Shown here in pieces: positions 1-46,694 of a DNA stretch of 46,694 nucleotides (within the stretch, counting starts at the first letter, position 1; the number at the start of each line of letters is the position of its first letter). Both the position numbers and the translations under genes were made by a program. The DNA comes from Patescibacteria group bacterium (lineage in GTDB: Bacteria > Patescibacteriota > Dojkabacteria > SC72), in assembly GCA_018818345.1 (NCBI GenBank), contig JAHISI010000016.1, positions 1-46,694 of the forward strand. Reading direction: 5' to 3'. The notes below the pieces were generated by a model, which saw only the letters and a list, made by a program, of their open reading frames with translations, did not search any database and had not been told where the DNA came from.

Positions 1-16
1 AAAATATATTTACAAT

Positions 17-1804
17 ATGATGGATATAGTTCAAACCATACAAGAGAGGTTAGAGAAAGGAGTTCTAAGCTTAAACAGTAGCTTTAACAGAGAAAGAATC
101 CAGGTATCAGGTACGGACAATCCAACACATGGTGAATATACTTCAAATATTGCGATGCAACTTGCAGGAGAATTAAAGAAATCTCCAAGAGAGGTAGCAC
201 AGATCATTGTAGATGGTTTTGAAAAGGGTACGGAGATTGAGAAGGTTGAAATAGCAGGGCCAGGATTCATAAACTTCTACCTTTCTAATTCATATCTCAT
301 GAATGAGGTTAAAGAAATACTTAAACAGAAAGAGGACTATTTCAAACTTGATGTTAAAAAAGGGAAGAAGATTGTAATTGAATATACCGATCCTAATCCA
401 TTTAAAATACTTCATGTAGGTCACTTGTATACCAACATTGTTGGTGAATCATTCGCACGCCTCCAGGAGGCTCTAGGAGCCGATGTAAAGCGCGCAATAT
501 ATCAAGGTGATGTTGGATTGCATGTTGCTAAAACATTGTGGGGTTTGGAGAAGAAAATGAGAGAGGAAAATGTCGAATTTAGTAGCTTAGAATCATTGGA
601 TTTAACCAGTAGGGTTAAGTATTTAGGTGAGGCATATGTACTTGGTAGCGAGTACTATGATGAAAAAGAGGATGGACAAGCACAGGAGGAAATAGATAAT
701 CTGAACTACTACGTCTTCTCATTGTGCGTTCCTGAACTTCCGGAGAAAGACTTTAGTATTTACGAAAGAGAAGCTATTAAAGAGAAATATCTTGAAGGAA
801 GAGAGTGGTGTATGGAATATTTTGAAACCATATACAAGAAATTAGGTACTAAATTTGACTATTACTTCCTCGAAAGTGAGACCAGTAGCATTGGCTTGGA
901 TATGGTTATGAAGAATATGGATACGGTATTTAAGAAGGACGCAGGTGCAGTCATATATGAAGGAGAAGAATCAAAAGGTCTTCATACAAGGGTTTTTGTA
1001 AACAAACATGGTATCCCAACATACGAAGCTAAGGATTTGGGATTGGCATTTAAGAAGCATGAACTTATAGATTACGATGAATCAATTATCATCACCGGTA
1101 AAGAACAGGCTGGATATTTTAAGGTGATACTTGATGCTTTGGGTAAGATAGATAAGGATTTGGCAGAGAAGACAACACATATCCCACACGGGTTAATTAA
1201 GTCTGTAGATGGTAAAAAAATGTCTAGCCGTAAGGGTACAGCGGGCGCCGAGATGCTTATTGATACTACTGCTCAACAGGCTATGGAGATGATGAAGGAG
1301 AATGGTAGGGTGACTGAGGGTATTGAGGAGAAGAGTCAAAGAATAGCTATAGCAGCTATTAAATATGCATTTTTAAAGGTTGGAGTAGGTGGTGATATTG
1401 TATTTGATCAGACTAAGGCTTTGAGTTTTGATGGCGATACGGGTCCATATCTTTTGTATGTGTATGCAAGGTGTAAATCTTTGTTAAAAAACAATACGGA
1501 AATCGAAAATGGGGGAGATATTAACGAGGATATCCTCAAGAATGCCGCAGCGAAGAGCTTGACCGAGACACTTGGCAAATCTAAACAAATCCTGCTAGCT
1601 TCGGGTCTAAGCTACGCACCATCAACATTGTCCCAGTATATCTTCGATCTTGCACAATCTTTTAACAATTTCTATCAACAGGTTTCTGTATTAGAAGCTC
1701 CAGAAAAGGATAGAGCGTCTTTACTAGCAATTGTACAAGCTACAATGCTAACGATGAAGAATGGGTTAGAACTACTTGGCATAGGGGTGGTGGATGAGAT
1801 GTAA
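17..1804 (+). CDS. argS: Arginyl-tRNA synthetase
   Basis: 595-aa ORF with a class I HIGH-type motif (ILHVGHL) and a KMSKS-like KMSSRKG. The C-terminal anticodon-binding region ends ...VVDEM, as is typical of ArgRS. Confidence 0.95.
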   Translation: MMDIVQTIQERLEKGVLSLNSSFNRERIQVSGTDNPTHGEYTSNIAMQLAGELKKSPREVAQIIVDGFEKGTEIEKVEIAGPGFINFYLSNSYLMNEVKEILKQKEDYFKLDVKKGKKIVIEYTDPNPFKILHVGHLYTNIVGESFARLQEALGADVKRAIYQGDVGLHVAKTLWGLEKKMREENVEFSSLESLDLTSRVKYLGEAYVLGSEYYDEKEDGQAQEEIDNLNYYVFSLCVPELPEKDFSIYEREAIKEKYLEGREWCMEYFETIYKKLGTKFDYYFLESETSSIGLDMVMKNMDTVFKKDAGAVIYEGEESKGLHTRVFVNKHGIPTYEAKDLGLAFKKHELIDYDESIIITGKEQAGYFKVILDALGKIDKDLAEKTTHIPHGLIKSVDGKKMSSRKGTAGAEMLIDTTAQQAMEMMKENGRVTEGIEEKSQRIAIAAIKYAFLKVGVGGDIVFDQTKALSFDGDTGPYLLYVYARCKSLLKNNTEIENGGDINEDILKNAAAKSLTETLGKSKQILLASGLSYAPSTLSQYIFDLAQSFNNFYQQVSVLEAPEKDRASLLAIVQATMLTMKNGLELLGIGVVDEM

Positions 1805-1811
1805 ATGAATA

Positions 1812-1885
1812 CGGGGTGTAGTTCAGATGGCTAGAACGCTACGTTCGGGACGTAGAGGTCGCTCGTTCAAGTCGAGTCACCCCGA
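1812..1885 (+). tRNA. tRNA-Pro (anticodon CGG)
   Basis: Hand-folded 74-nt cloverleaf. Acceptor CGGGGTG/CACCCCG, D stem GTTC/GAAC, anticodon stem CTACG/CGTAG with loop TTCGGGA, T arm GCTCG-TTCAAGT-CGAGT. No encoded CCA. Confidence 0.9.
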
Positions 1886-1886
1886 T

Positions 1887-2888
1887 TTAGGAAATAGATG
1901 TTAACTGTCCACACGCTCCCTTAATATCACTTCCATACGAATATCTTAATGTATTAGTAATCCCTCTGCTGTCCAATATAGTTTGGAATGCTTCAATCCT
2001 TTTTCTAGTACTAGGTTCGTAGGAAATACCATTAACCTTGTTAAAGTTAATAAGGTTAACAAGCACAATCTGATTCTTAAGTAACTTAGCCAATTCCTTA
2101 GCACACTCAGGAGTATCAGTAACATCCTTAAGCATCAAATACTCGTAAGTAATCTTCTTGTTCCTCTTTTTCTGATCCTTAATCAATACCTCCATTAACT
2201 TGTCTAAAGGATTTAACTTCGCAACAGTAGGCATAAGCTTCTCCCGAAGCTTTTGATTAGGAGCATGAAGACTAATAGCAAGATTAACACCCATATCCTT
2301 CTTTAAAAACTCCTCCAATTGAGGAATATATCCAGAAGTAGACACAGTGACCCTTCTAGCACTCATTGCCATCACATTACTATCTGTTAGTAAATCGATA
2401 GACTCAGAAACATTTTTCAAATTGAGTAAGGGCTCACCCATACCCATATACACAATATTGGTAATCTTCTCACCGGTAGCCTTCAACTTCCTTTGGAAAT
2501 ACATAATCTGATCCATAATCTCGTGGGTAGAGAGGCTTTTGTTCAAACCCATTCTCCCAGTAGCACAAAATTTACAACCCACAGGGCAACCACTCATACA
2601 GCTAATACACACGGTAATACGATCTTTGTTGCGCATTAACACACTCTCAACAGGAAAACCTTCCTTGGTATTTGCCAAAACCTTAATAGTCTTGTGATCA
2701 GAAGAGGGGAATTCAGTAAAATCATCTAATTCAGTAAAAGGGACCTCCTCCTTAAGCTTCTCTCTTAGGTCTTTAGGCCAATTAGTAAGTTCATCCCATG
2801 AGGAAATCACTTGCTTGAAGTACTGGTCATACAGCTGTTGTATTCTGTAACCCCGCACATTGTTGTTCTTAAGGAATCTTTTAAACAT
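1887..2888 (-). CDS. rlmN: 23S rRNA/tRNA adenine-C2 methyltransferase RlmN (radical SAM)
   Basis: 333-aa ORF with the radical-SAM cluster motif CPVGCKFCATG. GMGEPLLN, VSTSG and a C-terminal GACGQL match the RlmN/Cfr family layout. Confidence 0.9.
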   Translation of the reverse strand: MFKRFLKNNNVRGYRIQQLYDQYFKQVISSWDELTNWPKDLREKLKEEVPFTELDDFTEFPSSDHKTIKVLANTKEGFPVESVLMRNKDRITVCISCMSGCPVGCKFCATGRMGLNKSLSTHEIMDQIMYFQRKLKATGEKITNIVYMGMGEPLLNLKNVSESIDLLTDSNVMAMSARRVTVSTSGYIPQLEEFLKKDMGVNLAISLHAPNQKLREKLMPTVAKLNPLDKLMEVLIKDQKKRNKKITYEYLMLKDVTDTPECAKELAKLLKNQIVLVNLINFNKVNGISYEPSTRKRIEAFQTILDSRGITNTLRYSYGSDIKGACGQLTSIS

Positions 2889-2947
2889 ATGCCCATTATA
2901 TTGTTCTTTCGTGTGATTTACAAACTAATCGTTCTCCTCTAATATGT

Positions 2948-4351
2948 ATGTATCTAATTAAACATATTGCCCCTATGGTTATTGGAGCTACACACAACGG
3001 TTACATCGCCCCAAAAGGCTGGAAACCTAAGAATCCTGATGAGAATTACATCATTACATATCTCGACATTGAGCTTGCGAATGGCATTGGCATGGAGAAA
3101 TTTGAGGATGTGGTGGCAGCTTGTGCTGCAGAAAGTTCGACCGGTACATGGACAGATGTATATTCTGGAAGAGATTCTGGTGTAAAGATGGCAGAGAAGC
3201 TTAAGGCTGTAGCATTTGATCTAGAACCAGAGACTAAAACATTCAAGATAGCGTACAAGAAGGAACTCTTCGAATTAGACAATATGTCAGGAATATTGGC
3301 AGGAGTGGTAGGGAATATCGATGGAATGAAGATGCTTAAGGCATTCCGATGCTTAGATATTCGTTTTCCTAAAGATATTATTCAATCATTTCAAGGTCCG
3401 CAGTTTGGAATTGATGGGATGAGAGAGCTTTTACATGTTGAAGAAGGCCCATTGCTTTGTACTGTTCCTAAACCAAAAGTAGGACGTACAGCCAAGGAAC
3501 AGGCAAAGTTGGCAGAGATACTTTTTAGTGCTGCAAATGCTCAATATCATGGTATTAAGGACGACGAGAATCTAACAAGTCTGAAATTTAATACCTTTGA
3601 TGACAGGTGTGAGTTGATACATAAGGTAGTGAGAGAGGTAGAAAGAAAGACTGGACAAAGAAAGTTCTATCTATGTAATGTAACGCACTCAAATCTGGAT
3701 GTGATGATTCAAAGAGCAGACAAGATCAAAGCTCAAGGGGGTAGATGGATGATGATGGATATTGTTACTACTGGATTTAGCGCAATCCAGACTATGAGAA
3801 TGCATAACCCGGGATTGGCAATACATGCGCATCGAGCGATGCATAGCCTTTTTGACAGAGAATCGGGACCGGGAGTGTATGACAAGGGCGAAATCAAGGA
3901 TTTCTCTATGTCTATGATCGTGACTGCCAAGATAATGAGAATGTTAGGTGTAGATTCACTTCATGGTGGAGCTCCAAATACTAAGATGGAGAACTACGGT
4001 GAACCTAAGCTCATTAGAGATGCGTTGCAGTTGGATATTACTCCTGCGTCTAGCATGACCTTGGGACAGAACTGGTATGGGATGAAACCCGTATGGCATG
4101 TGGCTTCAGGTGGTTTACACCCAGGTACTATCCCTGAGGTCTTACATCAACTTGGAGAAGACATAATCATCCAGACTGGTGGTGGAGTTCTTGGACATCC
4201 ATGGGGCATAGAGGCGGGTGTAGAGGCCGTAATTCAAGCAAAGGATGTGGCATTAGGCAGAGGAAACATGGAGCAATGGATTATCGAACATCCAGATACT
4301 GCATTAGCTAAAGCTGCGCATCATTGGGGATTTGGTCCTAAGATCGTTTAA
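2948..4351 (+). CDS. rbcL: RuBisCO large subunit, form III-like (or II/III)
   Basis: 467-aa ORF retaining RuBisCO active-site signatures: STGTWTDV, KPKVGR, GIKDDENL (carbamylated Lys context), HAHRAMH, VASGGLHPG, GGGVLGHPWG. The start could be a later Met (2975). Confidence 0.9.
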   Translation: MYLIKHIAPMVIGATHNGYIAPKGWKPKNPDENYIITYLDIELANGIGMEKFEDVVAACAAESSTGTWTDVYSGRDSGVKMAEKLKAVAFDLEPETKTFKIAYKKELFELDNMSGILAGVVGNIDGMKMLKAFRCLDIRFPKDIIQSFQGPQFGIDGMRELLHVEEGPLLCTVPKPKVGRTAKEQAKLAEILFSAANAQYHGIKDDENLTSLKFNTFDDRCELIHKVVREVERKTGQRKFYLCNVTHSNLDVMIQRADKIKAQGGRWMMMDIVTTGFSAIQTMRMHNPGLAIHAHRAMHSLFDRESGPGVYDKGEIKDFSMSMIVTAKIMRMLGVDSLHGGAPNTKMENYGEPKLIRDALQLDITPASSMTLGQNWYGMKPVWHVASGGLHPGTIPEVLHQLGEDIIIQTGGGVLGHPWGIEAGVEAVIQAKDVALGRGNMEQWIIEHPDTALAKAAHHWGFGPKIV

Positions 4352-4522
4352 TCGAGGCGAGGCCTTGAGAACCCATAGCCATGTAAAATGACTTTAAATA
4401 TAGTATCCCCTTGTTTTAAAACGTTCTAATCAAGGTGAAGCCTTGGCTGAAATTGTTCTTGCAAGCTTTTTGTTTTAAAAGAGTCGCTATGGGATTTGTA
4501 GGCGAGGCCTTGATGCTGTAAA

Positions 4523-6001
4523 ATGTCCGTTATGGCAGACAAAGGAATCACATCTAGAACACAAGATTTCTCACAATGGTATTTAGATATCATAGAGAGA
4601 GCGGAATTAGCAGAGAACTCTGCTGTAAGAGGTTGTATGGTCATTAAGCCATATGGCTACGCTATATGGGAGAACATACAGAAGGAATTAGACAGAAGAA
4701 TCAAAGCTAGCGGTCACAAAAATGCATATTTCCCATTGCTCATACCTAAGTCATTCTTTACCAAAGAAGCATCTCATGTTAAGGGTTTTGCTAAAGAATG
4801 TGCAGTAGTAACACATTACAGATTAAAAGAATCTCCAGATGGAAAAGGGATTGTGGTAGATGAGGATGCAAAATTAGAAGAGGAATTGATTATCAGACCA
4901 ACCTCAGAAACCATTATCTACGATACCTTCTCAAGATGGATTACCTCTTGGAGAGATCTTCCAATGAAGATCAATCAGTGGGCAAATATTATGAGATGGG
5001 AGAAGCGAACGAGGCCTTTCCTAAGAACATCTGAGTTCTTGTGGCAAGAAGGACATACTGTGTATGCAACTGAAGAGGAGAATATTAAAGAAGTTATGGA
5101 TATGCTTCAGATGTATGTAGATTTTGCTAGGGATACTCTTGCAGTAGAAACATATTCTGGAAGAAAGTCTGAGAGCGAGAAGTTCGCAGGCGCAGTGAAT
5201 ACCTTCGGAGTAGAAGCAATGATGCCTGATGGAAAATCATTGCAATTTGGTACCTCACACGACCTTGGACAGAACTTCGCGAAGGCATTTGATATTAAAT
5301 TCGCAGACAAAGATGGTACTGTTAAAACACCATACCAGAATAGCTGGGGTGTAAGTACAAGAATGATGGGCGCATTAATTATGACCCACAGTGATGATAA
5401 CGGATTGGTATTACCACCAAGCGTGGCTCCAATTAAGGTTGTCATTGTCCCAATATCTAAGGATGAGAACAGGGACACTGTAATGGAATATTGTAATAAC
5501 ATAGTAGAGGAGCTTAAGACAGAGATAGAAGAAGTCGAATTGGATGCTAGAGATTTTGTATCTCCTGGTTACAAATTCAATGAATGGGAGAAAAAAGGTG
5601 TGCCTGTAAGAATGGAGATAGGGGAAAGAGATATTCAGAATGGTGGAGTTACTATGGTAAGAAGAGATACAAATGAAAAGATGTTCGTGGAACGCTCACA
5701 GGTATTAGAATATACCAAGAATCTACTAAATGAGATTCAGAATAGTTTGTTGAATAGATCACAGTCGATTATTAGGAACAACACTCATGCAGTTGAGTCA
5801 TATGATGGGCTTAAAACGATGATGAAGGGTGAAAAAGGATATGCAAAAGTATACTGGTGCGGAGATCCAAAATGCGAGGAGAGTATAAAGGCAGAAACCA
5901 AGGCTACGACTAGATGTATTGCAGAGGAAGACGTATCTGGGAAGTGTATATACTGCGGGAAGGATTCTAAAGAAGCTTGGTATATAGCGCAATCTTACTA
6001 G
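4523..6001 (+). CDS. proS: Prolyl-tRNA synthetase, archaeal/eukaryote-like type
   Basis: 492-aa class II aaRS with no bacterial INS editing insertion. The C-terminal Cys-rich Zn domain (CGDPKCE...CIYCG) ends in Tyr (..AQSY), the hallmark of archaeal-type ProRS. Confidence 0.95.
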   Translation: MSVMADKGITSRTQDFSQWYLDIIERAELAENSAVRGCMVIKPYGYAIWENIQKELDRRIKASGHKNAYFPLLIPKSFFTKEASHVKGFAKECAVVTHYRLKESPDGKGIVVDEDAKLEEELIIRPTSETIIYDTFSRWITSWRDLPMKINQWANIMRWEKRTRPFLRTSEFLWQEGHTVYATEEENIKEVMDMLQMYVDFARDTLAVETYSGRKSESEKFAGAVNTFGVEAMMPDGKSLQFGTSHDLGQNFAKAFDIKFADKDGTVKTPYQNSWGVSTRMMGALIMTHSDDNGLVLPPSVAPIKVVIVPISKDENRDTVMEYCNNIVEELKTEIEEVELDARDFVSPGYKFNEWEKKGVPVRMEIGERDIQNGGVTMVRRDTNEKMFVERSQVLEYTKNLLNEIQNSLLNRSQSIIRNNTHAVESYDGLKTMMKGEKGYAKVYWCGDPKCEESIKAETKATTRCIAEEDVSGKCIYCGKDSKEAWYIAQSY

Positions 6002-6212
6002 GTGAAACGGAGCGAAATCCGCTATTTTCTTAAACCTCAAAACTGTTCAAATTGACCATGCTGATGGCATGCTATTAAAATTCTCAAAAATTGAAGTTTG
6101 ATGAACTATTGGTTTTGGAATAAGTGTTTGCTCGTGATGTACTCATTATTTACACCTGGGCCCTCTTATAGACCCGTAGTATTTTGCGGTCAAAAGGAGG
6201 TAATAAGTTTCA

Positions 6213-9062
6213 CTATTCTAAATTCTTTAGATATTTCTTGAGATACTTTCCAGTCCAACTCTTAGGATTTTCCATTACATCTTCGACGGTACCTTCGGCA
6301 ACTATGTAACCACCCTTGTCTCCTCCCTCTGGACCTAGATCCACGATCCAATCTGCGAACTTAATGATGTCCAAGTTATGTTCCACACATATAACGGTGT
6401 GTCCTTTATCAACTAAACCCTTAAGTAGGGTGAGTAGTTTATCTATATCATGGTAATGGAGCCCAGTTGTTGGTTCATCCAATATATACATGGCATGACC
6501 ACGAGACATCTTAGATAATTCCTTTGCTAACTTGATTCTTTGAGACTCTCCACCTGATAGAGTGAGAGCTGATTGCCCTAATTGTATGTATCCCAAGCCA
6601 ACTTCATTGAGTACCGATAGCTTCCTATATATAGAAGGAATATTCTTAAAGAACTCCAATGCGTCTTCTACTGTCATATTTAAGACATCTGAGATATTCT
6701 TTCCCTTATAATCTACCTGTAATGCTTCTTCATTATATCTTTTCCCATTACATGCATCGCAAGTAACATACATATCAGGCAAGAATTGCATTTCAACTTT
6801 GATCTGACCATCACCCTGACATTTCTCACATCTTCCACCCTTAACATTGAAACTAAATCTATTGGTCCCATATCCTCTTGCCTTGGCTTCCTTGGTATTC
6901 GCAAATAGCTCTCGAATTGCAGTGAAAACACCTGTGTAAGTGGCTGGATTTGACCTTGGTGTTCGACCTATAGGCGATTGGTCGATATCAATAATTTGAT
7001 TAATTTTCTCCACTCCCTCGATCGATTTATATGATCCTTCCTGTTGTTTTGAATGCATAACTTTATTCATCAGTACTGGATAGAGTGTATCGTTTATCAA
7101 TGAAGACTTCCCACTGCCAGAAACGCCAGTTATACAGATGAATTGGTTTAACGGGATTTCCAGATTTACATCCTTAAGATTGTGAGTAGTGAGCCCTGTG
7201 AGTTTTAACATATCCTTTTTATCTGCCTTCTGGTTATGCTTAAGCTTTTGTCCGACAGAGAGCTCTTTGTTTAGATACTTGGCAGTAAGTGAGCCGCTGT
7301 GCTTGATATTGTCTATTGTACCTTCTGCTACTACTAAACCACCATGCTTGCCTGCATTAGGACCAATATCGACTACCCAGTCGGCACATCTTATAGTTTC
7401 TTCGTCGTGTTCGACCACTATGACAGAATTGCCGGTATCTCGAAGGTTTTCGAGGGATTTTATCAACTTTGATACATCTCTTTGATGTAATCCAATTGAA
7501 GGTTCGTCAAGCACATAAAGGACTCCTGTAAGTCCAGTACCGATTTGTGATGCTAATCGTATTCTTTGTGATTCTCCACCCGAAAGAGTGGTAGCTTTTC
7601 TAGAAAGAGTTAGATAGTCTAGTCCAACATTGGTTAGGAAGTTCAATCTTGAGAGAATTTCCTTAATAATTGGTTTAGCAATCTCTGCTTTATTCCCTTT
7701 TAGCTCTATTGATCCAAAGAATGAGATTAATTCACTAATGGAGGTATTGGTTATCTCGTCTATGTTCTTTTCGTTGATAGTTACTGCGAGCGTATATGGT
7801 TTTAATCGTTTGCCATTACATGCATCACAAACTCTTTCTACCATGTACTTTTCAGTTTCGAGTCTTGAATAGTCTGAAGAAGTCTCTTTGTATCTTCGGT
7901 TTAATTCATTTATTACGCCTTCGTATTCTGCATCATATATCTTAGTTCTACCAAATCTATTGGTATATTGGATAGTATATGTCTCTTTTGCGCCTTTGCC
8001 ATAGAAGATGAGGTCAAATATCTCTGGTGAATAGTTCTTGATTTGTGTTTTAAGATCAAAATGGTGCTCTGCAGCTACACTTTGTAATATCTTTAATGTC
8101 CACGAATCTTTACTTGTTCTGTTGCTCCATGGGAAGATTCCACCTTCAGATATGGTTAGATTAGGGTTGTAGAGTAGGTTTATATCTAACTCCTTAAGTA
8201 TCCCTAAGCCTGCACACTTTGGACATGCTCCTTCTGGAGCATTAAATGAGAAGCTGGCTGGCACTATTTTAGGATATGATATGCCACAGGTAGGACAAGT
8301 GTTGTTTTCGGAGAAGAATAGGGGCTCTTCGCCTTCTATTAATACTTTAACTTCACCTTTTGATTGAACAACTGCAAGCTCTATGGCGTCTGTAAGACGT
8401 TTTTGTTCTACATTCTTACCATCTAAACGGTCTATTACGAGGTCAATATCGTGTTTTTTGTATTCATCTAGCTTAATATTTTCAATATCATCAAGCATAT
8501 ATGTATTACCATCAACGATTATTCTGAGAAACCCTCGTGCTAGCAACTTCTCAAACAGTGAAGAAAACTCGCCCTTGCGGTTCTTTATCAATGGTGAAAC
8601 CACTTGGAACTTCTTGGTAGAGCCTTTGAGATGTTTGAGTACTTTTTGTGTTATTTCTTGAATGGTTTGTGCTTCAACTGGTGTATGACAATTTGGACAG
8701 TGGGCGATGCCAATATTCCCATACAGTAATCGAAGGTAACTATATATTTCAGTAATGGTTCCGACTGTAGACCTAGGATTCGATCCTGCGGTCTTCTGAT
8801 CGATTGAGATGGCTGGGGAGAGTCCTTCTATGGAATCTACATCTGGTTTCTTCATAACGCCTAGAAACTGCCTTGCATACGACGAGAGAGACTCTACATA
8901 TCTTCGTTGGCCTTCTGCATACAATGTATCAAAAGCTAAGGAGGATTTTCCACTACCGGAGACTCCGGTTATGACTACTAATTTGTTCTTAGGGATATCA
9001 AGCGATATATTCTGAAGGTTATTCTCTCTTGCACCCCTTATTTTTATATATTCTTGTTTCAT
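6213..9062 (-). CDS. uvrA: Excinuclease ABC subunit A
   Basis: 949-aa ORF with two ABC ATPase modules (GVSGSGKSS twice, LSGGESQR twice). Zn-finger CxxC pairs and the YLDEPS/ILDEPT Walker B motifs are present. Confidence 0.97.
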   Translation of the reverse strand: MKQEYIKIRGARENNLQNISLDIPKNKLVVITGVSGSGKSSLAFDTLYAEGQRRYVESLSSYARQFLGVMKKPDVDSIEGLSPAISIDQKTAGSNPRSTVGTITEIYSYLRLLYGNIGIAHCPNCHTPVEAQTIQEITQKVLKHLKGSTKKFQVVSPLIKNRKGEFSSLFEKLLARGFLRIIVDGNTYMLDDIENIKLDEYKKHDIDLVIDRLDGKNVEQKRLTDAIELAVVQSKGEVKVLIEGEEPLFFSENNTCPTCGISYPKIVPASFSFNAPEGACPKCAGLGILKELDINLLYNPNLTISEGGIFPWSNRTSKDSWTLKILQSVAAEHHFDLKTQIKNYSPEIFDLIFYGKGAKETYTIQYTNRFGRTKIYDAEYEGVINELNRRYKETSSDYSRLETEKYMVERVCDACNGKRLKPYTLAVTINEKNIDEITNTSISELISFFGSIELKGNKAEIAKPIIKEILSRLNFLTNVGLDYLTLSRKATTLSGGESQRIRLASQIGTGLTGVLYVLDEPSIGLHQRDVSKLIKSLENLRDTGNSVIVVEHDEETIRCADWVVDIGPNAGKHGGLVVAEGTIDNIKHSGSLTAKYLNKELSVGQKLKHNQKADKKDMLKLTGLTTHNLKDVNLEIPLNQFICITGVSGSGKSSLINDTLYPVLMNKVMHSKQQEGSYKSIEGVEKINQIIDIDQSPIGRTPRSNPATYTGVFTAIRELFANTKEAKARGYGTNRFSFNVKGGRCEKCQGDGQIKVEMQFLPDMYVTCDACNGKRYNEEALQVDYKGKNISDVLNMTVEDALEFFKNIPSIYRKLSVLNEVGLGYIQLGQSALTLSGGESQRIKLAKELSKMSRGHAMYILDEPTTGLHYHDIDKLLTLLKGLVDKGHTVICVEHNLDIIKFADWIVDLGPEGGDKGGYIVAEGTVEDVMENPKSWTGKYLKKYLKNLE

Positions 9063-9199
9063 TGCAATGTAGATTATACCACGGAAAAGGGGGATTTATA
9101 ACCCTATAGAAAAACGAATTTTAGTTAAATGTCCCATATAGTTGTTGTTGCAAAAGGGTTTGTGGATATGCTAAGCTTGTGGTTGTGAATTATTGATAA

Positions 9200-9274
9200 G
9201 CACCTGTAGCTCAATCTGGATAGAGCAACACACTCCTAACGTGTAGGTTGTCGGTCCGACTCCGGCCAGGTGCG
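9200..9274 (+). tRNA. tRNA-Arg (anticodon CCU)
   Basis: Hand-folded 75-nt cloverleaf. Acceptor GCACCTG/CAGGTGC, D stem GCTC/GAGC, anticodon loop CTCCTAA, T stem GTCGG/CCGGC. Caveats: an A31-C39 mismatch and a non-canonical T loop TCCGACT (C at position 55). Confidence 0.75.
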
Positions 9275-9276
9275 TT

Positions 9277-10815
9277 TTAGTGGATTTCTAACTCTGTAAT
9301 GGATAGTTTATTGGCCTCATCCTTTGTGAAGGTGAGTAGGGTGTTATTGGAGTTTCTAATCAAGAATGTTAATAGGTTATCAGGTTGCGCAATGTTTACT
9401 TTGTTATCTCCATCTACATCAGTTATATATATTGCTCCTTCTTGTAAGTATGTAATATCTAATGAGTCTGTAAGCCAGTGTAGGTCAGAGGTTTTAGATA
9501 TATCTGCAATATTCTTTATCTCCTTAGAACCAATGTTGACTGTGTGATCTCCTTCGGTTTTGTCGAATGTAAATACGGAGATTTGGTTTTCATCTCTGAA
9601 GATCAATCTTTCATGGTCTTCATTGAATTCTATGAATGTTGCGGGATATGCGGAAAGCATCATGAATTTTTGTGTCTGTATATTGAACCAGTATGTAGCC
9701 AATGAGGTTTGTATATATACTCCTTGTGCTTTTTGGTTGACCTTTATACCGGTAATCTCACCTGCAGAGTATGTGCTTTCTGGAGAAGATGAGAATTCTG
9801 AGTAGGTAAAGCCATTTTCTCTATATTGCAATATATATTCATCGGCTTTGCGGAAGTAGAAATTACTAATGAGGTATGTAGCATTGTTTCCGAGCAAGTC
9901 CATCTGTTTTAGATTGTATGTATATACATTATCTGTTTGATCCTTTGAGGGCTCTACAATGTAGAAGAATCCTTGTTCATCAGTTGTCCAGATATATTTT
10001 TGTGAGACTAATTTCTCGACGAATGTATTTGTTTGGTTCAATTTTAAATCATATGAATAGATTCCACTGGTGGAATCTAGTACTAAATAGTTATTATCAT
10101 TTGCCCATGAGATTTTGTATTTTTTGGTTGAGTCAATATCTAGAGCTTTTAACGTAGAAAATTGTGAAAGGACTTGTGTATTAAGTAGATAGTACTGGCT
10201 TGTAGTTTCAGAGGTGACTTTTAACAAGGCTTGCAAACCACTAGGGGATAGTGTTATCTCTATATTATTACTCTCCAATTTCAATATCTCTGAAGGGTTT
10301 GGGGAGAAATCCCACAATGCAGGATTTAGAGTATATTCCCAAAGTGAGTATCCTTGTGTTTCTTTAGTTAGAAATACAATGTGATCTTCTTCTTTGTTAA
10401 CCCAGTACTTTTCAATAGTGCCAGTTGAGGTCCAGAGAGTGATATGTTTAGGGTCTTGTTTGATTAACCATGGGAATATGGGGGTAGATTTGCCTTCTAC
10501 AATCTCGACATCTTTTTCCCAATTATAATAACCTTCTTTTTCAACAGTTATATGATATGTTCCAATTTCTAAACTTGTACTTTTAGGAGTTCTACCCACG
10601 AGTTTTTGATCTACATGTATATCTGCTCCAAAAGGTGAGCTTTCAACGGTTACAACTCCGGTTTGAGTTATTTCTTGTTTGAAGAGGTCTAGTCTATATC
10701 CATTGGCATAGAAATATATGGAAGAAGCGACTAAGAACAGGATTAGGGTATATAATATGGGGTAGAGTATAGAGCCAATATGTGATTTAACTTTGGTCTT
10801 GGGAGACGTTTTCAT
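9277..10815 (-). CDS. Membrane-anchored PEGA-domain protein with beta-rich (propeller-like) ectodomain
   Basis: 512-aa ORF with an N-terminal TM helix (ILYPILYTLILFLVASSIYFYA). This is followed by a PEGA-like segment (VESSPFGADIHVDQKLVGRTPKS..GTYHITVEKEGY). The remainder is an aromatic-rich beta-type sequence with no recognised catalytic motif. Confidence 0.6.
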   Translation of the reverse strand: MKTSPKTKVKSHIGSILYPILYTLILFLVASSIYFYANGYRLDLFKQEITQTGVVTVESSPFGADIHVDQKLVGRTPKSTSLEIGTYHITVEKEGYYNWEKDVEIVEGKSTPIFPWLIKQDPKHITLWTSTGTIEKYWVNKEEDHIVFLTKETQGYSLWEYTLNPALWDFSPNPSEILKLESNNIEITLSPSGLQALLKVTSETTSQYYLLNTQVLSQFSTLKALDIDSTKKYKISWANDNNYLVLDSTSGIYSYDLKLNQTNTFVEKLVSQKYIWTTDEQGFFYIVEPSKDQTDNVYTYNLKQMDLLGNNATYLISNFYFRKADEYILQYRENGFTYSEFSSSPESTYSAGEITGIKVNQKAQGVYIQTSLATYWFNIQTQKFMMLSAYPATFIEFNEDHERLIFRDENQISVFTFDKTEGDHTVNIGSKEIKNIADISKTSDLHWLTDSLDITYLQEGAIYITDVDGDNKVNIAQPDNLLTFLIRNSNNTLLTFTKDEANKLSITELEIH

Positions 10816-10862
10816 GCCAAGAGTATAGCATAATGGGTGTAAAGTTTGTTAGAATGTAAACT

Positions 10863-11864
10863 ATGGAAGTAAAGAAAAGAATTTTAACGGGGGACAGACC
10901 TACAGGACAGTTGCACATAGGCCACTATTTTGGGTCTTTACAAAGCAGAGCGAAATTACAAGATGAATATGAGGAGTATATTGAGATAGCAAATATCCAA
11001 GCTTTGACAGATAATTTTGATAACCCGGGTAAGGTTAGAGAAAATATCGAAGAGCTTCTTTGTGATTACTATGCAGCGGGGATTGATTTTGAAAAGGCAA
11101 CAATTTTCATTCAGAGTGAAGTTCCTGCTATCCATGAGATTTTTATATATCTTGCTAACTTCGCTACAGTTCAACAGATACAGCATAATCCTACAATTAA
11201 AACGGAGATGGCTCAAAAAGGAATGGAAGTTTCTACTCCTTTGGGTTTTTTCATCTATCCTATACACCAGGCTGCAGATATATTGTGTGTTAATGCAGAC
11301 TTAGTGCCCGTAGGGAAGGATCAAGCTCCAATGATTGAGGATACGAGGGTTCTTGCTAGAAAATTTAACAATACGTACAAGACAAATCTTTTACATCAAC
11401 CACAAGCACTTTTTGGTGTTGAGGCAAATGTTCCAGGTATTGATGGAAATGCAAAGATGGGAAAGAGTTTAAATAATGGAATATATCTTGCAGATAGCGA
11501 AGAGGAATTAAGAAGGAAAGTATTTAAGGTATACACAGATCCTGCAAGAATCCATGCTACAGATCCAGGTAAGATCGAGGGGAATGTTGCGTTTACATAT
11601 ATGGATCTATTTGCAACTGATCTTGATGAGGTAGAGGCTATGAAAGAAAAGTATAGAAAAGGAGAAATCAAGGATGTAGAGGTTAAAGAAAGACTATTTG
11701 AGATTATGAATGCATATCTCACACCAATAAGAGAGAGAAGAAGAGAAGCAGAAGGTATGAAAGATGAGTTAATGCAGAAAGCGTTAAAAGGTAGTGAGAA
11801 GGTTTCTGGCATAGCAAGAGATATTGCTGATCAGATGAAAGAAGCGATGAAATTGAAGTTTTAA
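10863..11864 (+). CDS. trpS: Tryptophanyl-tRNA synthetase
   Basis: 333-aa class I aaRS with a HIGH motif (GQLHIGHY) and a KMSKS motif (KMGKS). The size and overall pattern are those of TrpRS. Confidence 0.95.
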   Translation: MEVKKRILTGDRPTGQLHIGHYFGSLQSRAKLQDEYEEYIEIANIQALTDNFDNPGKVRENIEELLCDYYAAGIDFEKATIFIQSEVPAIHEIFIYLANFATVQQIQHNPTIKTEMAQKGMEVSTPLGFFIYPIHQAADILCVNADLVPVGKDQAPMIEDTRVLARKFNNTYKTNLLHQPQALFGVEANVPGIDGNAKMGKSLNNGIYLADSEEELRRKVFKVYTDPARIHATDPGKIEGNVAFTYMDLFATDLDEVEAMKEKYRKGEIKDVEVKERLFEIMNAYLTPIRERRREAEGMKDELMQKALKGSEKVSGIARDIADQMKEAMKLKF

Positions 11865-11903
11865 GTGATAATAGATAACTTGTAGTAGTTGGAGCTAATT
11901 CAT

Positions 11904-12923
11904 ATGTTTGTAAAGAAATTAGGTATAGACCTAGGAACAGCTAACTCAGTTGTATTTGTACAAGGGGAGGGTATTGTCTTAACTGAACCAACAGTAGTAG
12001 CTATAGATGTTAACAACTTCACTGTCATAGCAGTTGGACTAGAAGCAAAGGAAATGATTGGTAAAACTCCAGACAATATTGTTGCCAAAAGACCTCTACG
12101 AAATGGAGTTATAGCAGATTCCCGAGTCACGGAAGCTTTACTAAGATATTTCTTTGATAAAGCATTGGGTAAGAGTAGATTTTTCAAACCAGATGTAGTC
12201 ATTAGTGTCCCTGCAGGTATTACTTCGGTAGAAGAAAGAGCAGTACTGAAAGCTGCTAATGCTGTTGGTGCTAGGAATGTCACATTGCTTCCAGAACCAT
12301 TGTTAGCTGCATTAGGGGCTGAAATGCCAATACAGACATCTTCTGGGAACATGATTATAAATATGGGTGGTGGTACTACCGAAGTCGCCGTTATATCCCT
12401 CGATGGAGTAGTGGAATATGAATCACTAAGAGTTGCAGGTGACGCTATAAATGAAGCCATAATCTCATATATGCGTAAAAAGAAAGGTCTTTTAATTGGA
12501 GAACAAACGGCAGAGAAGATAAAGATTAAGATAGGTTCGGCTCTAGAAGTTAAAGATCCAAGAGAAATGGAAGTAAGAGGAAGGGACGTTGGTGCTGGTA
12601 TGCCTAAATCTGTCGTAGTTAATTCAAATGATATCGCCAAGGCTGTTGAATGGCCATTAAGAAGTATCATTAAGAGCGTACAAGCAGTATTAGAAAAGAC
12701 GCCTCCTGAGCTCTCCGCGGACATCATAGACCGTGGTATGGTTATGAGTGGTGGAACAGCAATGCTCAGAAATCTAGACAAGCTATTCTCTCGTGCTACT
12801 GGAGTGCCAGCTCATGTTGCCGATGATCCATTGTTTTGTGTAGTAAAGGGTACTGGTATTGCCTTAGATCTCATAGAAGAAGGCTCTAGGAAGTTCTCCT
12901 TTAATCGAGATTTTAGAAGATAG
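11904..12923 (+). CDS. mreB: Actin-like rod-shape protein MreB, paralogue 1 (not linked to mreCD)
   Basis: GIDLGTANS phosphate-1 motif, NMGGGTTEVAV, MSGGTAMLRNLD. The ATG at 11904 is preceded by GGAG; the track ORF starts at a TTG at 11889. Confidence 0.9.
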   Translation: MFVKKLGIDLGTANSVVFVQGEGIVLTEPTVVAIDVNNFTVIAVGLEAKEMIGKTPDNIVAKRPLRNGVIADSRVTEALLRYFFDKALGKSRFFKPDVVISVPAGITSVEERAVLKAANAVGARNVTLLPEPLLAALGAEMPIQTSSGNMIINMGGGTTEVAVISLDGVVEYESLRVAGDAINEAIISYMRKKKGLLIGEQTAEKIKIKIGSALEVKDPREMEVRGRDVGAGMPKSVVVNSNDIAKAVEWPLRSIIKSVQAVLEKTPPELSADIIDRGMVMSGGTAMLRNLDKLFSRATGVPAHVADDPLFCVVKGTGIALDLIEEGSRKFSFNRDFRR

Positions 12924-12956
12924 TTTTAATCTTCTTTAACATATATAATATATCCC

Positions 12957-14117
12957 ATGGAAATATTTAATAGAAAAAAGAAGACGTTAAAGCTTGATGA
13001 AGTCACAAAATTGCTTAGTGAATTAAGAATTCCTACAGCATTGGTTTTTACCCCAATAAACTTAGAGACGGAGAAGAAGAAATTTTTTAATAGCGATACA
13101 TACAATCCAGTTTTTGAGTATAGGATTGTTAAGAATAATAACAAAGAGATATTAAAAAAGCTTTCCAATGTAAAAGAGATCGTTGATGTTGATCCTCGTA
13201 TTTCTGATTTCTACCTTCAGTTGATTGATTCTAAGAAAGAGGCTAGTGACCTTATGCATTCCGTTGGAAATAATGAAGAGATTACGGATATTTCTGTACA
13301 TAGGTATGGTAAACCAAGTGACAAGCTTTTTAGAAATGCAGCTAGAGTACTTAGAGGTAAATTAGACAGTTACAATGTAATAGATGAGGATACAATAAAG
13401 AAGGGTGACATTCTCTACTACGATGATATTGTTAAGGTTTTCAATGTTGTATTCCAGGAGTTGGGTTTAGATGGCTGGACAGTGAATAAGTCTATCAATA
13501 TTGCTAAGAATGGTGTGAAGATTGGTGTAAAAAGAAAAGAGATTCTAGTTGATGAGAATATTGAGAGAACCAAATTCAAATTAAGGAAGACGTTGATACA
13601 TGAAGTTGGAACTCATGCTTTGAGAGCGCACAATGGTTTGATGTGTGGGTTTGATGCTTTTAGTAATGCGAATCTTCCTGAGTATTTAGATGTAGAAGAG
13701 GGTTTAGCTACATGGAATGAGAATAGTATGGGTTTGCTTACTGAGAAGTGGTTGAAGAACAAAGCTGCATTGGCATGGGCTATATATTTGGGCGAGGATC
13801 TTTCATTTAGAGAGCTTTACAATGTTCTTTTAGCGGTGTTACCTAAGTACTCTGCTTTTGACGTTACATATCGTGTAAAGAGAGGTTTGGGTGATACTCA
13901 TGATAGGGGGATATATTCTAAGGATGTTGCATATTTTAGAGGTTTTAGAAAAGTTAAGAAGAAATTGGAAGAGAATCCTAGGTTGTATAACCAATTGTAT
14001 GCTGGAAAGATTACATTTAAACAGTGTGAATGGGTTGAGGATGGGTTATTACCTATGCCTACTAATGTTCCTAACAAGGATAAATGGTTAGAGATATTTG
14101 AGAAAGCGGGGATATAG
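12957..14117 (+). CDS. DUF1704 / MATCAP-like metallocarboxypeptidase (QEGLA-motif family)
   Basis: 386-aa ORF with HEVGTH (13599-13616) followed about 27 aa later by EEGLA (13695-13709). This is the metal-binding/QEGLA arrangement I associate with the DUF1704 family, which includes the eukaryotic tubulin detyrosinase MATCAP. It starts 33 nt after mreB paralogue 1. Confidence 0.7.
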   Translation: MEIFNRKKKTLKLDEVTKLLSELRIPTALVFTPINLETEKKKFFNSDTYNPVFEYRIVKNNNKEILKKLSNVKEIVDVDPRISDFYLQLIDSKKEASDLMHSVGNNEEITDISVHRYGKPSDKLFRNAARVLRGKLDSYNVIDEDTIKKGDILYYDDIVKVFNVVFQELGLDGWTVNKSINIAKNGVKIGVKRKEILVDENIERTKFKLRKTLIHEVGTHALRAHNGLMCGFDAFSNANLPEYLDVEEGLATWNENSMGLLTEKWLKNKAALAWAIYLGEDLSFRELYNVLLAVLPKYSAFDVTYRVKRGLGDTHDRGIYSKDVAYFRGFRKVKKKLEENPRLYNQLYAGKITFKQCEWVEDGLLPMPTNVPNKDKWLEIFEKAGI

Positions 14118-14168
14118 TCAGATCGAGTTTTTGTGCTATCATATATACATAATATTGTCCAAATAAAT

Positions 14169-15668
14169 ATGGATACAAATCCTTCATTAGAGAAAGAAAA
14201 TGCACAGTCTAAAGTCCCAATAAATCCTTATTTTCAACCCTCACAAAAAGATTTGGTAGCCACACCAGAAGTAACGGAAGAAGTAACCCCCGAAATAGTA
14301 GATTTACCCTCCGTCGAAACCGTAAGAATGCCAACATTGGATGATAAGTCTGAAGAACCATCGGCTTTAATTAATAGTTTGCCCAATATTGCTTTGGATC
14401 AAAAAAATAATGCATCATCTAATGTTAAAGATCCCAAAGATCTAGATTTAAAAATGTTGGGTTCAGATGAGCATGGATTGTACATTAAGATCCCAACGGA
14501 GATAAATGCAGAAGTAAGAGATGCTCAAAATGAATTCATTCCTGTTTTTATGGATGTACATAAAAAGTATGCCAATTATCCAGAATGGGAATATATGAAT
14601 GCACAAAATCCATTTGTTTTTGCTCCTGCAACCATTCGAATTATGTCTAATCAGTTAATACCCCAATTACTTAAGGAAACAACAACACTTTTTTCTAATG
14701 GAGTAGAGGAAAATACTGAGAGATCTATGCATTGGAAGGAATCAAATATTGAAGGGATATTAAATAAGCTACTTGCCTATGAATCATATCGATTAGAAAG
14801 AATCATGGCTCCAAGAGCAAGAGATCATATGAAAGAGGCCTTTCCTGGAGAAGAGGTAATCAAGGTTAAAGAGCTATGTACTGGAGCAGGTATGACTACT
14901 GCATTAATGTATGAAGCTTTAAAGGAAACAGGTAAGAAGGTAGAATTTCATTCTGCAGATAATTCACTTCAATCTGTTATTTGTGCCGCTACGTTATTAA
15001 CCTTACGAGGTATTCCAACAAGGATTGTGTTGGAAAGTGGTCAAAAAGAAAAGAACTTTGAGGGTGTAACAATATATTTTGAAACAGCTCAAGAATCTAT
15101 ACAAAAGAATCAAGATAATTACCACTTTGTATTTTCAGATAATGGAATAAATTATTTTGATGAGAAGCCTCACTTTGAGGTTGTAGATGAGATGGTAAAA
15201 AGAGTTAAACCAGGAGGACTTTTTCAAGATTGTACCTTGGATCCTGGAATGCAGGTTGATCTTTCAACAGTAAGCATGCTAGGGACAATCCTCTTCACAA
15301 AGAAGGAAAACTTTAAGAAAAAAGTTAGGTTAGGAGATGCGGAATATAGTATTAAGGAAAAAGATGGGATTTCTTTTATTGAGCAACTCTTTTCTCCTTC
15401 ATCTACTATGCAATACGAACTTTTGGCTGATGTTGGTAAAAAATTAGGAGTGAAAGCTTTCGCAGAATACTTGGGCGGAGCAAAGAAAGCGGGTGCAATA
15501 ACTAAAAAGTTAGCACCAAAAATCGCTCAAGATTTAAGAAAAACAGGAATGAAGATTTTAGAACTTACAGGCCTTAAGGGTTCATATTATCCAACATACG
15601 AAGATCGAAAAACTAGTTTAACAAGATTTTTTGAATTAAAACTGCCAAAGAACAATGATATGGGATAA
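14169..15668 (+). CDS. Hypothetical protein with acidic disordered N-terminus and class I SAM-methyltransferase-like C-terminal half
   Basis: Motif I-like VKELCTGAGM, an acidic loop (FHSADNS) and a post-III-like VKPGGLF. The ATG at 14169 is preferred over the GTG at 14133. The fold assignment is tentative. Confidence 0.5.
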   Translation: MDTNPSLEKENAQSKVPINPYFQPSQKDLVATPEVTEEVTPEIVDLPSVETVRMPTLDDKSEEPSALINSLPNIALDQKNNASSNVKDPKDLDLKMLGSDEHGLYIKIPTEINAEVRDAQNEFIPVFMDVHKKYANYPEWEYMNAQNPFVFAPATIRIMSNQLIPQLLKETTTLFSNGVEENTERSMHWKESNIEGILNKLLAYESYRLERIMAPRARDHMKEAFPGEEVIKVKELCTGAGMTTALMYEALKETGKKVEFHSADNSLQSVICAATLLTLRGIPTRIVLESGQKEKNFEGVTIYFETAQESIQKNQDNYHFVFSDNGINYFDEKPHFEVVDEMVKRVKPGGLFQDCTLDPGMQVDLSTVSMLGTILFTKKENFKKKVRLGDAEYSIKEKDGISFIEQLFSPSSTMQYELLADVGKKLGVKAFAEYLGGAKKAGAITKKLAPKIAQDLRKTGMKILELTGLKGSYYPTYEDRKTSLTRFFELKLPKNNDMG

Positions 15669-17946
15669 TACGTTATATTTGTTTGTTGTAATACTGGGAT
15701 TCACCTCCTTAATAGGGCCTTTAGTTACCTTCATAAAGGAGCCAAAAAATAAAGCATATTTCTTCTTAGGAGTCTTAGGAATAATCGCGGGTCCAGTCTG
15801 GGCTTTTTCTACAGTATCTTTTTTACTAACTGATACATTAAGTACAGCCAAACTTTGGGCAGACATTATATATCTTGCATCAATATCAATCGGACTTTTC
15901 CATTATATTTTCTCCACATACTATCTTCGTAGAAAGAAGATCAATTTGCTGTTTGCATTATTTGTAGTAGGTGGTTTTATATTTCTGCTTTATCAGATAT
16001 TTTTTACTAATAACTTTATTGAAAGAATTGTATTAGAGGGAAATAACTATATTGTGGTAGGGAAGGCATATATGGTCTGGATGGCTTGGTTAACAATCGT
16101 TTTCGCAGTTAATGTATATAAAACTTTAAGAGGATACAAAGAATTGTCATTTATTGAAAAAGAGCAGCAGAAATATTTAATTATTGGGAATGTATTAACT
16201 GTTGTTGGTTCTTTTCCGGCTAATATTATAGCTCCATATTTTGGTATTTATGAGTATATTTGGTTTGGTCCTGTTGTTTTTTCAATTGCAAACCTCATAA
16301 TATCGTATGGTCTAACGCAGACTAGATTCCAGCGATTGGGGGCAGTGATACGTGGGATTCTAAGAAGTCTTTCACTATATGTTATTCCCGCAGTGATATT
16401 TGTTGCTTCTCTGGAATTTCTTTTTCCACTGATTAAGCAGCTTTCAATTTCCAAGTTGTTATTTTATATCATTGCATTTTTGTTTGCCCTGGCTTTTAAA
16501 TTAATTATAGATTCGGTTGCAAATATTTTTCTCTCGGAAAAACAGATTTTAAGGAATAAAGGGGAGGGGTTTATCAAATTGTTGAACTTTGAACAAGAGC
16601 TTTCTGATATATGTAGTAAGACATTGAACTATATATGTCAAAATACCTCTGCAGATAAAGCTCAGATTTATCTTTATGATTCTGTAAATACAAAATCATA
16701 TTACTTTACTAATGGGGATTGGAAGATTGAAAATCTAGATAAGATTTTCACAGAGATACCTGTATATTGGAATAAAAAGACAACTGCGGAGGGAAAGTTT
16801 GAGGCTTTATCAAGATCTGAACTTGAATATTTGAGTAATAAGGATGCCATAGAGTATCGAGAATATTCTAATTTATTGTACTTATTAGAGTTAGCGAAGA
16901 TCCAGATAGTTTACCCAATAGTTTCAGGGAATGAATTGATAGGGGTGCTTTTCATACAGGATTTAGCTAATAACCAGATGTATAAAATAGATGAGCTTAA
17001 TCTTTGGGATCGTATATATAGTCAATTTCATATTTCTGTTAACAAAGCGTTACTATATCAGCAGCTTCAATCGTTGAACTCAACGCTCCAACAAAAAGTA
17101 GATATTCAAACTAAGGAGCTGCAAATAAAGATTTCTGAGCTACAAGAGGCTCGTAAAAAAGAAAACGATATGATCGATATCATGGGTCATGAACTTAGAA
17201 CACCTGCTACCATAGTTAAACTCAATGCTCAATTACTAGAGAAGTTTACAGGGGATATAGATAGCGATCCTGAAGCATACAAGAGATATGTAGATAGGAT
17301 AAAGATGGCAGTGGAGAATGAGATAAAACTTATTAATACATTGCTAAGTAGTGCTAAATTAGAAGGAAATAAGATAGTCATAGATCCTGAAGAGGTTGAT
17401 CTTAAGGAAGAAGTAGATATGGCTATACATGGCAATGAGAAGGATGCGAATGAAAAGAATCTTCCAATAATTAATAATATTAAATCAGATACTCCTCATG
17501 TATATGCAGACAAGGCTAGGGTGGTGGAGATATTAAATAACCTCATAAGTAATGCTGTTAAATATACGGAGAGTGGTAGCGTAACCATTGAGGATAGATA
17601 TGATGATAATTGGGTGGAGGTATCAATCATAGATACAGGGCATGGTATTAGTGCGGAGGATCTTAAAAAGCTTGGCCAGAAGTTCTACAGAGCTGGGAAT
17701 TACATAGATTCTAATGTTAAGGTTGGTGACAAGATGGAGATAGTAAGGCCTGGAGGTACGGGTTTAGGGCTCTATGTGACCTTCAACCTCATACGTAAGA
17801 TGGGTGGTGATGTTCGTGTAGAGAGTGAGGTAGGTAAGGGTAGTAAATTTATATTTATATTACCTAGATACAAAGCACAAGCCATTCATGATCATGATGG
17901 TGAGAGTAATAATATGTTTGAGAAGCTAGGACTTAAAACGCAGTAA
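15655..17946 (+). CDS. Multi-TM sensor histidine kinase (orphan)
   Basis: 763-aa ORF with about 7-8 N-terminal TM helices and a central GAF-like region. H-box MGHELRTP, N-box NLISNAVKYT, G1 DTGHGI, G2 GGTGLGL. The start overlaps the upstream stop by 14 nt. No response regulator lies in the window. Confidence 0.85.
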   Translation: MIWDNTLYLFVVILGFTSLIGPLVTFIKEPKNKAYFFLGVLGIIAGPVWAFSTVSFLLTDTLSTAKLWADIIYLASISIGLFHYIFSTYYLRRKKINLLFALFVVGGFIFLLYQIFFTNNFIERIVLEGNNYIVVGKAYMVWMAWLTIVFAVNVYKTLRGYKELSFIEKEQQKYLIIGNVLTVVGSFPANIIAPYFGIYEYIWFGPVVFSIANLIISYGLTQTRFQRLGAVIRGILRSLSLYVIPAVIFVASLEFLFPLIKQLSISKLLFYIIAFLFALAFKLIIDSVANIFLSEKQILRNKGEGFIKLLNFEQELSDICSKTLNYICQNTSADKAQIYLYDSVNTKSYYFTNGDWKIENLDKIFTEIPVYWNKKTTAEGKFEALSRSELEYLSNKDAIEYREYSNLLYLLELAKIQIVYPIVSGNELIGVLFIQDLANNQMYKIDELNLWDRIYSQFHISVNKALLYQQLQSLNSTLQQKVDIQTKELQIKISELQEARKKENDMIDIMGHELRTPATIVKLNAQLLEKFTGDIDSDPEAYKRYVDRIKMAVENEIKLINTLLSSAKLEGNKIVIDPEEVDLKEEVDMAIHGNEKDANEKNLPIINNIKSDTPHVYADKARVVEILNNLISNAVKYTESGSVTIEDRYDDNWVEVSIIDTGHGISAEDLKKLGQKFYRAGNYIDSNVKVGDKMEIVRPGGTGLGLYVTFNLIRKMGGDVRVESEVGKGSKFIFILPRYKAQAIHDHDGESNNMFEKLGLKTQ

Positions 17947-18886
17947 TAATAGCTTCTGCTATATTTACAGGTTCTCCCTCAATCTTAGTCTCATATGCCT
18001 TATATCCAGGATGTAAACTAATCTCTTGTATACATGGCTTCCCATTCATATACATAAAGTCTACAGCCATGAAATCAGCTTCTAGTACAGCTGTCATCCT
18101 CTCAGCAATCTCAGTAATCTCCTCATTAGGTTGGTTACACATCTCATATGTACTAGTTCTTTTATTAACAGTCATAAATCCTTCTCCTGCAATTCTCTTC
18201 CATCCACCAATAACCTTACCTAGTTTAACAAATATTCTGTAATCTTCACCTGCATCAGAAAATTCTTGTATAAAGAAATGAGAAAGATCCTGTCCATCAA
18301 GATTCTCTTGTTTGTAATCCTCATCTTTCTCTAATTTAAACACGTTCTTTTTTATCTTTTCCTTCCCATCAATCATCTCAGTTCTATTAGCACCAGTATA
18401 TTCTTTAATAATTAGGGGATAGTCCTTTAACATATCTCTATCCTTTAAATACTCACCATTAGTTTGGAAATATGTATTAAAGTAGGGGAGGTTATTTTTT
18501 GAACACAGCATTGCGAAGGCTATCTTATTGTAATATGGAAGATTCTTGATTGCTTTGGAATTTTGAATGATCACTTTTTTTTCTGGGTTGTCTCTATTAT
18601 ATTGATCAACGTAATCTATCATGAATCTCTTATATTGATACTCACGTTCATCGTCTAATGAATGACCCCGTAAAATCACGTTGCTGTACTCCGTTATGTC
18701 GTGCCCAGCTACCTTGATAACCGTGGAACCATTATGAAACAAGAATTCTATCTCATCGTTATATGCAAAATCGCAAGGTATATCCTTCTTTTTTAATTCT
18801 TCTACTAATCTTGCAGATCCAGTAGGTATTTCGCCCATGGTAGCTACTTGCACACGTTGTCTTTTATCTATAATGAGGTATTTCAT
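17933..18886 (-). CDS. RimK-like ATP-grasp amidoligase
   Basis: 317-aa ORF with ATP-grasp C-terminal signatures (EDYRIFVKLGKVIGGWKRI, MAVDFMYMNGKPCIQEISLHPG). Last gene of the minus-strand operon; its stop overlaps the kinase gene's 3' end (17933-17946). Confidence 0.7.
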   Translation of the reverse strand: MKYLIIDKRQRVQVATMGEIPTGSARLVEELKKKDIPCDFAYNDEIEFLFHNGSTVIKVAGHDITEYSNVILRGHSLDDEREYQYKRFMIDYVDQYNRDNPEKKVIIQNSKAIKNLPYYNKIAFAMLCSKNNLPYFNTYFQTNGEYLKDRDMLKDYPLIIKEYTGANRTEMIDGKEKIKKNVFKLEKDEDYKQENLDGQDLSHFFIQEFSDAGEDYRIFVKLGKVIGGWKRIAGEGFMTVNKRTSTYEMCNQPNEEITEIAERMTAVLEADFMAVDFMYMNGKPCIQEISLHPGYKAYETKIEGEPVNIAEAIITAF

Positions 18887-18887
18887 A

Positions 18888-20579
18888 TTAGAATTTTTTA
18901 ATTTTAGATATTAAACCTTTGAATTGATACTTTCTAATTGCTTTTACAAAATCTTTGTCTTCAAAGTACTTCTTTTCGACCATTAATAGATCGATTCTAT
19001 TAAATCCTAGTCCTGTTTCTCTTATCTCATCTGTATTTCGATGTTGTATGATCATTGCATCTAAAGAAGCGTTTACTTTAAGGCCTTCTATTGCCTTCCA
19101 TTTCTCTAGGCCTTTATTTATATCTAACCCATTGATTCTTATGCCTTCATCTTTGTATTCTCCGATAACGGCATCTTGTTTGAGGTACGATCCAAAGAGT
19201 GATTTCTTACGAAGTAGGGTAGGAATGTCTTGTGTACTATTACCTACAATTACTATCTGCTTTGTATTATTGCCTTTAACTAGCGCTTTTACATATTTCT
19301 CATATACTTCTTCTCTAGATTCTCCGATAACTGGATACACATTGAGATATGCTTCGGGCATGATATTGATTTCAATTATTCCGCCATTCTCTTGTGTAAG
19401 AGGTTTTGATATGTCCTGACAAAGGATATCGACACCTAACGTAAATGCATGGATAGAGGAAGCTATACTTTCTACGATTGCTTTAATCTCAGGTCCAACC
19501 TTTTCTGTAAAGTCTTCTGTGATACCACCTTGGCTCATACTTGCTACCTTTCTAACATAGATTTTCTGTTCTTTCTTAGGAATAGATTCTAATGTAAGTT
19601 TTTGGTCTTTGAGATATGAGAGTAGGGGTTCATCGATTATTATTGGTTTAAGTGTATGGGTTGGATTGGTTACATCCCTTCGAGGGTCAGTATTGGTTAC
19701 TTCTATTAATTCTTTTATTGTACTCTTGCCATTTCCTACAATGAAAGCAGGGATTCTCTTCGTGGTTATTTCTAGATGACCATCTATAACCAAGAGCCTG
19801 TAATCTTCCCCTTTGATTTGTTCTTGCATCATTATCTTGTTCTGCCATTCTTTCCCGATGTGTTTGCTACATGCCTTTTGTGCAAATTTGAATGCGTCCT
19901 TAGCTTCTTCTATAGTTTTGATACTTGTTACTACTCCATGTCCGCCAACTAAGCCAACAGGCTTAATGACTACGGGTTTTTCATATTGGCTCCAAATCTC
20001 TTCGAGTTGAGTAATATTATCTACTACTTGCCATTTAGGAATAGGGAGGCCCATACGCTCAATCATTAAATTACTTGCCCACTTATCTTTTTGTATTGTT
20101 TGAGCAATCTTCGAATCTTTACTAGAGGACACGGAATACAGGATCTCGGAGTGTTTTCCTACACCAATTGTGTAATGTCTATTGTATCCTTTCGAATATG
20201 TTACTCTCTGGTCTTGAACTAAAGTAGGCGTTGTTTCAAGTCCTAGCTTGTTTGCAATGTGTAGGATGGGGATGGTAACCATGGAGAGAAGTCTCTGTTT
20301 TATGACCTCTTCTAATGTATATTTTTTTGCTTCTTCATAGCTCATCTTTCCATTATCTAGAGCTACAATTATCTCTCCAAGTTCTCTCCAGAGAGATGTC
20401 ATTTGAGAACGTATGCTTAGGATATCATTTTCAAACTTATATTCTCTAATGAACAAAGGATGAAATCCCTTGAGCATTTCTAAATATTTTACAATCGCAT
20501 CTGATTTATGGACGTTGAGTTTAATAACTGAGAGATCTGATTCTAGATTGAGACCTTGTAGAACTTGCACGTTACTCAT
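18888..20579 (-). CDS. Cyanophycin-synthetase-like protein: CphA N-domain + ATP-grasp (G) domain + truncated degenerate Mur-ligase remnant
   Basis: 563 aa. PVVIKP, EDYRLLVIDG..RIPAFIVGNGKSTIKELIEVTNTDPRR and QDISKPL..GGIIEIN align closely with my recollection of CphA1 (PVVIKP, DHRVLVVNG..RIPAHVTGDGTSTITELIDKTNQDPNRG, SDISKPL..VIVEVN). Where CphA has the P-loop AVTGTNGKTTT, this protein has IVGNSTQD, and it ends about 115 aa later. Confidence 0.8.
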   Translation of the reverse strand: MSNVQVLQGLNLESDLSVIKLNVHKSDAIVKYLEMLKGFHPLFIREYKFENDILSIRSQMTSLWRELGEIIVALDNGKMSYEEAKKYTLEEVIKQRLLSMVTIPILHIANKLGLETTPTLVQDQRVTYSKGYNRHYTIGVGKHSEILYSVSSSKDSKIAQTIQKDKWASNLMIERMGLPIPKWQVVDNITQLEEIWSQYEKPVVIKPVGLVGGHGVVTSIKTIEEAKDAFKFAQKACSKHIGKEWQNKIMMQEQIKGEDYRLLVIDGHLEITTKRIPAFIVGNGKSTIKELIEVTNTDPRRDVTNPTHTLKPIIIDEPLLSYLKDQKLTLESIPKKEQKIYVRKVASMSQGGITEDFTEKVGPEIKAIVESIASSIHAFTLGVDILCQDISKPLTQENGGIIEINIMPEAYLNVYPVIGESREEVYEKYVKALVKGNNTKQIVIVGNSTQDIPTLLRKKSLFGSYLKQDAVIGEYKDEGIRINGLDINKGLEKWKAIEGLKVNASLDAMIIQHRNTDEIRETGLGFNRIDLLMVEKKYFEDKDFVKAIRKYQFKGLISKIKKF

Positions 20580-20589
20580 AATGGTAGAC

Positions 20590-21579
20590 TTATAATTTAT
20601 TTGTGTACTTATCTCTAATATATTCCATAATAGGGATGGCGACCTTCACCTTTTCACCCTTGTCAGCTTTGTAATGTAATCTTAATCCAGGGTTGTAGTT
20701 AATTTCATTAATTCCACACTTACCTGGTTTTGTTATATCTTCTGCAATGATATCTACACCCCCAAATTCTAAATCAAGAGCCTTAACGGCCTTCACAGCG
20801 AGCTCTTTGTAGTATGGATCCACGATGGATGCGCACTCTTCTGTAGTGCCTCCAGTGGTGAGGTTACAATTGTATCTGAGAGTTATAACTTGGCCTTCGT
20901 CAGGAATGGTATCTAATGTAAGGTCGGCATTTTTTAATCGTATTTCCACTTCGGAATCTATTGGAATTGGCTTGAGAATGAGTAGACTACGCTCTTTATT
21001 TGAAATATCAATTAATTCTCTTATAGTGTTCTTACTATTACCAATAACCACAGGAGCCTTCCTCCAGACTATTCCAACAACGTTTTCACCAACTACTAGG
21101 AAGCGATAGTTCTCTCCTTTTATGAATTCTTCTCCTAGTACTTTTACTTCTCCTTTTGATCTGTCTTTTTCTAAAGCTTCGTTAAAAGAAGAAATCACTT
21201 GCTCTTCAGTTTCTGGGAGTAGGGTAATGCCTTTTCCTCCGAGTTGTTGTGAGGGTTTTATTACAATGTCTTTGTACTTATTGAAGAACTTTATAGCATC
21301 GATAGCGCTACTCAAGCCTTCTTGCTTTGGGACATCTACACCATATGAACTTAATACCATGTTAGTTAAGTTTTTACGTTTTGAAATGGTAGCACTTGGG
21401 GAGGAGGTTAGTGGGGTGACTGTGTTTATAATGAACCAATGCTTATCTCCAACCTCAAACTTAGCAATTAGGCTTCTCACAACTATTGAATACTTGATAC
21501 TTAAGATATCTGCAGCTTCTACATAGTATGCTAAATGCACATTACCAGCCTCTTTCAAATATTCTTCGTATGTTTTCAT
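20590..21579 (-). CDS. Stand-alone cyanophycin-synthetase G-domain-like ATP-grasp ligase
   Basis: 329 aa. IVIKPSQQLGGKGI, ENYRFLVVGE, VVIGNSKNTIRELID, NLTTGGT and GGVDIIAEDITKP..INEINYNPGLRLH parallel the CphA ATP-grasp domain. The ATG overlaps the upstream stop (TAATG). Confidence 0.75.
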   Translation of the reverse strand: MKTYEEYLKEAGNVHLAYYVEAADILSIKYSIVVRSLIAKFEVGDKHWFIINTVTPLTSSPSATISKRKNLTNMVLSSYGVDVPKQEGLSSAIDAIKFFNKYKDIVIKPSQQLGGKGITLLPETEEQVISSFNEALEKDRSKGEVKVLGEEFIKGENYRFLVVGENVVGIVWRKAPVVIGNSKNTIRELIDISNKERSLLILKPIPIDSEVEIRLKNADLTLDTIPDEGQVITLRYNCNLTTGGTTEECASIVDPYYKELAVKAVKALDLEFGGVDIIAEDITKPGKCGINEINYNPGLRLHYKADKGEKVKVAIPIMEYIRDKYTNKL

Positions 21580-23036
21580 TATTTAAATGTTTTACTCGTA
21601 TCAATTAAGTAATCTCTTAAGTCATTTCTACCTAAGGTGACAGAATGTGTACTGTCTTCGGTTACAATCATCTCGAGGTCTCGAATCTCTCCTGAAATCT
21701 TTACTTTAACAATGATAACAGGTCTGATTACAATTTGCCCATCTTCAAAGATTTTTGCCAAACGTATAATATATTCGTCACTTGTACTATTCTTGCTGTA
21801 TTCATCGATATAGTCTTGAGCATCTGTAAAAGTATCAAAAGTTTTAGGACATTTGAGATAATCAAACTGTCTCATTGTTTCAAAATATCCCATTCGTGAT
21901 ACATAGCTTCTGGATATACGAGAAGTTATAGCTCCTGTATCTACAAATGCAGTGGTAAGTTCTCTGTCTTTGTTTTCATTCTTACTACCTTCTTTGTATG
22001 ATTTGTAGTAAAGGGTTATCTTCTCATTAATATTTATAACCTTTCTTCCACTAATAGCTTCAATGCTGTCTTCGACTTCACCGCCAAAGAGGTTTTTTGC
22101 TACTCTAATTCCATGCTTAATACTTTTTACAGAAAGCCCTTTGATTTTTTCTAATCTCCATTTTAATCCGGCTTGGTTGGCTACTTGTATACCAAGACCA
22201 GGTCTAGCATTTAGCTCAAATACAATTGGACCTTTGTCTGCATCTAATGCTATATCTACACCTACATATCCAAGCTTGCTTGCTTTTTGACATCTTACAG
22301 CTATATCCAATATCTTGTCCCAATCAGGTATCTGAACGCCTGAAAGTTTTTTGTTAATTTTTAGATCTTGAGTCGAATCGATCATCTCATATGTATCACT
22401 TAAGAACGATTTATTGTTCATGTGCATAGAGTAGGTGGTTATACCTGTTCCAATGTCTATACCGGTACATATCGCTCCTGAGTGGAGATTGGCGGTACCA
22501 TTAGATCTTCTAGTAGGTATTCTAATCATGGCCATAATCGGTACTAGGTTGAAGCAGATGATTCTTAAATCGGGTACGCCTTTGTAGGAGTATTGTTTTA
22601 GGAATGAATCTGTTCGGACTCTTTCTTCGATGATTGCGATGTCACTTCTTTCGCCCATTGAGAATCTTCCTTCAAGGATATTTTCAATGTGTAAAGTGAG
22701 ATCTTTCTTTGATAGTACCTCTCCGCCTGGTCTAATCCATGCTAATTCTCCTTTTTTACGACCATAGAGGACGAGGATTCCATTCCCACCAGTTCCTTGA
22801 TTAGGTTTAATTACGAAGCTTTTTGGTAATGACTCCCAATCTAAGAAGGCTAATTGCTTTCTGTTTTTTATTAACTTGTATACTTCAGAGGTTTGTATTC
22901 CTTCTCTAGCCAATAGCTTCTTTGTAGCTATCTTGTTGTCTGCTAGTGCCTTAGCTTTTGGATGGTTGTATGGACGAACATATTCCTGATTTCGTCTATT
23001 GAGCCCTAATACTTCGTTCATTCTACTTCTGAACAT
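21579..23036 (-). CDS. Alpha-L-glutamate-ligase-like ATP-grasp fused to C-terminal retropepsin-like (DTGA, DUF785/RimB-like) domain
   Basis: 485 aa. The N-terminus (GLNRRNQEYVRPYNHPKAKALADNKIATKKLL), VIKPNQGTGGNGI and VFELNARPGL resemble the RimK-related alpha-L-glutamate ligase-like family. The C-terminal region of about 160 aa carries FVDTGA (21930-21941) and a terminal LGRNDL..YLID, like DUF785 peptidases. Confidence 0.75.
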   Translation of the reverse strand: MFRSRMNEVLGLNRRNQEYVRPYNHPKAKALADNKIATKKLLAREGIQTSEVYKLIKNRKQLAFLDWESLPKSFVIKPNQGTGGNGILVLYGRKKGELAWIRPGGEVLSKKDLTLHIENILEGRFSMGERSDIAIIEERVRTDSFLKQYSYKGVPDLRIICFNLVPIMAMIRIPTRRSNGTANLHSGAICTGIDIGTGITTYSMHMNNKSFLSDTYEMIDSTQDLKINKKLSGVQIPDWDKILDIAVRCQKASKLGYVGVDIALDADKGPIVFELNARPGLGIQVANQAGLKWRLEKIKGLSVKSIKHGIRVAKNLFGGEVEDSIEAISGRKVININEKITLYYKSYKEGSKNENKDRELTTAFVDTGAITSRISRSYVSRMGYFETMRQFDYLKCPKTFDTFTDAQDYIDEYSKNSTSDEYIIRLAKIFEDGQIVIRPVIIVKVKISGEIRDLEMIVTEDSTHSVTLGRNDLRDYLIDTSKTFK

Positions 23037-23691
23037 TGTCTTTGTTTTGGCTAATTGATTTAAATCTGAACAGATCCTTCACTCTTAATCCTGCAAACTG
23101 GCCAATGAAGATGTTAAATACAATTAGAAGAGGAACAATCCAGAGGTTGTTTATGAAATACTCAGATACTGCATCTCTGGTTATGACAAACCATCCTAAT
23201 GCAGCTATGATTACGGTACTTGAAAGAATCATAACTGAGGACTTGAAGGATTTTTTAACATATTGCTTTATGAAGAAGTCTGAAAGTGCGGCAATTGAAA
23301 TTACTGCCAATCCGGAGATATTTGTCATGTTTTCTAAACCTAGACCAAATCTTTCTACAACAATGAAGAATACCACTAACATTATGGCTAGCAAACAATA
23401 GTTTACAGCTATCCTGGCGATGTAGTGCATACGTACTTTTCTAAGGATAGTGTATGAGAGTAGGGTAGTTAGTATGACGATTAGGGTTATGGCTAATCCA
23501 TATTTAAGTCCAGTATATGAATATGCAATTGCCAAGATTATTGGCGCATATATTCCATATGTTTTGGACCCTATGACGTATCTAGCTATACTTACAATGG
23601 TAGCTACGATCATTACAGCGAGTAACAATTCAAGTACCTGTTGAGGAACGCCAGTCGTAATCATCCATTGTGTAAAAGGTGTATAGGTCAT
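23023..23691 (-). CDS. Stand-alone 7-TM membrane protein (7TM module of the type usually fused to an inactive transglutaminase)
   Basis: 222 aa with seven hydrophobic helices countable by eye and a basic C-terminal tail. First gene of the operon, overlapping the next gene by 14 nt. Family assignment is from memory of the ATP-grasp-associated 7TM family and is tentative. No obvious SD. Confidence 0.6.
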   Translation of the reverse strand: MTYTPFTQWMITTGVPQQVLELLLAVMIVATIVSIARYVIGSKTYGIYAPIILAIAYSYTGLKYGLAITLIVILTTLLSYTILRKVRMHYIARIAVNYCLLAIMLVVFFIVVERFGLGLENMTNISGLAVISIAALSDFFIKQYVKKSFKSSVMILSSTVIIAALGWFVITRDAVSEYFINNLWIVPLLIVFNIFIGQFAGLRVKDLFRFKSISQNKDNVQK

Positions 23692-23731
23692 TGAAATATA
23701 TGTGTATTAAATTAAGGCAGATTCTGGTTAG

Positions 23732-23761
23732 ATTATACTTAATTTGGGGTGTATTTGTCGA
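23732..23761 (-). promoter_or_regulatory. Candidate sigma70-type promoter of the 7TM/ATP-grasp operon
   Basis: On the minus strand: TCGACA, 18-nt spacer, TATAAT. The -10 lies about 40 nt upstream of the 7TM start codon. Confidence 0.45.
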
Positions 23762-23790
23762 TGGGAGTTCAGAAATTCATAATTATCAGA

Positions 23791-23812
23791 AGGACTGACC
23801 TAGGTCAGTCCT
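23791..23812. repeat. Perfect 22-bp palindrome AGGACTGACCTAGGTCAGTCCT
   Basis: Verified self-complementary by hand. It lies about 30 nt upstream of the candidate -35 of the ATP-grasp operon. Confidence 0.9.
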
Positions 23813-23975
23813 GTCTAACCAATTTTTCCAATAAAACCAGTGTAGGGAAGGGAAAACGCACATTTGGTACTGTGCAGATAATTAGAAAAACAGGGTAATC
23901 TGATATAGCACTAAATTGCAAAAAGTGATCGCCAAGCCCGTCCAATCCAATGTAAAATGGCTTTGCACATTAATG

Positions 23976-23996
23976 AGGACTGACCTAGGTCTGACC
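23976..23996. repeat. Degenerate second copy of the palindrome (AGGACTGACCTAGGTCTGACC)
   Basis: It shares the first 16 nt with the 23791 copy, 185 nt away, and lies just downstream (minus sense) of the rplL terminator. Confidence 0.7.
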
Positions 23997-24011
23997 TTTT
24001 TGTTTATTAAT

Positions 24012-24037
24012 AAAAAAGAGCCATATTGCTATGGCTC
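24012..24037 (-). terminator. Intrinsic terminator after rplL
   Basis: Minus strand: GAGCCAT-AGCAAT-ATGGCTC followed by TTTTTT, about 28 nt after the rplL stop. Confidence 0.7.
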
Positions 24038-24064
24038 CTCTTACGATCTATCTATGTAGAACTA

Positions 24065-24469
24065 TTATTTCAATTCTACAGTTGCACCTGCTTCTTCAAA
24101 TTTTGCTTTGATAGCTTCTGCATCTTCCTTTTTGACACCTTCTTTGACTGTCTGAGGAGCTGCATCAACCATATCCTTAGCTTCTTTGAGACCAAGTTCT
24201 GTGATTTCTCTTACAACTTTGATAACAGAGATCTTCTGTGCGCCAGCGTCTTTAAGAACAATGTCAAACATTGTTTTCTCTTCGACTTCTTCTGCTGGTG
24301 CTGCTGCTACTCCTGCTACTGCAACTGGAGCTGCTGCACTTACTCCAAACTTGTCTTCCATAACTTTGACTAAGTCTGCGAGTTCAAGCACTGTCATCTT
24401 CTCTACTATTTCCATAACTTTCTTTGCGTTCTCAGAAAGCTCTGGTAATGTTTTTGCTTCGTCTGCCAT
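24065..24469 (-). CDS. rplL: 50S ribosomal protein L7/L12
   Basis: 134 aa with an Ala/Val-rich hinge ([17 protein letters not shown]). The conserved C-terminal domain reads [24 protein letters not shown]...EAGATVELK. Confidence 0.97.
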
Positions 24470-24509
24470 TTTTGTAGATATGTATAAATTAAATAACTAA
24501 ATTATGTCC

Positions 24510-25031
24510 TTAAGCATCCTTTTCAGAAATGCCCTTTAGAACCATTGTTAAACCTCTGACATTGCCAGTAACGGCATTCATAAAGCCAGAGAGTGGGGCG
24601 ACCATAGTGCCCAGTAACTTACCAAGTAATACTTCTCTTGAAGGAATATCTGCTAATTGCATTACTCTTTCTGCTGTCAAAAACTCTCCTTCATATACAC
24701 CACCTCTTGCTTCAAAAAGCTTGGTAACTTTTTGTGCTTCTTTTACTAATTTTGCTGGAGCTGTTGGATCTTCATCAAAGAATATAATTGCAGTAGGACC
24801 ATCAAACTCTTGTGTTTGTAATGGTTGTTCTGCTTCTTGTAGTGCTATTTTAAAGATACTATTCTTTACTACTTCGTAGTTAGCACCTACACCTTTTAAC
24901 TGGATCTTAAGGCCTGTTACAGTCTTAGTATCTGTCTTTTCAGAGTTGATTAAAAGATATCCAACCTTGTTTTTAAGGATTTCTTTATATCCATTTAATA
25001 ACTCCGTTTTTTGGGAACGTGTCTTAGACAT
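24510..25031 (-). CDS. rplJ: 50S ribosomal protein L10
   Basis: 173 aa immediately upstream of rplL, with an L10-like pattern (ELLNGYKEILKN..., ...LLGKLLGTMVAPLSGFMNAL-type helix). Confidence 0.95.
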   Translation of the reverse strand: MSKTRSQKTELLNGYKEILKNKVGYLLINSEKTDTKTVTGLKIQLKGVGANYEVVKNSIFKIALQEAEQPLQTQEFDGPTAIIFFDEDPTAPAKLVKEAQKVTKLFEARGGVYEGEFLTAERVMQLADIPSREVLLGKLLGTMVAPLSGFMNAVTGNVRGLTMVLKGISEKDA

Positions 25032-25115
25032 ATTTATTATTTATTAATTGAATTCACTATTTACCTCACAAGGATTTATTCTATACCTTGTTTCTTAGGT
25101 TAATATATGGCTTGG

Positions 25116-25144
25116 ATTATATCAGTAGAATGGGGTAGGGTCAA
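25116..25144 (-). promoter_or_regulatory. Candidate rplJL promoter
   Basis: Minus strand: TTGACC, 17-nt spacer, TATAAT. This is the same architecture as the rpmG promoter candidate. It leaves a leader of about 75 nt containing the hairpin ACAAGG...CCTTGT. Confidence 0.6.
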
Positions 25145-25145
25145 G

Positions 25146-25249
25146 GACTTGCTCGGAAAGGTGGATCTATGAAATATTCAAAAAACTACGCGTAGTTTTT
25201 AATTTTCTGAATAAATACATTCATGATCCACCCTCCGGGTTCGCAAGTC
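25146..25249 (-). terminator. Compound about 104-nt hairpin with a nested bidirectional terminator-like palindrome
   Basis: The outer arms GACTTGC..CGG..GGTGGATC (25146-25167) and GATCCACC..CCG..GCAAGTC (25225-25249) form about 18 bp. The apex contains the perfect 20-nt palindrome AAAAACTACGCGTAGTTTTT (25181-25200). It sits between the orphan gene stop and the rplJ -35. Confidence 0.5.
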
Positions 25250-25264
25250 TACCGATTTGTTATA

Positions 25265-25714
25265 TTACCAGTTGAGGTCTTCCATAAATATGGAAGGACT
25301 CAGCCCGACAAGGGATGGAATAATTTGAAGCTCCTCGCCCTCATATCTTTGTTGCTTTCTGGGCTTTTTGGGGAATGCTGGTTCCTGTTTGATATACGAT
25401 AAAGAGGTTTCATCATTCTTTTTCACCTCACGGAAGTAAAACAGTATTCCTTCTTTAGTGCAAATTTTGATTGTATTCCAACACTTTCGTTTGTTTGAAA
25501 TAATATGGAAAACACGTTCTCCCATATGTAGGATAGTACCATCAATCCAGGGAATAATTTTCTCCTTAGTTTGCGGAATATCCTTTTCCAAAAAACATGG
25601 AGGTTCTGAAAATGGTTTTAAACTTTTCGAAACTACCTTTGTTTGATATGGATGGGGATCCCCTTGTCGAGGGCATTCCTTGCAGAATTTAGTGTTGCCA
25701 CATAAATTACACAT
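25265..25714 (-). CDS. Hypothetical protein with N-terminal CxxC..CxxC zinc-ribbon-like motif
   Basis: 149-aa ORF with a good SD (AAGGGAG 8 nt upstream of the ATG). The N-terminus is MCNLCGNTKFCKEC. No family recognised. Confidence 0.55.
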   Translation of the reverse strand: MCNLCGNTKFCKECPRQGDPHPYQTKVVSKSLKPFSEPPCFLEKDIPQTKEKIIPWIDGTILHMGERVFHIISNKRKCWNTIKICTKEGILFYFREVKKNDETSLSYIKQEPAFPKKPRKQQRYEGEELQIIPSLVGLSPSIFMEDLNW

Positions 25715-26004
25715 CTTTTACACTCCCTTATGATTATGAAATGAGCAACGATAGGTCGGTAGACCTGTTGCCTAGATATTCTATCCTATAGATATGGGGT
25801 TGTAAAGATATATTGTGATAAATAGGGGGATTCAAGAGCGAGTTGGGTGATTTATATAATTAAAGAGTTTAGATGGCTCACGTGTTGCCTCTAAGGTCTA
25901 CTATTAATTTGTCTCTCAACTCGCTCTCTTTTGTCTTTTTGCTCTTGTTTAGGGTTTGTTTCAGTGTGTTACTTACAGAGATAAATGGAGATTATGTTAT
26001 TTAA

Positions 26005-26352
26005 TCAATCTATGGTTACGCTTAAAAGCCTGGTAGCCCGATTGATTCTCTCTACATATAATGTAATGGGAATAACTTTATCATTCTCCTTATCTTCGAT
26101 CTCTGTATGAATTTTTTCACTTCGCGTTGAAAATGGTTCACGGCTTTTGATTGGGAACTTGACGCTATTAAACTTCACGTTCTCATCTCTTTCCATGATA
26201 AAATCACAGAAAGTACCATCACCATTACACGGAATGAGCAATTCAATTTCAGTAAAAAAAAGGAACAGCTTTTTATCTTTCTTTAATACAATCAGACCAG
26301 GATAGCATTTCTCTTCGTTATACTCGTTTCCTTGTACAGTTGTAATACACAT
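26005..26352 (-). CDS. Hypothetical protein
   Basis: 115-aa ORF with an AAGGA SD-like element upstream and its own candidate promoter. No family recognised. Confidence 0.5.
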   Translation of the reverse strand: MCITTVQGNEYNEEKCYPGLIVLKKDKKLFLFFTEIELLIPCNGDGTFCDFIMERDENVKFNSVKFPIKSREPFSTRSEKIHTEIEDKENDKVIPITLYVERINRATRLLSVTID

Positions 26353-26406
26353 TTTTCTTTATCCTTTTTTTATTTGTAATACCCTTAAGAGCAACAAGAC
26401 ACCCAT

Positions 26407-26435
26407 ATTATATCCCATAGAGTGTATGTCGTAAA
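26407..26435 (-). promoter_or_regulatory. Candidate promoter of the orphan gene pair
   Basis: Minus strand: TTTACG, 17-nt spacer, TATAAT, located between the rplA terminator and the 115-aa ORF. Confidence 0.45.
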
Positions 26436-26445
26436 GGTATGTATA

Positions 26446-26472
26446 AACAAAAAGACCCCCTTACGGAGGTCT
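26446..26472 (-). terminator. Intrinsic terminator after rplA
   Basis: Minus strand: AGACCTCC-GTAA-GGGGGTCT (8 bp including one G-U) followed by TTTTGTTT, about 25 nt after the rplA stop. Confidence 0.75.
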
Positions 26473-26496
26473 TTCAATTACAATATGTTATATCTA

Positions 26497-27183
26497 CTAT
26501 GCTTTAGAGTAGGCTATCTTAACACTTGCACCCATTGTAGGAGCAAGATGCATCTTCTGTAGAATTTGATCCACAGGTTTGCCTAATACTTCTTCAATAG
26601 AGGTAACACCTGCGTGTACATTTTCTACCAATTTAGCATCATCCATATCCAATTTACCTACATTCATATGTATAACTCCAGAGTCATCACATGCAAATGT
26701 CTGCTTACCCTTTTTGTATTCAGAAACAGCCTTCTCAATATCATCAGTAACTGTACCATTCTTAGGACTTGGCATTAAACCCTTAGGACCTAATTCTTTG
26801 CCAATTACAGCAATCTTAGGCATAACTGCAGGAGTAGCAATAGCTACATCAAATTCAATCTTACCTGCTTTAATATCCTTCATCAATTGCTCCATACCTA
26901 CTAAATCTGCACCAGCAGCTTTAGCAACCTCATCCATATCAGGAGTAGCAAATACTGCAACTCTAACAACCTTGTTACCACTAGCATTAGGAAGTGAGAT
27001 TGCACCTTTTATAGATTTAGGATCTCTATCCTTAGGAACTTTAACATCAACATGTAATTCTAATGTACCTGTGAAGTTAGAGTAGGAGAGGGACTTAACT
27101 TTTTTAACACCTTCTGCAACAGAATATGTTAACTCTCTATCTAATCCCTTTGTTGTCTTAATATATTTTTTTCCTCTTTTCAT
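26497..27183 (-). CDS. rplA: 50S ribosomal protein L1
   Basis: 228 aa with MKRGKKY...FTGTLELHV.L..D.....IKGAISLPN and the MPSPKNGTVT motif. Conserved rplK-rplA order. Confidence 0.97.
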   Translation of the reverse strand: MKRGKKYIKTTKGLDRELTYSVAEGVKKVKSLSYSNFTGTLELHVDVKVPKDRDPKSIKGAISLPNASGNKVVRVAVFATPDMDEVAKAAGADLVGMEQLMKDIKAGKIEFDVAIATPAVMPKIAVIGKELGPKGLMPSPKNGTVTDDIEKAVSEYKKGKQTFACDDSGVIHMNVGKLDMDDAKLVENVHAGVTSIEEVLGKPVDQILQKMHLAPTMGASVKIAYSKA

Positions 27184-27202
27184 ATTTGTATATCGCTTGT
27201 AA

Positions 27203-27628
27203 TTAAAGTTCTACTTCTACACCCATCTGTTTTGCAGTACCAGCAATAATCTTTGCTGCTTGCTCTGGGTCTGATGTATTTAAATCTGGCATCTTTACTT
27301 CAACAATCTTCAAAACTTGCTCTTTAGTAAGTTTTCCAACTTTATCTAAGTTTGGTCTTGCTGAACCTAATTTGATATGTAATTCTCTTCTAATCAATTC
27401 AGATGTAGGAGGAGTCTTTAATTCAAATCCAAATGTTCTGTCTTCGTAGATTGTTAAGATTACAGGAGTTAAGATACCATCATTCTCTCTTGTTTTCTCA
27501 TTAAACTGTGCACAGAAATCCTGAGCGTTAATACCGTAAGGAGCAAGAGTTGGACCTATTGGAGGTGCCATGGTTGCCTTACCTGCTGGTATCGTTATCT
27601 TAATTATTTTTTTTACTATTTTTGCCAT
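27203..27628 (-). CDS. rplK: 50S ribosomal protein L11
   Basis: 141 aa with IKITIPAGKATMAPPIGPTLAPYGIN and the typical L11 N-terminal Pro-rich motif. Confidence 0.97.
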   Translation of the reverse strand: MAKIVKKIIKITIPAGKATMAPPIGPTLAPYGINAQDFCAQFNEKTRENDGILTPVILTIYEDRTFGFELKTPPTSELIRRELHIKLGSARPNLDKVGKLTKEQVLKIVEVKMPDLNTSDPEQAAKIIAGTAKQMGVEVEL

Positions 27629-27644
27629 ATCAATATATATTTAA

Positions 27645-28250
27645 CTAAAGTTTACTTACCTGTGTAAGATCTAATTCAACAGGTGCTTCTCTACCTAGGA
27701 AAGAAATGAGGACTGTGATCTTTCCTTTAGCAGTATCAATATCCTGTACACTTCCAATGAAGTCTGCAAATGCTCCTTCAGCAATCTTAACAGCCTCACC
27801 AACACTAAATGATGTTTGGAATGAAGGAGTCTCGACTTCCATGAATTTTGTAATTGCTCTTACTTCTGATTCAGGGAGAGGTTTTGGATATTTTTCTGTC
27901 TTAACGAAGCCTCTTACACCTTCTGTATTCTTTACCAAATCCCATGTTCTTGTATCCAATTCCATCTTTACTAATACATATCCAGGAAATATCTTCTCTT
28001 CTTTAACTTCTTGTTTACCTTTTTTAACGAAGATTTTCTTCTGAGTAGGGACTAATATATCAACAATTCTATCTTCCATACCTGTAGCTTCAATTCTCTG
28101 CTTCAATTCCTTTTGAATACTGTTCTCGTATCCAGTTCTGATGTTTAATACATACCACTTTGCATTTGGATTTTCTTTCTTTACAGCCTCTTTAGGTGTT
28201 TTTACTACCTTTGCTTTCACTTCTTTTTTTACTTCTACTTCTTTTGTCAT
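27645..28250 (-). CDS. nusG: Transcription termination/antitermination factor NusG
   Basis: 201 aa with a Lys-rich N-terminal extension. The NGN domain starts at KWYVLNIRTGYEN, and a C-terminal KOW motif is present (FSVGEAVKIAEGAFADFIGSV). secE-nusG-rplK order. Confidence 0.95.
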   Translation of the reverse strand: MTKEVEVKKEVKAKVVKTPKEAVKKENPNAKWYVLNIRTGYENSIQKELKQRIEATGMEDRIVDILVPTQKKIFVKKGKQEVKEEKIFPGYVLVKMELDTRTWDLVKNTEGVRGFVKTEKYPKPLPESEVRAITKFMEVETPSFQTSFSVGEAVKIAEGAFADFIGSVQDIDTAKGKITVLISFLGREAPVELDLTQVSKL

Positions 28251-28260
28251 GTGTTTTTAG

Positions 28261-28440
28261 TTAAACATTAAGAAACCAGTCTCTAATTTTGTAGAGTCCT
28301 AGGTCTAAACCAAGAATTAACAGGGTGATTATACCACATATGATTAATGTATATATGGTCATTATTAATACCTGTTTCCATGTAGGCCACTTGGTTTTCT
28401 TTAATTCACTTATTATATTTTTAAATATGTTGTTTTTCAT
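28261..28440 (-). CDS. secE: Preprotein translocase subunit SecE
   Basis: 59 aa starting at MKNNIFKN. It has the ELKKTKWPT motif and a single TM helix. The longer 83-aa track ORF runs into the tRNA-Trp gene and is rejected. Confidence 0.85.
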   Translation of the reverse strand: MKNNIFKNIISELKKTKWPTWKQVLIMTIYTLIICGIITLLILGLDLGLYKIRDWFLNV

Positions 28441-28451
28441 TTTTGTATTTC

Positions 28452-28528
28452 TGGCAGGCCCACCCTGATTCGAACAGGGAATAACGGTTTTGGAGACCGC
28501 TGTTTGAACCAATTGAAACTATGGGCCC
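28452..28528 (-). tRNA. tRNA-Trp (anticodon CCA)
   Basis: Hand-folded 77 nt. Acceptor GGGCCCA/TGGGCCT (G1-U72), anticodon stem GCGGT/ACCGT, loop CTCCAAA, T arm CCCTG-TTCGAAT-CAGGG, encoded CCA. Classical position upstream of secE. Confidence 0.9.
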
Positions 28529-28548
28529 GTAATTAATTCAAAGAGCGA

Positions 28549-28713
28549 CTACTTAACCTTTGTTTCCTTGTGTTCTGTATGTTTTTGGCATACTGCACAG
28601 TATTTGTTAACTACCATTTTTTCTTTCATATTCTTTGTTTTGTAGTCAGTGTAGTTCTTGCTATCACATGTTGTACATTTCAAAGCGATGATATCTCTTT
28701 TAACTTTTGCCAT
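28549..28713 (-). CDS. rpmG: 50S ribosomal protein L33
   Basis: Not in the ORF track (54 aa). My translation is MAKVKRDIIALKCTTCDSKNYTDYKTKNMKEKMVVNKYCAVCQKHTEHKETKVK. It has the two CxxC pairs and the L33 pattern. Confidence 0.9.
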   Translation of the reverse strand: MAKVKRDIIALKCTTCDSKNYTDYKTKNMKEKMVVNKYCAVCQKHTEHKETKVK

Positions 28714-28760
28714 TTTGTTTGGGAATCAAATTAAGAATATATATTGGGAAATATACGCGT

Positions 28761-28789
28761 ATTATATTGGAAATTAGCATAGAGGTCAA
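28761..28789 (-). promoter_or_regulatory. Candidate promoter of rpmG-tRNA-Trp-secE-nusG-rplKA
   Basis: Minus strand: TTGACC, 17-nt spacer, TATAAT, about 48 nt upstream of the rpmG start. Confidence 0.6.
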
Positions 28790-29010
28790 ATGGTTTGTGA
28801 TATAATACCCATAGTTCTTTTACAAAATATTTCTGAGTACAAAGTACTCGAAAACAAGTTATTCTTTCTAGAGGAGGGAAGAGAAGTGAATAGGATCAAA
28901 GAAGGGATTTTAAACGTTGTTTGTTCGGCCTTGTTCCCAATTGCATTCGGAGTTCTTGTGGTTGTCTGCATGTTAGGAGACAGCAGTGGTCCGAAGGTAG
29001 GGGAGAATGG

Positions 29011-29178
29011 ATGACATTCTTCGAATTATTGAAGGAATGTTATAGCTTTTTTGCTAATCCTTTTTATCTTCTGGAGGGCGAAATGAGAAAAGCAATCTGT
29101 ATCTTTGTAATAATAGTTATTGTCGTGTTTCTTCTTATTATGGCCTATCGTGCCGGTGTTTCTCAACTTTTTTCGTAG
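29011..29178 (+). CDS. Possible small single-TM membrane protein
   Basis: 55-aa reading frame from an ATG preceded by AGGGGAGA. It contains one strongly hydrophobic helix (AICIFVIIVIVVFLLIMAY). There is no homology evidence. Confidence 0.3.
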   Translation: MTFFELLKECYSFFANPFYLLEGEMRKAICIFVIIVIVVFLLIMAYRAGVSQLFS

Positions 29179-29188
29179 CTCTGTACCT

Positions 29189-29220
29189 CCAAAGGGGCGT
29201 AATAAAATATGCCCCTTTGG
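29189..29220. terminator. Hairpin between convergent genes (possible bidirectional terminator)
   Basis: CCAAAGGGGC, 12-nt loop, GCCCCTTTGG (10-bp stem), followed by a T-rich tract on the plus strand. Confidence 0.5.
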
Positions 29221-29258
29221 TTGAACTTTTTTATGTACTCAGAAATGTTCTGTAATGT

Positions 29259-29906
29259 TTAGAGATGTTTATTATCTACAAACAACATAATTTTTTGGTT
29301 CTTCACATTGGTGTAGGTCATTACTGAAGAATTTGCTCCCCAAGACAAAGCATTCTTTTTAAGTTTATCTATTTTTTCCTTAGTATAGACAAGAGGATTT
29401 TCGTTGTATGGATCTTTTGCTTGAAAAACTCCTTGATCCTTAATATTCGCGCCTATGGTTCTAACTATTGGGATTGCATTAATAGCAACTTTATTTGCTT
29501 TGAGAGGGTTAATTGCTTTTTGAAAATTAACATTCTCATTAAGATTGTCTAAATACGCATTATGAAATTTTAAAACCCTGATAGTTTGAATTTCATCCGG
29601 TTTTTCTCGATTAGTGGAAGCATACATTAGATAGCTCTGTGATTCATCATTTGGATCTGTTATCCTATTCGCTATGCCTTCAGCAAAATTGTTAACACGG
29701 AACATGAAGTTCTTGTTGTTTCTGTCGGGTTTGAAGTATGTGTCATTTAAACTGGAGACTATTTCGGGAACGAAAGAAAGGTCTTTTTCTGTTGTATCTA
29801 TATATTTAAATTCCGCTTGAGGATATGCCTCACTGAAGATTTCGCGCAAAGTTGTTACTTCTGTGGGTTCATTATTTTCTGTTTGATCAGTTGCTGTTGA
29901 ATTCAT
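29259..29906 (-). CDS. Hypothetical protein
   Basis: 215-aa ORF that is hydrophilic with an acidic N-terminus. No motif recognised. Confidence 0.55.
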   Translation of the reverse strand: MNSTATDQTENNEPTEVTTLREIFSEAYPQAEFKYIDTTEKDLSFVPEIVSSLNDTYFKPDRNNKNFMFRVNNFAEGIANRITDPNDESQSYLMYASTNREKPDEIQTIRVLKFHNAYLDNLNENVNFQKAINPLKANKVAINAIPIVRTIGANIKDQGVFQAKDPYNENPLVYTKEKIDKLKKNALSWGANSSVMTYTNVKNQKIMLFVDNKHL

Positions 29907-29949
29907 ACTATATGATATTTAATAGGTAGCATGAAGTCAATTGAAGAAA

Positions 29950-30026
29950 TGGAGCTGAATCTGAGAGTCGAACTCAGGACCTCATTCTTACCAAGAATGT
30001 GCTCTAACCGTCTGAGCTAATTCAGC
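29950..30026 (-). tRNA. tRNA-Thr (anticodon GGU)
   Basis: Hand-folded 77 nt. Acceptor GCTGAAT/ATTCAGC, anticodon stem CATTC/GAATG, loop TTGGTAA, T arm CTGAG-TTCGACT-CTCAG, encoded CCA. Confidence 0.9.
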
Positions 30027-30047
30027 ATTGGCGAAAATTATACTACA

Positions 30048-30770
30048 TTAATCCTCATCTTTCATCTTAGTAGTTTTTACTAAGAAGAATATCCAAAGTG
30101 GTAATGTCATAATTAATATGCCAATGGCTGTTCCCGGTGCCTCATAGAGAGTTACATCATTAACTCTGTAAAGTAGGTGATTAGCGAGTTGATATATTGC
30201 AGTAGGGATAATGATTACTCCTACAATACTGTAAAGAATCAATGATACAAATGTATATATCTTCTTTAACCATGGAGTATTAGATTTCTTTTCTAATCTA
30301 TTTAACGCAAATTGATGTAAACCAAAAATCATTAGCATAGATACAAAGAATGTCGCTCCAGTTATCAACTCTTGTTTTCTAGTATCTTCTTCAAAACATA
30401 CAACTTGTTCTCCAAATGTCATTGTATTCCCTTCGTAGCAATCAGGTACAATAATATCAGGATCTTTGACCTCTTCCATATATGGATCAGTTGCAGAGTA
30501 GAGGGAGTATGAAAATGGTATCCCAAATGCATATGAAGAACCTGCTTTGAGAAGCATAGTACCTCCGATAACGGAGACCGCGAGGGATATGAAAGAAATT
30601 ACATAGAGATATATTTTGAAAAGCATTCCAACGGTTATATTTAGAGGTTTTGTATTTTTAGAATCCTTGTTCCTGATCAACTGGGTAACGAGATATATTA
30701 CTCCTCCGACCACTAATACAGCTGCAGTAGCAAAGAGAAGCATCATGACAATAGGGAAGATAGTATCCAT
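30048..30770 (-). CDS. Multi-pass membrane protein of unknown function
   Basis: 240-aa ORF with about 5-6 hydrophobic helices and an extracytoplasmic loop carrying Cys residues. No family recognised. Confidence 0.6.
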   Translation of the reverse strand: MDTIFPIVMMLLFATAAVLVVGGVIYLVTQLIRNKDSKNTKPLNITVGMLFKIYLYVISFISLAVSVIGGTMLLKAGSSYAFGIPFSYSLYSATDPYMEEVKDPDIIVPDCYEGNTMTFGEQVVCFEEDTRKQELITGATFFVSMLMIFGLHQFALNRLEKKSNTPWLKKIYTFVSLILYSIVGVIIIPTAIYQLANHLLYRVNDVTLYEAPGTAIGILIMTLPLWIFFLVKTTKMKDED

Positions 30771-30833
30771 ATATAATTGGGCTAAAGTTATATCCTTTGT
30801 TTATTCTAGAACATAAAGGGATATATATCCATA

Positions 30834-30916
30834 TGCAGAGGACAGGATTTGAACCTGTGTAGTCCGAAGACGTTGGATTTACAGTCCAATGCGATTGACC
30901 ACTCCGCCACCTCTGC
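30834..30916 (-). tRNA. tRNA-Tyr (anticodon GUA)
   Basis: Hand-folded 83 nt. Acceptor GCAGAGG/CCTCTGC, anticodon stem TTGGA/TCCAA, loop CTGTAAA, long variable arm (bacterial type), T arm ACAGG-TTCAAAT-CCTGT. Confidence 0.9.
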
Positions 30917-30920
30917 TTAA

Positions 30921-30997
30921 TGGAGCCCAAGGAGAGATTCGGACTCTCGACCTACTGTTTACAAAACAGTTGCTCTGACCAACTGAGCTACTTAGGC
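30921..30997 (-). tRNA. tRNA-Thr (anticodon UGU)
   Basis: Hand-folded 77 nt. Acceptor GCCTAAG/CTTGGGC (one G-U), anticodon stem ACTGT/ACAGT, loop TTTGTAA, T arm GAGAG-TCCGAAT-CTCTC (C at position 55), encoded CCA. Confidence 0.85.
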
Positions 30998-31014
30998 TTA
31001 ACGTCAGTAAGTAT

Positions 31015-31020
31015 ATTATA
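31015..31020 (-). promoter_or_regulatory. Possible -10 box (TATAAT) for the tRNA-Thr/tRNA-Tyr cluster
   Basis: A perfect TATAAT on the minus strand about 18 nt upstream of the tRNA-Thr(UGU) 5' end. No convincing -35. Confidence 0.35.
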
Positions 31021-31109
31021 CTTGAAAAATATATACAACTGTATATATGAGAGTAGGAGGTACTTTTGATGGAGAAACAAAAACAAAAGGGTCCTCTGAA
31101 GACTTAGAG

Positions 31110-31249
31110 AATGCTCTAGTAGGTTAGGATCATAGAGCCCTGTAAAACAGGTGGGATTCCTCAACTCGACTCCACGGAGTCAAGTGATGTGTGGGATCCC
31201 TTATTACGGTTATAGAGCTATGATTTCTATAAATCCCCACTAGAGCATT
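31110..31249. ncRNA. Candidate structured RNA element, unidentified class, strand unresolved
   Basis: An 11-bp perfect closing stem AATGCTCTAGT (31110-31120) / ACTAGAGCATT (31239-31249). Inner helices are ATCATAG/CTATGAT (31130-36 / 31218-24) and CCTGT-AAA-ACAGG. A 9-bp hairpin ACTCGACTCC..GGAGTCAAGT lies at 31163-31184. Confidence 0.35.
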
Positions 31250-31283
31250 TATATTCTATGACGCAAATATATAGTATGCAAAT

Positions 31284-31314
31284 AAGAAAAAGCCTGTAAG
31301 GAAGATTCTACAGG
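31284..31314 (-). terminator. Intrinsic terminator overlapping the stop of the M50 protease gene
   Basis: Minus strand: CCTGTA (including the TAG stop), 10-nt loop, TACAGG, then CTTTTTCTT. Confidence 0.55.
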
Positions 31315-31934
31315 AAACCTAGAAGGGTCAATAGTTTAGTCATCACAAAAGACAGAAAATTCATCGTCCAGGTCGAAAGTGGTGAAATTGGGAGGATAAA
31401 TAAAAGGATAATTATTATGGAGAATTTCTCAAGCTTTTCCCAATAATACCGTATTCTTTTAGGCAATATAGCTCTTACTATCTTATGTCCATCTAATGGA
31501 GGAATAGGGATAAGATTGAAAACTGCCAAAGAAATATTGATTGATGCAAAGACTACCAATATAGTTCCAAATATGAAATTTAAATCAGGTTTGAATACTA
31601 AATTGATAAAACCAGCAAATAGGGCGAGTAGGAGATTAGATACAGGACCAGCTAAAGCTGTTAGCGCAGTATCTACTTCTCGTCTTTCAAAGTTGTATTC
31701 GTTAATGGGTACTGGCTTACTCCATCCAAACCTAAAGAGAATCATAGATATTGCCCCAATAGGGTCGATATGTTTAAGTGGGTTTAATGTAAGCCTACCA
31801 GCTGCTTTTGCAGTAGGGTCTCCAAGCTTGTAAGCTGCCCAACCATGCGCATATTCGTGTACTGTAGAAGCAATAAGGATTGTTGGAACTGCTAAGATAA
31901 TCCAATAAATTGTATCTGAGTTAATACCAAACAT
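31308..31934 (-). CDS. Site-2 protease family (peptidase M50) membrane metalloprotease without PDZ
   Basis: 208 aa, polytopic, with HEYAHGW (HExxH) and NLIPIPPLDGHKI (NxxPxxxLDG). Confidence 0.8.
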   Translation of the reverse strand: MFGINSDTIYWIILAVPTILIASTVHEYAHGWAAYKLGDPTAKAAGRLTLNPLKHIDPIGAISMILFRFGWSKPVPINEYNFERREVDTALTALAGPVSNLLLALFAGFINLVFKPDLNFIFGTILVVFASINISLAVFNLIPIPPLDGHKIVRAILPKRIRYYWEKLEKFSIIIILLFILPISPLSTWTMNFLSFVMTKLLTLLGFL

Positions 31935-32004
31935 AATCTATTATATAATATATGTCACAAAATCTTTGACAATAAAACAGATTTTAGTTTATAATACCTC
32001 CGTT

Positions 32005-32229
32005 ATGTCAAAAGAATGTTTCATTTGTACAAAATCTACGATAGCAGGTCGAAGTATCCAACACAAGCACTCAGTGGGTTGGAGATATAAGGCACCACAC
32101 ACTGTTAGACAGTTTAAACCAAATCTTAGAAGTATAGACTTAGATATTGACGGAGTTGTTAAGAACGTTACAATCTGTATGAAATGCTACAAAAGATTAC
32201 AAAAAGAAGCTAAAGAAAAAAACGCTTAA
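32005..32229 (+). CDS. rpmB: 50S ribosomal protein L28
   Basis: From the ATG at 32005: MSKECFICTKSTIAGRSIQHKHS....RQFKPNL, matching the L28 N-terminal pattern. The track ORF starts earlier at a non-ATG codon. Confidence 0.85.
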   Translation: MSKECFICTKSTIAGRSIQHKHSVGWRYKAPHTVRQFKPNLRSIDLDIDGVVKNVTICMKCYKRLQKEAKEKNA

Positions 32230-32280
32230 TAATAGTAAGCTCGGCTTCTCTCTAAACCATTATCCTATCAATCACTATAC

Positions 32281-32299
32281 GAGCTTTTAGCTCTTTTTT
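32281..32299 (+). terminator. Weak terminator-like hairpin after rpmB
   Basis: GAGCT-TTT-AGCTC followed by TTTTTT. The stem is only 5 bp. Confidence 0.4.
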
Positions 32300-32388
32300 A
32301 ATACAACTATCGGTTTGTGAATTCCCCCTCGTGTTCTCTTTTTTTTAATGATAGAATCAATTAATATCTAGTTGTATACTATCAGTCT

Positions 32389-33444
32389 ATGAAAATTTTT
32401 GATTCCGTTTGGGAACTCTTAACATATGATATCGGAATTGATCTCGGTACTGCAAATACCTTGGTATATATGCGTAACCATGGCATTGTAGTTTCAGAAC
32501 CATCAGTTGTAGCAATTGATAAAAGAACCAAAACAGTACTCGCTGTGGGTAAAGAAGCTAGACAGATGATTGGTAGAACTCCTGCGAATATAGCAGCGGT
32601 TAAACCACTTAAGGATGGTGTAATTTCAGACTTCGATACCACCCAAGCTATGATCCATCATTTCATACACAGAGCTCATTCATACTTTGGAAATTCATTC
32701 AAACTTCCTAGACCAAGAGTAATTGTTGGAGTACCTTCTTCCGTAACTGAAGTAGAACGTCAAGCCGTTATAGATGCTGTAAAAACAGCTGGAGCGAGAG
32801 AAGTATTCATAGTTGAAGAATCAATGGCAGCTGCAATTGGTGCGGGATTACCCGTTGAAGATGCATCTGGAAGTATGATTGTAGATATAGGAGGTGGTAC
32901 TTCAGACATTGCAGTATTCTCACTTGGGGATATTGTTGTAGACAACACATTAAGAATAGCTGGAGATGAAATGGATCAAGATATCGTTAACTATGTTCGA
33001 GAAAAATACAACGTACTAATAGGGGAGCGAAGTGCTGAAGATGTAAAAATTGCCATAGGTTCTGCCATGCCACTCAAAAAAGAAACCAAGATGTCGGTAC
33101 AAGGAAGAGATCTCTTAACAGGACTTCCAAAGACAGTAGAGCTAAGTAGCGTAGAGGTTAGAGAAGCCATTATGACTTCCATATATCAGATAACCGAAGC
33201 AGTTAAAGATGCCATTGAAGATACCCCTCCAGAATTACTAAAAGATTTGTTAACCTCAGGATTACATTTAACCGGTGGAGGTGCATTGATAAAAGGATTG
33301 GATACATTCTGGACAGAAGAATTAAATCTACCTGTAAAGATAGTCGATGATCCACTTTCTGCAGTAGCCAGAGGAACAGCTTTGATGTTAGATCATATAG
33401 AGCTACTTGAAAGAGTCCAGAGATCTTGGAATGAGTTAGTTTAA
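32389..33444 (+). CDS. mreB: Rod-shape protein MreB, paralogue 2 (canonical, linked to mreCD-mrdA)
   Basis: 351 aa with GIDLGTANT, DIGGGTSDIAV and LTGGGALIKGLD. It is followed directly by mreC. Confidence 0.95.
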   Translation: MKIFDSVWELLTYDIGIDLGTANTLVYMRNHGIVVSEPSVVAIDKRTKTVLAVGKEARQMIGRTPANIAAVKPLKDGVISDFDTTQAMIHHFIHRAHSYFGNSFKLPRPRVIVGVPSSVTEVERQAVIDAVKTAGAREVFIVEESMAAAIGAGLPVEDASGSMIVDIGGGTSDIAVFSLGDIVVDNTLRIAGDEMDQDIVNYVREKYNVLIGERSAEDVKIAIGSAMPLKKETKMSVQGRDLLTGLPKTVELSSVEVREAIMTSIYQITEAVKDAIEDTPPELLKDLLTSGLHLTGGGALIKGLDTFWTEELNLPVKIVDDPLSAVARGTALMLDHIELLERVQRSWNELV

Positions 33445-33454
33445 TATATCTACT

Positions 33455-34273
33455 ATGAAAAATAGTCCTTCCAAAGTAGAAAATAATAGCATAGCAATAT
33501 ATCTTTCATTGGTATTGGCAACTGCTTTTTTACTAATAGATGGATTTGGTAATTTGGCAGGATTAAGGAACGGAATATCGTTTACATTTGAGCCAATATC
33601 ATTTCAAGCAAATAATGCAGGAACAAAAGTAGGAGAGTATTTTCAGACATTTGTGAATCTCGGAGCGTTTAGAAAGGAATTTAATGATTTGAAAATAAAA
33701 TCATACGAGAATGAGACTCAATATTCCAACTATCTCATCCTTAAGAATGAAAACGAAGCATTGAAGAAGCAGATAGCATTGGGAAATAAGGATTCAAAGT
33801 ATGTTTTGTCTAATGTTTTACGAGACGATAACGTTGATATATTGCTCATAGATCAGGGAAGTGAATCAGGAATTAGGCAAGGGGATGTGGTTTCAGTAGG
33901 AAACGTCTTTGTAGGTATAGTCTCGAGTGTTGATTTAAAGGGTAGCACGGTAAGACTTCCTTCTAACGAAAGCTCACATCTTGAAGTCGTTGTTTTGAAG
34001 TCTGGAAGCGATAATGTGACAAAAGCCAATATCCTTAGCGATGCAGTAGTAAGCGGCTCTGCCGAGGGTATTAAGATTGAGAATATCTCGATGAACTCTA
34101 GTGTTGCCAATGGAGATATTGTTCATATTAACGATTCAAAAGTAGGTGGATATTTTGCTTTAGGGTATATTGTTGGACTTTCAAGTAATCCTGCAAGTAC
34201 ATATAAAACAGCATTTGTTTCTCCAATTCTCGACTATGATAATCTAATGCAAGTGTTTGTTAAGGTAGAATAA
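33455..34273 (+). CDS. mreC: Rod shape-determining protein MreC
   Basis: 272 aa with an N-terminal TM helix and a coiled-coil segment (..LKNENEALKKQIA..). Beta-barrel-type segments follow (GDVVSVGNVFVGIVSSV, GDIVHIND). Position is between mreB and mreD. Confidence 0.8.
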   Translation: MKNSPSKVENNSIAIYLSLVLATAFLLIDGFGNLAGLRNGISFTFEPISFQANNAGTKVGEYFQTFVNLGAFRKEFNDLKIKSYENETQYSNYLILKNENEALKKQIALGNKDSKYVLSNVLRDDNVDILLIDQGSESGIRQGDVVSVGNVFVGIVSSVDLKGSTVRLPSNESSHLEVVVLKSGSDNVTKANILSDAVVSGSAEGIKIENISMNSSVANGDIVHINDSKVGGYFALGYIVGLSSNPASTYKTAFVSPILDYDNLMQVFVKVE

Positions 34274-34290
34274 TTTGAATATATATTAAA

Positions 34291-34785
34291 ATGTCGATAT
34301 TGTACGTGCTTTTAACTACATTCGGAGTCATCTTTTTGGAAAGCTTTTTAGTAGCCTTGGCTAATTTGAGGTTTCTTTTCCTGTTGAACGTGTCTCTTTT
34401 TAACAAAATTAATTGGAAGCACTTACTGTCTTTTTCTCTTTTGAGCTCCTTAATCCTTGATGTCATATATCACTATGTGCTTGGAACTAACCTGTTAATG
34501 GTTGCCGTTCCTTTACTCATAATGCTTTTAATATCTCTCATCGTACCATTAGAAAATAGTTTGCCAGGTTACAGTGTTAAGTTTGTCTGTATCTTTCTTT
34601 ACTACCTCTTCGTTTCATTTGTCCCTAACCTCATTTTAACTGGACAGGGAACAGTCATAACGGGTGTGATGCTAGGGGGAATGGTATTGAAGGCAGCTAT
34701 ATCTGTGCTCTTCTGTGTAGTGTTTGATGTCGTATGGAGTAGGCTAAGAAAGAAGGAAGAAGGAACGAAATTAAGATCTTTGTAG
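34291..34785 (+). CDS. mreD: Rod shape-determining protein MreD (polytopic membrane protein)
   Basis: 164 aa with about 5 TM helices. The assignment is mainly by its conserved position between mreC and mrdA. Confidence 0.6.
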   Translation: MSILYVLLTTFGVIFLESFLVALANLRFLFLLNVSLFNKINWKHLLSFSLLSSLILDVIYHYVLGTNLLMVAVPLLIMLLISLIVPLENSLPGYSVKFVCIFLYYLFVSFVPNLILTGQGTVITGVMLGGMVLKAAISVLFCVVFDVVWSRLRKKEEGTKLRSL

Positions 34786-34793
34786 GGAATATA

Positions 34794-36803
34794 ATGGAAT
34801 TAAAATTTTCAAAAAAGTTTAAAATAACCCAAAATAAGACTACTAGCAAACATAGCAATGCTGTTTTGTTAAAAGGGGATATTAAACACAATGTTAAGAA
34901 GGCTCTAAAGTCTTCTCCCGAGTATTCTCCAGGATCTCCTTGGAACTATCTTGTCGCCTTTATGCTTTTCTTTGGGCTATTTGCCATCCTCCTGTGGCAG
35001 CTTTCTGCGCTTCAAATTACAAATGGGGAAGAAATGCTGGCTAAATCAGAGAATAACCAGGTCAGGATAGAGAGTATTCCTGCATACAGAGGGGTGATAT
35101 TTGATAGAAATGGCACTAAGTTAGTGGAGAATGTGGCCTCTGTAGGGCTGTATATAATGATTGATAAATACATTGAAGATGGTGAAGTGGATAACACCCT
35201 TCTTGAAGAGACCTCTAATACCCTTGGGGGTATACTAGGGGCTCACTGGAAGAATATCTCAGATGACAAAAAGACAGAGTACGCATCTATTCTTGAAAGA
35301 GTACTTACAATACATGGGGAAAGCCCATATTTCACCGATATCTTAATTGCTTCCGATCTTAGTAATGAGGAGGTAATACAGATTAAGGCATCATCGGAAA
35401 AACTTTTGGGTATATATATAGATGATGGTAGTAAGAGGTCATATCCTTACAAAAATATTCTTTCTGCAATCCTGGGCTATACAGGAGACGTTACTGCAGA
35501 GGATTTGGATAGTATTGATTACCTTAATTCTACAGATGTGGTTGGTAGAACAGGCTTAGAGAGAGAATATGACGAACAATTAGCTGGTGAAGATGGAAAG
35601 ATAGCATGGGAAGTGGATGCCTTAGGTAAGAAGATCTCAGAAGAAGGTTTGGCACTTAGTGAACCTGTTTCGGGCAAAAACTTGTATCTCACATTGGATA
35701 TGGATATGCAGAAAAAGCTATACCAAGTCATACAATCAGGTACGAAAAGCTCAAAAGCAACTGGTGGTGCAGGAATCATAGAGGATGTTAATTCTGGTGA
35801 AATCATATCAATGGTTACATACCCAAGCTACGACAACAATCTTTTCATTGGGGGGATCTCCATAAAAGACTATGCCAAGCTTCTTAACGACAAAACCAAT
35901 CCTTTAATGGATCGAGCCATAGCTGCACAAGTGCCTGCGGGTTCTACATTTAAAACAATGGTAGCTACTGCAGCCTTAGACGCTGGAGCTATAACTAAAT
36001 ACACACAATATACCAGCTATGCAGGCTACAAATTCTCCAATGGAGCTTTGTTTCAGGAGTATCACAACCATTCATATGGGACTTTAAATGTAGTTGGAGC
36101 TTTAACTGTGTCATCAAACATATATTTCTGTGAACTCATTAGGCATTGGGATATGAATTCCCTAGTCCCATACCTAGACAAATTTGGGATTGGAAGAGTT
36201 ACAGGTATAGATATTCCGGGAGAAATGGCAGGTAGAGTACCTTCTCCTGCGAACAAGATGCTTTTAGCTAATTCTACGAGTCCATGGCTTGAACCGGTCT
36301 GGTATCCAGAGGGAGATTCATGTAACTCTGTGATTGGGCAGGGTATCGGATTGGTTACACCGATACAGATGTCTAACTGGGTTGCCGCAATAGCTAATGA
36401 AGGTACACTTTACAAACCACATATAGCTAAATACTTTGAGGATGAGAACCAAAACAGGGTTGATATACCTGTTGAAATTTTACAAAGCAATATTGCTAAG
36501 GCTGATGCTTTCAATATTGCCAAGGAAGGTATGTGGTCTGCAGTAAATGGTAGTGGAGCATCAATATCTTCTCTCGCAAATCTTGGTGTTGTTGTTGCAG
36601 CCAAGACAGGTACTGCAGAGTTTGGAACAGTAGATAGCAAGGGGAACTACGAACATACTCATGCATGGGTAACGGGTTTCTTCCCATATGACAAACCTAA
36701 ATATTCTTTTAGTATCTTCCTTGAAGATGGTGGAGAGAGTCTCAATGCGGTAAGGATAATGAGGGAGATGATTACGTGGATGGTTAAAGAGGGTAAGATT
36801 TAA
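34794..36803 (+). CDS. mrdA: Penicillin-binding protein 2 (elongasome transpeptidase)
   Basis: 669 aa with an N-terminal TM helix and a PBP dimerisation region (RG.I.DRNG). Transpeptidase motifs are STFK, SSN and KTGTA. Confidence 0.9.
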   Translation: MELKFSKKFKITQNKTTSKHSNAVLLKGDIKHNVKKALKSSPEYSPGSPWNYLVAFMLFFGLFAILLWQLSALQITNGEEMLAKSENNQVRIESIPAYRGVIFDRNGTKLVENVASVGLYIMIDKYIEDGEVDNTLLEETSNTLGGILGAHWKNISDDKKTEYASILERVLTIHGESPYFTDILIASDLSNEEVIQIKASSEKLLGIYIDDGSKRSYPYKNILSAILGYTGDVTAEDLDSIDYLNSTDVVGRTGLEREYDEQLAGEDGKIAWEVDALGKKISEEGLALSEPVSGKNLYLTLDMDMQKKLYQVIQSGTKSSKATGGAGIIEDVNSGEIISMVTYPSYDNNLFIGGISIKDYAKLLNDKTNPLMDRAIAAQVPAGSTFKTMVATAALDAGAITKYTQYTSYAGYKFSNGALFQEYHNHSYGTLNVVGALTVSSNIYFCELIRHWDMNSLVPYLDKFGIGRVTGIDIPGEMAGRVPSPANKMLLANSTSPWLEPVWYPEGDSCNSVIGQGIGLVTPIQMSNWVAAIANEGTLYKPHIAKYFEDENQNRVDIPVEILQSNIAKADAFNIAKEGMWSAVNGSGASISSLANLGVVVAAKTGTAEFGTVDSKGNYEHTHAWVTGFFPYDKPKYSFSIFLEDGGESLNAVRIMREMITWMVKEGKI

Positions 36804-36837
36804 TCAATTTTTCATATCCATCTGCCATACTCTACAT

Positions 36838-37521
36838 ATGCCATATATATGTATGAGTGATTCTAAATATCCTAGTCTTTTGAAAGAGATACATAATCCT
36901 CCAAAGAGGTTGTATTGTAAGGGAAATATGGATTTGCTGGGGGAGCGGTGTTTAACTATCGTTGGTACCAGAAAAGCTACAAAATATGGTACAGAAGTAT
37001 TGAATATGCTGCTTCAACCATATCTCATTGATTTAGATATATGTATTGTTAGTGGTTTAGCGAAGGGGATAGATACAATGGTGCATAGAAGGTGTTTGGA
37101 GTTGGGAATCCCAACAATTGCTGTCATCGCGGGAGGTATAGAGAATATATATCCACTTTCCAATACGGATATATATGAAGAGATTTCCTACAAAGGATTA
37201 GTTTTAGCTGAACACGAGGGTAGGGTTGATATGCACAAAGGTATGTTCCCAATGCGTAATCGGATACTGGCAGGGCTTTCGGAGACCACAATAGTCATAG
37301 AAGCGGATATCCAAAGTGGATCATTGGTTACAGCAAATCTAGCGCTAGAATTTAACAGAGATGTATATACAATTCCGGGAGATATTACCAAGGATACTTC
37401 TCGTGGATGCAATCTGCTAATTAAACAAGGCGCAGATGTAATTACTTGTGAAGATGATCTAAAACAGATATTAGGCATAGAGGCGGAGCAATTAAAACTG
37501 ATTGTAGACAAGAGTTTGTAG
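36838..37521 (+). CDS. dprA: DNA-processing protein DprA (minimal, Rossmann-fold core only)
   Basis: 227 aa with IVGTRKAT.YG, SGLAKGIDT..H, F..RNRI.AGLS and SGSL.TA. It lacks the N-terminal SAM and C-terminal winged-helix extensions. Confidence 0.85.
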   Translation: MPYICMSDSKYPSLLKEIHNPPKRLYCKGNMDLLGERCLTIVGTRKATKYGTEVLNMLLQPYLIDLDICIVSGLAKGIDTMVHRRCLELGIPTIAVIAGGIENIYPLSNTDIYEEISYKGLVLAEHEGRVDMHKGMFPMRNRILAGLSETTIVIEADIQSGSLVTANLALEFNRDVYTIPGDITKDTSRGCNLLIKQGADVITCEDDLKQILGIEAEQLKLIVDKSL

Positions 37522-37538
37522 GGTAGATGTTGTGAATG

Positions 37539-37594
37539 TGTGCACAACAAGAATATATTAAAAATGAAGAGCACATTTTGTGCACAGATTGACA
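37539..37594 (+). promoter_or_regulatory. Two TGTGCACA palindromes plus a TTGACA hexamer upstream of topA
   Basis: TGTGCACA occurs at 37539-37546 and 37579-37586. TTGACA at 37589-37594 is followed after 18 nt by TATTTT. The -10 assignment is weak because it would place the SD at or upstream of the transcription start. Confidence 0.3.
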
Positions 37595-37631
37595 ATACTA
37601 ATTAATTTAATGTATTTTAAGAGGCAAGCAT

Positions 37632-39767
37632 ATGGAAAAGAAAAAGAAATCATACAAAAACCTACTAATTGTTGAGTCTCCTGCAAAAGCGAAGACCATT
37701 AACAAGTATTTAGGTACAGATTACAAAGTAATGGCCACTGTTGGCCATATTATTGACCTTCCAAAGAGTAAGCTTGGGGTTGATATTGAAAAGAACTATG
37801 AACCTTTGTTTGAAACAATATATGGTAAGGGCAAGATCATCACTGATTTGAAACGAGCAGTACCTAAGGATGGAAATGTCTTCTTAGCAATGGACCCTGA
37901 CCGTGAAGGAGAGGCCATAGCATGGCATGTAAACAGTGTATTGAAGTCTAAAAATGTAAAGCGAGTTATGTTCAATGAAATTACCAAGGATGCCGTCTTA
38001 GAGGCTGTTAAACATCCAATTGAGATTGATGAGAATCTTGTAGAAGCACAGAAGGCAAGAAGGATATTGGACAGATTGGTTGGATACAAGCTTTCAGAAT
38101 TACTTTGGAAGAAGATATGGTATGGACTTTCAGCAGGTAGAGTACAGTCTGTAGCATTGAGATTGGTTGTTGAAAGAGAAGAGGAGAGAGAGGCTTTTAA
38201 AGCGGAGGAATATTGGGATTTTGGAGTAGAGGTTAAGGATGGTAATGGAAACAAACTAGATGCAAAATTGGCTCAAAAGGATGGAAAGAAATATATTCCT
38301 AAGGATAAAGATGAGGTTGAGGGGATTGAAAAGACATTGGGATCTTCTGATTACACAGTTAAAGATGTTGTAGTAAGGAAGGTTCACAAGCATCCATTTC
38401 CACCGTTTACTACATCTACACTTCAACAGGCAGCAAACAATGTATTAGGATATTCTTCTAAGAGAACAATGGCTATTGCTCAGATCTTGTATCAGGCTGG
38501 TTACATTACATATATGAGAACTGACTCATTCAATCTTAGTAGTAAAGCAATAGATTCGATTAGAGAATTGATTAACAACAAATATGGTGTTGAATATTTG
38601 CCAGAACATCCAAACTTCTACAAAACTAGAAGCAAGGGTGCGCAAGAAGCTCACGAAGCTATACGTCCTTCAGATATCAATGTAACTAGAGAGAAGATTG
38701 AGGCTCAATTTGGTAGTGCAGAAGCAAAACTCTATGATTTAATATGGAAGCGAGTTGTTTCTTGTCAGATGACAGACAAACAGGCAGAGATATTGACAGT
38801 TTCTTTGGTTAGTAAAGATGTGAAGAAACCTGAATATGTATTTACATTGGGTGGTGAGACTACTTTGTTTGATGGCTTTAGAAAAGTATTAGGTACTGGA
38901 AAGATTGCTGATGATTTACAAGAGATTTCTAAGATAGCGAAGGGGGATATTTTGAAATGGATTAAGTTTGTTAAGGAACAGAAATATACTCAACCTCCTG
39001 CTAGATATACTGATGCTTCATTGGTTAAGAAACTAGAAGCATTGGAGATTGGTAGGCCTTCTACATATGCATCTATCATTTCTACTATTGAAGCGAGGGG
39101 ATATATCATTAAGGAAGCTAAGGCTTTGATTCCTACTGATGTTGGTAGAATTGTTACTAATTTCCTCAGAGATAACTTTAAGAGGTTGGTAGATTACAAA
39201 TATACTGCAAAGGTGGAGGCTGAACTGGATGGTATTGCTGATGGTAAGATGAAGTATGTCGTGGTTATGGATGAACAATACAAACCTTTGGTTGAGGAGA
39301 TTGCTAAAGCTGAGAAGGATGTTAACAAGGAGGATGTTGTAATACTAGGTAAATCTGATGAGAAGTGTCCTGAGTGTGGTGGTGAGATGATTATACGTAT
39401 TGGTAGGTATGGTAAATTCCTTAGTTGTGCTAAATTCCCTGAGTGTAAGGGTATGAAGGATTTGTCTGGGAATGAGGAGAGTTTGGATTTTGCTAAATAT
39501 CTTAGACCTGAGAAGTGTCCTAAGTGTGGTGGGGAATTGGTATTGAAGAATAGTAAATATGGTAAGTTCTGGGCTTGTAAGGACTATCCTAAGTGTAAGG
39601 GTACGGTTCCTCTTCTTTTGCAAGAGAAGTGTCCTGAGTGTAATCATCCTTTGGTTGAGAGAAGGAGTAAGTGGGGTAGGACTTTTACAGGATGTAGTAA
39701 CTATCCGGAGTGTAAGTATATTAAGAAGACATTTAAGGCTAAGAAGAAAAAGAAGAGTTCAGAGTAA
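37632..39767 (+). CDS. topA: DNA topoisomerase I
   Basis: 711 aa with a TOPRIM N-terminus (LLIVESPAKAKTI, DPDREGEAIAWH) and the active-site Tyr context (ITYMRTDS). Three C-terminal C4 zinc ribbons (CPECGG...C..FPEC etc.) and a Lys-rich tail follow. Confidence 0.97.
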   Translation: MEKKKKSYKNLLIVESPAKAKTINKYLGTDYKVMATVGHIIDLPKSKLGVDIEKNYEPLFETIYGKGKIITDLKRAVPKDGNVFLAMDPDREGEAIAWHVNSVLKSKNVKRVMFNEITKDAVLEAVKHPIEIDENLVEAQKARRILDRLVGYKLSELLWKKIWYGLSAGRVQSVALRLVVEREEEREAFKAEEYWDFGVEVKDGNGNKLDAKLAQKDGKKYIPKDKDEVEGIEKTLGSSDYTVKDVVVRKVHKHPFPPFTTSTLQQAANNVLGYSSKRTMAIAQILYQAGYITYMRTDSFNLSSKAIDSIRELINNKYGVEYLPEHPNFYKTRSKGAQEAHEAIRPSDINVTREKIEAQFGSAEAKLYDLIWKRVVSCQMTDKQAEILTVSLVSKDVKKPEYVFTLGGETTLFDGFRKVLGTGKIADDLQEISKIAKGDILKWIKFVKEQKYTQPPARYTDASLVKKLEALEIGRPSTYASIISTIEARGYIIKEAKALIPTDVGRIVTNFLRDNFKRLVDYKYTAKVEAELDGIADGKMKYVVVMDEQYKPLVEEIAKAEKDVNKEDVVILGKSDEKCPECGGEMIIRIGRYGKFLSCAKFPECKGMKDLSGNEESLDFAKYLRPEKCPKCGGELVLKNSKYGKFWACKDYPKCKGTVPLLLQEKCPECNHPLVERRSKWGRTFTGCSNYPECKYIKKTFKAKKKKKSSE

Positions 39768-39795
39768 TTTCATATATATCCTCTATGATATATAT

Positions 39796-40428
39796 ATGCT
39801 TCCAAGAGAAAAATATTTAGAAAGGGGTATAGATAGCCTCAGTGATATGGAATTAATAGCCATTATTATTGGTTCTGGTATTAAGGGTCATGATTTTATG
39901 TCTGTCTCTAGATCTGTGGTATATCGTATTCGTAAATCCATCAAGAAGAATGGGTATGTAGATATTAAGGATATTGTTGATATTCTTGGTATTGGTTTAG
40001 CTACTGCTATGAAGATTCTTTCTGGTATTGAATTGGGTAGGAGGTTGTATGATCTTGGGAGTAAGGAGAAAACAACTGTTAGTAATTCTCAAGAGGCTTA
40101 CTATTTGTTAAAGGGTATGGGTAGTAAGAAGCAGGAATATATTGTTGGGTTGTTTCTTAATTCTAGGTTTGAGTTGTTAGAACAACGTACGTTAGCTATT
40201 GGTACTGTGGATGGGGCTGGGTTACTTCCTAGGGATGTTATTATTCCTGCATTAGAACTTAATGCTAGTTCTGTTATATTGGCACATAACCATCCGTCTG
40301 GGGATCCTTTACCTAGTGATGAGGATTTTGCTGTTACAGAGAGGGTAGTGAAAGCTTTAGATTTGGTAGGGATGAAGTTACTCGATCATATGGTTATAGG
40401 GAGGGAGAGTTGGAAGAGCATAGGCTAG
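39796..40428 (+). CDS. radC: RadC-family JAB/MPN-domain protein
   Basis: From the ATG at 39796: MLPREKYL..G...LSD.ELIAIIIGSG, an HhH region and the JAMM motif HNHPSGDPLPSDED. The upstream part of the track ORF overlaps topA and is rejected. Confidence 0.9.
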   Translation: MLPREKYLERGIDSLSDMELIAIIIGSGIKGHDFMSVSRSVVYRIRKSIKKNGYVDIKDIVDILGIGLATAMKILSGIELGRRLYDLGSKEKTTVSNSQEAYYLLKGMGSKKQEYIVGLFLNSRFELLEQRTLAIGTVDGAGLLPRDVIIPALELNASSVILAHNHPSGDPLPSDEDFAVTERVVKALDLVGMKLLDHMVIGRESWKSIG

Positions 40429-40433
40429 AAAGA

Positions 40434-41009
40434 TTAAGGAGTTGTTTCGTTAAAAAGATGGTTCTTTTCAATAATAGTTTTCGTTTTTATTACAACTGAT
40501 GCAAGATCTAACATAATATTAAATATCCAGAAGTCAAACAAATCTCCCATTGTATTTTTCAGACCTTTGTACTTATTAATCAGATCATCATCCTTTGCAT
40601 GGATGTATCCACCATAAAGAAAAATGCCGATCAATTCTTTATTGGAAAGAGGAATCCCCTTATACGTTATTGCAACTTGTTTTTGCTTTGGATTAAGAAT
40701 CTCATTCCAAACTCCCTTTAGCTTTTTAATATTTTCAGAGTCAATGGAGCTTTTTATAAGAATATTTGTTATGTACTGGAAATTAACATATTCACCATCC
40801 ATAAGGAATTGTCTTATCAAACGGGTGAATTTTTCAATATCTTCGTCTGCGGGGAAATTTTTGTTATATTCAACAGATTGACCGTTTTCGATTCTTATTG
40901 ATAGCCGAATTCTAGAGTTTTCCCTTACAGAGTTCATTGCGCGTGAAGATTCTAACTCTTTAACTTGGTCACAAAATAGTTTTAGACATTTTATTTCTTC
41001 TTTTTTCAT
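40434..41009 (-). CDS. Hypothetical protein
   Basis: 191-aa ORF in very AT-rich sequence, convergent with radC across a 5-nt gap. No motif recognised. Confidence 0.5.
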   Translation of the reverse strand: MKKEEIKCLKLFCDQVKELESSRAMNSVRENSRIRLSIRIENGQSVEYNKNFPADEDIEKFTRLIRQFLMDGEYVNFQYITNILIKSSIDSENIKKLKGVWNEILNPKQKQVAITYKGIPLSNKELIGIFLYGGYIHAKDDDLINKYKGLKNTMGDLFDFWIFNIMLDLASVVIKTKTIIEKNHLFNETTP

Positions 41010-41225
41010 ATATAAATATTTCTAATTTATTTTATTATTTAATTATAACCTTTTGTATAATTTGAAGAAATCAAATGAGAATAAGATAAATGTTTATTAC
41101 TAACCTTGCATTCTCCTCATTCTCTTTGTATAATCCCTATGTTATTTAATCTCATATATCCCTGTAATTTTCCTGGATGATAAATATCACCCAACAGAGA
41201 TATTAATAAAAGGAAACATATAAAA

Positions 41226-42356
41226 ATGGAAAACCAAAAACAAACAGTCGTAGAAACACAGACTTTAAACAAAGTTTCAAATGTAAAAACCCCAGAGATA
41301 CTAGATTTACTTAAAGCAGGCTGTCATTTCGGACACAAGAAAAGTGCTTGGAATCCAAGAATGAAACAGTACATATATGAAGAAAGAAATGGTATTCATA
41401 TCATAGACTTAGTAAAAACACAGGAACTCATAACATCAACAATAAAAGCATTAAGTGAACTAACCGAAAAAGGAAACATCCTTTTTGTAGGAACCAAAGG
41501 ACAAGCAGCATCAATAGTTGAAAAAGTAGCTACCGAAAACGGTGCCTTCTATGTAAACAAAAGATGGCCAGGTGGACTATTCACAAACTTTGATACTATT
41601 AAAAAGAGTGTACAAGGATTGGTAAAGATGGAAGAAAGCCTCGCAAGAGGAGGAGAAGATCTTGTTAAGAAGGAAAGACTCTTCATGCAAAGAGAATCAG
41701 AGAAGATGGATAGAATATACAAAGGTATTAAGTTCATGGACAAATTACCTGCAGCAGTAGTTGTAGTAGACAGTAAGGTTGAAAAATTAGCAATCAAAGA
41801 AGCAAAGATTGCACATATTCCAATCATTGCACTCATAGACACAAACTGTAATCCAGATCTTGTAGATTACCCAATCCCAGCAAATGACGACTCTCTAAAG
41901 AGTATATCTTTACTCGTAGAGATATTGGGTCAGGTAGTAGGAGAATCTAAGAAATCACAAGGTATTGTTGCATTAAGAAACAGCCAAAAAGCAACATTAG
42001 AAACATTAGCTAGGCAGTATGCAGAACAGAAAGAAAGAGAAACAAGAATGGAAGCAGAAGACAGAGAAAGAATGAAATCCCTAAGAGAAGGAAAGATAGC
42101 TGAATCTAAAGGAACAGTCGTAAGAGTTGTTAAAAAAGATATCAGTGGAGAAATAGCAGCAGCTGAAGAAGCAAAAAAGATGGTTGATTCTAAAAGTGTT
42201 GAGGACCTAGGACTATCCGTAAGAATAGTTAAGGCTCTTGCAGATAGTGGAATCAAGAATGTAAGTGATCTCTCAGGTAAAACCAAAGAAGATTTAGTTG
42301 AAATCAAGGGAGTAGGAGAGAAAGCTGCAGTAGACATTTTGAAATCACTTAAATAA
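41226..42356 (+). CDS. rpsB: 30S ribosomal protein S2 with long C-terminal extension ending in an RpoA-alphaCTD-like helix-hairpin-helix domain
   Basis: The S2 core (GCHFGHKKS.WNP.M..YI, FVGTK.QA, VVVVD...E..AI.EA..L.IP.IAL.DTN..P) ends near aa 245. A charged linker follows, then VEDLGLSVRIVKALADSGIKNVSDLSGKTKEDLVEIKGVGEKAAVDILKSL. Confidence 0.95.
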   Translation: MENQKQTVVETQTLNKVSNVKTPEILDLLKAGCHFGHKKSAWNPRMKQYIYEERNGIHIIDLVKTQELITSTIKALSELTEKGNILFVGTKGQAASIVEKVATENGAFYVNKRWPGGLFTNFDTIKKSVQGLVKMEESLARGGEDLVKKERLFMQRESEKMDRIYKGIKFMDKLPAAVVVVDSKVEKLAIKEAKIAHIPIIALIDTNCNPDLVDYPIPANDDSLKSISLLVEILGQVVGESKKSQGIVALRNSQKATLETLARQYAEQKERETRMEAEDRERMKSLREGKIAESKGTVVRVVKKDISGEIAAAEEAKKMVDSKSVEDLGLSVRIVKALADSGIKNVSDLSGKTKEDLVEIKGVGEKAAVDILKSLK

Positions 42357-42374
42357 CTTTTAACAAATACTGCA

Positions 42375-43091
42375 ATGGGAGTATCCATAGATGATATTAA
42401 GACATTAAGAGCTAAAACATCCGCTGGCATGGCACTCTGTAAAGAAGCTTTAACTGCTTCTGATGGAGATATGGCCAAAGCGACTGAATATATCAATGAA
42501 AGAAGTGACGTTATTGGAAGATTGAGAAATCTAACAGGTGCAAAGATTGGTCTTTGTAAGATTGCTTTTGACGAAACAGGTAAAGACTTTGAAAAAGCAG
42601 TAGCTCTCATAAGTGAGAGAGGCTGGAATGAGCCTACCGCTGACGAAACAATCGAAAAGGGAGAAGGTGTCGTTGAAACATATTTACATGGTACAGATCA
42701 TAAGCTAGCTTCACTAGTTGAAGTAAAGTGTAAGACAGATTTTGTTGCTCAGAATGATGAATTTAGAGCATTTGCTCATGAAGTTGCTCTACAGGTTGCA
42801 GCCATGAAGCCTCTCTACGTTTCTAAAGATAGTGTAAGTGTAGAGGATGTTGAAAGAATGAAAGTTATCTTTACCAAAGAAGCAGAGAGCGAAGGCAAAC
42901 CTGCCAACATTATGGAAAAGATAATTGAAGGTAAATTTTCTAAATACTACGCAGAGAAATGTTTACTAGAACAGAAATGGTTTAAAGACGAATCTAAGAC
43001 AATGGCAAATCTCTTAGATGAAGTAACTCAGAAAATGGGAGAACCTATACAGATTACTAGAATACTTTTCTGGGAATTTGGAACTAAATAG
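42375..43091 (+). CDS. tsf: Elongation factor Ts (short form) with duplicated N-terminal domain
   Basis: 238 aa. The N-terminal EF-Ts signature LRAKTSAGMALCKEAL is followed by a second copy, LRNLTGAKIGLCKIAF. The core motif is VEVKCKTDFVAQNDEF. Position is after rpsB. Confidence 0.9.
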   Translation: MGVSIDDIKTLRAKTSAGMALCKEALTASDGDMAKATEYINERSDVIGRLRNLTGAKIGLCKIAFDETGKDFEKAVALISERGWNEPTADETIEKGEGVVETYLHGTDHKLASLVEVKCKTDFVAQNDEFRAFAHEVALQVAAMKPLYVSKDSVSVEDVERMKVIFTKEAESEGKPANIMEKIIEGKFSKYYAEKCLLEQKWFKDESKTMANLLDEVTQKMGEPIQITRILFWEFGTK

Positions 43092-43114
43092 TTCATTGTA
43101 TTTTGTATGAAGAA

Positions 43115-43140
43115 GGGGGAGTTAAAAACTCCCCCTTTTT
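43115..43140 (+). terminator. Intrinsic terminator after tsf
   Basis: GGGGGAGTT-AAA-AACTCCCCC (9-bp stem) followed by TTTTT. Confidence 0.8.
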
Positions 43141-43179
43141 GTTGTACAATATTGGGATAATATTAGGGATATTAACAAA

Positions 43180-43725
43180 ATGGACATAGATGTATTTAAA
43201 GCAGATATTCAAAAATGTATAGATCATATACATGAGGATTTAACACAGATCAGAACAGGAAGAGCAACTCCAGAGTTGGTAGAAGAAGTTATGGTCAATG
43301 CATATGAGACAATGGCTCCAATTAAAAACTATGCTTCAATCTCCGCAGTAGATGCCAAAACACTCTCCATCCAACCATGGGACAAGAGTATATTGGAAAA
43401 TATTTCTAAGGCAATCAATGTTGCTAACATGGGACTTTCTCCAATGATTGAAGGGGATAGGGTATTGGTAAAAATTCCTGACCTTACAGAAGAGAGAAGA
43501 AAAGAATATGTAAAGTTGATGAAAGACAGAGTAGAGGATGGAAGAATTGCGGTAAGGCAAGTAAGGCAGAAATATATGCAAGAGATAGATGAACTTCAGA
43601 AGAATGGCCTTTCAGAGGATGAAGCAGACAGAACCCGAGTTGAGATTGAAAAGGTTGTTAAAGAAACTAATCAACAGATTGAAGAAATTAGAGAAGAGAA
43701 AGAAAAGGATCTTTTAACTATATAA
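43180..43725 (+). CDS. frr: Ribosome recycling factor
   Basis: 181 aa with ..L..IRTGRATPELVE.V.V.AYE....I...A.I...D..TL.I.PWDK and a C-terminal charged helix. Confidence 0.95.
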   Translation: MDIDVFKADIQKCIDHIHEDLTQIRTGRATPELVEEVMVNAYETMAPIKNYASISAVDAKTLSIQPWDKSILENISKAINVANMGLSPMIEGDRVLVKIPDLTEERRKEYVKLMKDRVEDGRIAVRQVRQKYMQEIDELQKNGLSEDEADRTRVEIEKVVKETNQQIEEIREEKEKDLLTI

Positions 43726-43741
43726 TTTTGTCTTGACTTAC

Positions 43742-45145
43742 ATGCTGTCCATACTAGTAAATATACTCTTGTTCATATTGGTTATCGGTGTTTTAACATT
43801 CATTCATGAATTAGGACACTTTCTCTCCGCTAAGCTTATTAAAGCTACAGTATTAGAATTCTCATTAGGTTTTGGTCCTAAGTTACTATCAAAGAAATTC
43901 AAAGGTACGGAATACAATATTAGGCTTCTACCATTAGGTGGTTTTGTGAAGATATTGGGAGATGGTGATCCTGAGAAAAAAGAGGTAAAAGAAAAAGCAA
44001 AGAATGATGATGGGAATCTACATAACAAGCCTAGATTAGCTCAAATCTTCGTAATGCTTGCAGGAGTAACCATGAATATTCTCTTCGCCATTACAATGTA
44101 TTTCATAGTTATCTCTAATTCTGTAGTTGGTAATTCTGGATGGAGCACGGTATTAGATTGGTCTTATCAGGATTTTAAACCAATTGGTGCAAGTATTACC
44201 AAAGAAGTAATAGGAGATGTGAAGTATGTAGAACTTGAAGCAGATGGGAGTGCAGTCAAAGCCAATCTCCCTCCGTCAGGCACTATTAAAACCATTGATG
44301 GCAAAGAGATAGAATATGCGTATGAAGTAAGGGAATCATTAAAAGTGGATGCTAGTGGTCAAACAACTATGGAGATTTGCAATGATGATAGTTGTAAGCT
44401 TTACACAGTAAATGTGTCAGATGCAGGTACTATAGGTATAATGCTCCCCACAAATTATTATGTTGTTGCTTCTAACGATGGGAATGCTTTTAAAACCCAA
44501 GTACCTTTCTCAGGAGAGATCAAAGCTATAGATGGAGAAGAAGTTAAATATGCTTCTGATATATTAAATCTTTTAGAAAAAGATAAAAATGGAAAGGCGA
44601 CTTTAGATATTTGTACGGAAACCAATACCTGCGGTACTTACACAGTAGATGTTAAGAGTGATGGAACAATAGGGGTGATACTGTCCACAAATTATTATGT
44701 AGAGTTATCTTACGAAAACAATAAAGTGTTTGCAGGATTTTCTCATTTGATTAATACTGTTAGGTTGATTGGTATAAAGTTTGGAAGTATGTTTGGTGAG
44801 GCTAAAACAACAGGAGATTATTCGGAGATTTCTAATTCAGTATCTGGTCCTGTTGGAATATATTTCTTAATTGACTATTTTAAGAACTTAGGATTTGTTA
44901 CATTCCTGAGTGTAATGGGAGACCTTTCGCTTTCCTTGGCTATTATGAACCTTCTCCCTATACCTGCTTTAGATGGAGGTAGGGTGGGGATATTGCTAAT
45001 CGAGAGTATATTGAGGAAAGAGCTTAATGAAAAGGTAAAGACACTTATAATAAATGGGAGTTTCATTTTATTAATGATTCTTGTTATATTTATTATGGTA
45101 AAGGATGTCCTAAATATACAAAATATTAAGGATATGTTTAGATAA
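43742..45145 (+). CDS. rseP: RseP-type site-2 protease (M50) with two PDZ-like repeats
   Basis: HELGHF (HExxH) in TM1 and NLLPIPALDGGR near the C-terminus. Two similar modules of about 65 aa lie between them (..G.IK.IDG.E..YA......L....G..T..IC....C..YTV.V...GTIG..L.TNYYV). The ATG at 43742 is preferred over the TTG at 43733. Confidence 0.85.
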   Translation: MLSILVNILLFILVIGVLTFIHELGHFLSAKLIKATVLEFSLGFGPKLLSKKFKGTEYNIRLLPLGGFVKILGDGDPEKKEVKEKAKNDDGNLHNKPRLAQIFVMLAGVTMNILFAITMYFIVISNSVVGNSGWSTVLDWSYQDFKPIGASITKEVIGDVKYVELEADGSAVKANLPPSGTIKTIDGKEIEYAYEVRESLKVDASGQTTMEICNDDSCKLYTVNVSDAGTIGIMLPTNYYVVASNDGNAFKTQVPFSGEIKAIDGEEVKYASDILNLLEKDKNGKATLDICTETNTCGTYTVDVKSDGTIGVILSTNYYVELSYENNKVFAGFSHLINTVRLIGIKFGSMFGEAKTTGDYSEISNSVSGPVGIYFLIDYFKNLGFVTFLSVMGDLSLSLAIMNLLPIPALDGGRVGILLIESILRKELNEKVKTLIINGSFILLMILVIFIMVKDVLNIQNIKDMFR

Positions 45146-45156
45146 CTGCTGTATAA

Positions 45157-46206
45157 ATGAGAATAAATCTGTCCAAGAAAAATAAGATAATAGTAATAAT
45201 CCTTTTGGTATTAGTATTGGGTGGAACTGGGGGCTATCTTCTTTGGAGGGTTAATCAAAAGGAGACATTAAGAGAAACTTTCACTGAAGCAGGTTGTACA
45301 TACACAAAAGTTGCTGGATCTGATAGGGATACTGGATGTGCTCATTCAACAGCAACGGGTATGGCGTGTAATTGCGGAGAAAATGAACGTGGATACGAAA
45401 AAAACGGTAATCTTTGGTGTGCACAATATACTTCAACATGTACTTCAGACTGTGGAGATGGTACTTGCTCAAGCGATGAAACCGTAACCTCATGTCCTAA
45501 AGATTGTGCGAAATGTGGAGATGATATCTGTAGTAGTACCGAATCCCTCGAACTATGCCCAGAAGATTGTTCTGTATGTGGGGACAACAAATGTACTGGA
45601 ACAGAAACAGCTACTACTTGTGACTCTGATTGTGCTTGTAAAGCATTAGTATGGAGTAGTAAACCAAGTGGTGAATACAAACCCGATGATGTAACTACAG
45701 CAACCTCTTCAATTGTAATTACCAATCCGAATAGCACAAGTGATGCTTTAACTGGTATCACAATGCAATTCAATGGAACTCCTCTTGCACAATGTAGTAG
45801 CTCAGCAACAGGAAATTGTTTTAATGTTGGAACAGATACTGCAGGAAAACAAAAAATTACACTTAATTTGTTTGATGAAGGTCAAACTGTAACAGATGGT
45901 ACATATGATCTATCCATTTCACTTCCTGGTCCTGCGACCTCATGTGTTGAAACGGCTACTTTTACAGTGGCTGAAGATGCTGTTGTAGTAGTAGATGAAG
46001 TCCCTGATACAGGTCTCTTTGATGGTGTTATGAGTAAGATATATCTTGGCTCTGGTTTCGTATTCTTAGGTTTAATGACAACACAACTCTCAAAGTTTGG
46101 ATATATGTTCAATATCATTGGTGAGAGAAATAGGGTAGTATTAGAGGAGAAGAAAAGGAAAAGGGAAGAGGATAAAAGAAATAGGTTTGAAAGAAGGTTT
46201 AAATAA
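45157..46206 (+). CDS. Cys-rich surface protein with N-terminal TM/signal anchor and C-terminal sortase-signal-like VPDTG + TM + basic tail
   Basis: 349 aa with the N-terminal helix IIVIILLVLVLGGTGGYLLW and three tandem 21-aa Cys motifs. VPDTG (46000-46014) is followed by a hydrophobic stretch and a KKRKREEDKRNRFERRFK tail. Confidence 0.6.
   Translation: MRINLSKKNKIIVIILLVLVLGGTGGYLLWRVNQKETLRETFTEAGCTYTKVAGSDRDTGCAHSTATGMACNCGENERGYEKNGNLWCAQYTSTCTSDCGDGTCSSDETVTSCPKDCAKCGDDICSSTESLELCPEDCSVCGDNKCTGTETATTCDSDCACKALVWSSKPSGEYKPDDVTTATSSIVITNPNSTSDALTGITMQFNGTPLAQCSSSATGNCFNVGTDTAGKQKITLNLFDEGQTVTDGTYDLSISLPGPATSCVETATFTVAEDAVVVVDEVPDTGLFDGVMSKIYLGSGFVFLGLMTTQLSKFGYMFNIIGERNRVVLEEKKRKREEDKRNRFERRFK
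45451..45639 (+). repeat. Three tandem 63-nt coding repeats (CGDxxC-x8-C-x3-C modules)
   Basis: The modules are CGDGTCSSDETVTSCPKDCAK, CGDDICSSTESLELCPEDCSV and CGDNKCTGTETATTCDSDCAC. They were read directly from the translation. Confidence 0.85.
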
Positions 46207-46694
46207 TGAGTGTAAAAATTCGTTTAACAAAGAGAGCGAAAATAATAATTCTGGCATCATTGGTGCTGTTATTAGCTGGTGCAGGAGGATATTTACTTTG
46301 GAGGGTTAACAATTCTGAAACCATAAGCCCTGATGTAAGTGAAGCAACAGGAGGAATAGGAGCATGCTGTGGACCTGCGGGATGTGTTGCTGGATGGAAA
46401 TGTGATACTAGCCAATCATGCTCAGAAACTAAGACCGTTACTTGTAGCTATGCGGGACAACCAGTGAGTTGTGGTACATATAAGGGTGTAGCAGGTTCAC
46501 CTAGTAGTCCATGTCTGTATCCTGGACAGTCAATATCATGCTCATATAGTATTGGTGGAAAATGTGTAAAAGAAACATCTCCTAATCCTGAACAGCCAAC
46601 AAATAATGGAGTTTGTGATATTAGAAAATGTGAATGGCCTGAAACCCTTATGAGTAGCAACAACTGTGCTTGTGAGACCTGTAAAGGAATAAAT
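46206..46694 (+). CDS. Paralogous Cys-rich secreted/anchored protein (3' end outside window)
   Basis: Not in the ORF track because it is open to the window end. The ATG overlaps the upstream TAA (TAATG). The N-terminus KIIILASLVLLLAGAGGYLLWRVN closely mirrors the upstream protein (KIIVIILLVLVLGGTGGYLLWRVN), and the mature part is Cys-rich. Confidence 0.55.
   Translation, partial: MSVKIRLTKRAKIIILASLVLLLAGAGGYLLWRVNNSETISPDVSEATGGIGACCGPAGCVAGWKCDTSQSCSETKTVTCSYAGQPVSCGTYKGVAGSPSSPCLYPGQSISCSYSIGGKCVKETSPNPEQPTNNGVCDIRKCEWPETLMSSNNCACETCKGIN

Follow-up and report, generated by a model that had tools for sequence, protein, structure and literature searches.

A locus in a genome of Candidatus Dojkabacteria (WS6, Patescibacteria), a candidate phyla radiation (CPR) bacterium with a tiny genome, on balance appears to encode an expanded Rim/Rlo-type 'build-and-trim' system for a probably acidic (Glu/Asp-rich) non-ribosomal peptide chain, a reading in which we place somewhat better than even confidence. 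In the window (the whole stretch of 46,694 nucleotides that was analysed), a 7TM protein, an RloC-like ligase and a retropepsin domain are accompanied by a MATCAP-family metallocarboxypeptidase and by CphA2-like, CphA G-domain-like and RimK-like ATP-grasp ligases (Table 1). The families of these proteins could be assigned, catalytic motifs are intact, and the ligase, 7TM and peptidase genes are genetically coupled. An acidic chain is suggested by analogy with RimK, RloA and TMCP enzymes; how the ligases share the work, and what kind of acceptor would carry the chain, are likewise inferences.

Table 1. Features of the locus and its surroundings, with positions in the window
Feature	Positions	Strand	Basis or remark
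trpS	10863-11864	+	
MreB paralogue 1	11904-12923	+	PF06723, 435 bits; neighbour gene, membership of the system unsupported
MATCAP/DUF1704-family metallocarboxypeptidase, 386 aa	12957-14117	+	PF08014, 98.9 bits (cutoff 27)
Class I methyltransferase-like protein, 499-511 aa	14133/14169-15668	+	Fold match; variable-spacer cargo
7TM-HisKA-HATPase histidine kinase	15655-17946	+	HisKA_7TM, HisKA and HATPase_c domains; variable-spacer cargo
RimK-like ATP-grasp protein, 317 aa	17933-18886	-	PF08443, 34 bits
CphA2-like ligase, 563 aa	18888-20579	-	phmmer and AlphaFold fold match
CphA G-domain-like ATP-grasp ligase, 329 aa	20590-21579	-	NF010623 partial match, 204 bits
Whole 485-aa ligase gene (ATPgrasp_ST + retropepsin)	21579-23036	-	
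Retropepsin domain of 485-aa ligase, residues ~330-485	21582-22049	-	Orthologue profile against PDB
RloC-like ATPgrasp_ST domain, residues 1-~329 of 485-aa protein	22050-23036	-	PF14397, 215 bits
7TM_transglut-type membrane protein	23023-23691	-	PF14402, 62 bits
Promoter-like site of ligase operon, TCGACA-18-TATAAT	23732-23761	-	Consensus match
rplJ-rplL terminator hairpin, GAGCCATA-GCAA-TATGGCTC then TTTTTT	24012-24037	-	Sequence reading
Canonical MreB	32389-33444		Adjoins mreC and a PBP2-type transpeptidase gene

Gene content and domain assignments

All genes described in the initial annotation were recovered at their positions. The five minus-strand genes are linked by overlaps of 14 and 1 nt and by gaps of 10 and 1 nt, and this operon of a 7TM gene and four ligase genes converges, as previously described, on the plus-strand genes, the 3' ends of the RimK-like and histidine kinase genes overlapping by 14 nt (17933-17946). 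Profile searches placed the peptidase in PF08014 and the ligases among ATP-grasp types.

The 7TM protein covers just positions 311-505 of the 508-position RloB model NF052267, and by this match it is the 7TM part of RloB-type proteins, without their periplasmic inactive-transglutaminase domain. A cytoplasmic tail motif, GLRxx[DE]xFRF, was read from ten C-termini. The 14-nt overlap with the ligase gene suggests that the two are translationally coupled. The ATPgrasp_ST ligase scored 285.9 bits against TIGR02291 ('alpha-L-glutamate ligase-like'; cutoff 314). The earlier count of four ATP-grasp ligases stands, but it had overlooked a retropepsin-like domain on the 485-aa ligase. Single-sequence Pfam matches of this domain are weak; an eight-orthologue profile matched PDB entries 9g59 (E = 1.9e-7) and 9g58 (4e-6), both deposited under 'putative ATP-dependent zinc protease', and 2pma (1e-4). 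DTG lies at residues ~366-368 and is present in six of the eight orthologues, and GRNDLRDYLID lies close to the C-terminal end. On these profile matches the domain is assigned as an RloA/RimB-like retropepsin. Since it is fused to the ligase it should be cytoplasmic, and its presence leads us to regard the locus as an expanded variant of the Rlo/Rim systems. Its pI (5.4) is not basic, which counts against an Rlo-type model, as the substrate channel of RloA is reported to be positively charged.

The MATCAP-like protein has no signal peptide, and both its HEVGTH and EEGLA motifs are intact; H215-E216-x3-H220 and E247-E248-G-L-A align with the catalytic motifs of human MATCAP (PDB 7z5g, E = 5.8e-11). 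Against the TIGR02421 QEGLA family it scored 118 bits, under the family cutoff.

Among the other ligases, the 329-aa protein spans positions 166-471 of the cyanophycin synthetase model NF010623, with a score far under the cutoff; its best PDB matches were CphA1 (7lgn, 7.6e-30) and GshAB (3ln7), and in sequence it resembles the cyanophycin synthetase G domain and the GshAB ligase domain. The 563-aa protein is composed of an N domain, an ATP-grasp G domain and a truncated M-like domain. Its residues 148-535 matched CphA2 (8fxh; phmmer, E = 5e-45), and its AlphaFold model (pLDDT 86.6) found cyanophycin synthetase 2 (7ta5) as the best fold match over the full length (TM 0.69, E = 2.9e-39, 23% identity). 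The RimK-like protein, whose gene adjoins the CphA2-like gene in relatives too, fell below the cutoffs of TIGR00768 (52 bits) and MptN (50 bits). It has E-I-S at the usual E-x-N magnesium motif of ATP-grasp enzymes, which is intact in the other three ligases, and it may therefore be inactive.

Genetic coupling of MATCAP-like peptidases to ATP-grasp ligases

We compared the neighbourhoods of MATCAP-like genes across genomes and found that, of 13 informative metagenome loci of Dojkabacteria type, 12 have the orthologue adjoining the ligase operon; five further Dojkabacteria contigs also carry a MATCAP orthologue beside the operon. This clustering is kept down to 32% MATCAP identity with gene order rearranged. 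Two loci in particular (L097 and L142, MATCAP 31-32% identical) share no genes with the window other than MATCAP, the ligases, the 7TM gene and rplJL, and these are ordered differently. The 11.9-kb contig of L097 contains MATCAP, the RloC-like ligase and the 7TM gene; CphA-type genes were found neither on this contig nor near the fusion loci described below, and they are therefore accessories and not core components.

In other lineages, proteins of ~780 aa contain ATPgrasp_ST, a shortened DTG-less retropepsin-like region and MATCAP in one chain. The RloC-like domain of the window is 42% identical to the N-terminal domain of one such fusion (P0230), and the retropepsin domain is homologous to the DTG-less middle region (hhalign 97.5%, E = 6e-12). 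The fusion gene directly follows a PKD+7TM_transglut gene in L117, L121 and L137, and likewise in L120 at the contig start. As the fusions are single uninterrupted ORFs on several independent contigs, assembly or gene-calling artefacts are unlikely. The glutathionylspermidine synthetase/amidase of E. coli, in which an ATP-grasp-type ligase and a reversing hydrolase form a single polypeptide, provides a precedent, although there the hydrolase belongs to the CHAP amidases and acts on a small molecule.

Independently of the Dojkabacteria case, long MATCAP-like (QEGLA) proteins of Proteobacteria are encoded beside ATP-grasp ligases of yet another, third type. Aminobacter and Sinorhizobium carry an FGase-QEGLA-'glutathione synthetase' cluster, and on Photobacterium chromids a GshB-like gene is followed by QEGLA. 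In these likewise uncharacterised clusters, as in the window, a MATCAP-family gene adjoins an ATP-grasp ligase; however, the ligase is GshB-like, the QEGLA protein is long (~625 aa) and extended by an additional region at the N-terminus, and an N-formylglutamate amidohydrolase-family gene replaces the 7TM and retropepsin parts. Taken together with the fusions and the Dojkabacteria clustering, this pairing upholds the initial view of the MATCAP-like peptidase and the ATP-grasp ligases as members of a single system.

It might be argued that the MATCAP-like gene is unconnected with the convergent ligase operon and that conserved CPR gene order alone accounts for their proximity. Dojkabacteria do keep the gene order of the whole region, which runs from RuBisCO by way of proS, uvrA and the PEGA gene to trpS and beyond; MATCAP and the ligases lie on opposite strands with a variable spacer between them, and a rearrangement in L093 has parted them. 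In addition, ~150 MATCAP-like genes, mostly from DPANN archaea, are solitary, being ligase-free within up to 10 kb on each side, and the family is therefore not obligatorily ligase-linked. Against this already disfavoured explanation stand the covalent fusions with the same ligase family, the survival of the cluster in L097 and L142 without other synteny and the proteobacterial pairing, and we regard it as very improbable.

Neighbouring genes and candidate protein substrates

The initial annotation had tentatively suggested that the ligases write, and the MATCAP-like peptidase erases, C-terminal or branch tails on MreB paralogue 1, L7/L12 or L10, in the manner of the tubulin cycle or of RimK/RimB acting on S6. 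The RimK comparison was apt: the 7TM and ATPgrasp_ST/retropepsin genes hold the three Rlo domain types, Rlo is a relative of RimK/RimB, and the locus is homologous to a class of systems with a precedent for protein tailing. Moreover, trpS, mreB1 and MATCAP are closely spaced and kept in most Dojkabacteria loci, rplJ-rplL, in either of two orientations, adjoin the operon at its 7TM end, even in L097 and L142, and the 7TM proteins of L117, L137 and L142 terminate in EEE, an acceptor end of RimK type. Cell-shape defects have also been reported for P. aeruginosa rlo mutants (PMC11957051).

Nevertheless, the proposed substrates were not supported, and we consider this tailing of a specific protein quite unlikely. 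MreB paralogue 1, merely 42% identical to canonical MreB, has a basic C-terminus (FSFNRDFRR) in close relatives and unrelated ends (…KSVKNN, …EKKLS, …PTVSY) in others, and the gene is absent from the rearranged L097 and L142, from the inspected fusion loci (L080, L117, L121 and L137) and from the DPANN loci. Its adjacency is conserved no better than that of trpS, an obviously unrelated gene that accompanies it in most loci keeping MreB1 (some contigs end upstream). L10 (…SEKDA) and L7/L12 (…VELK) have unremarkable C-terminal ends. Although rplJ-rplL do lie upstream of the ligase operon, the immediate adjacency described previously was not found: a 373-nt spacer contains a terminator hairpin starting 28 nt past the rplL stop codon and a strong promoter-like site, which agrees with the consensus at 11 of 12 positions and whose end lies 41 nt ahead of the 7TM start codon. 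The hairpin and this site, a promoter by consensus match alone, therefore suggest that the ligase operon is its own transcription unit. Furthermore, a simple tail would need fewer than four different ligases and a membrane protein.

The methyltransferase-like gene and the histidine kinase, previously listed as parts of the system, sit in a spacer whose content varies between relatives, and neither is supported as a component. The former product has no Pfam match; the only folds that its AlphaFold model (pLDDT 76) matched were those of class I SAM methyltransferases, and its 12 homologues, all on Dojkabacteria-type contigs, start at M13. In L001, L002, L164 and L165, other genes take its place and the kinase is absent from its position. 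The kinase is possibly a regulator; an unrelated PAS/GAF kinase and a response regulator adjoin the fusion operon in L117.

Relation to known systems and the probable product

The RloABC system of P. aeruginosa (bioRxiv 10.1101/2025.03.18.643919; PMC11957051) likewise comprises a 7TM_transglut protein, a TIGR02291-like ATP-grasp ligase and a PF05618-type retropepsin, its 7TM and ligase genes are adjacent and overlapping, and its peptidase opposes the ligase and membrane protein, a triple rloA mutant being rescued by rloB or rloC loss. For comparison, a Legionella adelaidensis plasmid offers a canonical copy of an RloABC-type operon. Besides lacking the periplasmic domain of the 7TM protein, the Dojkabacteria locus differs in that its retropepsin is ligase-fused whereas that of RloABC is secreted, in its additional MATCAP-family peptidase and three more ATP-grasp ligases, and in its CPR host, 96% of RloB hits being in Proteobacteria (PMC11957051). 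In S6 glutamylation by RimK/RimB (and RimA), a cytoplasmic retropepsin similarly trims the product of an ATP-grasp alpha-L-glutamate ligase (PMC11957051); however, none of the four Dojkabacteria ligases reaches the RimK family cutoff (TIGR00768, 38-68 bits against 143), and RimK has no 7TM partner. The tubulin tail cycle (TTL/TTLL against MATCAP/TMCP, VASH and CCP) shares the peptidase family PF08014, with HExxxH and EEGLA, and the use of ATP-grasp ligases as opposing enzymes, and TMCPs also shorten polyglutamate chains (PMC10499314). In contrast, the locus ligases are not of the TTL family (no PF03133 match in the Pfam search), neither a tubulin nor a cytoskeletal substrate with an acidic tail is apparent, and the Dojkabacteria system includes a membrane protein and a retropepsin.

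No substrate or product has been reported for any prokaryotic MATCAP/DUF1704 protein or any RloBC system. RimK makes poly-alpha-Glu, RimB and RloA cleave poly-Glu (PMC11957051), and MATCAP/TMCP enzymes take off C-terminal Glu or Tyr (PMC10499314). In the proposed build-and-trim system, the RloC-like ligase would act at the cytoplasmic face of the 7TM protein, its presumed translationally coupled partner, and the CphA2-like, CphA G-domain-like and RimK-like enzymes would add or polymerise further residues. The fused retropepsin domain would make internal cuts, the MATCAP-like peptidase would strip residues from the C-terminal end, and both together may set chain length, recycle amino acids or stop toxic accumulation. 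We favour a chain that is free, or linked to membrane or envelope, over tails on MreB or ribosomal proteins; the synthesis of a free or membrane-associated peptide, initially offered as the alternative, is at least as likely as protein tailing.

A cyanophycin-like storage polymer, in which the CphA2-like enzyme would polymerise dipeptides from the other ligases and MATCAP and the retropepsin would mobilise the polymer, is unlikely; such a nitrogen or amino-acid reserve would benefit an auxotrophic CPR cell. Over its full length, the 563-aa protein is organised like CphA2 (7ta5, 8fxh), with N, G and truncated-M domains, an orthologue is named 'Cyanophycin synthetase [candidate division WS6]', and the 329-aa protein is a CphA-type G domain. 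CphA2 requires a dipeptide substrate, and solved CphA2 structures carry beta-Asp-Arg; this need would account for the extra ligases. However, identity to CphA2 is only 22-23%, NCBIfam scores are 234-247 against cyanophycin cutoffs of 850-877, neither cyanophycinase (S51) nor isoaspartyl dipeptidase was found in the locus, the CphA genes are accessories, and a storage role would leave the 7TM partner unexplained. The 563-aa protein also differs from CphA2 in being encoded in an operon with three other ATP-grasp ligases and a 7TM protein. CphA-type enzymes also make Asp-Arg polymers or dipeptides, and the chemistry of the build-and-trim chain could accordingly differ from acidic.

Quite improbable, in our judgement, is a product built with one residue per ligase and turned over by the peptidases, whether a short, defined peptide or a peptide that decorates a small molecule or a glycolipid of the envelope. 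Such a product could be an osmolyte like glutathione or NAGGN, the alpha-glutamyl tail of a cofactor, or a wall polymer resembling teichuronopeptide. The ligases do score against the GshAB, N-acetylglutaminylglutamine synthetase, MptN and CofF models, but all far under the cutoffs. RloB is an osmotic-stress-tolerance protein in NCBI naming, ATPgrasp_ST is 'sugar-transfer associated' in Pfam, and the proteobacterial QEGLA proteins stand beside FGase and 'glutathione synthetase'-type ligases; on the other hand, retropepsins of the RloA kind need long substrates (at least 8 Glu for RloA; PMC11957051), and no glycosyltransferase was found among the scanned gene products of the window locus. The fusion operon also encodes a DUF6938 protein, weakly similar to GT-B glycosyltransferases, and an EamA transporter, and this glycosyltransferase-like gene hints at a sugar- or lipid-linked product, outside the main build-and-trim model. 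That model also finds a weak hint in pI values: the ligase domain (9.8), MATCAP (9.0) and the CphA2-like protein (8.8) are basic, the median over the window being 6.4.

Domain composition of the convergent operons

The ORF map and profile searches recovered every gene listed in the initial annotation. On the plus strand, trpS is followed by an extra MreB paralogue (MreB1), a PF08014 protein resembling MATCAP, a protein without a family hit and a 7TM histidine kinase; converging on these with a 3' overlap of 14 nt, the minus strand carries the genes for a 7TM_transglut membrane protein and four tightly packed ATP-grasp proteins (485, 329, 563 and 317 aa, in that order). The core genes of the system amount to roughly 7 kb. 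The host is Candidatus Dojkabacteria (candidate division WS6, Patescibacteria/CPR); MATCAP-like homologues with 64–94% identity bear Dojkabacteria or WS6 names, the 563-aa ligase shares 94% identity with a protein entered as 'Cyanophycin synthetase [candidate division WS6 bacterium GW2011_GWC2_36_7]', and the 511-aa protein without a family hit matches 'hypothetical protein KKA50_00530 [Patescibacteria group bacterium]' at 100% identity.

The MATCAP-like protein matched PF08014 (DUF1704) at 98.9 bits (cutoff 27; profile positions 2–338 of 365) and aligned to human MATCAP (PDB 7z5g, E 5.8e-11), its HEVGTH (215–220) and EEGLA (247–251) motifs falling on the HEIGTH and EEGLA of 7z5g; the 7z6s chain reads HQIGTH at the HEIGTH position. 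Across 60 homologues, HExxxH kept its H, E and H without exception, and EEGLA its Gly and second Glu; the other EEGLA residues (first Glu, Leu and Ala) were at least 90% conserved. A signal peptide was looked for in this protein and none was found. MATCAP/TMCP enzymes take off a Tyr or Glu at the C-terminus and also shorten chains of polyglutamate (PMC10499314). The parallel with the tubulin tail cycle drawn in the initial annotation stood for the peptidase family (PF08014) and fell for the ligases, none of the four matching PF03133 (TTL family) at E ≤ 0.01; the likeness is confined to the peptidase family and the ATP-grasp nature of the ligases. To our knowledge, tubulin is absent from this type of organism.

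The 485-aa ligase clearly matched PF14397 (ATPgrasp_ST, 215 bits) and reached 285.9 bits, just below the curated cutoff of 314.2, against TIGR02291 ('alpha-L-glutamate ligase-like'; model positions 8–291 of 317), which we take to be the RloC family. Against TIGR02068/NF010623, the 563-aa and 329-aa proteins scored 234–247 and 201–204 bits, respectively, under the cutoffs of 850–877. The 563-aa ligase resembles CphA2 from end to end (phmmer E 5e-45 against 8fxh), its AlphaFold model (pLDDT 86.6) aligned with CphA2 7ta5 over 585 columns (TM 0.69/0.66, E 2.9e-39), and only this protein combines the N, ATP-grasp G and M domains (M being Mur-ligase-like and truncated in CphA2); the 329-aa ligase is a lone CphA/GshAB-type ATP-grasp G domain. 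The scanned gene products of the locus included no S51 peptidase (cyanophycinase). The best TIGR00768 scores of the ligases were 38–68 bits (cutoff 143.4), and those for PRK10446 were at most 31 bits (cutoff 331). In the 317-aa RimK-like protein, Q-E-I-S-L-H-P-G replaces the magnesium-binding E-x-N of ATP-grasp enzymes, and the E-I-S substitution recurs in the closest orthologues compared; judged by this substitution, the protein may be a non-catalytic or atypical subunit.

Four ligases had initially been set against a single peptidase. The ligases were confirmed, and a second peptidase, overlooked at that stage, lies in the C-terminal extension (~155 residues) of the 485-aa ligase, which contains FVDTGA and, close to its end, GRNDLRDYLID. 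Single-sequence Pfam searches of the extension gave only sub-threshold matches to retropepsin families; its identity was settled by comparing an orthologue profile with PDB sequences and by hhalign. The profile of eight orthologous extensions matched PDB 9g59 (E 1.9e-7), 9g58 (4e-6) and 2pma (1e-4), with the DTG and C-terminal motifs lined up in these alignments, and DTG was retained in six of the eight. Entries 9g59 and 9g58 are deposited under the title 'putative ATP-dependent zinc protease', a class that we take to be the PF05618/RloA-RimB retropepsin. The 222-aa membrane protein matches RloB in its 7TM half alone (PF14402, 62 bits; NF052267 [RloB], positions 311–505 of 508, 42.9 bits, cutoff 900), and its gene overlaps the ligase-retropepsin gene by 14 nt at the head of one minus-strand operon. 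With the retropepsin domain in the ligase extension, the first two operon genes therefore hold all three Rlo domain types.

As in the Rlo system, of which a Legionella plasmid carries the canonical three-gene version, the three functions thus share one operon. However, the locus fails strict Rlo membership on two features. RloB is fused to a periplasmic inactive transglutaminase, whereas this N-terminal domain is absent from the 222-aa protein; and RloA is separate and secreted with a signal peptide, whereas the retropepsin of the locus is fused to a cytoplasmic ligase.

Linkage of the MATCAP-like peptidase to ATP-grasp ligases

Conservation among close Dojkabacteria proves little, since the whole region is syntenic from RuBisCO–proS–uvrA–PEGA gene–trpS onwards. 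The link between the MATCAP-like peptidase and the ligases, first proposed from gene order, is shown by three independent lines: fusions, neighbourhoods and a pairing in Proteobacteria. A search of 1.84 billion representative proteins returned 1,633 relatives, among which were ~780-aa proteins with an N-terminal ATPgrasp_ST and a C-terminal MATCAP domain. The ligase domain of these fusions is 42% identical to that of the window; the stretch between their two domains is homologous to the retropepsin domain (hhalign 97.5%, E 6e-12) but shortened and devoid of DTG. The fusion gene lies immediately 3' of a PKD+7TM_transglut gene in the metagenome loci L117, L121 and L137 and, at a contig start, L120; it stands alone in a Peribacteria genome (L080).

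Among Dojkabacteria-type metagenome loci with enough flanking DNA, MATCAP adjoins ligase genes in 12 of 13. Two of the fetched loci, L097 and L142, are deep branches whose MATCAP proteins are 31–32% identical to that of the window, that of L142 being identical to a protein named Candidatus Dojkabacteria. Of the genes in these two loci, only those for MATCAP, the 7TM protein and the ligases, together with rplJ-rplL, had homologues anywhere in the 46.7-kb window; their order was changed, and nothing else was syntenic. The gene cluster is kept across the class down to ~32% protein identity. In Aminobacter and Sinorhizobium replicons, genes for N-formylglutamate amidohydrolase (FGase), a 625-aa QEGLA protein (the long form of the MATCAP-like family) and a 'glutathione synthetase' ATP-grasp enzyme stand in a row; in Photobacterium, a GshB-like gene overlaps the QEGLA gene and the gene order differs.

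Coordinates of features in the window and in related loci
Feature	Locus	Position (strand)	Remarks
RuBisCO large-subunit gene upstream of proS	L001	171-1541	
	L002	78-1463	
	L164	240-1616	
	L165	5-1381	
Counterpart ORF	window	2948-4351	
MreB1	window	11904-12923 (+)	
MATCAP-like gene	window	12957-14117 (+)	
Variable spacer	window	14118-17932	methyltransferase-like gene, 7TM kinase
	L001	11252-13024	3 small ORFs
	L002	11153-11836	HD protein
	L164	11193-11776	2 small ORFs
	L165	11530-13510	radical SAM/SPASM gene, possible Peptidase_MA_2 gene, others
RimK-like gene	window	17933-18886 (-)	317 aa
22-nt palindrome and near copy	window	23791-23812; 23976-23997	rplL-7TM spacer
rplJ-rplL beside 7TM end	window	24065-25031	
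	L097	9949-10897	
	L142	16418-17518	
Canonical MreB	window	32389-33444	
7TM protein beside fusion gene	L117	7137-8666	
	L137	7133-8662	
7TM protein	L142	15563-16288	
DUF6938 gene and EamA transporter	L117	11103-13616	
	L137	11081-13512	
FGase, ~625-aa QEGLA, 'glutathione synthetase' (proteobacterial chromid/plasmid)	L166	5514-9258	
	L167	1623-9237	
	L168	4212-7212	
Homologues of window genes beyond MATCAP	L093	11129-20513	

Two observations run counter to this linkage. First, ~150 MATCAP genes were solitary amid housekeeping genes, mostly in Woesearchaeota/Nanoarchaeota. A genome scan (L004–L083) used a query alignment built from and led by non-Dojkabacteria sequences, and of the best 80 loci that were taken, 78 came from MAGs of archaea, for the most part under the labels Woesearchaeota/Nanoarchaeota (DPANN). 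In 18/80 of these loci MATCAP is followed by a gene for PTH2 peptidyl-tRNA hydrolase, the other neighbours being housekeeping genes; the DPANN loci serve as a negative control and are uninformative on bacterial contexts. Second, the relative locus L093 has a rearrangement breakpoint directly after MATCAP, which stays with trpS-mreB1. Beyond it the contig continues with homologues of window genes at 36.8–46.2 kb, so that the ligase operon, ribosomal genes and mreBCD block lie elsewhere. A rough neighbour-joining tree of the MATCAP domains was star-like and showed only that the Dojkabacteria proteins form one clade. It is noteworthy that MATCAP-like genes are common to CPR and DPANN organisms.

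A prokaryotic MATCAP/ATP-grasp pairing was not described in the literature searched (DUF1704, QEGLA, bacterial MATCAP), although the survey of Iyer et al. (2009) may contain it. The recurrence of MATCAP/DUF1704 proteins as ATP-grasp amidoligase partners, even fused to them, gives these prokaryotic proteins, whose literature is nearly empty, a concrete and testable context, and suggests that the tubulin-code logic in which a ligase writes and MATCAP erases has a prokaryotic counterpart.

A putative build-and-trim system and its acceptor

In published work, S6 is extended by RimK, an enzyme that produces poly-alpha-glutamate; polyglutamate is cleaved by RimB and by RloA, the latter requiring at least eight Glu, and a triple rloA mutant is rescued when rloB or rloC is deleted (PMC11957051). 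The locus has domains in common with RimK/RimB and RloABC and, by analogy, may work alike, but it adds the MATCAP peptidase and three ligases, among them the CphA2-like enzyme. We infer from these families a system that would build and trim a peptide chain. The RloC-like ligase, probably coupled in translation to the 7TM protein, would act at that protein, and the three other ATP-grasp enzymes would help to assemble the chain, probably one rich in Glu/Asp; the fused retropepsin would cut it internally, and MATCAP would trim it from the C-terminus. The loss of DTG from the retropepsin of the fusion proteins, to which MATCAP is appended, fits MATCAP taking over the peptidase role.

A Glu/Tyr-type carboxypeptidase family accompanies an intact retropepsin in some lineages and a degenerate one in others, as would be expected if RloBC made a peptide chain, plausibly resembling polyglutamate, whose C-terminus is free. 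The fusion operon continues after the 7TM and fusion genes with genes for an EamA transporter and for a DUF6938 protein that shows weak similarity to glycosyltransferases of the GT-B type (NCBIfam E 2e-7; PDB E 0.011); these point towards the envelope. A PAS/GAF histidine kinase and a response regulator are encoded upstream in L117.

A chain that is free or linked to the membrane or envelope seems likelier than one added to MreB or to a ribosomal protein, the substrates first suggested. MreB1 shares no more than 42% identity with canonical MreB, which is encoded 20 kb away together with mreC and a gene for a PBP2-type transpeptidase. MreB1 travels with trpS and is absent from the deep branches L097 and L142 and from the fusion loci L117, L121 and L137; its C-terminus (…FSFNRDFRR) is basic and entirely different in more distant relatives. 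MreB1 was found to have neither a conserved or acidic C-terminal tail nor a co-occurrence with the system beyond simple synteny, and the C-termini of L10 and L7/L12 are ordinary; neither suggestion was upheld.

RimK extends the Glu-Glu C-terminal end of S6. The 7TM proteins beside the fusion genes in L117 and L137 terminate in …GEEE and that of L142 in …EELEEE, so that an …EEE end was present in three of the ten lineages examined, while those of the window clade terminate in …NVQK or similar. By their resemblance to the S6 end, these tails could themselves be acceptors in some lineages. That the system as a whole writes a non-ribosomal tail on a protein, a prokaryotic 'tail code' with, in its most specific version, the cytoplasmic C-terminal tail of the 7TM protein as acceptor, seems improbable to us. 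Tail length, set by four ligases against the retropepsin and the MATCAP carboxypeptidase, would then control a membrane function; MreB1 or the L10/L12 stalk as the acceptor of such a tail is less likely still. With either acceptor, the writer/eraser pair of ATP-grasp enzymes and MATCAP on eukaryotic tubulin would be an inheritance from prokaryotic systems.

That a CPR bacterium with a very small genome retains a ~7 kb core for this system, and that the cluster is kept class-wide at such low identity, speaks for an important part in the physiology or the envelope of these uncultured bacteria. The locus is also relevant to the Rlo system of P. aeruginosa, through which cell shape, biofilm formation, osmotic tolerance and sensitivity to beta-lactams are affected.

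Genes and sites bordering the system

An oddity is the lasting adjacency of rplJ-rplL to the operon's 7TM end, co-directional in the window clade and still present, though divergent, in L097 and L142. In the window, a clear terminator hairpin lies downstream of rplL, and an 11/12 promoter-like site upstream of the 7TM gene. The spacer between rplL and the 7TM gene contains a perfect 22-nt palindrome, AGGACTGACCTAGGTCAGTCCT, ~30 nt upstream of the promoter-like site (~0.01 matches expected by chance), and a near copy with two mismatches. The palindrome core GACCTAGGTC was absent from all 165 fetched loci, so that the palindrome was dropped as a regulatory signature; it may be a strain-specific operator-like site.

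MreB1, which lacks the canonical N-terminal extension, is basic (pI 8.5), as are MATCAP, the RloC-like domain and the CphA2-like protein, and canonical MreB has a pI of 5.0; isoelectric points give only a weak hint of substrate charge. The variable spacer that separates MATCAP from the RimK-like gene is a hot spot of gene turnover, and the methyltransferase-like and kinase genes that it holds in the window are not part of the system. The product of the former, the 511-aa protein, has just 12 homologues, all of one clade, and was not identified by Pfam, NCBIfam or PDB sequence searches. In a fold search, its AlphaFold model (pLDDT 76) matched only class I SAM methyltransferases, in agreement with its original description as methyltransferase-like.

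Follow-up and report, generated by a model that had tools for sequence, protein, structure and literature searches.

A MATCAP-family metallocarboxypeptidase gene of Dojkabacteria travels with ATP-grasp amino-acid ligases and probably serves to trim their product

TMCP1 and TMCP2 are metallocarboxypeptidases that carry an HExxxH motif together with an 'EEG motif' contributing the third metal-binding residue; they cut off C-terminal Tyr and Glu and shorten the polyglutamate chains made by the ATP-grasp TTLL ligases, and a homologue from Tetrahymena acts as a deglutamylase as well (PMC10499314). A comparable trimming step has been reported in bacteria, where RimB shortens the poly-Glu tails made by RimK. 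In P. aeruginosa, the defects caused by loss of the RloA peptidases are rescued by deleting either rloB, which encodes a 7TM protein, or rloC, which encodes an ATP-grasp enzyme, pointing to an RloBC product that must be cleaved, and rlo mutants show cell-shape and envelope phenotypes (PMC12239564). The literature searched yielded no biochemistry of any prokaryotic member of the MATCAP family and no functional study on DUF1704, QEGLA or 'flavohemoglobin expression-modulating'. To our knowledge, the only activities known in the family are those of the eukaryotic tubulin-tail carboxypeptidases. In proteobacteria, the QEGLA gene apparently lies beside a RimK-related alpha-L-glutamate-ligase-like gene (TIGR02291) in a two-gene operon.

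Here we describe a gene of this family in a stretch of 46,694 nucleotides from a Patescibacteria group bacterium, referred to as the window (Table 1). The window begins with argS, an rlmN-like gene, a RuBisCO gene and proS, followed on the minus strand by uvrA and a PEGA-domain gene. Then come, all on the plus strand, trpS, mreB paralogue 1 (mreB1), the MATCAP gene, a gene for a 511-aa protein and a 7TM histidine kinase gene. The minus-strand ligase/7TM cluster is followed by rplL and rplJ and, further on, by a canonical mreB-mreC-(mreD)-PBP2 row (32389-36803) that is separate from mreB1.

Table 1. Features of the MATCAP locus and of the adjoining ligase cluster (positions in the window).
Feature	Position	Strand	Description
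mreB paralogue 1 (mreB1)	11889..12923	+	PF06723 435 bits; NF010539 442 bits (cutoff 293)
mreB1-MATCAP spacer	12924..12956	+	33 nt, AT-rich
MATCAP/DUF1704-family metallocarboxypeptidase gene (predicted activity)	12957..14117	+	386 aa, ATG start; PF08014
HEVGTH (HExxxH motif)	13599..13616	+	residues 215-220 (H215, E216, H220)
EEGLA motif	13695..13709	+	residues 247-251
Insertion: 511-aa protein and 7TM-receptor histidine kinase	14133..17946	+	lies between the MATCAP gene and the ligase genes
RimK-like ATP-grasp ligase	17933..18886	-	317 aa; PF08443 34 bits; TIGR00768 52 bits, below cutoff
CphA G-domain-like ATP-grasp	18888..20579	-	563 aa; NF010623 246 bits (CphA 185-568), below cutoff
CphA G-domain-like ATP-grasp	20590..21579	-	329 aa; NF010623 203 bits (CphA 166-471), below cutoff
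ATPgrasp_ST / alpha-L-glutamate-ligase-like (RloC-like)	21579..23036	-	485 aa; PF14397 215 bits
RloB-type 7TM membrane protein	23023..23691	-	222 aa; PF14402 7TM_transglut 62 bits (cutoff 25)

The peptidase is a solid member of the MATCAP/DUF1704 family and a real relative of human MATCAP, as it combines a significant DUF1704 match with conserved metal ligands. It matches the Pfam profile PF08014 (MATCAP, formerly DUF1704) with 98.9 bits (E 3.9e-28, gathering cutoff 27) over positions 2-338 of 365. In an alignment of 26 sequences spanning relatives down to 25% identity, H215, E216, H220, R223, E248, G249, L250, K308, G310, K322 and Y326 are invariant. We predict that H215 and H220 bind the metal, that E216 is the catalytic glutamate and that E248 of the EEGLA motif is the third metal ligand. 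The sole PDB match found by phmmer is human MATCAP/KIAA0895L (7z5g, E 5.8e-11; also 7z6s), with HEVGTH aligned on the human HEIGTH (H280/E281/H285) and EEGLA on the human EEGLA, the second Glu of which is E316; chain 7z6s_C, from the microtubule-bound entry, has Q at 281, the inactivating mutation. The AlphaFold2 model computed from the 26-sequence alignment reached a pLDDT of 94.1 and a pTM of 0.90, and its only strong Foldseek matches in the PDB are the human MATCAP chains of 7z5g and 7z6s (E 1.4e-12 to 7.5e-12, probability 1.00, TM 0.57-0.68), the next being an M32 carboxypeptidase (E 0.027). The preliminary description had called the gene a bacterial MATCAP/DUF1704-type peptidase and had read HEVGTH and EEGLA as the DUF1704 metal site; the profile search, the alignment with the human residues and the structural comparison bear out both statements. 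We infer that the protein acts as a carboxypeptidase. It is probably cytoplasmic, since neither a signal peptide nor a transmembrane segment is evident at its N-terminus. A pseudoenzyme was considered and rejected because every catalytic residue is invariant.

Among 430 homologues, the best 120 share 64-94% identity with the peptidase and come from sources naming Candidatus Dojkabacteria; the closest record, from candidate division WS6 (Dojkabacteria) bacterium GW2011_GWC2_36_7, is 99% identical. NCBI labels the relatives as 'DUF1704 domain-containing' or 'tyrosine/phenylalanine carboxypeptidase domain-containing protein'. The score against the TIGR02421 QEGLA model (118.2 bits over model positions 14-352 of 368) lies far below the equivalog cutoff of 338.65, and the protein was not taken as an equivalog of proteobacterial QEGLA for that reason. 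The same cutoff was reached by none of ten other relatives at 28-30% identity; of the two best of these, one lies on a short contig and the other is followed by a gene for a 319-aa protein dissimilar to the ligase.

On the opposite strand, 3.8 kb from the MATCAP gene, five genes form a module of four ATP-grasp genes and one 7TM gene, in which both a RloC/TIGR02291-type ligase and a RloB-type 7TM protein are present. The convergent cluster opens with the RimK-like gene; the two genes after it resemble the G domain of cyanophycin synthetase (CphA). The 485-aa product of the fourth is the RimK-related alpha-L-glutamate-ligase-like protein that had been noted at the outset, an assignment upheld by its PF14397 match and by a TIGR02291 score of 285.9 bits, just under the cutoff of 314.2. 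Its C-terminal domain has conserved DTGA and LGRN motifs with invariant D365 and T366 and gave only weak, sub-cutoff matches to aspartic-protease families (PF13975, E 7.9e-4; PF05618, E 0.082). A profile search of the PDB gave a weak match to 9g59, a 'putative ATP-dependent zinc protease domain' (E 0.01), and the domain appears to be retropepsin-like, of the RloA/RimB kind. For the 222-aa 7TM protein, the match to the RloB model NF052267 is confined to positions 311-505, and the transglutaminase-like domain is absent.

The conservation of this arrangement was followed by mapping the window proteins onto 83 Dojkabacteria loci with MATCAP proteins of 50-99% identity; the locus search, seeded with a narrow alignment, returned no loci from other groups. 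A block of 20 kb, comprising uvrA, the PEGA-domain gene, trpS, mreB1, the MATCAP gene, the ligase cluster, rplL and rplJ, is syntenic across the class. In most loci, the MATCAP gene and the ligase cluster meet tail to tail, the MATCAP stop being separated from the 3' end of the RimK-like gene, which runs towards it, by a median of 12 nt and by at most 60 nt in 53 of 73 loci. The 3.8-kb gap in the window is thus an insertion. Its 511-aa product has no Pfam or NCBIfam match, its kinase matches HisKA_7TM, HisKA and HATPase_c, and the two genes are shared with none but the closest relatives (loci L006 and L008). Other lineages hold other inserts at this position, for example a gene with an HD domain or two radical-SAM/SPASM genes. 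The ligase-7TM gene order is kept, with few exceptions, wherever enough downstream sequence is available. A MATCAP-ligase gap above 200 nt occurs in 19 of 73 loci, while the mreB1-MATCAP junction is interrupted in three of 81 and additionally in L086. The former junction is the one broken more often, which counts against the ligase link, although a convergent gene end is a permissive insertion site.

Beyond Dojkabacteria, an exhaustive search among 1.84 billion cluster representatives (50% identity) returned 1,633 relatives with E values no higher than 0.001. When the ten longest proteins of the 150 best-scoring representatives were scanned, seven were seen to unite ATPgrasp_ST and MATCAP in one chain, the ligase N-terminal and the peptidase C-terminal (five full-length fusions, two N-terminally cut). 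In the fusion P0152, the N-terminal half is 37% identical to the ATPgrasp_ST protein of the window (E 6e-71) and the MATCAP half 29% identical to the window peptidase (E 5e-37), and the operon also encodes two RimK-like ATP-grasps and a PKD-7TM_transglut protein. P0152 and a second fusion, P0230, retain HEIETH and EEGLA. A scan seeded with an alignment of distant relatives returned 80 metagenome loci outside Dojkabacteria. ATPgrasp_ST and MATCAP share one uninterrupted frame in 25 of these, with a 7TM gene detected upstream in 21 of the 25, and a RimK-like gene directly follows MATCAP in two further loci. No mreB at 30% identity or above was found nearby in any of the 80. A relative with 34% identity has the ligase/7TM cluster next door, no mreB and otherwise different flanks. 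The link between MATCAP and ATP-grasp enzymes is thus recurrent and ancient and takes three physical forms, namely a fusion, a co-directional pair and a convergent cluster. It is not universal for the family, since 53 of the 80 loci show no ATP-grasp gene in the available flanks, many of these contigs being short, and one relative on a long contig has neither the ligase cluster nor mreB within 8 kb.

The proximity of rplJ-rplL is conserved as well, and L10 or L7/L12 was considered as a target; this idea was set aside because neither rplJ nor rplL lies near the fused-type loci.

Upstream of the peptidase gene, mreB1 encodes a true MreB, a second paralogue that is 42% identical to the operon MreB (32389-33444). 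Its true start is likely the ATG at 11904, as its homologues are 339 aa long. A consensus scan of the plus strand across 10700-18100 found no terminator-like site, the spacer included, in agreement with what had been said of this spacing before. The spacer contains a TATAAT hexamer (12944-12949) with no matching -35 element, and the scan listed no promoter-like site within the spacer. Across the Dojkabacteria loci, mreB1 lies in the same orientation as the MATCAP gene, and the gap between them has a median of 22 nt and does not exceed 200 nt in 78 of 81 loci; the two remain neighbours in loci with as little as 50% MATCAP identity, and one 41%-identical relative shows the same adjacency. In three of the most divergent loci (L078, L081 and L083) and in L086 (47% identical), an additional 1.2-1.5 kb or so separates the two genes, and in L083 and L086, the two loci examined, it encodes a Wzy_C membrane protein. 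In three of these four, the ligase cluster remains 2-8 nt from the MATCAP gene. The MreB1 tails share a GER.FSFN segment and then diverge, ending in FRR (24 distinct sequences), SIT (13), GYN, SIS, ISS, VSY, MLE and more; these C-termini are neutral or basic and lack an acidic tail like that of tubulin. The MreB1 tail is apparently no longer than that of E. coli MreB.

Given the lack of a terminator-like site and the tight spacing throughout the class, co-transcription of the MATCAP gene with (trpS-)mreB1 in Dojkabacteria is plausible from sequence. It reads as a class-specific operon arrangement and not as evidence for MreB1 as the substrate, and the link to the actin homologue is probably just inherited gene order. 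As gene order is conserved over all 20 kb of the block throughout Dojkabacteria, the adjacency of mreB1 and MATCAP carries little weight by itself. The preliminary description had tied the peptidase to a cytoskeletal gene: the part concerning co-transcription is plausible, whereas a functional tie is not supported, as the adjacency to mreB is confined to Dojkabacteria, the MreB1 tails are variable and non-acidic, and a Wzy_C gene intervenes in deep-branching relatives.

The best-supported partner of the peptidase is the set of nearby ligase genes, not the actin-like gene upstream. The preliminary description gave this link too little weight; the gene belongs with the five-gene module. We consider it likely that the protein is a cytoplasmic, metal-dependent carboxypeptidase of the MATCAP family that trims the product of a RloBC/RimK-like amino-acid ligase module. 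By analogy with TMCP1/2, RimB and RloABC, and in view of the fusions, we propose the following scheme, in which (i) the partner module, consisting of the ATPgrasp_ST (RloC-like) ligase, three RimK-/cyanophycin-synthetase-like ATP-grasps and the RloB-like 7TM protein, would provide the ATP-grasp enzymes that build an alpha-linked, probably acidic amino-acid chain; (ii) this chain would exist as a free oligo- or poly-amino acid, or else extend the C-terminus of some protein as a tail; (iii) the MATCAP-like enzyme, with a metal site formed by the HExxxH motif and a glutamate, would take residues off the C-terminal end of the chain; and (iv) its action would set the length of the chain or recycle it. 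The likeness of the ligases to RimK and CphA, together with the conserved basic residues of the peptidase, suggests that the chain consists of Glu or Asp.

Among the other explanations, it is unlikely that the enzyme works without a dedicated partner, as a general carboxypeptidase that turns over peptides in the cytoplasm, with neighbourhoods that reflect only inherited gene order. It would account for the many family members that stand alone on their contigs and fits the small, strongly syntenic genomes of the candidate phyla radiation, but ATPgrasp_ST fusions recur in many distinct loci, the ligase cluster adjoins the gene even in the 34%-identical relative whose other flanks differ, and the two partners are tied together in three different arrangements. 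We give very little credence to the idea that the protein has lost catalysis and acts on the ligases as a scaffold or regulator. RimB does bind RimK and regulate it (PMC12239564), and the fusions would place both activities in one complex; such a role is at odds with metal ligands and a catalytic Glu that are invariant across the family, the HEIETH and EEGLA of the fusions included.

It is highly improbable that the peptidase processes the C-terminus of the co-transcribed MreB1, with the ATP-grasp ligases possibly re-adding residues, in a bacterial equivalent of the cycle by which tubulin is tyrosinated and glutamylated. This reading draws on the close, co-directional junction seen in nearly all Dojkabacteria loci, on the lack of a terminator-like site within it, and on the position of mreB1 as an extra paralogue apart from the mreBCD-PBP2 operon; the eukaryotic family members act on the tail of a cytoskeletal protein, and cell shape is defective in P. 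aeruginosa rlo mutants (PMC12239564). However, mreB is near none of the 80 loci outside Dojkabacteria, against 25 with a ligase fusion, and within the class the Wzy_C gene intervenes in L083 and L086, with inserts of similar size in L078 and L081. The last residues of MreB1, moreover, are variable and basic or neutral, and the synteny of the whole block deprives the adjacency of most of its meaning. The shape and envelope phenotypes of rlo mutants offer a benign reason why such a system should lie among mreB, PEGA and Wzy_C genes. What supports MreB1 as a substrate is adjacency in one class, and we regard it as an unlikely one. A bolder version, to which we assign a very low probability, is that the ligase/MATCAP module was recruited in Dojkabacteria to the extra MreB paralogue, the ligases adding residues and the peptidase removing them. 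If true, a bacterial actin homologue would carry at its C-terminus a reversible 'code' that mirrors the tubulin code, and a prokaryotic cytoskeleton-modifying pair of this kind would be suggested as the ancestor of the eukaryotic TTL/MATCAP pair.

In this locus and its relatives, the peptidase recurs in the company of ATP-grasp amino-acid ligases, in some cases within the same polypeptide. The literature searched contains no description of the probable mreB1-MATCAP operon found throughout the class, of a module with four ligases, or of how often ligase and peptidase are fused. The same logic of ligase and trimmer operates with TTL/TTLL and MATCAP on tubulin and with RimK and RimB on ribosomal protein S6, and the prediction for prokaryotic MATCAP enzymes is that they trim amino-acid chains made by ligases. 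This suggests that a prokaryotic origin of the eukaryotic ligase/peptidase pair is plausible.

Human MATCAP/TMCP1 (KIAA0895L) and TMCP2 (KIAA0895) are tubulin detyrosinases/deglutamylases (PDB 7z5g, 7z6s). The Dojkabacteria peptidase has in common with human MATCAP the PF08014 domain, the HExxxH and EEG(LA) site, the basic KRG...K residues and the fold (TM 0.59-0.67). The substrates of the human enzymes are acidic C-terminal tails and the chains that ATP-grasp ligases (TTL/TTLL) produce. The bacterial protein, at about 20% identity, is probably partnered by RimK-, RloC- and CphA-like ligases and not by members of the TTL family. The N-terminal 140 or so residues of the human protein have no bacterial counterpart, the alignment beginning at human residue 142, after 29 bacterial residues; this region presumably takes part in microtubule binding. 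As far as we know, no tubulin gene is to be expected in the Dojkabacteria host. A functional orthologue of the tubulin detyrosinase was accordingly rejected, given the missing N-terminal region, a host in which tubulin is not expected and the non-acidic tail of MreB1.

The TIGR02421 QEGLA protein belongs to the same superfamily, and here, too, an alpha-L-glutamate-ligase-like gene lies nearby. The present system differs from it in carrying EEGLA instead of QEGLA and in a partner ligase that falls below the TIGR02291 cutoff. With RloABC of P. aeruginosa and RimABK of Pseudomonas (PMC12239564), the locus shares an ATP-grasp enzyme of the RloC/RimK kind, a 7TM protein of the RloB type and a peptidase that presumably cleaves what the ligase makes; the ATPgrasp_ST protein of the window may in addition carry a retropepsin domain resembling RloA/RimB. 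Unlike those systems, the Dojkabacteria locus adds a MATCAP-type metallocarboxypeptidase that has no signal peptide, its 7TM protein lacks the inactive transglutaminase domain, and four ATP-grasp genes take the place of one.

The gene order around the MATCAP gene (a MATCAP/DUF1704-family metallopeptidase) and the upstream mreB paralogue 1 (mreB1) varies among related loci, including at trpS. When the proteins of the window were mapped onto these loci, two highly divergent forms of trpS were found to occupy the position upstream of mreB1, and about one third of the loci have no trpS there. In one of the two closest relatives (L006), MreB1 and the MATCAP protein are 99% identical to those of the window, but trpS is only 39% identical; in the other (L008), trpS and the MATCAP protein share 92% and 88% identity with their window counterparts. 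This pattern of divergence looks like in-place gene replacement, judging from the sequence comparison.

The junction between mreB1 and the MATCAP gene also differs: a Wzy_C gene is inserted between them in the deep-branching relatives L083 (8692-9948) and L086 (2429-3607). The Wzy_C product is an O-antigen ligase/polymerase-like membrane protein. The GER.FSFN segment near the C-terminus is common to the MreB1 proteins of the class Dojkabacteria and is followed by 2-5 variable residues.

Downstream of the MATCAP gene, the 511-aa protein, for which searches of Pfam and NCBIfam returned no match, is unusually divergent, with the L006 copy being 72% identical compared with 89-99% for neighbouring genes. 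Together with a 7TM histidine kinase, it forms a pair found, among the related loci compared, in the closest relatives only.

Features of the window discussed in this part
Feature	Position	Strand	Remarks
RuBisCO large-subunit homologue	2948-4351	+	PF00016, 194 bits
trpS	10863-11864	+	counterpart in L006 at 6018-6989
MreB1 C-terminus	12870-12923		conserved GER.FSFN segment
511-aa protein gene	14133-15668	+	family unassigned by profile search
ATPgrasp_ST ligase, C-terminal domain	21579-23036, residues ~335-485	-	conserved DTG(A), LGRN..YLID motifs
topA	37632-39767	+	mechanical ORF
radC-like gene	39559-40428	+	mechanical ORF
rpsB (ribosomal protein S2, 376 aa)	41226-42356	+	profile search

Elsewhere in the window, the RuBisCO homologue adjoins proS, a placement kept in relatives; form II/III RuBisCO is known from candidate phyla radiation bacteria, the group to which the host of the window belongs. 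The mechanical ORFs of topA and the radC-like gene share about 200 nt, and the true start of the latter probably lies further downstream. The C-terminal extension of S2 (residues 314-376) matches the RNA polymerase alpha C-terminal domain/HHH_5 (E 2.8e-13), and an rpsB extended in this way is an unusual fusion.

In two ATPgrasp_ST::MATCAP fusion proteins from relatives (P0152 and P0230), sequence comparison showed that IDPH or IDPQ replaces DTGA in the region matching the C-terminal domain of the ATPgrasp_ST ligase. By its motifs, this domain of the window's ligase looks like a putative retropepsin peptidase fused to the ligase, of the type represented by RloA/RimB in the ligase-peptidase systems of Pseudomonas.

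Follow-up and report, generated by a model that had tools for sequence, protein, structure and literature searches.

The described systems closest to the locus analysed here are the rloABC genes of Pseudomonas aeruginosa, the RimK-RimB pair and the cyanophycin synthetases CphA1 and CphA2. In P. aeruginosa, the proteases RloA and RimB cut runs of at least eight alpha-glutamates, and deletion of rloB or rloC suppresses the loss of the proteases, implying that the material cleared by the protease is a product of the ligase and the 7TM protein (Lormand et al., mBio 2025, PMC12239564). RimK-RimB adds poly-alpha-glutamate to ribosomal protein S6 and trims it. CphA1 is a full-length N-G-M enzyme of about 870 aa with an active Mur-type M domain, and CphA2, in the literature a cyanobacterial enzyme, combines the N and G domains with a truncated, inactive M domain and has one ATP-grasp site. 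To our knowledge, the product chemistry has been established for no RloC-type enzyme.

Here, we analysed a window of 46,694 nucleotides (the whole stretch of DNA considered, JAHISI010000016.1 of GCA_018818345.1) from a Patescibacteria group bacterium, in which ORF calling delineates five genes on the minus strand at 17933-23691: G1 (23023-23691, 222 aa), G2 (21579-23036, 485 aa), G3 (20590-21579, 329 aa), G4 (18888-20579, 563 aa) and G5 (17933-18886, 317 aa). G1 and G2 overlap by 14 nt, and G2 and G3 by 1 nt at a stop/start reading TAATG; G3 and G4 lie 10 nt apart, and G4 and G5 1 nt apart. This is exactly the unit, with the junctions, that an earlier, sequence-only reading of this DNA had described. 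That reading had assigned the products, in order, to a stand-alone 7TM protein, a glutamate-ligase-like ATP-grasp fused to a DTGA peptidase-like domain, a CphA G-domain-like ligase, a CphA N+G protein with a dead, truncated M domain and a RimK-like ligase, and all five domain calls are reproduced by Pfam, NCBIfam and PDB profile searches and by structure prediction. The catalytic residues of the four ATP-grasp domains and the DTG of the protease are invariant or nearly so. It had also raised the case of the ligases being ordinary Ddl, MurD-type, glutathione synthetase or carbamoyl-phosphate enzymes; in the profile searches, these identities yielded only weak, partial superfamily matches, at 15-40 bits where the cutoffs are 240-500, and were rejected.

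The first two genes resemble rloABC in that a RloC-type ATP-grasp (TIGR02291/PF14397), a PF14402 7TM protein and a DUF785 retropepsin-like protease are encoded together in both systems. G1 matches PF14402 at 62 bits (cutoff 25); its match to the RloB model NF052267 is confined to positions 311-505 of 508 (42.9 bits, cutoff 900), and a hydropathy scan shows six clear hydrophobic segments, with space for a seventh at residues ~44-62. Judged by these matches, G1 corresponds to the 7TM C-terminal half of RloB and lacks the inactive transglutaminase domain that RloB carries in the periplasm. The N-terminal part of G2 (residues 1-300; 22137-23036, minus strand) scores 215 bits with PF14397 (cutoff 31) and 285.9 bits with TIGR02291, slightly below the equivalog cutoff of 314.2; K77, E137/E138, D261, E274 and N276 are invariant among 40 orthologs, and the closest solved folds are ArgX/LysX and RimK. 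A profile of the C-terminal part (residues ~331-485; 21582-22046, minus strand), built from 20 orthologs, matches the RloA structures 9G59 (E 1.4e-3) and 9G58 (E 2.9e-3), as well as 2pma, and PF05618 is matched by 12 of the 20 orthologs (best E 4.9e-8), with the G2 of the window itself staying at 13 bits, below the cutoff of 27. The AF2 model of this domain retrieves phage and retroviral acid proteases from BFVD (E 4.8e-5, TMt 0.68), with the proteases of EIAV, AMV and CaMV among further structural matches. D366 and T367 of the catalytic motif are present in 70 of 70 sequences and G368 in 64, and in the C-terminal G-R motif G469 is found in all 70 and R470 in 61; R438-P439-V440 is also conserved. 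Profiles and model together identify a retropepsin-like aspartic protease domain of the DUF785/RloA/RimB type.

Several features set this pair of genes apart from its Pseudomonas counterpart. RloA is a separate, secreted protein with a signal peptide, whereas the protease of the operon forms the C-terminus of a cytoplasmic ligase, an arrangement that leaves no possibility of an N-terminal signal peptide; the protease domain is cytoplasmic. The operon also adds three further ligases, and it resides in a CPR bacterium, while 96% of RloB matches are reported to be proteobacterial. The sequence-only reading had referred to a predicted core of ATP-grasp, 7TM/inactive transglutaminase and DUF785 peptidase with a product yet to be established; this module is no longer wholly uncharacterised, since it is that of the Pseudomonas rloABC genes (PMC12239564).

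The next two genes extend the locus towards the cyanophycin synthetases, G3 and the G domain of G4 (32% identical to each other) both belonging to the CphA G-domain ATP-grasp subfamily. G3 consists of the G domain only, without N or M; it matches positions 166-471 of cyanophycin synthetase models (E 5e-60), finds CphA1 (7lgn, 7lgm) as its best PDB matches and retains the loop R-x-x-x-N-L-T-T-G-G of CphA1 and CphA2 (R...N-L-(S/T)-T-G-G). It also matches the C-terminal half of GshAB (167 bits) and NAGGN synthetase (133 bits) among the NCBIfam models. The ATP-grasp domains of GshAB and Ngg fall in the same subfamily as G3 and G4, but both proteins score far below the equivalog cutoffs, and the operon is devoid of GshA and GNAT domains. 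GshAB and Ngg ATP-grasp enzymes form defined di- or tripeptides, which by analogy would support a building-block role for G3.

In G4, an N domain (residues ~1-135) and a catalytic G domain (~136-430) are followed by the truncated and inactive remnant of an M domain (~431-563). The AF2 model of the protein (pLDDT 86.6, pTM 0.85) finds CphA2 (7ta5) as the top Foldseek match over its full length (E 8.7e-37, 586 aligned columns, TMq 0.68, TMt 0.66), and the sequence matches to 8fxh and 7ta5 reach into the M remnant. The ATP-grasp residues K206, D384, E403 and N405 are invariant, whereas G-(Q/N)-S-x-x-D-I-P stands in place of the Mur-ligase P-loop GTNGKT, a change that makes Mur-type ligation in the remnant impossible. 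From alignment and model, G4 has the layout of CphA2 (7ta5, 8fxh, 8fxi), with an N and a G domain before a short inactive M, and likewise one ATP-grasp site; identity is about 22-30%, and the N domain (~135 aa) and M remnant (~130 aa) are shorter. An active M domain, a hallmark of CphA1, occurs nowhere in the operon, in line with the earlier proposal that amide-bond formation proceeds here without a Mur-ligase-type activity.

This architecture raises the question of whether the operon makes genuine cyanophycin, with G3 and either G5 or G2 producing a beta-Asp-Arg-like dipeptide, or with dipeptides scavenged from a host, and with G4 repolymerising them as a nitrogen store in the manner of cyanobacterial CphA2. 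In addition to its domain layout, G4 keeps the counterparts of StCphA2 R308, D362, R389 and S395 as R261, D316, R343 and S349, some orthologs are annotated as cyanophycin synthetase in their sources, and cyanophycin synthetase has been reported in some other Patescibacteria (Saccharimonadia). [quoted passage not shown] The position of StCphA2 N393, which is essential, is occupied by Ser in 76 of 76 G4 sequences. The cyanophycin synthetase scores are 247 bits for G4 and 204 bits for G3 against family cutoffs of 877 and 850. Genes for cyanophycinase, S51 peptidase or isoaspartyl dipeptidase were not found in the 46.7-kb window, nor was a full-length CphA1, so that the locus does not correspond to a known cyanophycin locus, a case the earlier reading had set against its own. 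Furthermore, a Rlo-type module and a poly-Glu-type protease have no known role in cyanophycin metabolism. The variable arginine-binding position and the lack of a cyanophycinase in the window make canonical cyanophycin unlikely, and the product is probably not the arginine-decorated polymer; any assignment of substrates from active-site residues is, however, weak. We regard genuine cyanophycin synthesis as quite improbable.

The fifth gene encodes a putative divergent ligase of the RimK/MptN/LysX-like ATP-grasp group. G5 scores 34 bits with the Pfam RimK ATP-grasp model PF08443 (cutoff 21) and 52 bits with TIGR00768, under the cutoff of 143.4, and its sole PDB match is RimK 7qyr. K161, E208, D215, R217, D276 and E288 are invariant; at the Mg site, E-x-S replaces the usual E-x-N in 65 of 70 sequences, and the Gly-rich loop is absent from G5, so that the enzyme may be slow or non-catalytic. 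As in RimK-RimB, an alpha-L-glutamate-ligase-family ATP-grasp occurs with a cytoplasmic retropepsin-like protease, but here the two share one polypeptide, the operon further includes a membrane partner and CphA-type ligases, and G5 and G2 score far under the RimK family cutoffs.

A comparison of 80 loci from Dojkabacteria species genomes in GTDB, 65 of them long enough for all five genes, shows that G1-G5 are colinear on one strand in 65 of 65, with median gaps of -11, 9, 5 and 3 nt, an arrangement beyond what chance would give; the sequence-only reading had proposed a survey of neighbourhood conservation across Patescibacteria. G1 is found in 69 of the 80 loci, the remaining loci ending at contig edges, and ortholog identity falls to about 42-46%. 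The operon always lies downstream of rplL, after rplJ-rplL, and rplA, rplJ and rplL are syntenic with it across the lineage. In the window, rplL is followed by a hairpin and T-run (~24010-24040), and the spacer to G1 measures 373 nt against a median of 151 nt among the loci of relatives. The candidate promoter noted earlier is seen there as TCGACA-18-TATAAT (23732-23761, minus strand), ~40 nt 5' of the G1 ATG, which matches the consensus at 11 of 12 positions; such promoter-like sites, defined by consensus match only, are fewer in the scanned region than in shuffled sequence. Two copies of a 22-bp palindrome, AGGACTGACCTAGGTCAGTCCT, lie 5' of this site (23791-23812 and 23976-23997). The four matches obtained compare with 0.01 expected, the rest of the window has none, and the two copies may be operators or the ends of a small insertion.

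On the other side of the operon, two genes on the plus strand nearly always converge on it. One encodes a MATCAP/QEGLA-type metallocarboxypeptidase (12957-14117; PF08014 98.9 bits, cutoff 27; TIGR02421 118 bits, below the equivalog cutoff of 339), predicted to be catalytically intact from the motifs H215-E216-x-x-x-H220 and E247-E248-G-L-A, which are invariant in 59 sequences. The other, co-directional with it, is an mreB paralog (11904-12923; PF06723), whose position is kept in 59 loci at a median gap of 17 nt and which is treated here as context only; the canonical mreB-mreC-pbp2 set lies at 32389-36803. The MATCAP-like gene adjoins G5 in 64 loci (median gap 6 nt). In the window, the two are separated by an insertion (14169-17946, plus strand) encoding a 499-aa protein and a 7TM histidine kinase, which is shared only with the two closest relatives; it is lineage-specific and outside the conserved unit. 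Neither the class-wide conservation nor the carboxypeptidase neighbour had been remarked upon in the earlier reading. Linked to the operon through synteny, the MATCAP-like protein is a candidate trimming enzyme for its product, yet rplA, rplJ and rplL are also syntenic, which makes synteny alone weak evidence.

MATCAP family members are C-terminal carboxypeptidases, and an ATP-grasp ligase beside a MATCAP-family gene recalls the tubulin tyrosine ligase cycle, although in Dojkabacteria the genes run towards each other and are not co-transcribed, and the comparison, based on synteny, is one of analogy only. The juxtaposition suggests that an acidic C-terminus is extended and trimmed in a cycle. 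It may be that one specific protein receives Glu or Asp residues at its C-terminus or on side chains, in the way that RimK modifies S6 or TTLLs modify tubulin, and that the retropepsin and MATCAP-like enzymes shorten the tail in a reversible cycle. Such protein tailing would fit the RimK/LysX/ArgX structural neighbourhood of G2 and G5, the cytoplasmic location of the G2 protease, shared with RimB, the trimmer of RpsF poly-Glu tails, the PF08014-matching neighbour from a family of C-terminal carboxypeptidases, and the constant position of the operon after rplJ-rplL and against the mreB paralog. Nevertheless, we know of CphA-type G domains acting on free polymer chains only, and a RimK-like cycle leaves the 7TM partner and the four ligases unaccounted for. 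Acidic C-termini are also absent from the neighbours checked (...FNRDFRR in the MreB paralog, ...VELK in L7/L12), and a conserved gene for a small carrier protein was not found in the cluster among the compared loci. We consider tailing of a protein unlikely.

The 7TM protein and the mreB paralog direct attention to the cell envelope as well, where the 7TM protein might hold a lipid-linked intermediate of peptidoglycan or of a glycopolymer while the ligases attach amino acids to it, altering wall charge or cross-linking. Pseudomonas rlo mutants show defects in cell shape, beta-lactam sensitivity and hypo-osmotic conditions, a Shewanella RloB homologue affects membrane-vesicle production, and in distant Dojkabacteria (L066) genes for a GT4 glycosyltransferase and Wzy_C are interleaved with the operon. 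Interleaved envelope genes are, however, confined to a few loci, and we know of no CphA or RimK relatives acting on lipid-linked substrates. We therefore consider modification of an envelope precursor unlikely.

The reading we tentatively prefer, and hold to be a fair possibility short of a probable one, is that the operon encodes a membrane-associated, non-ribosomal amino-acid ligation pathway, in which a Rlo-type module, i.e., the 7TM protein and a RloC-type ligase fused to a RloA/RimB-type retropepsin, has been enlarged by G3, the CphA2-type G4 and the RimK-like G5, and whose product would be an acidic oligo- or poly-amino-acid. As regards substrates, the sequence of steps and what the 7TM and MATCAP-like proteins do, we infer the following scheme. 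Each of the four ATP-grasp enzymes would convert a carboxylate into an acyl phosphate, to which an amino group is added, and jointly they would build an Asp/Glu-based chain. G3 would make or extend a building block, to be polymerised by G4 at the one active site of its G domain, just as CphA2 polymerises beta-Asp-Arg; G2 and G5 would contribute Glu-type residues in alpha linkage. Trimming of the product would fall to the dimerised retropepsin domain of G2 and to the neighbouring MATCAP-type carboxypeptidase, and G1 would tether the product or pass it at the membrane.

Collectively, the analysis adds to the described systems a class-wide colinear operon with a conserved rplL/MATCAP/mreB-paralog context, a G4 family whose members with a source name are all Dojkabacteria, and a CphA2-like enzyme in which the arginine-binding residue is not conserved, in a host that is not a cyanobacterium and has no cyanophycinase gene alongside. 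The operon is probably vertically inherited, and it is Dojkabacteria-wide, being retained in at least 65 species of a group with tiny genomes.

The five open reading frames recognized in the sequence-only reading, with their coordinates and all four junctions, were recovered in an ORF check of the window. All lie on the minus strand, running from G1, a 7TM protein (23023-23691), through G2, an ATP-grasp ligase with a retropepsin-like domain (21579-23036), G3, a ligase resembling the G domain of cyanophycin synthetases (20590-21579), and G4, a CphA2-like protein (18888-20579), to the last operon gene, G5, a RimK-like ligase (17933-18886). G1 overlaps G2 by 14 nt, the G2 stop codon shares one base with the G3 start inside TAATG, G3 ends 10 nt before G4, and G4 ends 1 nt before G5. 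Given that a promoter-like TCGACA-18-TATAAT lies approximately 40 nt upstream of G1 and that rplL is followed by a hairpin with a T-run, the operon has its own plausible start. An Rfam scan for regulatory RNAs upstream of G1 returned nothing credible. The rplL-G1 spacer exceeds the median of other Dojkabacteria by approximately 220 nt and contains 2 copies of a perfect or near-perfect 22-bp palindrome, AGGACTGACCTAGGTCAGTCCT (23791-23812 and 23976-23997), located 185 bp apart and found nowhere else in the window; the copies may represent paired operators or delimit a small insertion.

The 4 ligases of the operon are distinct, the sole detectable kinship being that between G3 and G4 (32% identity). 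G1 matches the 7TM_transglut family at 62 bits and aligns with no more than the final 200 positions of the model of RloB, the transglutaminase-7TM protein of the Pseudomonas aeruginosa rloABC system, indicating that it is the membrane half of such a protein, with the periplasmic inactive transglutaminase missing. Residues 1-300 of G2 correspond to an ATP-grasp domain of the type found in RloC, the ligase of the same system (PF14397, 215 bits; TIGR02291, 286 bits, slightly below the cutoff), and its ATP-grasp residues are invariant. The C-terminal 155 residues of G2 score weakly in the window protein itself; a profile built from 20 orthologs matches crystal structures of the RloA protease (9G59 and 9G58), as well as 2pma, and 12 of the 20 orthologs match PF05618. 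Every sequence has D366 and T367, 64 out of 70 have G368, and G469-R470 are conserved. The AF2 model of G2 (pLDDT 81.9) resembles phage and retroviral acid proteases, a likeness that emerged only in the viral structure library and the sequence-profile search, ATP-grasp matches dominating when the whole model was compared with the PDB using Foldseek.

G3 matches the cyanophycin synthetase models over exactly their G domain (positions 166-471) and scores against CphA1, CphA2, GshAB, and NAGGN synthetase. In this subfamily, polymerases (CphA1 and CphA2) stand alongside enzymes whose products are defined di- or tripeptides (GshAB and NAGGN synthetase). In CphA2, an N domain that is not catalytic is joined to a single catalytic G domain and to an M domain that is truncated and dead (PMC10273328). 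G4 has the same design, since its AF2 model (pLDDT 86.6) aligns over the whole length to cyanophycin synthetase 2 (top Foldseek match 7ta5, E = 8.7e-37, 586 columns) and the position of the Mur-ligase P-loop GTNGKT is occupied by G-(Q/N)-S-x-x-D-I-P. G5 is a divergent RimK/MptN/LysX-like ATP-grasp protein with invariant key residues, in which E-x-S replaces E-x-N. The possibility that these ligases are ordinary Ddl, Mur, glutathione, or CPS enzymes was rejected, since in profile searches those families matched at a weak superfamily level only.

When GTDB species, each represented by a single genome, were scanned with a G4 alignment, 80 loci were recovered, on which the window proteins were placed by tblastn; because the scan patterns are specific to the G4 family, very distant clusters could escape detection. 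Loci with a lineage label in their names are mostly Dojkabacteria, and the names of the remaining ones are generic or automatically assigned (for example Saccharibacteria, Microgenomates, Patescibacteria group, or "bacterium"). In all 65 loci long enough to hold the five genes, G1 to G5 follow one another in this order on a single strand, with median gaps of -11, 9, 5, and 3 nt by tblastn, and the block is always preceded by rplA-rplJ-rplL, with a median spacer of 151 nt. The proteins of the most distant loci have diverged to 36-57% identity, so the operon was not recently transferred. Among 1.84 billion representative proteins, approximately a dozen clusters at 50% identity resemble G4 over its full length, some of them fragments; its closest named relatives belong to candidate division WS6/Candidatus Dojkabacteria, and the exact protein is matched on one ENA metagenome contig. 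Divergent family members (35-39% identity) with a source name are also all from Dojkabacteria, and, within the reach of the family-specific scan patterns, an occurrence of the cluster outside this lineage was accordingly rejected. The next-best matches are proteins of approximately 690-2400 aa with 2 or 3 tandem CphA-G-like domains, followed by proteins of CphA1 or CphA2 size. The tandem proteins (P0256-P0299) are metagenomic, outscore CphA1 and CphA2 in similarity to G4, and may form a class of multi-site amino-acid polymerases not yet characterised. In the 150 best representatives, such tandems were the only fusions, with none to 7TM, RloC, RimK-like, or MATCAP domains.

The same core, consisting of a 7TM protein, an RloC-type ligase, and a DUF785 protease, is found in rloABC of P. 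aeruginosa, described in 2025 (PMC12239564), with RloB reported to be 96% proteobacterial. The secreted RloA proteases cut runs of at least 8 alpha-glutamates, and Pseudomonas lacking all 3 proteases dies under hypo-osmotic conditions, shows cell-shape defects, and is sensitive to beta-lactams. These defects are suppressed by deletion of rloB or rloC (PMC12239564), so that the ligase and the membrane protein appear to generate what the protease must remove. Phenotypes linked to the Rlo/7TM/DUF785 module in Pseudomonas include osmotic tolerance, cell shape, beta-lactam sensitivity, and biofilm, and an RloB homologue affects membrane-vesicle production in Shewanella. Unlike rloABC, the Dojkabacteria version is devoid of the transglutaminase domain, carries 3 extra ligases, and has its protease fused to the ligase, which implies a cytoplasmic, RimB-like location. 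Thus, with both components being of known kinds, what is new is the combination of an Rlo-type module with CphA-type ligases, a variant rather than a categorically new system.

We considered whether the operon simply makes cyanophycin by comparing 76 G4 orthologs with the residues that hold cyanophycin or the dipeptide in the co-complex study of the cyanophycin synthetase StCphA2. R308, which binds cyanophycin, is conserved (R261 in G4), as are D362, R389, and S395 of the putative dipeptide site (D316, R343, and S349, respectively). The essential N393 is replaced by an invariant Ser, and D212, which salt-bridges the arginine guanidinium (E215 in SuCphA1), corresponds mainly to K (26), E (22), N (11), T (8), or D (4) in the 76 orthologs and to T, R, or K in G3. 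Scanning the remaining genes of the window with Pfam revealed neither a cyanophycinase nor an S51 peptidase and, with no full-length CphA1 present either, a known cyanophycin locus was rejected. These residue differences and the lack of a cyanophycinase or S51 peptidase gene in the window make canonical cyanophycin an unlikely product, and true cyanophycin metabolism is, in our judgment, quite improbable.

Instead, we lean, with slightly less than even confidence, toward an acidic amino-acid chain that would be built by the Rlo-type module together with multiple ligases, trimmed, and handled at the membrane. Four ATP-grasp sites and no Mur-type site imply that each bond is formed through an acyl-phosphate intermediate on a carboxylate, and an acidic product is suggested by the enzyme families and by the poly-Glu specificity of RloA and RimB. 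G3 might make or extend a building block that G4 would polymerize, as CphA2 does with beta-Asp-Arg; G2 and G5, relatives of alpha-glutamate ligases, could add Glu-type residues; the retropepsin domain and a MATCAP-type carboxypeptidase would limit chain length; and the 7TM protein would anchor the product or pass it at the membrane.

The MATCAP/QEGLA-family metallocarboxypeptidase gene (12957-14117, plus strand), with intact HExxxH and EEGLA motifs, meets G5 head-on in 64 loci (median gap 6 nt), with an mreB paralog next to it. It is a candidate member of the pathway on the basis of synteny, which the ribosomal protein genes of the region share equally, and a literature search for MATCAP/DUF1704 together with ATP-grasp returned no match. 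Its head-on arrangement with G5 is reminiscent of the cycle of ligase and carboxypeptidase that acts on tubulin tails in eukaryotes, and reversible tailing of a protein is a conceivable, if unlikely, function of the operon; an acid-tailed substrate next door was sought and rejected, the C-termini of the MreB paralog and L7/L12 not being acidic and the two small ORFs between rplA and rplJ lacking counterparts in other loci. Modification of an envelope precursor is an improbable alternative, slightly less likely than tailing, on which one distant Dojkabacteria locus (L066) bears. In this locus, a same-strand AAT/C45 Ntn-hydrolase family gene separates G3 from G4, and genes for a GT4 glycosyltransferase, an unknown product, and a Wzy_C O-antigen-ligase-like protein are interspersed around G5 and the MATCAP-like gene (extra genes at 9007-9984, 11661-13879, and 16109-17365); another locus, L077, has gaps of similar size. 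The interleaved genes hint at an envelope connection.

Several other features of the window were recorded. Between G5 and the MATCAP-like gene, an insertion (14169-17946, plus strand) confined to the window and its 2 closest relatives encodes a 499-aa protein, with no Pfam or NCBIfam match, and a 7TM-sensor histidine kinase, the stop of which shares 14 nt with the oppositely oriented stop region of G5. Besides the mreB paralog (11904-12923), the window contains a canonical mreB, downstream of which lie mreC, an unknown small ORF, and the gene of a PBP2-type transpeptidase (32389-36803). Two small minus-strand ORFs between rplA and rplJ (25265-25714 and 26005-26352; 149 and 115 aa) have no family matches, and tblastn against the 80 related loci matched neither of them; they are therefore lineage-specific or not genes. 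Ribosomal protein S2 (41226-42356, plus strand) is extended at its C-terminus by a segment that matches the RNA polymerase alpha C-terminal/helix-hairpin-helix domain (PF03118, E = 2.8e-13), an unusual fusion. A RuBisCO large-subunit homologue (PF00016 and PF02788; 2948-4351, plus strand), present here in a small-genome bacterium, is flanked by a radical-SAM RlmN-like gene and a prolyl-tRNA synthetase gene.

Collectively, these results physically link the cyanophycin-synthetase lineage to the Rlo/7TM/DUF785 module. In the literature, CphA2 is described as a cyanobacterial enzyme, and a search for Dojkabacteria together with cyanophycin returned no match; G4 extends the occurrence of CphA2-type polymerases beyond cyanobacteria, to a setting with no recognisable link to cyanophycin. 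A more specific version of the proposal, which we regard as speculative and doubtful, is a novel Dojkabacteria poly-amino acid with a cyanophycin-like backbone assembled by ATP-grasp enzymes only, bearing Glu tails or side groups other than arginine that may be acidic, delivered to the surface by the 7TM protein, controlled in length by the retropepsin and MATCAP-like enzymes, and serving a lineage-defining envelope or charge-buffering role. Given that the ligases are 4 soluble ATP-grasp enzymes, the nature of the product is accessible to heterologous expression and in vitro assay, and a new biopolymer would interest users of cyanophycin and poly-aspartate. If correct, the more specific version would also reveal the long-sought product class of the proteobacterial Rlo/7TM/DUF785 systems. 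The operon occupies approximately 5.8 kb in genomes with largest contigs of 0.72-0.76 Mb, and the retention of its gene order in such small genomes, while the proteins diverge to approximately 45% identity, indicates that it is likely important to these uncultivated bacteria.
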